From Heliobacterium chlorum (GTDB lineage: Bacteria > Bacillota > Desulfitobacteriia > Heliobacteriales > Heliobacteriaceae), in the NCBI RefSeq assembly GCF_014502795.1, contig NZ_JACVHF010000025.1, positions 9,593 through 41,592 of the forward strand: a stretch of DNA of 32,000 nt, written 5' to 3'. Numbering within the stretch: position 1 is the first letter of the stretch; every line of letters starts with the position of its first letter. A model generated the notes under the pieces. The model had not been told where the DNA came from, ran no database searches, and was given only the letters and a program-made list of their open reading frames with translations. Position numbers and translations under genes: made by a program. Positions 1 to 32,000 of this stretch are shown in pieces.

Positions 1-730
1 AGCACCGGGGGGAGAAGAAGGGATCGCTGAAATGAAGCGTTCGGCTGATCGAGGAGAGGCCTATCAATTAGTTTTACTCGATTGCCGGATGCCCGGCATG
101 GACGGGTTCCAGGTGGCAGAATTGATCCAGGGAGAACCAGGGCTTCAAGGTTCTACGGTCTTGATGGTGACTTCTGATAACCGGCAAGGTGATATTCTAC
201 GGGCTAAACAGCTAGGTTTGGCTGCTTATTTGGTCAAGCCGGTCCGGCGGGCAGCCTTGTACGACACGTTAACTAGAATTATCGGCGTCGATAGCAGAGC
301 CATGGAGCGGGACGCGGGTTCGATAAACTCAGGCGAACCCAAAGGAGAACGGCCCCTGCGCATTTTGCTGGTCGATGATGCCGAAGACAATTGCCTACTT
401 GTGCGCACTTATCTAAAAGATTTGCCCTATCAGATCGATATCGCTGAGAACGGCAGCATCGCCGTGGAAAAATATAAAGAGGGCAACTATGATGTTGTGT
501 TGATGGATATGCTGATGCCTATTATGGATGGGTATATCGCAACGGCGGAAATACGGCGTTGGGAGAAAGAGATGGAACGGAAGGAAATACCGATTATCGC
601 GCTCACGGCCAATGCGATGCAAGAAGACGTCCGGCGCAGTCTTGACGCCGGGTGCAGCGCCCACTTAAGTAAGCCGATTCGGAAAAAAACCTTACTGGAA
701 GCCATCCGGTGGTATACATCACATTCATAA
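1..730 (+). CDS. Tandem receiver (REC) domain protein; 5' end lies outside the window (C-terminal part of a response regulator or hybrid kinase)
   Basis: The frame of the 32..730 ORF stays open back to base 2. The first REC is only partly present (YQLVLLDCRMPGMDG ... YLVKP). The second REC is complete (RILLVDDAEDN ... VVLMDMLMPIMDG ... HLSKP). Confidence 0.8.
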   Translation, partial: APGGEEGIAEMKRSADRGEAYQLVLLDCRMPGMDGFQVAELIQGEPGLQGSTVLMVTSDNRQGDILRAKQLGLAAYLVKPVRRAALYDTLTRIIGVDSRAMERDAGSINSGEPKGERPLRILLVDDAEDNCLLVRTYLKDLPYQIDIAENGSIAVEKYKEGNYDVVLMDMLMPIMDGYIATAEIRRWEKEMERKEIPIIALTANAMQEDVRRSLDAGCSAHLSKPIRKKTLLEAIRWYTSHS

Positions 731-766
731 AGCGGCTGGGCTTGGATGATGAGGAAGGGAAAAAGG

Positions 767-1735
767 ATGCATATCTTAATCGTTGATGATGCCGAAGACG
801 TCCGAATTTATTTGGATGCAATCCTGTCGAAAGCAGGCTATCAAGTAACGAATATCGATTCGCCCCATAAAGCGCTTGACCTCTTGGAAAAGGGCGATGT
901 GGAAGTGGACCTCGTTTTATTAGATGTGATGATGCCCGAGATGGATGGAATTGAGGTTTGTCGGATCATAAAGTCTCAGGAGGGTTCGGCCGATATTCCG
1001 GTTATCATGGTCACAGCGCTAACGAATATGGACGAGTTAGAACGGGCTTTTGCGGCAGGGGCGATGGACTACATCACGAAACCGATCAAAAGGGTGGAAC
1101 TGCTCGCCCGGATTCGTTCCGCTTTGACCCTGAAAGAGGAGATGGATCGCCGGAAGGCGCGGGAAGAAGAATTATTGGAAGTGACCCGCAGTCTGCAGGA
1201 AGTGGTTAAAAAGCTAAAGACCCTGTCTGCCTTGGACGGATTGACCGAACTGGCTAACCGGCGCAGGTTTGACGAATACATTCAAGCAGAATGGAAGCGA
1301 GCCATCCGAAACCAAAGAACTTTTTCTTTGATCATGGCGGACATTGACTTTTTCAAAGCCTATAACGATACCTATGGACACCTTGGCGGTGACGAGTGCT
1401 TAAAAATTATCGCTCGACTGCTGGAGTCCTTTGCTCGCCGGCCGGCCGATCTGGCTTGCCGCTATGGCGGGGAAGAGTTTGCGCTGATTTTACCGGAGAC
1501 GGACTGTGATGGGGCGCTTCTACTGGCAGAGGCCATCCGACTCGCCGTCGAAGAGAAGGCGATCCCCCATCAAGCGTCTTCGATCACCGATAAAGTGACC
1601 GTTAGTATGGGTGTGGTCACGGTAGTTCCGAAACCGGGTGATTCGTTGGAAGCTTTTATAGACAGAACGGATCAGGCCCTCTACGAAGCGAAGCGAACCG
1701 GGAGAAACCGGGTGGAAAGTGTCTGTTTGCTGTGA
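767..1735 (+). CDS. Response-regulator diguanylate cyclase (REC + GGDEF, PleD-like)
   Basis: Receiver motifs HILIVDDAED, LLDVMMPEMDG and ITKP. GGDEF domain with RYGGEEF, plus RPAD (RxxD I-site) five residues upstream. GAGGAAGGG lies about 8 nt before ATG 767; the ORF-track start at 746 is an upstream in-frame ATG. Confidence 0.9.
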   Translation: MHILIVDDAEDVRIYLDAILSKAGYQVTNIDSPHKALDLLEKGDVEVDLVLLDVMMPEMDGIEVCRIIKSQEGSADIPVIMVTALTNMDELERAFAAGAMDYITKPIKRVELLARIRSALTLKEEMDRRKAREEELLEVTRSLQEVVKKLKTLSALDGLTELANRRRFDEYIQAEWKRAIRNQRTFSLIMADIDFFKAYNDTYGHLGGDECLKIIARLLESFARRPADLACRYGGEEFALILPETDCDGALLLAEAIRLAVEEKAIPHQASSITDKVTVSMGVVTVVPKPGDSLEAFIDRTDQALYEAKRTGRNRVESVCLL

Positions 1736-1776
1736 GTTGATTCCATGCAGGTTTGTCTATATGGCGATCGGGAGTG

Positions 1777-1816
1777 AAAATGCCGCTGTAGAAGTTACAG
1801 CGGCATTTTCGTTTTT
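1777..1816 (+). terminator. Rho-independent terminator after the GGDEF gene
   Basis: Perfect 14-bp stem aaaatgccgctgta / tacagcggcatttt with a 5-nt loop, followed by a T-rich tail (cgttttt). Confidence 0.7.
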
Positions 1817-2009
1817 GGTTCTGGATGAAGGCGTACCTGTCGACCAGGGTGTTCTACTTGTATAGCTGGAGAGCCTGTTTTCTAAGCCCCTATTGCTTTT
1901 TTCTTGTCCAGTAGCATGCCTTCTTTTTGCATTTTTCTGTAAGGGTGATAAGATAGGAGGTAGGGATAAGCCAGGAAAAGAGTTTAGGGGCTGACAAGGA
2001 GATAAAACG

Positions 2010-3950
2010 ATGAATACACCATGGGAAATGTTACAATCCTTCCAACCGTTCATCCAGCAAATCTGGCAAAAAGCACACTTTGAACATCCAACCGCAGTCC
2101 AACGGCAGGCGGTCCCCGTGATTTTGGCCGGAAAAGATCTGATCGCCGAGTCACCGACGGGGACTGGAAAAACGCTAGCTTACCTGTTACCTATTCTCAC
2201 GCGGGTAAATTCAGATTCGAAAAATGTCCAGGCAGTCATCGTGGCACCGACACGGGAACTGGTGGCGCAGATTCAGGACGAAGTGAAGCGTTGGACCGAG
2301 GGCAGCACCATCGCATCAGTGGCTCTTATCGGCGGTGCCGACATTCGCCGACAGACGGAAAAGCTCAAAGAGCGGCCCCAGATTATCGTCGGGACACCGA
2401 ATCGCATCGTGGAGCTAATCAAAGGCCGCAAGCTGAAGATGCATGAAGTGAAAACGGTCGTGTTGGATGAGGCCGATCAACTGACCGATATGGGTTTCGC
2501 CGAGGCTGTGCAGGACCTGATCCGTGCGACCCTGCGGGACCGTCAGTTGCTGCTTTTTTCAGCCACTCTTCCCGAACGGGTGACCGAATGGGCAAAATCT
2601 GTGATGGTCGACCCGGAATTCATACGGGTCCGACGGAATCAAGTGCCTACCGGTTCAGTGAATCATCGTTACTATGTCGGTGATCGGCGGGACAAGGCTG
2701 ACTTGCTGCGTCAAATCGTGAAAGAACGTGGAACCAAAGCGCTCGTATTCATGAATAATACCGCCTTTTTAGAGCATATCCTCACACGCCTGCGGGAAAA
2801 AAATGTTCCCGCTGCGGCGTTGCAGGGAGAAGCGACGGCATCGGAGCGGGAACATATCTTAAAGAACTTCCGGGAAGGCCGGCTCACCGTACTTCTCGGC
2901 ACGGATTTGGCCGCTCGGGGATTGGATATTCCCGAAGTTACCCACGTGGTCCATTACGACCTTCCAGAGAGACTGACTTCGTTCATTCACCGTACCGGGC
3001 GGACGGGACGGATGGGTGCCGCCGGACAGGTCATCGCATTGGTCACCCCTTCTGAGGAGGCACGCCTGAAGAAGTTCTACGGAGAAATGGCCGTAAAAGC
3101 GGAGCGAAAAACTGCACCAGCCCGGCAGTTCGCCGATAACGGTAAAGGAAAACCCGCCGGTAAACTTGCGGGAAAGCCCACTGGAAAACTCTCCGAAAAA
3201 ACGGGAGCGGGTTTCACCGAGAATCGGTCAGAACATCCGTATGGTAAGCCCCAAGGGAAGCCAAAGGAAATACCGACAGGTAAATTTCAAGGCAAGCCCT
3301 TTGAAAAGACCGATGGAGAATTCCGAAGCAAGTCTTTTCAGAAGACAGAAGGTAAATTCCCAGGAAAGTCCTTCGAGAGATCTGAGTCGGGTTTTCGAGG
3401 TAAGTCATATGATAAACCTGAGGGCAGGTACCAAGGAAAATCCTTGGATAGGTTCGGGGATAGGAACCAAAGTAAATCATTCGATAAGTCCGAAGGAAGA
3501 AACCAAGGAAAGCCGCACGATAAGTCCGAAGGCCGGTATCCGGAGAAGTCACAGGGTAGAACTGAAAATAGATTTCAGGGCAAGTCCTATGGAAGAGCTG
3601 AAGGTAAATTCCAAGGTACACCATTGAAAAAGTATGACGGTAATTTTCAAGGTAAACCTGATGAAAAAGCGCAGGAACGATCCCAGGGTAAACCGTACGA
3701 AAGGCCACCTGGTAAATTTCAGAGCAAGCCCTATGAAAAAACTCACAGTAGAACACATGGAAACGACTTAGGAAAGCCTGCCGGCAAATTTGCCGGAAAA
3801 CCTTTCGAGAAACCAAAGGGTATAGGGAAAGACAAGCCTTTCGAGACTGCACAGGGAAAACCACTTGGAAAACCGCAGGGAAAACCCGGTGGTAAGCCTG
3901 GGAAACCGATGCGGCCTGGAGGAAAGACCTTTACGCCGAAAAAAGGATAG
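2010..3950 (+). CDS. DEAD-box RNA helicase (YfmL-type core) with a roughly 270-aa Lys/Gly-rich repetitive C-terminal extension
   Basis: Motif I AESPTGTGKT, motif II VLDEAD, motif III SAT, motif VI HRTGRTGR. AAGGAG lies upstream of the ATG. The helicase core ends near aa 370; the rest is a low-complexity GK(P/S)(F/Y)(E/D)K repeat. Confidence 0.9.
   Translation: MNTPWEMLQSFQPFIQQIWQKAHFEHPTAVQRQAVPVILAGKDLIAESPTGTGKTLAYLLPILTRVNSDSKNVQAVIVAPTRELVAQIQDEVKRWTEGSTIASVALIGGADIRRQTEKLKERPQIIVGTPNRIVELIKGRKLKMHEVKTVVLDEADQLTDMGFAEAVQDLIRATLRDRQLLLFSATLPERVTEWAKSVMVDPEFIRVRRNQVPTGSVNHRYYVGDRRDKADLLRQIVKERGTKALVFMNNTAFLEHILTRLREKNVPAAALQGEATASEREHILKNFREGRLTVLLGTDLAARGLDIPEVTHVVHYDLPERLTSFIHRTGRTGRMGAAGQVIALVTPSEEARLKKFYGEMAVKAERKTAPARQFADNGKGKPAGKLAGKPTGKLSEKTGAGFTENRSEHPYGKPQGKPKEIPTGKFQGKPFEKTDGEFRSKSFQKTEGKFPGKSFERSESGFRGKSYDKPEGRYQGKSLDRFGDRNQSKSFDKSEGRNQGKPHDKSEGRYPEKSQGRTENRFQGKSYGRAEGKFQGTPLKKYDGNFQGKPDEKAQERSQGKPYERPPGKFQSKPYEKTHSRTHGNDLGKPAGKFAGKPFEKPKGIGKDKPFETAQGKPLGKPQGKPGGKPGKPMRPGGKTFTPKKG
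3273..3812 (+). repeat. About 15 degenerate tandem copies of a 36-nt (12-aa) unit inside the helicase gene
   Basis: Consecutive 12-aa units: PTGKFQGKPFEK, TDGEFRSKSFQK, TEGKFPGKSFER, SESGFRGKSYDK, PEGRYQGKSLDR ... PAGKFAGKPFEK. They are in frame and contiguous, with no spacers. Confidence 0.8.
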
Positions 3951-4039
3951 CCAGTAATCAATGTGAACATCGACGAACTCACTTTGCTAACCTTTTGCAA
4001 CTAACACGAGAAGTCTTACACCAAGGAGTACCTGAGTCG

Positions 4040-4240
4040 ATGACGAAAGACGGAAAGAGTCGAAAAGACATCTCACCTGGGCTGGAAGTGGAAATCGTTC
4101 TAAAGAAGGATCAATTGACAGGCAAACGAACCCGTGGGGTGGTAAAAGACATCCTGACCAAATCGCCCCAACATCCCCATGGGATCAAAGTTCGTCTTCA
4201 GGACGGCCAAATCGGCCGGGTCCAATCCATCATGGAATAA
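4040..4240 (+). CDS. ywbE: YwbE-family small protein (about 66 aa)
   Basis: GLEVEIVLKKDQLTGKRTRGVVKDILTKSPQHPHGIKVRLQDGQIGRVQSI matches the YwbE family pattern from memory. AAGGAG at 4023-4028 precedes ATG 4040. The track start at 3995 is a TTG with no SD. Confidence 0.75.
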   Translation: MTKDGKSRKDISPGLEVEIVLKKDQLTGKRTRGVVKDILTKSPQHPHGIKVRLQDGQIGRVQSIME

Positions 4241-4548
4241 AATATCAAATCCTACATGGATGTTTTGTCTGGCGGCAGGAATTCTTGGTTCCAAATCTTG
4301 AAGGTGATCAACAACGATTGGTCCAAGTGATAGTGAAGGAAAGATTGGAAGAAGATGACCGGTAAATCCTTGACAATGTTCTGAAGCGGTGATAAGATTC
4401 GGATCACATTCCCGGGGCATTTGTCAGACAGTCTCCGTGGAAGTAAGTGAGCAACAAAAAACGAGTTGGCTGATCAGAAAGCTGAAGGCCAAGTTTACCC
4501 CCTTTGGGGTGGACTTGGTCTTTTTGTTTTTCGTAAGGAAGAGGAGGA
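4241..4548 (+). promoter_or_regulatory. Roughly 300-nt leader upstream of the URO-D family gene that ends in an intrinsic terminator; candidate attenuator or riboswitch of unassigned class
   Basis: The stretch is non-coding and the terminator (4487-4531) sits only 17 nt before the SD and ATG of the downstream gene. Confidence 0.4.
4487..4531 (+). terminator. Intrinsic terminator hairpin just upstream of the URO-D family gene
   Basis: 15-bp stem ggccaagtttacccc / ggggtggacttggtc (three G-U pairs), loop cttt, then tttttgttttt. Confidence 0.7.
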
Positions 4549-5580
4549 ATGGCTGTGACGAAATGGGAGAGGGTAAAAGCTGCCCTACAGGGCGGGGATG
4601 TCGATCGACCGCCAGTGTCTTTATGGATGAATTATCCCCTCGTCGATCAAGATCCGGTTCAACTAGCGAAAGCCCATGTTATCTTTCAAGAAAAATATGA
4701 CTTAGATTTTATCAAGTTGACCCCCTTTGACTTGTACTGCGTTGAGGACTGGGGATGCCAGATTAAGTATTTTTGCACAAAGACACAATCCCCGGTCATA
4801 TACCGGCATGCCATTGAACACATCTCCGACTGGCGGCGACTGAAAGTGTTGCTGCCAACGATCGGAACATTGGGGAAACAACTGATTTTTACTCGCCATG
4901 TCAAAGAGTTAGTAAAACCGGATGTTCCCTTTGTCCAGACCGTATACAGCCCTTTGACGATCGCGAGAAAATTGGCTGGGGAGCGAGTGTTCGAGGATTT
5001 ACGGGAAGACCCGAAAATCCTGCACAAGGCACTGGAAGTGATCACGGAAACTACGATCGAATTTGTCAAGGCGAACCTTGCGGCAGGAGCTTCTGGGGTC
5101 TTTTTTGCTACAGCCTGCGCCAATCATGGCTCTTTGACGCCAGATGAATATGAGGAGTTTTGCCGTCCCTACGATCTAGATGTGCTGCGAGCGGCCAGTG
5201 CCGGATGGTTCAATATACTTCACATCCACGGCAGCCGGATCATGTTTGACGAACTGCTCGACTATCCAGTACACGCTATAAACTGGCATGATTGCCATGA
5301 GTATCCGCCCCTGAAACAGGCCCGAGAGATGACCGATAAGTGCATCATCGGCGGCTTGGATGAGGCTGGACCCATCTCTTACGGGAATCCCTATCAAGTC
5401 ATTCAAGAGGTAGCAACCTTTTTACGGGAGACTGATTTGCGTGGTGTCATGGTTGGTCCGGGATGTGTCACTGTTCCCAACCCTCCGGAAAACAATATAA
5501 CGACAGTTCGGTTAGTTGTCGAGCGTTATGCTGACAAAGCAAACTGGAAGTACCTATCGCAGGATTCAGCTTGCCTGTAG
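4549..5580 (+). CDS. Uroporphyrinogen decarboxylase (URO-D) / MtaA-type methyltransferase family protein
   Basis: 343 aa. The N-terminus (ERVKAALQGGDVDRPPVSLW) and overall pattern resemble URO-D/MT2-type proteins of anaerobic Bacillota. GAGGAGG SD lies before the ATG. The family call is from memory and was not searched. Confidence 0.65.
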   Translation: MAVTKWERVKAALQGGDVDRPPVSLWMNYPLVDQDPVQLAKAHVIFQEKYDLDFIKLTPFDLYCVEDWGCQIKYFCTKTQSPVIYRHAIEHISDWRRLKVLLPTIGTLGKQLIFTRHVKELVKPDVPFVQTVYSPLTIARKLAGERVFEDLREDPKILHKALEVITETTIEFVKANLAAGASGVFFATACANHGSLTPDEYEEFCRPYDLDVLRAASAGWFNILHIHGSRIMFDELLDYPVHAINWHDCHEYPPLKQAREMTDKCIIGGLDEAGPISYGNPYQVIQEVATFLRETDLRGVMVGPGCVTVPNPPENNITTVRLVVERYADKANWKYLSQDSACL

Positions 5581-5737
5581 TCGGCTTGCCTAGAAGATAT
5601 CGCTACACTTTTGGTTGATGAAGGCTGTTGCCAAGATAAAAAAATGTTGAATGAGAACTATTTTCTCTTGAGAAGTGTTATCATTGGTGCTATAATAACA
5701 ATGTGCCCAAGATAATGAAAAACAAGGAGTGCTCAAT

Positions 5738-5857
5738 ATGTTTCAACAATTCTTTTCCGACGAAGTAGCAGAAGCCAAAATTCAGAATGCCCTCCGGCGT
5801 TTTAACCGCTTCCTTGAAGAACAGAATTACACCGCCGTCAAAGTAAATGTGGACTGA
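5738..5857 (+). CDS. Small hypothetical protein (39 aa: MFQQFFSDEVAEAKIQNALRRFNRFLEEQNYTAVKVNVD), below the ORF-track size cutoff
   Basis: AAGGAG at 5724-5729, 8 nt before the ATG. A strong terminator lies about 40 nt after the stop. It competes with the antisense track ORF 5690..5953, which has no such signals. Confidence 0.45.
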   Translation: MFQQFFSDEVAEAKIQNALRRFNRFLEEQNYTAVKVNVD

Positions 5858-5893
5858 TTCTTCCTGTCCCCAATGAACATATAGGGTTAGTTC

Positions 5894-5947
5894 AAAAAGA
5901 CAAGGATTCTCTACCGTTACGGTAAAGAATCCTTGTCTTTTCTTTTT
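5894..5947 (+). terminator. Rho-independent terminator
   Basis: Stem aagacaaggattctctacc / ggtaaagaatccttgtctt (one mismatch), followed by ttctttttt. An A-run upstream means it could act in both directions. Confidence 0.6.
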
Positions 5948-6136
5948 AGCCAAAAGATAGACAATTGTTTACAAAATTTTTTTTGTCACAAGTAAAATAT
6001 TGCGACTAAATTGACGAGTCGTCTCATAAGAATAATATGGAAAAATTTTCTTTTTGTGTTGTTATGGTGGGGGGGTGATGGTATCAAGAACCGTTGTCAT
6101 CGTACCGACGAACGAGAGAAAGAGGCTAAGCCGAAG

Positions 6137-7609
6137 ATGAGACGTCGGGATTTTCTACATATGGCCGCAACTTTTGTCGGTGCGGCAATGGGCGGGAGTT
6201 ACTTTGCGAAAGAATATCTGGTTCCCTTAATGGAAAATGACCTGCCAATGCCCCCGTTGCCGTCAGGAGTAGTCCCGCAACCCGTAATGTTCCCCGCCAA
6301 GACACAGGATGTGAATTGGAATCTCTTAATTTACAACGGAAAAATTGTCGACGGGCTGGGAGTACCTGCTTATGAGGGCGCCATCGCCATTAAGGGCGAT
6401 CGGATTGAAGCGGTGGTAAAGTCAGAAGCAGAAACCCGCCTGGAGAAAGGACTTTATATCAACGGAAACCAGCGCTATCGACTGCCGGAGCAATGCCAGA
6501 TTATTGACGCAGCCGGTGGTTGTATCACACCCGGTTTTGTTGACATCCATACCCATAATGAAGACTATCTAAAGGCCAATCCGCTCGCCGGAGTACGACT
6601 TTTTCAGGGGATTACCTCCCAAATTGGCGGAAATTGTGGCGACTCTATCGACAACATCAAGGATTTTCGCAATGAAATGGGGTCGCTCGGGGTCAACTAC
6701 GGACAGTTCGTGGGCTATTTAAACCTTCGCCGGCAGGTACTAGGCGGGGACGTAGACCGTAAAGCGTCGCCAAAAGAGATCGATCAGATGCGGAATTTGC
6801 TCCTCCGGGGGCTTAGTGAAGGGGCCACAGGGATGTCGGTGGCCCTTGAATATACGCCCCAGTACTCCATGGCCAAAGAGGAGTTAAAACAGTATGCCCA
6901 AGCCTTGAAGAGCAAAAAAGCCCTTTTAGCGGTGCACCTGCGTAGTGAGTCACAATACTTGCTGGAAGCCGTGAACGAGATTCTTGAGGTTGCACAAGCG
7001 ACTGGAGTGTCCCTTCAAATCTCCCACGTGAAAGCCTTGCTGCCGGAGAACTGGTCTAAATTCCCCAAGATGTTGGATAAGATACGTCAAGCGGCTGAAT
7101 CCGGTTTGGACGTCTGGGGGGATATGTATGTCTATGACTATCCCTCCTGGGATTTTGGCAGCACTCAGGTTTTTATCTCTGAGGACAACATCGCTCTTGG
7201 ATTGGCTCACCCACGCATCTTTATTGCCAGTGACGCTGGCCTCTATGAAAACGGGGGAGCTGGACATCCCCGGGCTTATGGGAACTATCCGCGAGTGATC
7301 TCGCGATATGTCCGGCAAAATGGGGTGCTCACACTGGAAAAAGCTGTAGCCAAGATGACCAGCATTCCCGCAACTCGACTCGGATTGAGAGACCGAGGCC
7401 GGCTCACGGCAGGGGCGAAAGCAGACGTGATCGTCTTTGACTACGAGCGCTTCCGGGATCTCGCCCGAAAGGAACATCCGGACCTGCTACCAGAGGGGAT
7501 GAAGCACGTTTTCGTCAATGGAGTGCAGGTGATCGACGGAGGGAAGCAGACAGGCAAAAGGCCTGGCGAGTGGTTGAAGGGGGAAGGGATCGAACATGCT
7601 CTACTGTAA
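6137..7609 (+). CDS. N-acyl-D-amino-acid deacylase (D-aminoacylase) family amidohydrolase with a twin-arginine signal peptide
   Basis: MRRRDFLHMAATFVGAAMGG is a Tat-type signal. GFVDIHTHNE is the metal-binding motif, with C-terminal amidohydrolase-like blocks. ATG 6137 is preceded by AGAGG. The longer track ORF from 6011 starts at TTG and adds an implausible N-terminus. Confidence 0.75.
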   Translation: MRRRDFLHMAATFVGAAMGGSYFAKEYLVPLMENDLPMPPLPSGVVPQPVMFPAKTQDVNWNLLIYNGKIVDGLGVPAYEGAIAIKGDRIEAVVKSEAETRLEKGLYINGNQRYRLPEQCQIIDAAGGCITPGFVDIHTHNEDYLKANPLAGVRLFQGITSQIGGNCGDSIDNIKDFRNEMGSLGVNYGQFVGYLNLRRQVLGGDVDRKASPKEIDQMRNLLLRGLSEGATGMSVALEYTPQYSMAKEELKQYAQALKSKKALLAVHLRSESQYLLEAVNEILEVAQATGVSLQISHVKALLPENWSKFPKMLDKIRQAAESGLDVWGDMYVYDYPSWDFGSTQVFISEDNIALGLAHPRIFIASDAGLYENGGAGHPRAYGNYPRVISRYVRQNGVLTLEKAVAKMTSIPATRLGLRDRGRLTAGAKADVIVFDYERFRDLARKEHPDLLPEGMKHVFVNGVQVIDGGKQTGKRPGEWLKGEGIEHALL

Positions 7610-9083
7610 ACGCTGTGGATGGAAGCCAATGGAAGGCTGGGAGATCATCTGTGGAAAGTGCGGGGCACGCCTGACTGAGGGGGAGCCTTCGGAAGATACA
7701 CCAAAGGCCCTAAAAGAAGATACCCCAAAAAGTGAATCAAATAGCACTGACGATCTAGGAAAGGGGCCGTCAAAAACGAGTGAAGCGACAGAAACGGCAA
7801 AATCAGATACAGTGAAGACCAAGTCGGATACGAAACAGGATGCAGGAAAACCGGATAAGGGGAAGGTAGAGGCTTCTTCCTCCAAGGGGAGTTCTGCCCA
7901 AACGGAGATATCTGCAACCGTAGACGAGCCGATTATTCTGAAAAGCAACGAGAAAGCCGCCGCAAAGGGTACCAAAGGGCCGGCGTCGGAAAAGAAAAAA
8001 GGCGGGAAGTGGAAGATCGTCGTCTCTGTTATCGTGGCGGGAGCTCTCTTCGGCGGTGGCGGAGCTTACTGGTGGATCAACTACAGCAAGCAAGTCTTAG
8101 CCGAATCGGATTATTTCCGGCAGATGCAGCAGGTCCTCGCGGATATAGACGGTGTCAACGGCGGCCTCATTCAGAGTCTGAACGATGTTCCCTTGAAAAA
8201 CGATGGGAAACTGAATGAAGACCAAATAAGTCAATTAGAAAAGAAACTGGATGAGGCGAAAGACAAACATGGCTCTATGCAAGCACCGCAGAAATATATA
8301 GGAGAGCAAGATACGATCAACGAAGTGATCGCCCTCGAGAAAAATCTGATCAGCCAAGTGGAAGAAGCATGGAAGACCTTATTTAAAGCAAAAAACACCT
8401 ATCAGGAACTCCAGCAAAAGGTGGAAGTGCTCAGGGGAATCAGCGATGTGGACATCCATAACAATTTGAATCAGATCGGCAGTCGGATCAGTGGAGTTTT
8501 CGATGTGCAACGGCCGCCGGTGACCTTAAAATCGATCGCTCAACAGGTGGCGGAAGGCGCAAAAAACAGCGAAGGTAAGTCACCAGAGCCGGGTTCATCG
8601 GAGGCAAAACCGGCTGAACCGTCCGGTAATGGGAATAACGCTGCCGGAAACAATGGTGGAAACGCGGCTGCGCTGGATCCAAAGACCTTCTTCGCGTCCA
8701 TGGACTCGCTCGTGGCACAGTACGATACGGCTAAGGCAAATCTGTCGAAGTCGTTCAACGAATTTAACTATGGAAGACTCGACTGGACCGGTCTGTCGAA
8801 TGCAGTTGCGGAGGGGAAAAAAGTGCGTCTAGCTCTCCAAGCACAGATCGAAGCTCTACCGACGCCTCAAGAGTACCAACCCTTAAAATATGAACTCCTC
8901 GGAGCGCTGAACCAGGCGATCCAGTATTGCGATGCAGTACAGGAAGCAGCTAACTTGGCTTTAAAGGGCAGTGACAATGATTCCCGAGCGAAAATGACGG
9001 AAGCGCAACAGTTGAATGGTTGTATCCAAAAGTTTTATAACCAGTTTCTTAAGGACTATAATGCCAAGAAGGCCGGGGGCTAA
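7596..9083 (+). CDS. Zinc-ribbon membrane protein of unknown function
   Basis: N-terminal CKRCG...CGKCG zinc ribbon, a K/S/T/E-rich linker, one TM helix (WKIVVSVIVAGALFGGGGAYWWI) and a roughly 330-aa helical C-terminal domain. It overlaps the upstream stop by 14 nt. Confidence 0.65.
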   Translation: MLYCKRCGWKPMEGWEIICGKCGARLTEGEPSEDTPKALKEDTPKSESNSTDDLGKGPSKTSEATETAKSDTVKTKSDTKQDAGKPDKGKVEASSSKGSSAQTEISATVDEPIILKSNEKAAAKGTKGPASEKKKGGKWKIVVSVIVAGALFGGGGAYWWINYSKQVLAESDYFRQMQQVLADIDGVNGGLIQSLNDVPLKNDGKLNEDQISQLEKKLDEAKDKHGSMQAPQKYIGEQDTINEVIALEKNLISQVEEAWKTLFKAKNTYQELQQKVEVLRGISDVDIHNNLNQIGSRISGVFDVQRPPVTLKSIAQQVAEGAKNSEGKSPEPGSSEAKPAEPSGNGNNAAGNNGGNAAALDPKTFFASMDSLVAQYDTAKANLSKSFNEFNYGRLDWTGLSNAVAEGKKVRLALQAQIEALPTPQEYQPLKYELLGALNQAIQYCDAVQEAANLALKGSDNDSRAKMTEAQQLNGCIQKFYNQFLKDYNAKKAGG

Positions 9084-9161
9084 GTGCGAAGTTAACGAAG
9101 CCTATTGAAGAGCTTAATAACATAAAAATAGTCTGATAACATAGGAAAAGTTCAACACCAT

Positions 9162-9216
9162 AAAAAAAGAGGAGAGGCCGACAAAATTATGGCCCATCCT
9201 CTTTTTTTTCTTTTTT
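9162..9216. terminator. Bidirectional terminator between convergent genes
   Basis: Stem gaggagaggcc / ggcccatcctc (two internal mismatches), flanked by an A-run on the left and a T-run on the right. Confidence 0.5.
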
Positions 9217-9259
9217 AGAGTTATTGTTGTGTATTATCGGACCTCCAGCTTTGTAGGCC

Positions 9260-10639
9260 TTAACCTTCCCCACATTCTTCTAAGAGCTTTTTCGCTTCCA
9301 CATACATGGCGATTCCGGAAGCGACCTTTTTGGCTTCCCGCATCGCCAGAACTACGGTGGCCGGTTCGTGGACTACATCACCACCGGCAAAGACGCCGCG
9401 CCGAGTTGTCATACCGTAGGGGCGCTCCCGGGTAATGACATAGCCGTTGCGGTCCACTTCGATGCCGCCGGTGGAAGTGATGATCCGTGCTGCTGGTCTC
9501 TGGCCGATGGCGAGGACGATCTTATCAGCAGGAAGGGTTTCTTTCTGGCCTGTACTGACGAGGTGTCCCTCAGAGTCAAAGGTCGTATGTTCTACCTCGA
9601 TGGCAGACAGAATCTCCTCGCCGATAAATTGAACCGGTGACGACATCCAGAGAAAAGAAACTCCTTCGGCTTTGGCGTCTTCGTATTCGCTGCGCAAAGC
9701 CGTAATCTCAGACTCGCCGCGGCGGTAGACTACGGCCACTTTGGAAGCGCCGAGTCGAAGAGCGGTGCGGGCCGCGTCCATGGCCACGTTGCCTGCGCCG
9801 ATGACAAAGACTTTATCACCGATGGAGATGGGAATTTCCCGGTGGCTCACTTTCCCGGCGTTGGCAAGAGAGACCACACGCAGAAAGTAGGCCGCTTGAA
9901 TGACTCCAGGCAATTCGTTGCCGGGGATGTCCATGCGTTTTGGCAGGGCTGTGCCAGTGCCGAGAAATACGGCATCATAGCCTTCGGCAAAAAGCTCATC
10001 TACCGCAATATCTTGACCGACGACCACTTTGTTGTGGAACGTGACGCCCAGGTTCTCGATTTTGGCAATTTCCCTTCGAACGACTTCCTTGTTTAAACGA
10101 AAGTCGGGGATGCCATACATGAGCACACCGCCCGGTTCTTCTTGAGCATCAAAGACGGTGACATCAAAACACTGTTTCGCTAGATCGCCGGCTACAGTCA
10201 GCCCAGCAGGACCGGAGCCAATTACGGCTACTTTTCCTTTATTCAGAACGGGGCAGGCCGTAGGCTGGGTGATCCCCATTTCGGCATCAAAATCGGCGAT
10301 AAATCGTTCCAGTTTGCCGATCTTGATCCCCGAGCCCTTTTTGTTGAGGACACAATAGCTTTCACACTGTTTTTCATGAGCACAGACCCGCCCGCAAACA
10401 GCGGGGAGGTTGCTTCGCTGGGCAATGATCGCGCTGGCTTCGCCGATATTGCCTTGGGCTAATGCTTCAATGAATTGGGGGATTTCGTTTTCGATGGGGC
10501 AGCCGCTGCGGCAGGCCGGTTTCGGACAGCGCAGGCAACGCTTGGCCTCGGCGATGGCTTGTCGCGGTGTGTACCCTTTGTCGATTTCTTCGAAAGAGAG
10601 CTCAACAGTGTCAAAATCGCTTCCTTTATCAATAATCAA
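9260..10639 (-). CDS. NAD(P)H-dependent glutamate synthase small-subunit-like oxidoreductase (GltD / homotetrameric GltA / NfnB family)
   Basis: N-terminal Cys clusters (CLRCPKPACRSGCP, CGRVCAHEKQCESYC). Two dinucleotide-binding folds (VAVIGSGPAGLTVAGDLA, VFVIGAGNVAMDAA). 459 aa. Confidence 0.85.
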   Translation of the reverse strand: MIIDKGSDFDTVELSFEEIDKGYTPRQAIAEAKRCLRCPKPACRSGCPIENEIPQFIEALAQGNIGEASAIIAQRSNLPAVCGRVCAHEKQCESYCVLNKKGSGIKIGKLERFIADFDAEMGITQPTACPVLNKGKVAVIGSGPAGLTVAGDLAKQCFDVTVFDAQEEPGGVLMYGIPDFRLNKEVVRREIAKIENLGVTFHNKVVVGQDIAVDELFAEGYDAVFLGTGTALPKRMDIPGNELPGVIQAAYFLRVVSLANAGKVSHREIPISIGDKVFVIGAGNVAMDAARTALRLGASKVAVVYRRGESEITALRSEYEDAKAEGVSFLWMSSPVQFIGEEILSAIEVEHTTFDSEGHLVSTGQKETLPADKIVLAIGQRPAARIITSTGGIEVDRNGYVITRERPYGMTTRRGVFAGGDVVHEPATVVLAMREAKKVASGIAMYVEAKKLLEECGEG

Positions 10640-10723
10640 TGGAATCCCCCCGCTTTATTCGTGGTAAGAATATTTGGACCTATAATAATTCCCTAACTTC
10701 TGAGGGATTCCTGCATGGGTAAA

Positions 10724-10765
10724 GATGAAAGAAAGCTCCCTAGTACGTTGATGTACCGGGGAGCT
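10724..10765 (-). terminator. Probable terminator of cshA
   Basis: On the minus strand: agctccc ... gggagct stem with an inner gtac/gtac pairing, followed by ttctttc. Confidence 0.4.
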
Positions 10766-10772
10766 GTTTACT

Positions 10773-12224
10773 TTAATGAAGTGTTTGTTGAGGTAGGTTT
10801 CGAGGGGGCGGGTTGAATTTTCCCCGGTTGTTTTTGTCGCCGGCATAGACTCGCCCTCGGTTGCCAGTGCCTTTGTGCGTTTTCTTTTGAAAAGGCTTAC
10901 GAACTCTCAGGGGTGATTCAGGGGTAAGTTGAATCGTGAGATTGTTCGTTTCTTTGGTCAGCAGTTTCAAGGCTGCCGCTAATAGGGAGACCGAATCTTC
11001 TTCATTCAGCAATTCCTCGGCTCGGGTTTTATAGGGGTCGATACGCCCTTCTTGGACAACTCGCAACAGTTTATCCATAGCCAAGCGCTGTTGGCCTTCC
11101 CGGGCTTCGGTGACGGTAGGGATCGACATGCGAAGCATCTTTCGCCGGGTCGACCGCTCGATGGTCCGCAGATGATCGATCTCGCGGGGGGTGATAAAGG
11201 TGACAGCTACACCAGTCTGGCCGGCCCGGCCCGTTCGTCCGATGCGGTGCACGTAACCCTCCGGGTCTTGGGGGATATCGAAGTTGTACACGTGGGTGAC
11301 GCCGCTGATATCCAAGCCGCGAGCGGCTACATCGGTGGCGACCAAGATCTCCACAGTCCCTTCGCGGAACTGGCGGATGACACTGTCCCGTTTGCCTTGG
11401 GTCAGATCGCCGTGAATGCCCTCGGCTGAGTAGCCCCGTTTTTTCAAGGCTTCTGACAGTTCATCGACCCGCCGCTTGGTACGGCCGAAGACGATAGAAC
11501 GTTCCGGCGATTGAATGTCAAGCAGGCGAGAGAGTACGTCAAACTTCTGGCGCTCCTGCATTTCGACGTACTGCTGTTCGACCAGGGGAATGGTAACTTC
11601 CTTGGCTTGGATTTTAATCAACTCAGGATCTTTCATGAACCGTTGGGCCAATGTTTGGATTGGTCTGGGCATCGTGGCGGAGAACAGGAGTGTCTGCCGG
11701 GTATCGGGCGTTTCTTGCAGAATCGTTTCGATGTCTTCTAAAAAGCCCATGTTTAACATTTCATCGGCTTCGTCGAGGACAATGATGCTGATTTGCCCGA
11801 GACGGATCGTTTTTCTACGCATATGATCCATCAGCCGGCCTGGCGTCGCCACGACGATTTGGGGATGCTTTTTCAAGGCCCGAATCTGCCGGACGATATC
11901 CTGTCCCCCGTAGATAGGCAACGACTGGACTCCAGCCTGGTTCCCGATCCGGTTGAGTTCTTCGGCCACTTGAATAGCCAATTCCCGGGTGGGCGTCAGG
12001 ACGATTGCTTGCAGTTGTCCTTCTTTGTTGCTTGACTTTTCGATCAGGGGAATGCCGAAAGCGGCCGTTTTTCCCGTGCCTGTCTGGGCCTGCCCGATCA
12101 GATCTTTTCCATCCATAGCCGGAGGGATCGTTTGCGCCTGAATCGGTGTTGGCTCCTCAAAGCCCATGGTATTGAGAGACTGCAGAATTCTATCGGAAAT
12201 GCCTAACGCTTTGAATTTTTCCAA
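10773..12224 (-). CDS. cshA: DEAD-box ATP-dependent RNA helicase CshA
   Basis: Long collinear similarity, from memory, to Bacillus CshA ([56 protein letters not shown]). The likely start is TTG at 12224, preceded by GGAGGA. The track ORF extends to ATG 12290 without an SD. Confidence 0.9.
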
Positions 12225-12429
12225 CCTGCTCCATCCTCCATTATCTATACTGCTCTTAGGTTTGCCGGGGATGGAGTGGACTATTATCATAATTTTTCGA
12301 GGTTCGAAGCCAAGCTTTCGAAAAGGTGGATAGGAATTGAGTAGTTGCAGGCCTATCGGTGAAAAGCTAAACTATTTTTGACTTTCGATGAGAGAATCTG
12401 TGTGTAAAGCGGTTGGAATGGGGATGTAA

Positions 12430-14916
12430 GTGATACAATTTCCGGTCGATTCTATATTGCAGTCACTATCTGAAACATTACAAAAGTATCGCAATGCGGT
12501 ACTGGTGGCGCCTCCTGGAGCGGGAAAAACGACCCGAGTGCCACTGGCGCTACTGGAAGAAGATTGGCTTGTGGGGCGCAAGATCTTGATGCTAGAACCT
12601 CGCCGTCTGGCGGCCCGGTCGGCAGCCCGTTTTATGGCCGCTTCACTCGGAGAGTCGGTGGGGGAACGAGTGGGCTACCGGGTCCGTTTGGACAGTCGTG
12701 TCGGGCCGAAAACAGGGATCGAAGTCATCACCGAAGGCGTACTGACCCGCATTCTACAGGCGGACCCTGCCCTGGAGGATGTAGGGCTGGTGATTTTCGA
12801 CGAGTTTCATGAGCGAAGCCTCCAGGCTGATTTAGGGTTGGCGCTCTGCCTGCAGTCGCAGTCGCTTCTTCGGGAAGACCTCCGACTGTTAGTCATGTCG
12901 GCTACGCTCGATACCGAACCGGTGGCCGCGCTTCTGGGAAATGTGCCGGTGGTTCAAAGCGAGGGCCGTGCCTATCCTGTGGAGACTCAATACTTGGAGC
13001 GATCCCGTGACGGGAGCATCGAGCCGCTGGTGGTCCGAGCGATTCAGGATTCCCTGCACCAAGATCCCGGAGATATTTTAGTCTTTTTACCGGGTGCAGG
13101 GGAAATCGGACGGATAGAAGATCGGCTGGTCGAGATGAGATTAGATAAACAAGTGATGATCTGCCCGCTCTACGGCAACCTTAGCCAGGACGCTCAGGAC
13201 AAAGCCATTGCTCCAAGCCCGCCGGGAGTGCGCAAAGTGGTGCTGGCAACGTCGATCGCGGAGACAAGCCTGACGGTAGAGGGAGTTCGAGTGGTCATCG
13301 ACAGCGGGCTCATGCGGGTGCCGCGCTTTTCTCCTCGAACCGGAATGACTCGATTGGAGACGGTGCTGGTTTCCCGAGCTTCCGCTGACCAACGGCGGGG
13401 ACGGGCAGGCCGGTTGGCACCGGGAAAATGCTATCGTCTGTGGACTCGCCAAGAGGATCTTCGCTTGCTTCCGCAGGGCACGCCGGAGATATCGCAGGCC
13501 GACCTGGCCCCTCTCGCCCTCGAACTGGCTGCTTGGGGAATTTCGGACCCGGCAGAGCTTTCTTGGCTCGATCCGCCGCCGAAGGGCGCCTTTGACCAAG
13601 CCTGTGCGCTGCTCCGGCAACTGGGTGCCCTCGGCGGTGACGGCAAGATCACCTCCCATGGACGGCAGATGGCCGAATCGGGATTGCATCCCCGGCTGGC
13701 TCATATGATCGTGCAGGCGATTCCGCTCGGACAGGGAGGACTTGCCTGTGAACTGGCGGCTATCCTCAGTGAGCGGGACATTTTCCGGATTAGTGGAACG
13801 ACCGATGGAGATATACGTCTTCGAGTGGAAGCGCTGCGTGCTGACAAGGAAGACCTCTACGGAGTGGGCAAGGCTGCCCTTCGGAGAGCCCGCACCGAGG
13901 CAAAGCACTGGAAGAGAGTATTCCAGATCCCTCTGAACAACAAAGCCAGCGAGATTAACGCAAGTGGACTTCTGCTGGCCTTTGCCTACCCTGATCGGAT
14001 TGCCCAAGGTCGGGGCGGCGGTAGGTACCTGCTTCGAAACGGGCGCGGTGCAGCCTTGGCGAAGGATCAACCCCTGGCAGAGGAACCGTACCTCGTAGCA
14101 GTGGAACTGGATGATCAGGGCGCAGAGGGCCGCATATTCCTGGCAGCGCCGGTCGAACTGTCTGATCTGATGGAATACTTCAGAGAACAAGTCGAAATAG
14201 AATCGGTGGTCGCCTGGGACAGGTCGGCACAAGCAGTGCGGGCACGAAAACGCGAACGGCTCGGTTCGCTCATCCTTAAAGAAGTAAATATGACTGATGC
14301 CGATCCGGAAGCAACGGTGGCAGCGCTTCTCGATGGGATCCTCGAAGAAGGCCACGAAATTTTACCGTGGACGAAAGCGGCTCGCCAGTTTCAGTATCGC
14401 TTGCAATTTATGCACCGGCAAAATCCAACCTGGCCTGATATGTCCGAGAGTGTGCTGAAAGATCGTCTTTCCGAGTGGCTTGGACCGCACTTATACGGGC
14501 TGCGAAGCCGGGAAGACTTGCAATCGTTGAACATTGTGCCCATTTTTGAATCAATGCTTTCGTGGGAGCAGCGCCGGGAACTGGATGAGAGCGCTCCCAC
14601 TCATATTCTTGTGCCCAGCGGCCAGCGAATTCCCATTGACTATAGCGTACCTGAGTCGCCGGTGTTGGCCGTCCGGCTGCAAGAGATGTTCGGGCTGGCT
14701 GAAACGCCGACGATCTGCCGGGGACGGGTTCCCCTGACCCTGCACTTGCTCTCGCCGGCCCATCGTCCGGTTCAAGTGACCCGCGATCTGGCTAACTTCT
14801 GGCGAGAGACCTATTTTGAGGTGCGCAAAGACTTAAAGGGACGTTACCCGAAACATTATTGGCCCGATGATCCCTGGAATGCGATCCCGACGAACCGGGT
14901 TCGACCGCGGGTTTAG
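12430..14916 (+). CDS. hrpB: ATP-dependent RNA helicase HrpB (DEAH-box)
   Basis: APPGAGKTTRVP (motif I), FDEFHERS (DEAH), SATL and QRRGRAGR. The 828-aa length with a long C-terminal HrpB-type domain fits. GTG start. Confidence 0.9.
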   Translation: MIQFPVDSILQSLSETLQKYRNAVLVAPPGAGKTTRVPLALLEEDWLVGRKILMLEPRRLAARSAARFMAASLGESVGERVGYRVRLDSRVGPKTGIEVITEGVLTRILQADPALEDVGLVIFDEFHERSLQADLGLALCLQSQSLLREDLRLLVMSATLDTEPVAALLGNVPVVQSEGRAYPVETQYLERSRDGSIEPLVVRAIQDSLHQDPGDILVFLPGAGEIGRIEDRLVEMRLDKQVMICPLYGNLSQDAQDKAIAPSPPGVRKVVLATSIAETSLTVEGVRVVIDSGLMRVPRFSPRTGMTRLETVLVSRASADQRRGRAGRLAPGKCYRLWTRQEDLRLLPQGTPEISQADLAPLALELAAWGISDPAELSWLDPPPKGAFDQACALLRQLGALGGDGKITSHGRQMAESGLHPRLAHMIVQAIPLGQGGLACELAAILSERDIFRISGTTDGDIRLRVEALRADKEDLYGVGKAALRRARTEAKHWKRVFQIPLNNKASEINASGLLLAFAYPDRIAQGRGGGRYLLRNGRGAALAKDQPLAEEPYLVAVELDDQGAEGRIFLAAPVELSDLMEYFREQVEIESVVAWDRSAQAVRARKRERLGSLILKEVNMTDADPEATVAALLDGILEEGHEILPWTKAARQFQYRLQFMHRQNPTWPDMSESVLKDRLSEWLGPHLYGLRSREDLQSLNIVPIFESMLSWEQRRELDESAPTHILVPSGQRIPIDYSVPESPVLAVRLQEMFGLAETPTICRGRVPLTLHLLSPAHRPVQVTRDLANFWRETYFEVRKDLKGRYPKHYWPDDPWNAIPTNRVRPRV

Positions 14917-14948
14917 CAAAATAAGATATTTATACTTACAATCCATTC

Positions 14949-14976
14949 ACGCCTATGCACTCGCATAGGCGTTTTA
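14949..14976 (+). terminator. Hairpin after hrpB (weak U-tract)
   Basis: acgcctatgc / gcataggcgt 10-bp stem, loop actc, then ttttaaaa. Confidence 0.4.
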
Positions 14977-15301
14977 AAACCCATTACACAGGCAAAAGAA
15001 AAAACAATTATAAACAGTTAAATACTATTCGGGCAAGTCTGTTGTAGAATGGGCACTATAAATTTAAATATTTAGGTAAAAGAATAAGTAAAATAGAGTT
15101 TCAAAAAAGGTTGCGTAGAATAATATAAAATAGTAACATGAATTAAATACCTAAAAAAGGTACTTTAAACAAATAAAATGGAATTCCTTTAAAAGTCTAA
15201 AGAAGTAAATAAATTGTAGAATTATTTTATCAACCAGACTTGAACTAAAAATTAACTGTTTAGGTATTACAACACTCCTTTTCTAGACTTGTTGGAGGAA
15301 T

Positions 15302-16237
15302 ATGCAAATGAATATAAGTGTTTCTAAGCTTAAGGAATTGGTAAATGAGTATCTTGATTCTATTAAACTTGAACGAAACTTGGCACTTAAAACCATAAAG
15401 GCATACCAATCAGATTTAAACATTTTGTCAAATTGGATAGAAGATTCACAAGGATGTTTTCAAGAAGAAAGTTGTTTGTGTTATATTCATGAGGTGTTTG
15501 GTTCTAAATTATCTGATGCTACTAAAAAACGAAAAATTATATGTATAAAATCCTTTCTAAATTACCTGATAGACTTAGGTTTTTTGAATCAGACACAGTG
15601 GATGAAAAACAAAAAAAGATTTGTAACTACAAAACGAGTACCGAAAACGTTAAGCGGACATGAAGTAGTACACTTATTAAACGCACCAAAAAATGAGCTC
15701 TTAATTTATAAAAGCAATATTAGAAGAACGATCTGTTATAGAAACGTTGCTATTTTAGAACTACTTTATTCGACAGGAATTCGTATTGGAGAATTAGTAG
15801 AGATTACGTTAAGCGCGCTGGACCTACAGGAAAGGACGTTGCTTATAATGGGAAAAGGTAGGAAAGAGCGGTTATTATATATTTCTAACGAAGAAGTCTT
15901 ACATGCTTTAGAAGATTGGTTAAATGTAAGAAGCCTACTAATTCCCAAAAGTAATAGTTTATACATAAATAGGTTTGGGGACAAAATGTCTATTTTTGCA
16001 GTGGAAGAGGTATTTAAAAAGTACAAAAAAATGACTAAAATCAATCCCAAGGCCACTCCGCACTATCTCAGACATACGTTTGCAACTCAATTGTTAAATA
16101 ACGGAGCCGACCTTCGTGCCGTTCAAGAAATTTTGGGACACTCAAGTATAAGTACTACTCAAATTTACACTGAAGTCTCATTGGCTAGGAAAAAAGATGT
16201 ACTCATAAAATATAATCCACGAAATCGCCTTTTATAA
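15302..16237 (+). CDS. Tyrosine recombinase / integrase (XerC/XerD-like)
   Basis: N-terminal SAM-like domain (LERNLALKTIKAYQSDLNIL). Catalytic signature YSTGIRIGEL (Arg), HYLRHTFAT (HxxR) and LGHSSISTTQIYTEV (His...Tyr). GGAGG lies upstream. The second ATG at 15308 has better SD spacing. Confidence 0.9.
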   Translation: MQMNISVSKLKELVNEYLDSIKLERNLALKTIKAYQSDLNILSNWIEDSQGCFQEESCLCYIHEVFGSKLSDATKKRKIICIKSFLNYLIDLGFLNQTQWMKNKKRFVTTKRVPKTLSGHEVVHLLNAPKNELLIYKSNIRRTICYRNVAILELLYSTGIRIGELVEITLSALDLQERTLLIMGKGRKERLLYISNEEVLHALEDWLNVRSLLIPKSNSLYINRFGDKMSIFAVEEVFKKYKKMTKINPKATPHYLRHTFATQLLNNGADLRAVQEILGHSSISTTQIYTEVSLARKKDVLIKYNPRNRLL

Positions 16238-16245
16238 TTAATAAT

Positions 16246-16270
16246 GTTGTTGACCGGTGGAGTCAACAAC
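16246..16270. promoter_or_regulatory. Inverted repeat (9-bp arms, 7-bp spacer) 9 nt after the integrase stop
   Basis: gttgttgac cggtgga gtcaacaac. There is no adjacent U-tract. It could be a weak terminator or a recombinase core-type site. Confidence 0.35.
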
Positions 16271-16299
16271 TATAATGCAAACGTTTTTTAAAAAATAAC

Positions 16300-16329
16300 C
16301 CTAAAATAACTAAAAATTATTTGGGGGTA
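16300..16329 (+). repeat. Shared leader element, copy 1 (upstream of the TIR gene)
   Basis: cctaaaataactaaaaattatttgggggta matches the reverse complement of 18921-18950 at 28 of 30 positions. The G-run sits 7 nt before the ATG. Confidence 0.85.
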
Positions 16330-16334
16330 AAGGA

Positions 16335-17845
16335 ATGGAAAGCTATGACGTATTTGTTTCATATGCTTCAGAAGATAAACACGATATCGTAGTACCTTTA
16401 GTACTTGAATTGGAAAGAACAACATTAAGGTCTGGTATGACGACTTTAATATTGAATTAGGCGATAGCTTAAATCAAACAATTAACAAAGGCTTATCAAA
16501 TTCAAGGTATGGAATAGTAATCCTCAGTCATAACTTTTTTAAAAAAGAATGGCCTATAAGAGAACTAAATGCATTATTAAGTAAAGAGAAGCTTGGGGAA
16601 AAAGTCATCTTGCCCGTTCTTCATAATATATCTATTGAAGAAATTAAGAATTATTCGTTATTACTAGCTGACAAGGCTGGAGTTCAAAGCAAAAAAGGAT
16701 TGGACGTGGTAGTCAAACAAATAATGGGTGTAGTATCCAAAAAACCAAATTTTCCAGGGGCAGTGCAGGAGTATATTCCTGTACCCAACATGAATTTTAA
16801 TGAGATTATAAAGTACTGCAAAACATCATCGTACGATGGAATAAAGAAAGCTGGAGAACAGTTAGAAAAATTTATTAAGATATCGGAAATTGATTTGGAA
16901 TTGGCTTTTCTTGGAGCCCAGCATGTAGTTAGTCTTATATTAATAGATGTTTACTTTTACCTGTATCAGTCTAGAGAGAGAATAAATAGTATTAAAGATG
17001 TAGAAAATGCAAACTTGTTATGTCAGGTTCTGGGGAAAAATACCTTAGGACAGATTAAAATAATCTACAATTTAGGTGATATAGCCCTCCGTAATAATGG
17101 TTTTTATACAAAAGAAACGATTAATCAAACAGACCTAAATGTATGCAAACAATCTCTAAAAGGAATACTTAATTGGTATTTTAACTCATATTACTCAAAA
17201 AAAACCAATAAGGATAGATTGTGTCTGGTTAAACCCGGAGAATTTTATAAAGAAGATATCCAAGAAATATACACCATAGAATCAAAGTTTTTCGATCCAA
17301 GCTTTATATCTCCTGTAGAAGTTGCGACCCAATGGTATGAACACAACAATAAAACACTAATTGGGGTGAGAGATACTTTAACTGGAAAATTAGTTGGGTT
17401 TTTGTGCACGCTACCTATTACCAATGAGTTGTTTGAAAAAATATCATCCGGTGAATACATTGATACACATATATCAACTGAAGATATCAGGCTATACAAC
17501 TTACCCGATTTTTATAAGCTTTACTTATGTTCGTTATGTGTAGATCCCGAGTATACACATACAAGTGCATTAAGACTTATTTACAGGTCTTTTATTGAAC
17601 AGTTATTCGACTTAGCAGTTTATGATGAAATATATATTACCGATATAGTCGCTGATGCCATCAGCTCCAAGGGGGAAGAGTTATGTAAGTTTATACGTAT
17701 GAAATTTTATAAAAACACATTACATGGTACTAAAATATACAAAGATTCTCTTTTGCCGCCCTCTGTCACATTGAAAGGAAGAGAGGGTTTAAAGCTTATG
17801 AACTATTATAAGATGATTTACGAGCAGTATATAGATTTACTTTAG
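16335..17845 (+). pseudogene. TIR-domain protein (TIR + helical middle + GNAT-like C-terminus) interrupted by a 1-nt frameshift near 16416-16420
   Basis: The frame from ATG 16335 gives MESYDVFVSYASEDKHDIVVPLVLELER, then stops at 16458-16460. The next frame continues NNIKVWYDDFNIELGDSLNQTINKGLSNSRYGIVILSHNFFKKEWPIRELNALL (TIR core with the WxxxEL motif) and runs into track ORF 16610..17845. The C-terminal region (LVGFLCTLPI ... LYLCSLCVDPEY) looks GNAT-like but lacks a clear Q/RxxGxG/A motif. Confidence 0.75.
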
Positions 17846-18915
17846 GGTATACACTCCGTAAGCTCAAAAATTGGATCATTTAATGCGCTTAATTGCGATG
17901 ATACTAGCCGAATGATATCATCTTTATCTTTTTCAAATAAACTAATCATTGCTCTGTTAAGCTCGCAATATTCATTAATATGATTGTTTGAAAATTTTAA
18001 ATGCATTCTGCCACAACGACCATAACACATTTCAAAGCAACTCTTTTGAACACAGATTGACTCTTTACATGTAAAGCTTCCGAAATTTACCAATGTGCTA
18101 ACACTGCCTATGTAAAACTCACTGTTGTTCATTTCTTCTGAGCAACTATAACAATTTCCATTTGTCTGAACATAAACGCTACCGTAATTAAAACCGCATA
18201 ATATACCACTAGATTTTTTAATTTTCATTAGTAGTCTTACCATGCTCATAAAAGGTATTATGTTTAGCATACTACCTTTTCTTAAACTATTTATCCAAAC
18301 CTGATATAGTAATTTAGTCTCATAGATATACGTTTTTGAAAAATCCTCAAATCTATTAAACGTGTAACAGTTCTCTATTTGCCAATGAACGTAATCAAAG
18401 AAATTTAATACTTGCATTACGTTGGTATAAACACTTACTTTTTCGGTTATTGTGAGTCTACCAAGAATTGTTATGTTGCTCAATTGTCTGATGTAATTTA
18501 TGTTATTTATAATCTTAGCAAAATAACTATTGTATAGACCGTACGAAGGTATTTTCTCATAGTTAATTGATATTATTATGCGATTAAGCGCTGAAAGAAT
18601 TTCTAAGGGTATTTTGTCTAAAAGTATACCATTAGTATGTAATATATATTTTACAGGCATTGTTTCGACGACAAAACCAATTTCTTGTATAACTTTAAAG
18701 ATATAGTCGTAATCCAATGTTGGTTCGCCGCCAAAAAAGAGAATATTTATTTCATTATCGTTATAAGTTTTTTGTGTTTTTATTATAAATTCTTTTAACT
18801 GCCCTATTGAGTATGATGGCTTTTCTGGATAACAGTTATTCTTATTGATATTTACACCGGAGCAATAATTACAATCCAAATTACAGTTGTTTGTTACGAA
18901 AATATAATATTCCAT
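17842..18915 (-). CDS. Radical SAM enzyme with a C-terminal SPASM/twitch-type Cys-rich domain
   Basis: CNLDCNYC (CX3CX2C), FFGGEPTL (GGE motif) and HTNG. The C-terminal cysteines are CGFNYGSVYVQTNGNCYSC ... CKESICVQKSCFEMCYGRCG. The likely start is ATG 18915 (MEYYIFVTNNCN), 7 nt after a G6 run. The track start 18930 is a TTG inside that run. Confidence 0.85.
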   Translation of the reverse strand: MEYYIFVTNNCNLDCNYCSGVNINKNNCYPEKPSYSIGQLKEFIIKTQKTYNDNEINILFFGGEPTLDYDYIFKVIQEIGFVVETMPVKYILHTNGILLDKIPLEILSALNRIIISINYEKIPSYGLYNSYFAKIINNINYIRQLSNITILGRLTITEKVSVYTNVMQVLNFFDYVHWQIENCYTFNRFEDFSKTYIYETKLLYQVWINSLRKGSMLNIIPFMSMVRLLMKIKKSSGILCGFNYGSVYVQTNGNCYSCSEEMNNSEFYIGSVSTLVNFGSFTCKESICVQKSCFEMCYGRCGRMHLKFSNNHINEYCELNRAMISLFEKDKDDIIRLVSSQLSALNDPIFELTECIP

Positions 18916-18920
18916 AAGAT

Positions 18921-18950
18921 AACCCCCCAATAATTTTTAGTTATTTTAGG
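18921..18950 (-). repeat. Shared leader element, copy 2 (upstream of the radical SAM gene)
   Basis: The reverse complement reads cctaaaataactaaaaattattggggggtt. The first 22 nt are identical to 16300-16321. Confidence 0.85.
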
Positions 18951-19050
18951 ATATAAACTCTAACAAAAATATTTTTGAGTGATTGTTTTAATTGGGTTTC
19001 TTAATTATTCTCAGTTTTAAATCTCATTTATTTTCGGGGTTTGGTTGTTG

Positions 19051-20922
19051 TTAGAGCCCTAAGCGATCTAATATCTTCAATGCTAAGGTTGTGTAATCTA
19101 GGCTGAGAAGAAGTTCTCTATTTTCTAACGTGTTCATGTTGTTTATGATCTTGACCCAACCTTGAGAATCTAATTCTGAAGCAATTTCAGATACACGACC
19201 TCCACACGAACCAATTAAATAGACGGGTAAATTTTTTCTCAATGCCATTTCAATCTCTTCATCGACGCCAGATAATGTTCCGTTCGGTTTACTTCTTCCA
19301 CCTAGTGCAACCAGACCTAATGCATTTTCATCATTAATCATAGCCTGACGCATGACCGTCAGGCTTTTCTCCCGATTACCATCGATGATTTTGGTTGGAA
19401 TAACAGTCGAATATTGCTTAAACGTTTCAATCTCTTTATCTGATACGAAATATTTAGAAATATAAAGCCGAATAGCTTCTTTATAATCATAAGGGCAGCG
19501 CCTTTTGGCTAAGTCAAAAATCAATGGTTGAAAGGTAGGGTGACCACCAAAGATTACCCTACCGCCACAGTCAAGAATTGCCTGAGTTAGGGCATGAATT
19601 GCCGTCGTTAAATTCTGTTGATATATAGGTCCACACATGGGAAATGAACCGGAAATAATAACTCCGTTCTTTTTGTTCCCATTTCTTGGTGGGACGCTTA
19701 TGTACTTGTGTATATTCGTTAAATACTCGTCTGCTGAGTCAACATAAAAAAAACCCGGAGAAAAGTTTTTAATACATGTCCCCTGAGAAGGTGCAAGTAA
19801 AAGGGCCGCATCTACAAGGTGACCATGTTTAGGATGTGCTATGTAGCCCATCGCTTGTATATTTTTGTCGAACAACTGAATATCGGAATCTTCTGGATGC
19901 CTACCATAAAACTGAACAAGATGAGTCATAGGACGTTGAGGGTATCGAAAACCTCTTCGAGGGAGTTGAACCTCATAAATAAGATTCTTTTGATCTAACT
20001 CGATAATATTGGCACCTTCAAAGCTTATAACAGACTTTAACCGATTAATTCGATCGAAGACGTTATGACCGGATTCCATACAAACCTTAAAGGCAGTCTC
20101 GATTATACTTTCTATAACTTCAGGATTTAGAGTTTTGTCGGAACTAGACAAATCACCTAGATGTAAATGCGGTTCGCGAGCTGGACGTACCGGTAGTTCT
20201 GATCTTCCGTCTACAAGACCAACTTTTATCCAAACAATGGGTATATTTAGTGCGAGGGCTAACTGTAGCTCCCGAGCAACCCATTTAGATTCTCCCGCTT
20301 TAGGAGTATCTAGAAAAAGAACAACGTCACTCTTACAAAGGTTTCGTTCTATAACTTCCTGTGCGTCTTCCCCTACCAGTACCTCAGTAAGATCTCGAAA
20401 TGTATGTTCAGCCCTTATGCATAATTCGCGGTAAAGGGTAGCTGCAAAAATCTCTCCATCAGCTCGGCGATGACTCAAAAAGAAACACATACGTGTCCTT
20501 GATAGATTAGGTTTTAGCTTAACTACAACGACTCGTGCCAATACGACAGCAATAGTTTCGAGACTAGAGGAAGTTAAAGAACGTAAGTTGATTTGATCAA
20601 CAACATCGAAGCTTTGCCGAGTGCTTATTAATGTGTGAGGGGTTCGCGTGTCCCTATCGAGGGCAACTGGAATTACTTCTGTGTTTGTATTTATACCCCT
20701 CGTTAAAACTTCAGTGATTAAAGAATCATAGTTGTTATCTGGTCGGTTAAAGATAATAAGTACATCATTATCAGTGAACTGGACACTCTTCAAGACATTC
20801 TCAGAACAAAGCGAAACGACCTCTACATATTGTTCTAATTCAGATCTAAGCGCGTTGAAAAACCTAATTGCCGTGACGATAGAACCCAGTGTCTTCTTGG
20901 GATCTATGAGATAAGCCTTCAT
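19051..20922 (-). CDS. Multidomain TIR + SLOG(LOG/DprA-like) protein, 623 aa
   Basis: Central TIR-like block: MCFFLSHRRADGEIFAATLYRELC ... SDVVLFLDTPKAGESKWVARELQLAL ... IPIVWIKV. C-terminal Rossmann-like block with Gly motifs: GVIISGSFP, GGRVIFGGHPTFQPLI, LVALGGRSKPNGTLSGVDEEIEMA, YLIGSCGG. These resemble SLOG/LOG signatures. GGGAGGA SD lies before the ATG. Confidence 0.7.
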   Translation of the reverse strand: MKAYLIDPKKTLGSIVTAIRFFNALRSELEQYVEVVSLCSENVLKSVQFTDNDVLIIFNRPDNNYDSLITEVLTRGINTNTEVIPVALDRDTRTPHTLISTRQSFDVVDQINLRSLTSSSLETIAVVLARVVVVKLKPNLSRTRMCFFLSHRRADGEIFAATLYRELCIRAEHTFRDLTEVLVGEDAQEVIERNLCKSDVVLFLDTPKAGESKWVARELQLALALNIPIVWIKVGLVDGRSELPVRPAREPHLHLGDLSSSDKTLNPEVIESIIETAFKVCMESGHNVFDRINRLKSVISFEGANIIELDQKNLIYEVQLPRRGFRYPQRPMTHLVQFYGRHPEDSDIQLFDKNIQAMGYIAHPKHGHLVDAALLLAPSQGTCIKNFSPGFFYVDSADEYLTNIHKYISVPPRNGNKKNGVIISGSFPMCGPIYQQNLTTAIHALTQAILDCGGRVIFGGHPTFQPLIFDLAKRRCPYDYKEAIRLYISKYFVSDKEIETFKQYSTVIPTKIIDGNREKSLTVMRQAMINDENALGLVALGGRSKPNGTLSGVDEEIEMALRKNLPVYLIGSCGGRVSEIASELDSQGWVKIINNMNTLENRELLLSLDYTTLALKILDRLGL

Positions 20923-20972
20923 AGCTTTCCTCCCACTACGATACGACCTAAATTTATTTTAGTTTAATTTGA

Positions 20973-20995
20973 CCAAAATTCGTGTCGAATTTTGG
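20973..20995. promoter_or_regulatory. Perfect palindrome (10-bp arms, 3-bp centre) in the divergent intergenic region upstream of the TIR-SLOG gene
   Basis: ccaaaattcg tgt cgaattttgg, 51-73 nt upstream of start codon 20922. It has operator-like geometry. Confidence 0.4.
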
Positions 20996-21272
20996 CATGA
21001 ATATTTTATTAAAATAATATTTTGCCGTAAAGTCTTTGCTAACATATAATAGTAAATTATATAGTTACATACATAGCCATAAAAGCCGAGTGAATGCAAG
21101 CGGTTTTAATTACTGCAAATTTTTGTTCCTCTATAGGTCCGTTATAGTAGAAGAAATTTTAGCTAATCTCTTGACAAAAAGGATTCAGCACATAGTCATA
21201 GAAAAACTAAATGATCGGATTATTGTTTGCCGATTATAACGAAATTTGTTGTTGGACAATGGAGAATTACTG

Positions 21273-22331
21273 ATGAACGAAGATATTCTCAATCATATTT
21301 CTCAAATGCTAAAAAACCACAAATTAAAGACGATGGAACTCTCTCTTTTGCAGGATACCATGCCTGGAAACACCGATTATCGAAGCTTTGCGTCAATCAT
21401 CAATAAACTCATTGATGATGGGGTACTGACACCGATCAAAGCAAAAGGGACGAATCGGAAAACTTCGCCCCTGCCCAACAAATTCACTATCGGGCACGGA
21501 AGAGTTCACGAAGAACACTATCAGAGGCTCAAACGTGCCCGGTTGCGGTTTCATTCGTCGATTGACTTATCAAGTTATTACCGACTGAGCCCCGCCGTTT
21601 GGGAAAAGGATCAGGATTCACTGGCCAAGCTAGACGCCTACCTGCAGAAGCAGGGCTTACCGCAAAAAGCCGCTTCCCTACAGGAACGTTCTTTTGAAAT
21701 TTTTGATCATGAGAAATGGTTGGAAAGCAAAGAAGGGACCGATTTCTTAGCCCGAGTCGGCCTGTCTCTTGAAAGGCTCTCGGTCGTTCCCGTCCCCGAT
21801 CCCTGCATGTTTGCGATGCAATCCGAATTGTATAAAGATCCCCAGCGCCTGTGTCATGAACATTTGATTGTAGAAAATAAGACGCCCTACCATGTGCTCA
21901 TGCCATTGATGCATCAGCAACGCGTCTTCACGACGCTGATTTACGGCCAGGGCAAGGCGATCATTTCAACCCTACAAGGGTTTACGACTCAGGCTGGTTT
22001 TTGTTTAGGTGAACAGAACCACACCTTTCACTACTACGGCGATCTAGATCATGAAGGCATCAGCATTTGGTACAGCTTGCAGAAGCGTTACCCGATTCGC
22101 TTGGCCCTGCCTTTTTACCGCGCCTTACTGCAAAAAGAGTATGCCATCGGAAAAGAGAACCAGAGGCCGAATCCGGAAGCTTTCGCCCTGTTTTTAACGA
22201 ACTTTTCATCACAAGAACAAGCAGCGATTCAATCGATGATGGACCAAGGTGGGTACTTACCCCAAGAGGCCTTGTCGGCGGAAGAGACAGCGAATATATG
22301 GAGGAACCAGCATGGATCAGCGTCTAGCTGA
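21273..22331 (+). CDS. JetD/MksG-like Toprim-domain protein (putative nuclease subunit) with an N-terminal winged-helix-like region
   Basis: HLIVENKTPYH (Toprim Glu) and HYYGDLDHEGISIW (DxD) in the C-terminal half. GGAG lies 8 nt before ATG 21273. The track start 21246 is a TTG. Confidence 0.7.
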   Translation: MNEDILNHISQMLKNHKLKTMELSLLQDTMPGNTDYRSFASIINKLIDDGVLTPIKAKGTNRKTSPLPNKFTIGHGRVHEEHYQRLKRARLRFHSSIDLSSYYRLSPAVWEKDQDSLAKLDAYLQKQGLPQKAASLQERSFEIFDHEKWLESKEGTDFLARVGLSLERLSVVPVPDPCMFAMQSELYKDPQRLCHEHLIVENKTPYHVLMPLMHQQRVFTTLIYGQGKAIISTLQGFTTQAGFCLGEQNHTFHYYGDLDHEGISIWYSLQKRYPIRLALPFYRALLQKEYAIGKENQRPNPEAFALFLTNFSSQEQAAIQSMMDQGGYLPQEALSAEETANIWRNQHGSASS

Positions 22332-23826
22332 CTTGACGAGAGGCTTTCGCGATCGCATCAACCGCCTGGCCATCTTTGATCCCCTCTACGAACTAGGGCG
22401 AAAGGTCAGCCGGGACCAGCAGAATAACCCCATCGACTGGTTCAGCCTCGGCATGGTCAGCCTGCTCTTTTTCTTCGAAAGCATGCTGACGCGGCGACGG
22501 CAGACCTCGGTGAAAGATTTGGCGGCGTACCTAATGGAGCTCAACCAGGAAGGCCCCATCAGCGCCGATGAAGCGGGATTTCAAAAAATCGCCCGGGAGA
22601 TTATCGACGCCTTCCGAGACGCCTCGGGTAAGCGAAAAGAAAAAGTATTCTTTAACTGGGAAACGCGCCAGGAGGACCGGATTTATTACTCTCTCATTGA
22701 AGTGAGCGACTCCGACTTGAGCCAAAACATCCAGAATTACCGCTTAACCGAGCGAGGGCTGGAACTGATCTTTGCAACGAAAGAGTATTTCAGTGAGTTT
22801 CATCTTTCCATCAGTCAATTGGTGCTCCGGAAACAGCTCGAAAAGGGCGAGCTAAATGGGGCCTTGCGCGAAATCGATGAGATGCGGATCGCTGTGGAAC
22901 AACTGCAGCGGAAAATGATTCAACTCAATCTGGAAGTGCAGCGCAACATCATTTCCCACGAGACGCAAAAGAAATACACGGAGATCCTCGATGCCATCCA
23001 TGGACGCCTAACCCGCGAAGAGGAAGAATTCCGTGAACTCTACGGCTTTGTCTTGGAGAAAAAACGGAACTTGGAATATGAGATGACGGCGGAGCGCGAT
23101 ATCCGGGCCTACAACCTGCTCATCCAGATCGCGAAAGAACTCGATGAGGTCCACCGTATGCACCGCGCCCTTTTGCATGACAGCATCACCCTCAAACGCA
23201 AGGCCTTGCATGCGGCCAAGGAATCGCTCTACCATGCCGGGCTCATCGCCTTCAACTTCAACCAGGATGTTACCTCCCGCGCCGTGACCTCTCCTCTACC
23301 TGCCTCTGCCTTGGAAGGGCTGATCAAACCGCTGCTCGGCCCCTATGTGGAGCGAAATTGGTCTCCCTTAGACGTTTTTGCGCCCCAACGAACGGGAGGC
23401 GATGACGAGGGCGAATGGGAGATCCCCCATTTTGCAGAAGCCGATGACCGCACGGAAGGCCCGTCCTTTCTCCAACAGCAGCGGCAAAACTTTCATCGGC
23501 TCAGTCAAGAACTGCAAGCCTATCTGGGAGAAAAAACCGAAATCCGCCTGTCTGAGTTCCTGGGATACCTGCAGGCCGACCCAGAACGGGCTCCTTTCGT
23601 CGAAAACCGGTCGCTCTATGATTACTGGTTGCTCCTTCACCAGCATACACCGTTACAGATCCATCAAGGACGCAATGAAGACGGAAAGAGCTATCTCCTC
23701 GACGACATCATCGCCGCTTTTTCCCACGTGGAAGAGATCGAAGTGCAGGAAGAACCGGAACTGCTACAGCCCCATCCCCGCTATGAGATCCAAGAAATGA
23801 TCTTACGATTGAAGGTGAACGCGTGA
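22312..23826 (+). CDS. Predicted kleisin-like subunit (JetA/MksF-like), 504 aa
   Basis: Assigned by position, size and helical/coiled composition, not by a motif I can recognise. GGAGG at 22300-22304 lies 7 nt before ATG 22312. It overlaps the upstream stop by 20 nt. Confidence 0.5.
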   Translation: MDQRLADLTRGFRDRINRLAIFDPLYELGRKVSRDQQNNPIDWFSLGMVSLLFFFESMLTRRRQTSVKDLAAYLMELNQEGPISADEAGFQKIAREIIDAFRDASGKRKEKVFFNWETRQEDRIYYSLIEVSDSDLSQNIQNYRLTERGLELIFATKEYFSEFHLSISQLVLRKQLEKGELNGALREIDEMRIAVEQLQRKMIQLNLEVQRNIISHETQKKYTEILDAIHGRLTREEEEFRELYGFVLEKKRNLEYEMTAERDIRAYNLLIQIAKELDEVHRMHRALLHDSITLKRKALHAAKESLYHAGLIAFNFNQDVTSRAVTSPLPASALEGLIKPLLGPYVERNWSPLDVFAPQRTGGDDEGEWEIPHFAEADDRTEGPSFLQQQRQNFHRLSQELQAYLGEKTEIRLSEFLGYLQADPERAPFVENRSLYDYWLLLHQHTPLQIHQGRNEDGKSYLLDDIIAAFSHVEEIEVQEEPELLQPHPRYEIQEMILRLKVNA

Positions 23827-24587
23827 CGACCGTCGTTGAACATGCTCATATGGAACTGGCCTTTCATCTATATGCACAATTGCTGCAAAAGGGGCAGTTG
23901 TCCCAAGACCAGCCGGGGTTTCGGGAATATATCGCCCAGAGTGAAGTACGCAGTTTGGTCGACACCTTTGCCACCGAGATGGACAGCGTCGTCGTCAAGA
24001 CCTCAGACCACCTCTACTTGGTGCCCAAGTCAGGCCAGTCCCCCTTCGGCATGAAAAATGCCTACATCAAAAGAGAGTATCTCGGCTACCAGGCGACCAA
24101 CATCGATCTTTACATGATGTACTTTGCCATCATCGTCCTCTTCGGCGAGTTTTATGACAGCTATGAAACGCCGGAGGCGACGCGGGACTTTTTACCGATC
24201 GGTGAGTGGATGAGCAAGATTCGGGAGCGACTCGATACGATCAAGGAACAAGGGGAAGAACAGCTAGATCAGATCGAAGGCGAGACCGAGTGGAACTGGG
24301 TCGGCGTGATTCACTTCTGGGATTCCCTCGACGACCTTAAAGAGACGGCCAAGCGGCAAGATACGAAGCAGCAGAGCCGGCTCGGCTTTCTGAAGCGAGT
24401 CATCCGATTCCTCGACGCCCAGGACCTGGTGCAAGATCAGGGCAACGACGAACTGAAACTGACGGAAAAAGCCAAGATCATCGTCCAACGGTACTACATG
24501 GACCGGGAATACAACCGGGACCTCTTGGCCTATATGTATCAGTTCGATCAAGTGAAAGGGAATGATCCCGATGCCGGCCATCGCTAA
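23823..24587 (+). CDS. Predicted KITE-like subunit (JetB/MksE-like), 254 aa
   Basis: Assigned by position and size. The GTG start overlaps the upstream TGA (GTGA), which suggests translational coupling. Confidence 0.45.
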   Translation: MTTVVEHAHMELAFHLYAQLLQKGQLSQDQPGFREYIAQSEVRSLVDTFATEMDSVVVKTSDHLYLVPKSGQSPFGMKNAYIKREYLGYQATNIDLYMMYFAIIVLFGEFYDSYETPEATRDFLPIGEWMSKIRERLDTIKEQGEEQLDQIEGETEWNWVGVIHFWDSLDDLKETAKRQDTKQQSRLGFLKRVIRFLDAQDLVQDQGNDELKLTEKAKIIVQRYYMDREYNRDLLAYMYQFDQVKGNDPDAGHR

Positions 24588-27500
24588 AATCCGCCTGACG
24601 AACGTGCAGTATGAACAGGGCAATAAACGGTACACGGACCAGACCTTCCGGTTTGACGGCCATAACGGCGCCATTCTGCTCGAAAACGGAGGAGGTAAAT
24701 CGGTCCTTGTGCAAACGGCCGCCCAGGCGGTCATCCCTAATGGCATCCTGGCCGATCGCAAACTCCGTGACACCCTCGACGTGTCGGCGGCGCCGGCCCA
24801 TATCGCTGTAGAGTGGATCCTCAACGACAAACCGCGACAGTACGCCCTGACCTGCGTCACTTTTTATATGGGTAAAGAGGGACTCGAATATCTGCTCTAT
24901 GCCTATGACTACCCAGCCGGAGACAAGGGGCAGATCGAAAACCTCCCTTTTGTGCAGAAAGACCGATCGGGCAAACGTCCGGCCAGTCGCGAGGAGATCA
25001 AAGAATACTACCAAAGCATGTCCTACAGCCACATGAACGCCAAAACCTTCAGCACGAAAAAAGAGTACCAGGCATATCTCGAAGAAACATTTCAAATCGT
25101 CCCCTCTGAATGGGAAGCGATTCTTAAAATCAACGGTGCAGAAGGCGGCGTAGAAAAGTTCTTTGAACAGTGTGCCACGACGGGCCAACTGGTCGACCGG
25201 CTGCTCATCCCGGTGGTAGAACAGGGTATGGCCGGTAACGGCACGAAAGATTTTGCCCGGCTCTTCGATAACCACCGGCAGCATTTTCGCGAATATCTGG
25301 AACTGACCGAACAGATTAAGGAATATCAAGACGTGATCTCCCGCGTCAGCCAAGTGGTGGAACGGTACAGCCGCTTTGACCGTGAGGAGCAGGCCTATCA
25401 ATCGCTGCAAGGCCGCGCCAAGGGGCTGCTTCTGCATGTCGATGAGGAACTGGCCCAGTCGGTAGAGGCCCAGGAAGAATTAGACCGAAAAGAACGGGCC
25501 TTGCAAGAGCAGGAGAAAAGGCTGCATCAAAAAGCCCTTTCCCTAGATATCGCTCGCCTACAGCGAGAACGATCCGAGGCGGAGGAAAGGCTCTACCGTT
25601 GTGAGCAGCGGCGTGATGAAAAACAGGCAGAGCACCGCGAGAGCGCAAGCCTGCTGGAATCGTTGAAACTGGCCGCGCTATTGGAACAACTTCAAGATAA
25701 GCAAACAGACCTAAGCGCATACCAGCGCCAACTGGAGGAACTGGATCATTCGCCCGATATCGCCCATCTGCAAATCGAACGGGCACAGGTTCTCTCCCAA
25801 CTGCGCTATCACTTCGACCGGCTGGAAGAGGACTTCCGTCAACTGCAAGATCGGGCCCAGGCGATTTTATCGGAACTGGCCCAGGAAGAGCAGACGAAGA
25901 AAAAGGCACTCCTCGAAGCAGAGGAAAAGAGGAGAAGCCTACTCGTTCTCCGCACAGAGACTCGGACGCATATCGAGAATAAAGAGCAACAGATGCAGCG
26001 GATCGTCCAGGCCATCTTGCACGATCCGCTGCGGGAGCAAGTGGAGGAACAGCTTCCCCACTGGCAGAAACGGTCTATCGCCCTCGGTGAAGATGTCAAT
26101 GGGCTCATCGCCGATATGGGACGCTGGCAGGCCGAGAGTGAAGAACTGCATCGCCAGGAGAAGCAAATCCAGATAGAATTAACTGCCCTCCGCCAAGATC
26201 TCACCAAGTGGGAGACGGAACTGTCGACCGTCGATAAACAAGCGCAGCAACTGCTCGAACGGTTGCACCTTCTTTCCCCGGAAGACCGGGAGCTCAACTC
26301 TATCTATAAACGGCAGCCGACGATCCGGGCGCGCCTCCATGAAGCCAGGACATTATTGGAAGAAGAGAAGAACCAACAGATGGAGCAGGAACGGATCCTG
26401 CTGCGCTTTTATGACCTTTATAAAGACAGCCAACTGTTCACGGCCGATCCGGGGCTCGAACGGCAGTGCCGACGGTGGCAATCAGACATCCCCTCCTTAC
26501 AACTGGGCACGGCCTTCCTGCAAATCCTTCTGGAAGAGAAGCCCCAGTTGACCATGAGCAGACTCTATGAGCACTATCCCTTCTGGCCCATCACCTTGAT
26601 CTGCGGGGCTGCTGATCTGGGCAAGGTCAAGAAGCTGGTCGAAGGTGCCGCCCAGCAGTGGACCCACCCCGTGTTCATCTTGACGGAGCAGGAAGCGCAG
26701 GCCCGTTGGACGACCCCCTTTGAATTGCCGGCTGTCCACGTATCACCGGGCCAATGGCCGCAGATCTCAGAATCGATCCCTTTTCAGGCCTGGCTGGAAG
26801 AGAGCCGTCAAAAAGCCGCCTTCGTCGTCGAGGAACGCAAAACGCTGGAAGAAAAGCTTCGCCAGTGGCATGCGCTGGCTGATGCCGTCGACCGCTTTTG
26901 GCAGGAATATGATTTTCAAGCGATCTATTTACCGTTAAAAGAAAAGATCAGCCAAGGCAAAGGGCGTTTGGAAGAACTGCACAATGCCGTCGCTCATATC
27001 GATGGTCAAAAGCAGAACTTGCAGCGCCAGTTAAAGGAAGGCGCCAGCAAGAAGATTCGCTGGGAAGCCGAACAGGCTGACGTGACGGAGCGCTACCGGA
27101 AGGGGCTTGAATGGAAGCGACTTCAAGAAGAGCGTAACCGTCTGACGGAAAGGCTGGAAGGACTGAGCGCCGACGAGAAAGGGGTCGCCCAAGAGGTAGA
27201 CGAACTCAAGACACAGATGGACGATCTGGAATCGAAGCAGCGCCAGCAGGAAAAGCGCACCTGGGAACTGGACGAGAAGCTAAAAGATATTCGCAACGAC
27301 GTCGATAACAAGGAAAGCCAAAACAGCGCTCCCGTAAAAGCCGAGCTCTCCCTCAACCTCTTAAAAAGCCGCAAGGCCGAGTTGACTGACAAACTACAGG
27401 GCATCCAGCAAAACCGCAAATCCTTGCAGGCGATGATCGGTAGCGCAGAGAAAGATGTGCACCGGTTGGAGCAGCAGATTCGCAGACAGCGGGAACAATT

Positions 27501-29013
27501 CAGCGACATCCTTCAAGGGGAAATCACCTTCCCACCGAATGGGGAAGAAGAGATTGAGCGTCTGACCGAGACGACCCGGTCCTTAAAACGAACCCTCGAT
27601 CGGTTGAACCAAGAGCTGGCCGACGCGCAGACGAAGGCCACGGTGGCCCGGACGCGGGTGGCGGCCAAAGAAGAGCAATTCTTCAAGACCTTACCCGATG
27701 CGGCCATAGTAGACTTTGGTAGGCAGCCCCTCGAAGAGGTCGAGACTCTCCTTCATCAAGAATCACAGCGCCTGAGCCAAGAGGGGGTGCAGGTAAAAGG
27801 AGAACGACGGCGATTAGAACAACTCTATGCGGAATTGAACAGTGTCAAAAAAGCCTTGGAAGTGGCCCGGGGCGTCCATAAATTCGGGCGAGAAAGCATC
27901 ACCGCCATATCGCTGAAGGAAGAGGACTTGCAGGAGTATCCGTATAAGCGGCTGGCCTTCACGAACGAACTGTCCCTGCAACTGGAGAGAGCGCAAGAAA
28001 AGGTGGACCTGGAGCGCAAAATGGTGGAGCAGGAACGAAAGCGTTTTGAAGCCTACTGCCTCCAAGAGATCAAGGATGAAAAAACGAAGCAACAAGCCGT
28101 CAACGGCATTCGGTTAAAAGACAGCTTCAGTGAAATCCACGATTGGGGATTGCGACTGCAAGAGCGGATCGAAACGGCCATCCGGATTGCCGAAGAGAGC
28201 TTGCGCAGCCTCGATGAGCAGGTGCAGATTTTTATCAACCATCTCCATTCCCACCTGGTGCGGATCTGTGAAGAGTTGAAAGCGATTCCCAAGATGACCG
28301 CCGTCAAAGTGGAGGAGAAACGAAAAGAGATCTTCGACTTTACCGTTCCCCACTGGCCGGAACTAGAAGGGAAGACGAAGCTCCGCCAACATCTCGAATG
28401 GATGATGAAGGCACTGGAAAATGAGAAGTACCGCAACGAGCAAGGCCTGGAAGATACGGCGAAAGTGCAGGCCCAGATCGAAAGCTGGCTCCACCCGAAG
28501 CAACTGCTGCAAGTGGTCTCCTCGAGCCAGGAGATCAAAGTACGCTGTCGGAAGGTCACCAATGATAACCGTGTCAGCAGCGCCTTGACAGACTGGCCGA
28601 CGAGTGAAAGGTGGTCAGGCGGAGAGAAATGGAGCAAAAACATGACCCTCTTCCTGGGCATTCTCAACTACCTCGCTGAAAAACGCCAGCATATTCGCAA
28701 AGGCCAGGGAAACCACCGCGTCGTCATCCTGGACAACCCCTTTGGCAAAGCCTCCAGTAGCCACGTCTTAGGTCCCGTCTTCTTCATCGCCCAACAGTTG
28801 GGTTTCCAAATGCTCGCCCTCACAGCCCATGCGGAAGGGAAATTCCTTCGCGATTATTTCCCCATCATCTATAGCTGCCGGCTCCGCCCGACGAAAGATC
28901 CCTCCATCGCCATTGTCGAAGCGCAAAAAGAGATCCGCTATGCTTATTTTCAGGATCATGCGCCAACGAGCCTGGAGCGCTTAGAAGAGGTAGAACAGTT
29001 GACGCTGCTGTAG
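24562..29013 (+). CDS. SMC/MukB-like ABC ATPase (JetC/MksB-like), 1483 aa
   Basis: N-terminal head with LENGGGKS (Walker A). Two very long E/Q/R/K/L-rich coiled-coil arms flank a central globular hinge-like segment (about aa 640-760). C-terminal head with WSGGEKW (signature-like) and HRVVILDNPFG (Walker B position). The start overlaps the upstream gene by 17-26 nt (ATG 24562 or 24571). Confidence 0.8.
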   Translation: MIPMPAIAKIRLTNVQYEQGNKRYTDQTFRFDGHNGAILLENGGGKSVLVQTAAQAVIPNGILADRKLRDTLDVSAAPAHIAVEWILNDKPRQYALTCVTFYMGKEGLEYLLYAYDYPAGDKGQIENLPFVQKDRSGKRPASREEIKEYYQSMSYSHMNAKTFSTKKEYQAYLEETFQIVPSEWEAILKINGAEGGVEKFFEQCATTGQLVDRLLIPVVEQGMAGNGTKDFARLFDNHRQHFREYLELTEQIKEYQDVISRVSQVVERYSRFDREEQAYQSLQGRAKGLLLHVDEELAQSVEAQEELDRKERALQEQEKRLHQKALSLDIARLQRERSEAEERLYRCEQRRDEKQAEHRESASLLESLKLAALLEQLQDKQTDLSAYQRQLEELDHSPDIAHLQIERAQVLSQLRYHFDRLEEDFRQLQDRAQAILSELAQEEQTKKKALLEAEEKRRSLLVLRTETRTHIENKEQQMQRIVQAILHDPLREQVEEQLPHWQKRSIALGEDVNGLIADMGRWQAESEELHRQEKQIQIELTALRQDLTKWETELSTVDKQAQQLLERLHLLSPEDRELNSIYKRQPTIRARLHEARTLLEEEKNQQMEQERILLRFYDLYKDSQLFTADPGLERQCRRWQSDIPSLQLGTAFLQILLEEKPQLTMSRLYEHYPFWPITLICGAADLGKVKKLVEGAAQQWTHPVFILTEQEAQARWTTPFELPAVHVSPGQWPQISESIPFQAWLEESRQKAAFVVEERKTLEEKLRQWHALADAVDRFWQEYDFQAIYLPLKEKISQGKGRLEELHNAVAHIDGQKQNLQRQLKEGASKKIRWEAEQADVTERYRKGLEWKRLQEERNRLTERLEGLSADEKGVAQEVDELKTQMDDLESKQRQQEKRTWELDEKLKDIRNDVDNKESQNSAPVKAELSLNLLKSRKAELTDKLQGIQQNRKSLQAMIGSAEKDVHRLEQQIRRQREQFSDILQGEITFPPNGEEEIERLTETTRSLKRTLDRLNQELADAQTKATVARTRVAAKEEQFFKTLPDAAIVDFGRQPLEEVETLLHQESQRLSQEGVQVKGERRRLEQLYAELNSVKKALEVARGVHKFGRESITAISLKEEDLQEYPYKRLAFTNELSLQLERAQEKVDLERKMVEQERKRFEAYCLQEIKDEKTKQQAVNGIRLKDSFSEIHDWGLRLQERIETAIRIAEESLRSLDEQVQIFINHLHSHLVRICEELKAIPKMTAVKVEEKRKEIFDFTVPHWPELEGKTKLRQHLEWMMKALENEKYRNEQGLEDTAKVQAQIESWLHPKQLLQVVSSSQEIKVRCRKVTNDNRVSSALTDWPTSERWSGGEKWSKNMTLFLGILNYLAEKRQHIRKGQGNHRVVILDNPFGKASSSHVLGPVFFIAQQLGFQMLALTAHAEGKFLRDYFPIIYSCRLRPTKDPSIAIVEAQKEIRYAYFQDHAPTSLERLEEVEQLTLL

Positions 29014-29115
29014 CATCAATGAAAGACTTCTTCACAATACCGACTGAACAACGTTAAAACGATAACGATGCCTCTTTCGTATGACATTTTGCCCATTTCT
29101 CAGATAATGTAGAAA

Positions 29116-29148
29116 AAGGCCCCCTTCCGTCACATGGAAGGGGGCCTT
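29116..29148 (-). terminator. Terminator hairpin between the Jet-like operon and rsgA
   Basis: aaggcccccttcc / ggaagggggcctt 13-bp stem. On the minus strand it is followed by tttttct, so it best fits rsgA termination. The plus-strand tail is weaker. Confidence 0.6.
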
Positions 29149-29153
29149 GCCTT

Positions 29154-30221
29154 TTATCGCTTAAAATTAAAATGTTGTTTTATCTGTTTGTGAATCTGCT
29201 TCCACTTTTCTTTCTCAGCGAGCTGCTCCCGTTGATTTTCCCGGCGAGACATATAGGCCAGCTCTTTTTGGAGCTTAACATAGCTTTCATATCGACTGGC
29301 ATCCAAATCCCCACGCTGTAAAGCGGATTGGACGGCACAACCGGGCTCTTGTTCGTGGCGACAGTCCCGGAACCGGCACTGTTCAGCCAAAGCCAGAATA
29401 TCTTCAAAGGCGTCTTGGATACCTTCAGAAGATCCCGTCATGTGTAGTTCCCGCATGCCTGGCGTATCGATGAGAATCCCGCCCCCGGGCAAGAGGATCA
29501 TCTCGCGGTGGGTGGTGGTATGTCGTCCCCGGTCATCGTCAGCCCGGACGGATTGGGTTTTCTGAAGTTCCTCTCCCATAAGGCAGTTGATCAAGGTCGA
29601 CTTACCGACTCCGGAAGAGCCGAGCAGGGCCACCGTCTGTCCGGTCGTCACATAGCGCATCAAATCCGTTAACCCTGCACCGGTCACCGCACTGACCGGG
29701 TGGATAGGGACACCGAAAGCGACCGTTTCGACGGCGGAGATTTTTTCATCCAAATCCGCACAGAGATCGGCCTTGCTGAGCACGATGACGGGGCTGGCAC
29801 CGCTGTCCCAAGCTAAAGTGATATAGCGTTCCATGCGCCGCAGATTGAAGTCCCGGTTTAGGGCCATCACGAGAAAGACCGTGTCCACGTTGGAGGCGAC
29901 GATCTGCTCATCCGATGTCTTGCCGGCTATCTTACGGGAAAACTTGGTCTGGCGAGGGAGCAAGGCGTGGATGACAGCCTGCTCACCGGGAAGGGAACAG
30001 TTGAGAACCACCCAGTCACCGACAGCCGGGAAGTCTTGCCGGCCTTGCGCCTGGTACGAATATTTTCCAGAGACGGCAGCGAGGGTTTCTCCGTCTTCAC
30101 AATAGACACGGTAAAGATGGGTATGCTCAACAGCTACCCGGCCCACGCGGTAGACTTGTTCATCATAGGCAGAAAAATGGTGGGCAAAGTGTTCATTCCA
30201 ACCGAGAATAGAAAGTTTCAA
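29154..30221 (-). CDS. rsgA: Ribosome small-subunit-dependent GTPase A (RsgA/YjeQ)
   Basis: Circularly permuted GTPase order: LSKADL (NKxD-like), GSSGVGKSTLIN (G1), DTPGMRE (G3). C-terminal zinc knuckle CRFRDCRHEQEPGC. The likely start is TTG 30221, 8 nt after AAGGAGG. The track start 30248 would make that SD part of the coding sequence. Confidence 0.9.
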   Translation of the reverse strand: MKLSILGWNEHFAHHFSAYDEQVYRVGRVAVEHTHLYRVYCEDGETLAAVSGKYSYQAQGRQDFPAVGDWVVLNCSLPGEQAVIHALLPRQTKFSRKIAGKTSDEQIVASNVDTVFLVMALNRDFNLRRMERYITLAWDSGASPVIVLSKADLCADLDEKISAVETVAFGVPIHPVSAVTGAGLTDLMRYVTTGQTVALLGSSGVGKSTLINCLMGEELQKTQSVRADDDRGRHTTTHREMILLPGGGILIDTPGMRELHMTGSSEGIQDAFEDILALAEQCRFRDCRHEQEPGCAVQSALQRGDLDASRYESYVKLQKELAYMSRRENQREQLAEKEKWKQIHKQIKQHFNFKR

Positions 30222-30529
30222 TGGGGTTTCCTCCTTGACCAATTTCAATCGATGGTCGCAGAAGGTCCCCCTTAAGCCTGTCAGGGGAATCTGCGACCTA
30301 GCAGTTAAAAACCTCGGCAGGCGTAAATACAGACATCAATCCCACTCCTTAACTAAACTATGGAAACATTATACACCCTGGACGGAGCCAAGTATACGAG
30401 AGATGTACGCGCGACGTTGCGCAGCTACAGGAGTCTTTAACGATTCGTCGCCCAGTGTCACACTTCGATACATCGGTATTAACCAGGATATTATCGACCG
30501 GGCGCTGGACGAAATCAATCATTAAACGA

Positions 30530-30570
30530 AAGAGCGACAGGCAAATCCTCGCCGGTCGCTCTTATTTTTT
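30530..30570 (+). terminator. Plus-strand rho-independent terminator
   Basis: aagagcgac / gtcgctctt stem, followed by atttttt. Confidence 0.6.
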
Positions 30571-30641
30571 ACGAATTAATCAGAACGTATGTTTTAATGT
30601 CACCCTGTTTGCGATATAATGTTCGTGCAGGAGGGGATTGT

Positions 30642-30908
30642 ATGTTCGAATATCAAGAGGAAAAGTACAGCCAAATCGCGCCGGACCACTACACCGAGTC
30701 GATGTCCAATAACCAAACCGCGATAAAAGTGAGTGTAGATGGCGGGGTCACTTGGTCAAAGATCACGGTTGATCTATTGCAAAGATTGGAGGAATCCGGC
30801 CTAATACCCGGGTATCTCGTATTACATAACGGCGAACGATACCATATCACCACGTTAGATGACGGCACCATGGCCATGGCCAAAGAAGCCCGGAGAAAGC
30901 GAAAATGA
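30642..30908 (+). CDS. Hypothetical protein (88 aa)
   Basis: GGAGGGG SD lies before ATG 30642 (MFEYQEEKY...). The stop overlaps the next start (ATGA). Confidence 0.55.
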   Translation: MFEYQEEKYSQIAPDHYTESMSNNQTAIKVSVDGGVTWSKITVDLLQRLEESGLIPGYLVLHNGERYHITTLDDGTMAMAKEARRKRK

Positions 30909-31252
30909 GCCGGAGCAAGAGAGTCATGGAACAACGAGTGGCTGAGTTTTATCGTTCCAATAAACTTTGGCGAACGAGTTTTTTCCTTCCAGAACATCGG
31001 GAAGGGACGATACAAGGCAGGCTGACATCACTTGCCGAGCAGCTCTCCAGGCCTTCTGAAACGAAACGGGAGGAAATGGAGCACATCTTGGCAAAGGCAA
31101 TGCGAAACCAAGAGGAAATTCGGATCAGGTTGCAGGATGGGATATGGATATCTGCGACACCGGTAACGGTCGTAGCAGGCAGGCTATACGTTTTGGTCAA
31201 CGGGGAGGACATTGAAATACGGCTCAGCGAGATTATGGATGCGCAGGAATGA
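30905..31252 (+). CDS. YolD-like protein
   Basis: 115 aa with the FFLPEH motif, in the size range typical of the YolD-like family. ATGA coupling to the upstream ORF. Confidence 0.65.
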   Translation: MSRSKRVMEQRVAEFYRSNKLWRTSFFLPEHREGTIQGRLTSLAEQLSRPSETKREEMEHILAKAMRNQEEIRIRLQDGIWISATPVTVVAGRLYVLVNGEDIEIRLSEIMDAQE

Positions 31253-31349
31253 TGTATCGATAATCGGCAGGCATACGATACTCAGTCTGCGCATAAATAT
31301 AGGGAGAGAGCATTCCTTTCCGCCGTCGAAAGAAAACGCTGGCTGCCGC

Positions 31350-31640
31350 ATGAAAGTTTTTGCGGAAGGGAATAAGTATAGATTGAGCCTGATTATCGTT
31401 TTGTTTGCTGCGTCGATCATCTCGTATTTTTTGATCGACGATATTTTGGATATGTTGATCGCTTGGCGCAAGCCGAAAAAACGGCGCAAGCAGTCCACGC
31501 GCAAACTGCCGACGCGTGTGCAGGTCGCCGCGCTGTCGGTGGTTACCCCTATACCCACGGCCAAACGCGCCTCAAGGCCTGGACGCGATCCGCCACGTCG
31601 AAAAAAACAAAATCAAATGAACAGCCCTCCGCGGATGTAG
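31350..31640 (+). CDS. Possible small membrane protein with a very basic tail
   Basis: An internal ATG gives MKVFAEGNKYRLSLIIVLFAASIISYFLI (one TM helix), then a K/R/P-rich tail. There is no clear SD. Confidence 0.25.
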   Translation: MKVFAEGNKYRLSLIIVLFAASIISYFLIDDILDMLIAWRKPKKRRKQSTRKLPTRVQVAALSVVTPIPTAKRASRPGRDPPRRKKQNQMNSPPRM

Positions 31641-31649
31641 TGCGGTGGG

Positions 31650-31976
31650 CTAATGGTCATTATCGTGAGTGAATGCTTCATGTAAGTCGAAGATCAGTTT
31701 CCTATCACGAAGCACATTATTTCGAATGCGTTCCGTAAGACCCATCTCAGTAGTTAAGTCAACTTTACGCTGTAATGATTCTTCCAGTTTCTCTTTTAGT
31801 TCTACGAAAGAAAAGAGAGATAGTTTCTCTTTCGAACCACCGTACTCAATCAGAAGGTCAACGTCACTCGTTTCCTTTTGTTCCCCACGGGCGAATGAAC
31901 CGAACATATAAGCTCGAACAATACCGTACTTTTTGAGAATGGGTTCCGATTTTTCTTTTATTTCATTAAAATCCAT
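31650..31976 (-). CDS. MNT/MntA-type nucleotidyltransferase-domain protein (antitoxin-like)
   Basis: MFGSFARGEQKETSDVDLLIEY is the GSxxRG...SDxDLL minimal nucleotidyltransferase signature. The ORF is open to the window edge (32000). ATG 31976 (MDFNEIKEK) follows an AAGGGA SD-like sequence. Confidence 0.75.
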   Translation of the reverse strand: MDFNEIKEKSEPILKKYGIVRAYMFGSFARGEQKETSDVDLLIEYGGSKEKLSLFSFVELKEKLEESLQRKVDLTTEMGLTERIRNNVLRDRKLIFDLHEAFTHDNDH

Positions 31977-32000
31977 TTTGAAAGTCCCTTCAGCGCACAT

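Follow-up and report, generated by a model that had tools for sequence, protein, structure and literature searches.

The window, by which we mean the whole 32,000-nt stretch of Heliobacterium chlorum DNA that we analysed, contains an AT-rich island at positions 14917-21245 with a GC content of 27-40%, compared to 52% for the host flank. The features are listed below with coordinates, strand (a dot where none applies) and description. TX denotes the TIR protein with a GNAT-fold domain, and the cassette is the segment enclosed by the inverted repeats.

14917-15301 (.): AT-rich spacer at the left island edge, directly after the hrpB stop codon
15302-16237 (+): XerC/D-like tyrosine recombinase, 311 aa, reading towards the cassette; the proposed invertase
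16246-16270 (.): perfect 9-bp-stem hairpin just 3' of the recombinase gene, terminator-like on the minus strand according to the scan
16300-16340 (+): left inverted-repeat arm with core, GGGGG ribosome-binding site and then the ATGGAA start of TX
16304-16321 (+): recombination core AAATAACTAAAAATTATT of the left arm, an 18-mer
16335-17845 (+): TX, consisting of TIR, helical linker and GNAT-fold domain; -1 frameshift at ~16409-16420
17842-18915 (-): radical SAM/SPASM enzyme, 357 aa, convergent with TX with a 4-nt overlap
18910-18950 (-): right inverted-repeat arm with core, GGGGGG ribosome-binding site and then the ATGGAA start of the radical SAM gene
18929-18946 (-): the same 18-mer recombination core in the right arm
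18951-19050 (-): 100-nt spacer from the TIR-SLOG stop to the right repeat, 25% GC
19051-20922 (-): TIR-SLOG, 623 aa, with an N-terminal alpha/beta domain, TIR, a middle alpha+beta domain and SLOG
20923-21245 (.): divergent intergenic region between TIR-SLOG and jetD with promoter-like sites on both strands; right edge of the AT-rich DNA
21246-29013 (+): type III Wadjet operon jetD-jetA-jetB-jetC, matched by PADLOC

At the left edge the GC content is 27% in the spacer compared to 58% in hrpB. The preliminary description had suggested a defence-island setting, which is borne out by the AT-rich island and the adjoining type III Wadjet operon (PADLOC profiles JetD3 E = 1.9e-104, JetA3 3.6e-177, JetB3 7.6e-95 and JetC3 E = 0). 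The Wadjet operon is context and lies outside the module. Neither tRNA genes nor direct repeats resembling att sites were found at the flanks of the island or the cassette.

Domain composition of the island genes

The preliminary description had recognised in the 623-aa protein a TIR domain keeping the WxxxEL glutamate and a C-terminal SLOG domain. We can confirm both: residues 147-235 matched Pfam TIR_2 (E = 3.5e-12), residues 438-586 matched the Pfam LD_cluster3 SLOG family (E = 2.1e-19), and S212, W214 and E218 of the motif SKWVARELQ are invariant across 23 homologues. For the predicted structure (pLDDT 84) the best Foldseek matches were Thoeris ThsA structures, and comparison with the isolated ThsA SLOG domain (7uxs) gave a TM score of 0.68. 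Among the NCBIfam models ThcB4 matched residues 46-277 and ThcA residues 436-586. The TIR domain is 36% identical to the TIR4 domain of type III Thoeris, and in one relative a neighbouring gene shares 68% identity with type III TIR3. By these matches TIR-SLOG is a fused or fusion-like relative of two type III Thoeris proteins, TIR4 and the SLOG protein. The combination of TIR and SLOG in one polypeptide, pointed out in the preliminary description, is thus not unknown in kind. Further TIR genes occurred within 3 kb in 39 of 50 TIR-SLOG loci and were missing in the other 11. The usual neighbours are small ThsB-type TIR genes, and the closest homologue sits inside a four-gene multi-TIR operon. 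No ThsB-type partner gene lies beside the TIR-SLOG gene of the window, whose surroundings contain just one other TIR gene, TX.

The radical SAM gene truly starts at the ATG at 18915 (MEYY...), in keeping with an invariant MEY start across its family. The distance from the TIR-SLOG stop to this start is exactly 135 nt, as the preliminary description had stated, and its assignment to the SPASM-type radical SAM enzymes holds as well. We found a Pfam Radical_SAM match (E = 3.9e-10), a full-length alignment to the NCBIfam SPASM family TIGR04084 (153 bits, under the cutoff of 225) and full-length alignments to the solved structures of CteB and anSME. The CX3CX2C motif corresponds to C11/C15/C18 and a CX2CX5CX3C SPASM motif is common across the family, with conserved auxiliary-cluster cysteine positions at 240, 255, 258, 288, 291, 297, 301 and 317. 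The window copy has K291 in place of a SPASM cysteine that is 95% conserved, and also C293.

TX, too, had been described correctly as a second, convergent TIR protein with a GNAT-like region and a frameshift. The frame breaks in the A-run GGAAAGAAC; once repaired, the 503-aa protein can be aligned from Met1 onwards to intact homologues, which are 490-505 aa long. TX matches Pfam TIR_2 at E = 6.5e-21. For GNAT the Pfam match stays below threshold (E = 0.023), but the predicted C-terminal domain (pLDDT ~90) has a GNAT fold and matches Naa50, Ard1 and AtaT. The catalytic-type Glu in KEWPIRE77L is invariant among homologues, and the TIR domain is 42-46% identical to those of AbTir and PdTIR. As a result of the frameshift the first TIR strand is absent from any TX product, and the NCBI annotation gives an N-truncated product of 473 aa.

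The recombinase matched Pfam Phage_integrase (E = 3.3e-44) and Phage_int_SAM_1. Its score against NCBIfam XerC is 235 bits, under the cutoff of 335, and hence it is not a true XerC. Homologues with 31-51% identity abut the cassette in all radical SAM/TX loci in which both flanks are visible. They occupy either side in about equal numbers and point inwards in 16 of the 19 loci with a clear recombinase homologue. In the preliminary description this adjacent gene had not been tied to TX and the radical SAM gene.

Inverted repeats and inversion in relatives

The 41-nt arms are 85% complementary and form the longest inverted repeat of the island, a feature overlooked in the preliminary description. 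They enclose TX and the radical SAM gene in a 2.65-kb segment (16300-18950), and each arm contains a dif-like core ATAA-N7-TTAT. In the 32-kb window the 18-mer core has exactly two occurrences, inverted relative to each other, where 0.08 matches would be expected at a tolerance of up to three mismatches; the 22-nt core region is identical in both arms. For both genes the core ends 14 nt from the ATG and therefore flipping must swap the DNA upstream of TX and the radical SAM gene. A promoter-like TTGACC-N15-TATAAT, seen by eye at 16250-16276, overlaps the hairpin and lies outside the left repeat; it is weak evidence for a promoter, and its 15-nt spacer falls outside the rules of the promoter scan, which called none outside either repeat arm. 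The terminator and promoter scan listed nothing in 18951-19050; with no terminator-like site there, transcription of TIR-SLOG could continue into the cassette.

Among relatives of the cassette we observed both orientations: near-identical contigs from the gut have the homologous segment either way round. Loci L080, L083 and L085 are oriented opposite to L081, L082 and L084. Between L080/L083 and L082 the flanks are 99.8-100% identical and the central 3343 bp are inverted, with the breakpoints inside 58-nt repeats. Of the 22 distinct repeat sequences, 21 follow the consensus AATRAAGG-ATAA-N7-TTAT-C, and the L080 site has perfectly paired 11-bp arms on either side of a 7-nt spacer. Most relatives have perfect or near-perfect repeats. 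Furthermore, seven metagenome contigs have precisely the length of the cassette and begin and end within the repeats. Such contigs are produced by an assembler when both orientations coexist in one sample, and are thus a supporting sign of mixed orientations. In some relatives (L107, L120 and L105) the repeats reach outward and have promoter-like sequence on both sides, so flipping there might leave expression unchanged.

Homologous recombinases and the same core motif also flank two other TIR-containing cargo pairs, each seen in both orientations: a P-loop protein with a TIR protein, and a KamA-like radical SAM enzyme plus an ATP-grasp enzyme, which are paired with a TIR-NTPase-TPR protein.

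Which genes travel together

The preliminary description had combined TIR-SLOG, the radical SAM gene and TX into one three-gene module, which our comparison does not support. Across 79 genomic TIR-SLOG loci, neither a radical SAM gene nor a full-length TX homologue was found within 8 kb in any, and just two carried a gene that resembles TX in the TIR alone. Conversely, TIR-SLOG adjoins the radical SAM gene in only one (L086) of the 44 radical SAM loci that are informative, i.e. have enough downstream sequence. In 39 of these 44 metagenome loci a TX homologue, meaning the same TIR with the same C-terminal domain, lies convergent with the radical SAM gene. Some of the metagenome loci are near-identical copies from one strain, so that fewer observations are independent than the counts suggest. 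The GC content separates the genes in the same way, with 30-33% for the recombinase, TX and radical SAM genes compared to 40% for TIR-SLOG. A radical SAM enzyme is therefore indeed the conserved partner of a TIR protein, as had been proposed, but that partner is TX (TIR-GNAT) and not TIR-SLOG. Neighbours of the radical SAM/TX cassettes include an AAA_21 ATPase/RloB pair, GmrSD, a reverse transcriptase and Wadjet.

Both the window and L086 have a cassette of this recombinase and core family at the 3' end of the TIR-SLOG operon, and ~9 of the 79 TIR-SLOG loci have one with other cargo in the same place. This recurrence may indicate a looser functional tie between cassette and TIR-SLOG.

Interpretation and comparison with known systems

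We consider it fairly probable that two separate immune-type modules lie side by side, namely an invertible TX/radical SAM cassette and the Thoeris-like TIR-SLOG. The XerC/D-like recombinase would recombine the two inverted dif-like cores and so flip 16300-18950. With no promoter room between core and ATG, and with the same ribosome-binding site and ATGGAA in both arms, flipping exchanges the genes behind the upstream DNA. Each flip would swap which gene follows the recombinase-side and which the TIR-SLOG-side DNA, acting as a gene-swap phase switch. In the window strain we saw one orientation only; inversion there, with its effect on expression, is presumed. Domain content and island context suggest a phase-variable module for phage defence or abortive infection, of which TX and the radical SAM enzyme would be the arms. 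The TIR of TX, being AbTir-like, would be expected to cleave NAD+ or to form an ADP-ribose-derived product; the radical SAM enzyme, CteB/anSME-like and without a peptide-recognition domain, may modify a protein or a small molecule. Alternate expression of two tightly co-inherited genes is hard to reconcile with joint action. Given the frameshift in TX and the Lys at a conserved SPASM Cys, the window cassette may be non-functional.

That last point could be taken further: cassette and orphan TIR-SLOG might be decaying remnants of horizontally acquired DNA with neither switching nor immunity, which we regard as somewhat unlikely. Apart from the lost TIR strand and the Lys, such decay would fit the imperfect arms, compared to the (near-)perfect repeats of most relatives, and the missing ThsB-type partner. 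However, the reading frames of the recombinase, the radical SAM gene and TIR-SLOG are still full-length, both arms keep a perfect 22-nt core region, and extra TIR genes are also missing in other TIR-SLOG loci. As for the frameshift, it affects one base in an A-run and may be recent or reflect a sequencing error. It is less likely again that all genes form one system in which a signal produced by a TIR is modified by the radical SAM enzyme and read by SLOG, or, in a softer version, that the cassette is a switchable accessory arm of TIR-SLOG operons. The TIR-SLOG of L086 belongs to a different subfamily (30% identity) and hence the adjacency with the cassette arose at least twice; operons reading into same-family cassettes with other TIR cargo, the gap without a terminator-like site and TX as sole other TIR gene nearby point the same way. 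Against this, 38 of the 39 radical SAM/TX cassettes lie away from TIR-SLOG beside unrelated defence genes, no TIR-SLOG locus of the 79 carries either cassette gene nearby, the GC contents differ, and adjacency by itself says little, since defence genes tend to gather in islands in any case.

The recombinase and repeats could also serve mobility or cargo exchange, be it recombinase-mediated cassette exchange or island integration, with inversion as a side product of no regulatory role. At least three unrelated cargo pairs flanked by the same recombinase/core family, the foreign AT-rich DNA and the outward-extended repeats of some relatives would suit this, but it is quite improbable: both orientations occur between identical flanks, inverted sites favour inversion over excision, the flanks lack direct repeats and tRNA genes, and no member of the family was found in IMG/VR viral contigs. 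We think it very unlikely that the radical SAM/TX pair is non-immune, serving a secondary metabolite or (RiPP-like) peptide or forming a toxin-antitoxin-like addiction pair. Its closest solved relatives, CteB and anSME, do modify peptides or proteins, some cassettes contain an added APH-type kinase, xylose-isomerase-like TIM barrel or nucleotide cyclase, and a distant radical SAM branch adjoins ATP-grasp-like (glutathionylspermidine-synthase preATP-grasp) and saccharopine-dehydrogenase-like genes. However, the 4-nt overlap with TX leaves no space for a precursor-peptide gene, an RRE domain is absent with CX3CX2C beginning at residue 11, TIR domains with a conserved catalytic Glu typically belong to immune proteins, and the neighbours are defence genes.

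Returning to the two adjacent modules, we found no description of the cassette in the searchable literature, and no named system with this radical SAM partner in PADLOC-DB 2.0, NCBIfam 2026 or that literature. The cassette, which is common in gut metagenomes, is thus apparently undescribed. For TIR-SLOG the analogous proteins ThsA, TIR-STING and TIR-SAVED suggest a model in which the SLOG domain would sense a TIR-made nucleotide and thereby switch on the protein's own TIR as an NADase. Type III Thoeris comprises several TIR genes and a separate SLOG protein, whereas in the window protein TIR and SLOG are fused.

The AT-rich island and its proteins

All three proteins have matches of 100% identity in NCBI records of Heliobacterium chlorum. 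Host genes with a GC content of about 52% extend up to hrpB, which ends at 14916, and are followed by an AT-rich island of four genes (14917 to 21245) and a Wadjet operon. The features are listed below by their positions in the window.

15302-16237, plus strand: XerC/D-like tyrosine recombinase gene
16300-16340 and 18910-18950: 41-nt arms of the longest inverted repeat of the island, bracketing exactly TX and the radical SAM gene
16335-17845, plus strand: TX, a TIR protein gene
17842-18915, minus strand: radical SAM gene
19051-20922, minus strand: TIR-SLOG gene
21246-29013: complete type III Wadjet operon jetD-jetA-jetB-jetC, all four genes being strong matches to type III models

The jetD gene has a GC content of 47% compared to 53-55% for the other three Wadjet genes, and it overlaps jetA by 83 nt. 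The host part of the window holds a 495-aa ORF (7596-9083) with no Pfam match at E below 1e-4. An Rfam search of the window, shared leader included, returned zero matches.

The TIR-SLOG protein matched Pfam TIR_2 and the SLOG family LD_cluster3, and the glutamate of its WxxxE motif, E218, is invariant across 23 homologues of 33-48% identity. The best PDB matches of its AlphaFold model (pLDDT 84) were structures of Thoeris ThsA: Foldseek placed the full-length ThsA entries 6lhx, 8btp and 8wc0 at the top, and the isolated ThsA SLOG domain 7uxs aligned with a TM score of 0.68 and an rmsd of 4.8 over about 218 columns. The ThsA-type SLOG fold is thus present. Neither Pfam nor PADLOC (2023 edition of its database) gave a SIR2 match, and the PADLOC match to ThsA was weak (E 5.6e-4) and confined to the SLOG region. 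Against the NCBIfam models of type III Thoeris, residues 436-586 scored 78.1 bits with ThcA (NF058525, cutoff 110) and residues 46-277 scored 82.3 bits with ThcB4 (NF058526, cutoff 220). The SLOG part is therefore homologous to ThcA below the equivalog level, and it is fused, not free-standing. The TIR domain shares 36% identity over 86 residues with the published type III Thoeris TIR4 domain, and a ThsB-type neighbour of one TIR-SLOG relative is 68% identical to type III Thoeris TIR3. Taken together, the two model matches and the likeness to TIR4 and TIR3 mark TIR-SLOG as a fused form of a known Thoeris kind. By analogy to ThsA and to TIR effectors fused to sensor domains, its SLOG domain would bind a TIR-made nucleotide and so activate the NADase of its own TIR domain. 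An exact-sequence look-up of the protein gave no record.

The radical SAM gene starts with the ATG at 18915, which lies 135 nt past the TIR-SLOG stop, and the start MEY is invariant in its family. The same holds for the CX3CX2C cysteines C11, C15 and C18. Pfam Radical_SAM scored 40.6 bits (cutoff 29.5). The SPASM family TIGR04084 aligned over the full length with 153 bits, below its cutoff of 225, and full-length alignments were also obtained with the solved SPASM enzymes CteB and anSME. At the C-terminus the family carries a CX2CX5CX3C motif (C288, C291, C297, C301) and other cysteines. In the window copy a SPASM cysteine kept in 95% of the homologues is replaced by K291, and a unique cysteine follows two residues on. 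Two other readings were considered and rejected. For a viperin-like enzyme, the N-terminal radical SAM core was all that matched (PADLOC pVip, residues 5-118; NCBIfam viperin, 37 bits with a cutoff of 180). For a RiPP operon, the 4-nt gene overlap leaves no space for a precursor peptide and the enzyme has no RRE domain. The substrate of the SPASM enzyme may be a small molecule or a protein, TX being one candidate. Relatives number in the hundreds, mainly from gut and other metagenomes, and some 90%-identity clusters hold over 100 member sequences.

TX is split by a one-base frameshift in an A-run (16409-16420, near 16415), which could be a real pseudogene mutation or an assembly error. Once repaired it aligns from Met1 with intact homologues of 490-505 aa, in which the TIR glutamate is invariant; the NCBI product of 473 aa starts at an ATT codon and misses the first TIR strand. 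In structure-based alignments the TIR domain is 36-46% identical to those of AbTir, PdTIR and BtpA (42-46% for AbTir and PdTIR), and it would act on NAD+. A GNAT fold is predicted for the C-terminal domain (AlphaFold pLDDT ~90; Foldseek matches to Naa50, Ard1, AANATL and AtaT with E 7e-6 to 1e-4). Pfam Acetyltransf_1 reached 15.4 bits (cutoff 20.7), and no Pfam family scored above its curated cut-off on the helical and GNAT region of the repaired protein. Read by eye, the position of the acetyl-CoA loop (motif Q/R-x-x-G-x-G/A) is P-x-Y-x-x-T-x-A-F in the alignment and has no glycines. Homologues of the helical and GNAT region (16700-17842) form a wider family of ~695 representatives at 50% identity, many members of which are stand-alone proteins of ~200 or ~360 aa without a TIR domain.

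The individual parts of the preliminary description thus held up: an AT-rich island with a Wadjet operon beside it, a polypeptide that joins TIR and SLOG, keeps the WxxxE glutamate and lacks SIR2, a radical SAM enzyme 135 nt downstream with a SPASM-type C-terminus, which has K291 at one motif cysteine and a TIGR04084 score below the cutoff, and a second, frameshifted TIR protein with helical and GNAT-like parts, for which the GNAT fold is predicted and the Pfam score is below threshold.

Genomic partners of the three genes

We then surveyed 79 genomic loci with TIR-SLOG homologues, searching their ORFs by BLAST with the window proteins (radical SAM enzyme, TX, recombinase and JetD/JetA). For the radical SAM gene we used the loci of its relatives plus another 80 from metagenomes; among the metagenome loci counted, some are near-identical. 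Not one of the 79 TIR-SLOG loci had a radical SAM homologue within 8 kb. A full-length homologue of TX was equally missing from all 79, with similarity restricted to the TIR domain in 2. TIR-SLOG, the radical SAM gene and TX are not one conserved module, and the single three-gene system proposed in the preliminary description is not supported by these counts: its domain calls stand, its three-gene linkage does not.

The radical SAM gene pairs with TX and the recombinase. In 39 of the 44 family loci of sufficient length it is convergent with a TX homologue that matches TX in both its TIR and its C-terminal domain. A recombinase homologue abuts the pair at every locus where both flanks are visible, lying beside the radical SAM gene in 8 loci and beside TX in 8. 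Of the 19 loci with a clear recombinase homologue, 16 have it pointing towards the cassette. Some radical SAM/TX cassettes hold additional genes, namely an APH-type kinase and a xylose-isomerase-like TIM barrel (L093, 9086-10757), an adenylate/guanylate-cyclase-type protein (L116, 1197-1790) and a 174-aa protein with no Pfam match (L080, 7102-7626). More distant members of the radical SAM family, forming a branch at 35-38% identity (L114, L118, L122), occur without TX, between saccharopine-dehydrogenase-like and glutathionylspermidine-synthase (preATP-grasp)-like genes, a context that looks biosynthetic.

TIR-SLOG usually neighbours small TIR proteins of the ThsB type, found in 47/79 loci, as well as other TIR proteins; a small membrane protein is a further usual neighbour. 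At least one further TIR gene lies within 3 kb in 39 of 50 well-flanked loci. The closest homologue (48% identity) belongs to a four-gene operon TIR / ThsB / TIR-SLOG / ThsB on a Tn7-like element (locus L193). A tblastn search of the window with all neighbour clusters detected no ThsB-type gene and none of the other usual neighbours; apart from TIR-SLOG, the window has a single TIR gene, the frameshifted TX of the cassette. As judged from these alignments and gene neighbourhoods, TIR-SLOG is a fused relative of the type III Thoeris TIR4 and SLOG proteins and an orphan in this genome.

Two further settings were observed in the survey. The multi-TIR operon of L193 (1-13866) is placed between the Tn7-like genes tnsA, tnsB and tniQ and a type I restriction-modification system. 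In Clostridia, TIR-SLOG is part of a conserved operon of Nmad2, TIR-SLOG, thymidylate-kinase-like, 5-hmdU DNA kinase and thymidylate-synthase-like genes, which puts a Thoeris-like gene together with enzymes of DNA thymidine hypermodification (L040, 7363-12429; L042, L044, L047, L048, L050, L057, L065, L072 and L086).

Inversion of the cassette

The recombinase matches Phage_integrase with an E of 3.3e-44, and motifs of the RHRY type are legible (IRIGEL, HYLRHTF, LGHSS, IYTEV). Its scores stay under the equivalog cutoffs for XerC and XerD, and the DNA around it is foreign. Each repeat arm of the window consists of CCTAAAATAACTAAAAATTATT, followed by a G-rich ribosome-binding site and ATGGAA. 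The 18-nt core occurs in exactly two copies in the 32 kb, in inverted orientation (chance expectation 0.08 with up to 3 mismatches); a search for a third site in the window found none. The arms are less perfect than those of the relatives. Across the family, ATAA-N7-TTAT is present in 21 of 22 distinct repeat sequences, with a wider consensus of AATRAAGG ATAA N7 TTAT C, and in the L080 site two perfectly paired 11-bp arms enclose an asymmetric 7-nt spacer. Arms of 11 bp with a short spacer are the classical core layout of tyrosine recombinases and resemble dif, in which ATAA/TTAT inner arms enclose a short central region. Some repeat arms hold two tandem cores (L105, 108-220; L126, 7918-7964), which might allow alternative crossover points.

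Cassette inversion is directly visible in the relatives. The gut metagenome loci L080/L083 share flanks of 99.8-100% identity with L082, and a 3343-bp segment between homologous repeats is inverted. L081 shows the same inversion with flanks of 97.6-98.6% identity, and the loci fall into two orientation groups (L080 and L083 against L081, L082 and L084). The strand switch of the alignments falls inside the 58-nt repeats. Seven contigs are exactly of cassette size with both ends within the repeats, as assemblers yield where both orientations coexist. In this strain the recombinase probably flips the cassette. As an integrase of the island it was rejected: the island has no tRNA gene, there are no direct repeats at its edges, and the third core site is missing. 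A phage-borne element was likewise discarded, as the radical SAM profile picked up only generic N-terminal radical SAM matches in IMG/VR.

The position of the core suggests what inversion would do. From its end to the ATG there are 14 nt at both window genes, 13 nt in L086 and still fewer in L087 and L109. No promoter fits into this space, and the promoters must therefore lie outside the invertible DNA, so that inversion would make TX and the radical SAM gene trade their upstream regions. As currently oriented, the window has TX behind the recombinase gene and the radical SAM gene behind TIR-SLOG. A hairpin and, identified by eye, TTGACC-N15-TATAAT adjoin the left arm on its outer side; the 100-nt spacer on the side of TIR-SLOG and the radical SAM gene was scanned for terminator-like sites and has none. 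A promoter scan yielded no promoter-like site immediately beyond the repeats and, overall, fewer such sites than in shuffled sequence, and the promoter claim therefore rests on geometry and the one site found by eye. In some relatives the repeats reach further outward and take in promoter-like sequence on either side, which makes a plain on/off switch less convincing. Overall, the geometry argues for flipping as a switch of expression between the two arms, and we infer a role of the module in phage defence. Considering the TX frameshift, K291 and the less perfect arms, the copy in the window may be in decay.

Wider cassette family and comparison with known systems

In TIR-SLOG loci, two further pairs of convergent cargo are likewise bordered by recombinase homologues and the same core. 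In one of them a P-loop protein lies opposite a 365-aa TIR protein (L057 against L069, L075 and L076). In the other, a 961-aa TIR-NTPase-TPR protein faces a KamA-like radical SAM enzyme and an ATP-grasp ligase (L047 against L068; also L062 and L038). This second cassette lies inside repeats with the same GGATAATATATGATTATCC core (L047, 12441-17483; L068, 9869-14847; L062, 9929-15419), and its KamA-like enzyme is unrelated to the SPASM enzyme of the window. Relative to the TIR-SLOG operon, either orientation was seen for each pair. As a recurring design, a TIR protein occupies one arm and an enzyme the opposite one.

The window, L086 and about 9 of the 79 loci have a recombinase cassette at the 3' end of the TIR-SLOG operon. 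Because of this recurrence we keep, as a minority reading, the view that the cassette is a switchable arm of a Thoeris-like system. It is opposed by the other cassette contexts, as 38 of 39 radical SAM/TX cassettes adjoin other genes (an AAA_21 ATPase/RloB pair, GmrSD, a reverse transcriptase, toxin-antitoxin genes), and by composition, as the GC content in the window is 30-33% on the cassette side and 40% in TIR-SLOG. A broader proposal is that flipped TIR/enzyme cassettes form a new phase-variable immune class, pluggable into TIR-SLOG operons as switchable arms. The enzyme arm (SPASM radical SAM, KamA-like radical SAM with ATP-grasp, or P-loop enzyme) would make or modify a moiety that the TIR protein couples to ADP-ribose, or would modify the TIR protein itself. 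We consider this proposal speculative and rather unlikely.

Programmed inversions are known to diversify the specificity of restriction-modification, BREX and DISARM systems, and TIR signalling is a major current theme in bacterial immunity. The two meet here, with whole TIR genes and radical SAM or other enzymes placed under a recombinase gene-swap switch. Confirmation of this switch would show that phase variation can occur in TIR-based immunity, as a form of bet-hedging against the cost of an NAD+-depleting effector. The cassette would also be a compact genetic switch of natural origin, with two states and a defined core of ~20 bp, and radical SAM chemistry would be a recurrent partner of bacterial TIR proteins, drawn from two unrelated radical SAM families. 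To our knowledge, such a partnership belongs to no described Thoeris type. Our searches of the accessible literature (TIR with radical SAM, inverton with TIR or defence, Thoeris with inversion) found no description of the cassette. The recombinase-flipped TIR-GNAT/radical-SAM cassette, beside an orphan fused type III-like Thoeris gene, thus appears undescribed, and it seems common in gut metagenomes.

Among the known systems, type III Thoeris (van den Berg et al. 2024; cited, and tabulated for Pseudomonas aeruginosa L0872, in bioRxiv 10.64898/2025.12.03.692087) combines several TIR proteins with an SLOG protein, and its signalling is described as uncharacterised. TIR-SLOG loci share the combination of multiple TIR proteins with an SLOG-domain protein. 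In the window, however, the TIR4-like and SLOG parts are fused in 623 aa with an extra middle domain, both model scores are under the equivalog cutoffs, and the separate TIR partner genes present in relatives (39/50 loci; L193) are missing. TIR-SLOG extends type III Thoeris to a fused form that is widespread. With ThsA of type I Thoeris (SIR2-SLOG) it has in common the ThsA-like SLOG fold and, in the proposed logic, a sensor domain fused to an NAD+-consuming domain. It differs in that its effector is a TIR instead of SIR2 and that its Pfam SLOG subfamily is LD_cluster3, not STALD. TX shares with TIR proteins of the AbTir/PdTIR/BtpA type a TIR domain with the conserved catalytic glutamate, but in TX a helical linker joins it to a GNAT-fold domain.

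Radical SAM enzymes also occur in phage defence as prokaryotic viperins and in the HXS system, whose effector is rSAM-matured (PMC13128918). The defence-island context is similar, whereas the window enzyme is of the SPASM type like CteB and anSME, unlike viperin, and the HxS-repeat substrate gene of HXS is absent here. The cassette resembles Xer/dif in its XerC/D-like recombinase and in a core with ATAA/TTAT inner arms and a short centre, but the centre here has 7 nt and the sites are inverted and flank cargo. Further parallels are the 'epigenetic invertons' of type I restriction-modification hsdS, in which a tyrosine recombinase swaps gene parts (PMC7672463), and the gene-altering programmed inversions in BREX and DISARM (PMC9881135); a TIR-GNAT and SPASM radical SAM cargo is reported in neither paper. 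They share with the cassette an adjoining recombinase, inverted repeats around oppositely oriented coding sequences, both orientations in populations and a defence setting. In the cassette, in contrast, the repeats lie in the 5' leader and start codon and not inside the coding sequence, and whole unrelated genes would trade their upstream regions instead of shuffling specificity domains.

Follow-up and report, generated by a model that had tools for sequence, protein, structure and literature searches.

The Wadjet type III representative of Doron et al. 2018 reportedly came from Bacillus thuringiensis. Three Bacillus operons, including the one from B. thuringiensis, block the transformation of B. 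subtilis with plasmids (bioRxiv 10.1101/2022.10.04.510915), and the B. thuringiensis operon has been named as the type III representative in a study that describes type III as largely uncharacterised (10.1101/2025.03.10.642339). In the same study, type II works by extrusion and cleavage, and its authors extend this mechanism to type III. In the SMC proteins of Wadjet III, the coiled coils tend to be longer and similar to those of MukB, and the hinge tends to lack a channel (PMC12647877).

Three other systems are useful for comparison. Wadjet type I (JetABCD of E. coli GF4-3 and P. aeruginosa PA14; PDB 8as8, 8dk1) consists of a kleisin, a KITE protein, an SMC protein, and a Toprim nuclease, and its gene order is written jetABCD in the literature. 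Wadjet type II from Neobacillus vireti (PDB 9qe0/9qe1) has a long SMC, a channel-less hinge, and MukBEF-like geometry (10.1101/2025.03.10.642339; PMC12647877), all of which it shares with type III. MukBEF, the condensin of E. coli, has an SMC of similar size (mukB encodes 1486 aa), but it has the order F-E-B and no nuclease gene.

Within the 32,000-nt stretch of Heliobacterium chlorum DNA that we analyzed (the window), positions 21273-29013 of the + strand contain four co-directional, overlapping open reading frames in the order jetD-jetA-jetB-jetC (ORF listing). We conclude with high confidence that these make up a Wadjet type III operon that is intact and chromosomal. The features of the region are:

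21273-22331, + strand: jetD (type III), ATG start, 352 aa, Toprim nuclease subunit; there is an upstream in-frame TTG at 21246
22312-23826, + strand: jetA (type III), 504 aa, kleisin-like subunit (predicted)
23823-24587, + strand: jetB (type III), GTG start, 254 aa, predicted KITE-like subunit with two winged-helix domains
24571-29013 (1480 aa) or 24562-29013 (1483 aa), + strand: jetC (type III), SMC-like ATPase
29116-29148, strand not applicable: hairpin, a probable terminator, with a 15-bp stem and 9 G-C pairs, the best match of a terminator scan
21022-21050, + strand: candidate sigma-70-like promoter, TTGCCG-17-TATAAT, matching the consensus at 10 of 12 positions, the best one upstream of jetD

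A preliminary description of this DNA had reported four tightly overlapping genes, and the ORF listing bears this out: jetD and jetA overlap by 20 nt, jetA and jetB by 4 nt (GTGA), and jetB and jetC by 26 or 17 nt, depending on the start of jetC. The products also fit its description: a Toprim protein comes first, followed by a helical protein of 504 aa, a protein of 254 aa, and an SMC-like ATPase of about 1480 aa. Each of the four genes is preceded by a ribosome binding site (GGAG, 9 nt 5' of the ATG, for jetD, and GGAGG for jetA), and a strong predicted terminator follows jetC. This hairpin lies where jetC and rsgA converge, and it probably ends the operon as a terminator that works in both directions.

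We found that all four products match the PADLOC models for Wadjet type III at full length (these are protein-level model matches). JetD matches JetD3 (PDLC00592, 1.8e-104, model positions 3-345 of 346), JetA matches JetA3 (PDLC00566, 3.9e-177, positions 4-497 of 503), JetB matches JetB3 (PDLC00575, 7.6e-95), and JetC matches JetC3 (PDLC00582, E = 0, 1504.6 bits, positions 1-1471 of 1472). The DNA of the locus is about 95% identical to that of Heliobacterium mobile DSM 6151, and dN/dS values against the H. mobile orthologues are 0.04-0.17, similar to those of flanking housekeeping genes, so the four genes are under purifying selection. With family E-values from 1e-95 down to 0 and these dN/dS values, the four-gene pattern is far beyond chance.

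The preliminary description read the locus as a Wadjet/Mks-like SMC complex that has a Toprim nuclease of the JetD type and the gene order D-A-B-C, and the profiles, the synteny, and the predicted folds all agree with this. It also considered the locus to be divergent, perhaps an unclassified subtype of Wadjet or a related but separate SMC-nuclease system, and it named a clean classification by profile search as one result that would speak against this. Some of our results do lean that way: neither Pfam nor NCBIfam contains a model for JetA3 or JetC3; JetA, JetB, and JetC match none of the PADLOC models for JetA1/2, JetB1/2, and JetC1/2; and the gene order is unlike the jetABCD that is written for characterized systems. 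But the existing type III models were matched at full length and with very high scores by four of four proteins, the JetD homologues carry the label Wadjet JetD at NCBI, and the same architecture recurs in seven loci that represent six genera, as well as in hundreds of homologues from the databases. The profiles thus place the locus unambiguously in a known Wadjet type whose gene order is common, and a new subtype or a separate SMC-nuclease system is very unlikely.

The seven loci, from six genera of Bacillota, are the query and those of H. mobile, C. perfringens pJFP838A, a Pontibacillus plasmid, B. mycoides p481, Brevibacillus agri, and C. drakei. They have the D-A-B-C order and the gene sizes in common: in the type III loci that we inspected, the nuclease gene is always first, JetA has about 500-547 aa, the DUF6063 JetB has 240-254 aa, and JetC has 1450-1705 aa. 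The three differences from the canonical locus that the preliminary description pointed to (nuclease gene first, MukB-sized ATPase, and motif-poor JetA and JetB) are therefore all present, but they are the norm for type III rather than unusual. We did not find the type III gene order spelled out in the text of the literature that we searched, so it is established here empirically, from the loci. When we compared the operon to type III via the profiles and the inspected loci, we saw no architectural difference: it has full-length matches for all four proteins, the D-A-B-C order, a DUF6063 JetB, a JetC of about 1480 aa, and a JetD of about 350 aa with the JetD_C/Toprim domain. What is particular here is a chromosomal copy in the genome of a phototrophic member of the Heliobacteriaceae, with an integrase island abutting its 5' end. 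The operon is real but ordinary, another instance of an already catalogued defence system, which PADLOC and similar standard tools recognize directly.

Using JetD to scan genome contigs, we found no locus other than the near-identical one of H. mobile, as single-protein queries there reach only close relatives. For Wadjet, a size limit near 100 kb has been reported. Among the plasmid-borne JetD3 genes that were found, all are on replicons of at least 172 kb, which fits this limit.

JetD also matches the Pfam family JetD_C (PF09983; 34 bits, with a cut-off of 22), which it shares with type I, and it has weak matches to JetD1 (1e-7), JetD2, and DUF2399 via the shared Toprim domain (PADLOC/Pfam). 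The two Toprim motifs noticed earlier, LIVENK and GDLDHEG, are present, and they provide the candidate catalytic residues E201 (nt 21873-21875) and D257/D259 (nt 22041-22049). Across seven aligned JetD3 proteins, with identities of 23-93%, all three acidic residues and G256 are invariant. The Toprim glutamate of B. thuringiensis JetD is E298 in the numbering of Liu et al. (bioRxiv 10.1101/2022.10.04.510915). This disagrees with our alignment, in which the glutamate lies at about 201-207 in every JetD3 protein of about 350 aa; the PADLOC JetD3 models span 345-350 positions.

For JetA and JetB, we relied on predicted structures. JetA has no match in Pfam or in NCBIfam. Its AlphaFold2 model (pLDDT 77.9) has an N-terminal domain resembling a winged helix, a long helical bundle, and a C-terminal domain resembling a winged helix, with a disordered linker at 343-383. 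In a Foldseek search of the PDB, the top six matches to this model were all MukF chains (7nz2_C1, 6.8e-4), with modest TM-scores of 0.20-0.35. This is moderate evidence that JetA has a kleisin-like fold. JetB belongs to Pfam family DUF6063 (3.4e-84), and the top 20 PDB matches to its model (pLDDT 82.6) were all JetB or MukE (8dk1_F at 2.7e-4, 3euh_E, 8as8_C, and 9qe0_D), again with modest TM-scores (0.36-0.47), so its fold is predicted to be KITE-like. The type I JetB is among the best of these matches, and the type II JetB is at rank 17. The preliminary description could match no motif in the two middle proteins to JetA or JetB, and this is true at the level of sequence (Pfam, phmmer, hhalign), because type III JetA and JetB have no detectable sequence similarity to their counterparts in types I and II or to MukF and MukE. 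When we compared the JetB3 profile to E. coli MukE and the JetA3 profile to MukF with hhalign, there was no signal (probability under 1%). In these predictions, the kinship to MukF and MukE is visible at the level of the fold only.

The resemblance of the JetA3 and JetB3 models to MukF and MukE, along with the MukB-like size of JetC, could be taken to mean that the locus encodes a chromosome-organizing condensin similar to MksBEF or MukBEF instead of a defence system. However, jetD has intact catalytic residues, overlaps jetA by 20 nt, and shows translational coupling with jetA, jetB, and jetC, the family is sporadic and is found on megaplasmids and beside other defence genes, and the PADLOC models that match are those of Wadjet III. 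We consider a condensin scarcely credible and retain Wadjet type III.

Sequence searches outside the type III models found little. Neither Pfam nor NCBIfam gave a match to the type I/II families DUF3375, DUF4194, DUF2397, DUF2398, or TIGR02677-02680. Beyond weak coiled-coil noise (such as ClpB and SMC_prok, at about 1e-3 to 1e-4), JetA and JetC matched nothing in these two databases. With each of the four proteins as query, phmmer found nothing in the PDB sequences beyond chance matches (to MazE9 and to the P22 tail needle), and a profile built from the C-terminal head of JetC3 matched only prefoldin there, where 'ADNxxxKAS' coincided by chance. By sequence, none of the four proteins has a detectable counterpart among solved structures. 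The locus does share the four roles of type I, but its JetC is about 1480 aa long, its JetA, JetB, and JetC lack sequence matches to the type I models, and the type III hinge is reported to lack a channel (PMC12647877). It differs from type II in having a 254-aa JetB with two winged-helix domains instead of a tandem KITE of about 388 aa with four, and JetD2, weakly matched, is the only type II profile with a match here.

The upstream end of the operon differs from that in H. mobile. Homology to H. mobile starts only at 21258, which is 15 nt 5' of the jetD ATG, and upstream of jetD the operon lacks the 296-bp intergenic sequence that H. mobile has. A foreign island has taken the place of the native DNA upstream of jetD and reaches to within 15 nt of the start codon, and because H. 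mobile homology begins only at 21258, any promoter of jetD must lie in island DNA. The candidate promoter at 21022-21050, from a consensus scan, falls within the low-GC island. These observations also raise the possibility that the island removed the promoter and that the operon is silenced or decaying in this strain. But the four reading frames are intact and of family length, the dN/dS values are low, the jetD ribosome binding site was kept, and the right end of the island contains promoter-like hexamers. We consider silencing or decay improbable.

The island itself is 6.3 kb long and low in GC, encodes an integrase, and carries a TIR-SLOG fusion gene (19051-20922), along with an rSAM gene and a gene for a 411-aa protein. 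We found no att-like direct repeats and no tRNA target at its flanks. Like the family-wide asparagine in JetC that is described below, it is of more interest than the operon.

JetC was described earlier as a 1483-aa ATPase with a Walker A head, coiled coils, a hinge-like center, and a signature/Walker B head, and both the motifs and a composition profile agree with this. Counting residues from the ATG at 24562, Walker A is NGGGKS (42-47), the signature is SGGEK from residue 1352 (S1352-E1355), and the Walker B-like motif is VVILDN (1386-1392; V1386-N1392). In the composition profile, the arms at about 241-640 and 761-1320 are poor in proline and glycine and rich in charge, and the central hinge-like segment at about 641-760 (nt 26482-26841) is globular and rich in proline and glycine. 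The ATG at 24571 is more likely to be the true start than the one at 24562, because homologues begin with MPxIxKIR and the PADLOC alignment opens at residue 4, and because a Shine-Dalgarno-like sequence, GAAAGGGA, is correctly spaced for 24571 only. PADLOC also reported weak matches of JetC to LmuB of the Lamassu system (2.5e-4), which we rejected, as they span coiled-coil segments only. LmuB, another defence ATPase related to SMC and Rad50 proteins, differs in having about 650 aa, short coiled coils, a zinc hook, no kleisin or KITE partners, and other effectors.

By analogy with the biochemistry of types I and II, and given that the B. thuringiensis operon restricts plasmids in B. subtilis, we infer that the four proteins form a complex with extrusion-cleavage activity and an anti-plasmid phenotype. 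Dimers of JetC, bridged by the kleisin JetA and a dimer of the KITE protein JetB, would form an SMC motor that loads on and extrudes DNA. On a small circular DNA the motor would stall once the circle is fully extruded, and the stalled motor would recruit and activate a JetD Toprim dimer, which would cut the plasmid. Neither the chromosome nor very large replicons would be attacked. What the locus itself shows is its gene content, family membership, conserved residues of catalytic type, purifying selection, and the predicted folds, kleisin for JetA and KITE for JetB.

One aspect of JetC may not fit this scheme. In the canonical Walker B motif of SMC and ABC proteins (hhhhD-E), the aspartate is followed by a catalytic glutamate. 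This glutamate is absent in JetC, where the motif is VVILD-N and Asn1392 (nt 28735-28737) occupies its site. Furthermore, D-N-P-F is invariant in 109 of 109 full-length JetC3 cluster representatives and in all six of the diverse loci. With hhalign, Walker A, the signature, and Walker B of the JetC heads all align to those of E. coli MukB, and the asparagine aligns with the glutamate of MukB's LLFLDE, but the probability is just 63%. In type I JetC the residue is a glutamate (E1022), and mutating it to glutamine abolishes both ATP hydrolysis and cleavage (bioRxiv 10.1101/2022.10.04.510915). LmuB provides a precedent for a natural Walker B substitution, from glutamate to glutamine, in an SMC-like defence ATPase (PMC10586767). 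We found no discussion of the type III asparagine in the literature that we searched.

The asparagine of JetC3, together with the dead type I mutant, implies that the ATPase cycle of type III may differ from that of type I. The system would then be Wadjet III by descent, with a cycle unlike type I extrusion-cleavage, through slow hydrolysis, a switch driven by ATP binding, or an alternative catalytic residue. On the other hand, the B. thuringiensis operon restricts plasmids in vivo, as types I and II do, the Walker A motif, the signature, and the arm and hinge architecture are all conserved, and another acidic residue might substitute, such as the E/D within LTAHAEG, which is acidic in 99 of the 109 JetC3 representatives. 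We view a non-canonical cycle as a tentative idea that is more doubtful than the conventional mechanism, but not a far-fetched one.

The Heliobacterium lineage is predicted to resist transformation with small circular plasmids, and removing jetDABC, or jetD alone, should ease its genetics; in other Bacillota, such deletions improved genetic tractability (PMC12287153; bioRxiv 10.64898/2026.03.21.713436). Type III is the least characterized type of Wadjet, with no solved structure that can be detected by sequence. The Walker B asparagine is more interesting than the operon itself and provides a concrete, testable handle on how the motor differs from those of types I and II. A non-canonical cycle would concern the whole type III family rather than the Heliobacterium locus alone, and if it exists, the view that all types of Wadjet have kept extrusion-cleavage would need qualifying.

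Four co-directional open reading frames on the + strand (21273-29013, mechanical ORF listing of the window) make up the operon:

Genes and end of the operon
21273-22331, + strand: jetD, 352 aa counted from the ATG
22312-23826, + strand: jetA, 504 aa
23823-24587, + strand: jetB, 254 aa, GTG start
24562-29013, + strand: jetC, 1483 aa, or 1480 aa from ATG 24571
29116-29148: hairpin with a 15-bp stem, ending the operon and facing the convergent rsgA

We compared the four proteins with the PADLOC-DB, Pfam and NCBIfam models. In PADLOC-DB, each is covered nearly end to end by a Wadjet type III model: JetD matches JetD3 (PDLC00592, 1.8e-104, model positions 3-345 of 346), JetA matches JetA3 (PDLC00566, 3.9e-177), JetB matches JetB3 (PDLC00575, 7.6e-95), and JetC matches JetC3 (PDLC00582, E=0, 1504.6 bits, model positions 1-1471 of 1472). 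Among the type I and II models, JetD is the sole product matched, weakly and via the common Toprim domain. Pfam recognizes JetD_C in JetD and DUF6063 in JetB (3.4e-84), but has no family for JetA or JetC, and NCBIfam gave no meaningful match to any of the four. With Pfam and NCBIfam largely silent and the type I and II families not fitting, it is clear why the preliminary description could not place the middle proteins. The preliminary description correctly recognized Wadjet as the kind of system, but its suggestion of a divergent, perhaps unclassified subtype was wrong, as PADLOC assigns all four products to a known type. The locus is very probably a textbook example of Wadjet type III, a kind of system that is already known rather than novel.

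The tightly overlapping arrangement described from the sequence was confirmed: jetD and jetA overlap by 20 nt, jetA and jetB share a GTGA, and jetB overlaps jetC by 26 or 17 nt, depending on the jetC start. All four start codons are preceded by a Shine-Dalgarno-like sequence. For jetC, we place the probable start at 24571 (1480 aa) because the Shine-Dalgarno-like spacing suits this ATG and not 24562, because JetC homologues open with MPxIxKIR, and because the PADLOC alignment runs from residue 4 on. (JetC residues are numbered here from ATG 24562.)

Whether the middle proteins are kleisin and KITE proteins, as expected for Wadjet, was addressed with AlphaFold2 predictions from alignments of 36 JetB3 and 40 JetA3 homologues. 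The JetB3 model (pLDDT 82.6) has two winged-helix-like modules, and its best 20 PDB matches are all JetB or MukE KITE proteins, including 8dk1_F (2.7e-4), 3euh_E, 8as8_C and the type II 9qe0_D. The JetA3 model (pLDDT 77.9) starts and finishes with a WHD-like domain, and between the two lie a long helical bundle and then a disordered linker (343-383); its best six PDB matches are exclusively MukF (7nz2_C1 at 6.8e-4). TM-scores were modest for both models, as expected with flexible multi-domain proteins, and when JetA3 and JetB3 were compared by sequence with MukF and MukE of E. coli, no signal appeared. The predicted folds thus support JetB3 well as a KITE protein and JetA3 moderately as a kleisin.

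The preliminary description had also singled out the nuclease-first gene order, the MukB-sized ATPase and the motif-poor middle proteins. D-A-B-C is the order in every type III locus we list: Heliobacterium mobile DSM 6151, Clostridium perfringens pJFP838A, a Pontibacillus megaplasmid, Bacillus mycoides p481, Brevibacillus agri and Clostridium drakei. These share a JetD_C protein of 337-352 aa, a protein of ~500-547 aa, a DUF6063 protein of 240-254 aa and a protein of 1450-1705 aa. Operon organisation and similarity of sequence were the basis for defining the three Wadjet types (PMC10586767), and in Wadjet-III SMCs, as in MukB and those of Wadjet-II, the hinge has no channel and the coiled coils tend to be longer (PMC12647877). 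From this survey and these two studies, all three supposed differences are type III norms. Homologues number in the hundreds, with 567 JetA3 relatives at E<=1e-5 and 527 cluster representatives of the JetC3 C-terminal head at E<=1e-3. Many JetA3 homologues (the proteins P0074, P0079, P0084 and others) are publicly annotated as "replicative DNA helicase", and several DUF6063 JetB3 homologues (P0002, P0014, P0016, P0040 and others) as "non-ribosomal peptide synthetase module"; we found no domain match in JetA3 or JetB3 supporting either name.

The Toprim motifs read in JetD are real: E201 (within LIVENK) and D257 and D259 (within GDLDHEG) are invariant in an alignment of seven JetD3 proteins with identity down to 23%. 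In the aligned ~350-aa JetD3 proteins the Toprim Glu lies at about 201-207, while in B. thuringiensis JetD it is numbered E298 (bioRxiv 10.1101/2022.10.04.510915), which reflects either an N-terminal extension or another start or numbering.

On either side of the operon, DNA identity between the window and H. mobile DSM 6151 contig NZ_WNKU01000023 is 94-96%, and we considered two structural differences, a low-GC island in the window and an extra stretch in the H. mobile jetD. The H. mobile jetD (10738-10865 of that locus, L001) has an in-frame extra stretch of 126 nt encoding 42 aa (GGFIQKQPQVDCYTLL...) between the Toprim Glu and DxD, which is missing from JetD of the window and from every other aligned JetD3. 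Between the two species, dN/dS (Nei-Gojobori) is 0.087 for jetA, 0.041 for jetB, 0.079 for jetC and 0.15-0.17 for jetD, alongside 0.083 for the flanking rsgA and 0.19 for hrpB. The low values for the jet genes imply that jetDABC is maintained by selection.

By composition, JetC has globular heads at about 1-240 and 1320-1483, arms that are P/G-poor and charge-rich, and a P/G-rich mid-protein segment (about 641-760). Each coiled-coil arm has one P/G-rich discontinuity, at about 481-520 (window 26002-26121) and 1041-1080 (27682-27801); these lie at roughly equal distance from the heads and could form a MukB-like elbow. Aligning the type III head profiles with E. coli MukB (hhalign) pairs the Walker A motif NGGGK[ST] with GNGAGKS (E 2.5e-4), the signature WSGGE with LSTGE (E 6.8e-5), and the Walker B motif vvI-D-N-PFGK with LLFL-D-E-AAR (E 6.8e-5). 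In type III JetC, the Walker B Asp is followed by Asn in place of the catalytic Glu, opposite the Glu of MukB LLFLDE. The Walker B region of the window's JetC is VVILDNPFGKASS (28717-28755, residues 1386-1398; compare L002-L007 and the homologous proteins P0194-P0343). D-N-P-F is invariant and the Asn is present in 109 of 109 full-length representatives of 50%-identity clusters, as well as in six diverse loci with identity down to 25%. The Asn is a family-level trait, as yet unexplained, and not a local mutation. In type I, by contrast, the position is E1022, and with E1022Q, ATP hydrolysis, cleavage of DNA and loss of plasmids all disappear (bioRxiv 10.1101/2022.10.04.510915). Lamassu LmuB offers a natural E->Q precedent (PMC10586767), with Q where type III JetC has N. 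We found no discussion of the type III Asn in the literature searched. The residue at the E of LTAHAEG is acidic (E or D) in 99 of the 109 JetC3 representatives, and one might speculate that it substitutes for the Walker B Glu. We hold open a variant ATPase cycle in type III, mainly because of this Asn.

Upstream of jetD lies a 6.3-kb island (14912-21257) with 29-42% GC, as compared to 50-56%; H. mobile DSM 6151 has an unrelated 296-bp hrpB-jetD spacer in its place.

Genes of the island
15302-16237, + strand: Xer-like tyrosine recombinase
16610-17845, + strand: 411-aa ORF, unknown
17842-18930, - strand: radical SAM/SPASM gene, TIGR04084-like
19051-20922, - strand: TIR-SLOG fusion, 623 aa

We found neither direct repeats nor a tRNA flanking the island. 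In the fusion, the N-terminal TIR domain is similar to ThcB4 of Thoeris type III (2.9e-23) and the C-terminal SLOG domain to ThcA (6.6e-22), though neither score reaches its curated cut-off; the protein could be a single-chain Thoeris-like sensor/effector. The radical SAM gene adjoins it. A 41-nt inverted repeat (85% complementary) has one arm closely preceding the 411-aa ORF region (16300-16340) and the other at the 5' end of the convergent radical SAM gene (18910-18950); the two genes may have a leader or regulatory element in common. Because the island stops 15 nt before the jetD ATG, the operon promoter must lie within the island, where the match closest to the consensus, at 21022-21050, is a candidate.

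The analysis establishes family membership, catalytic-type residues, predicted folds and selection for the H. chlorum locus. The best-supported explanation is the Wadjet extrusion-cleavage model, from which we infer complex assembly, activity and phenotype there. JetA would bridge two JetC2-JetB2 motors into a dimer that extrudes DNA; once a small circle is fully extruded, the motor would stall and thereby license cutting by the JetD Toprim dimer. This mechanism was shown for types I and II, and the type II authors extend it to type III and list the B. thuringiensis Wadjet operon as the type III representative (10.1101/2025.03.10.642339). That operon stops plasmid transformation in B. subtilis (bioRxiv 10.1101/2022.10.04.510915). 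All 14 PLSDB plasmid records with a JetD3 relative (H1-H14) are of large plasmids, the smallest 172 kb and the largest 1.08 Mb, and such carriage on megaplasmids fits a size-limited anti-plasmid system that a replicon tolerates only when it exceeds the reported threshold of ~100 kb. Three points each merit separate follow-up: the Walker B Asn found throughout the family, the TIR-SLOG gene and the integrase island around it, and the misannotation of JetA3 and JetB3.
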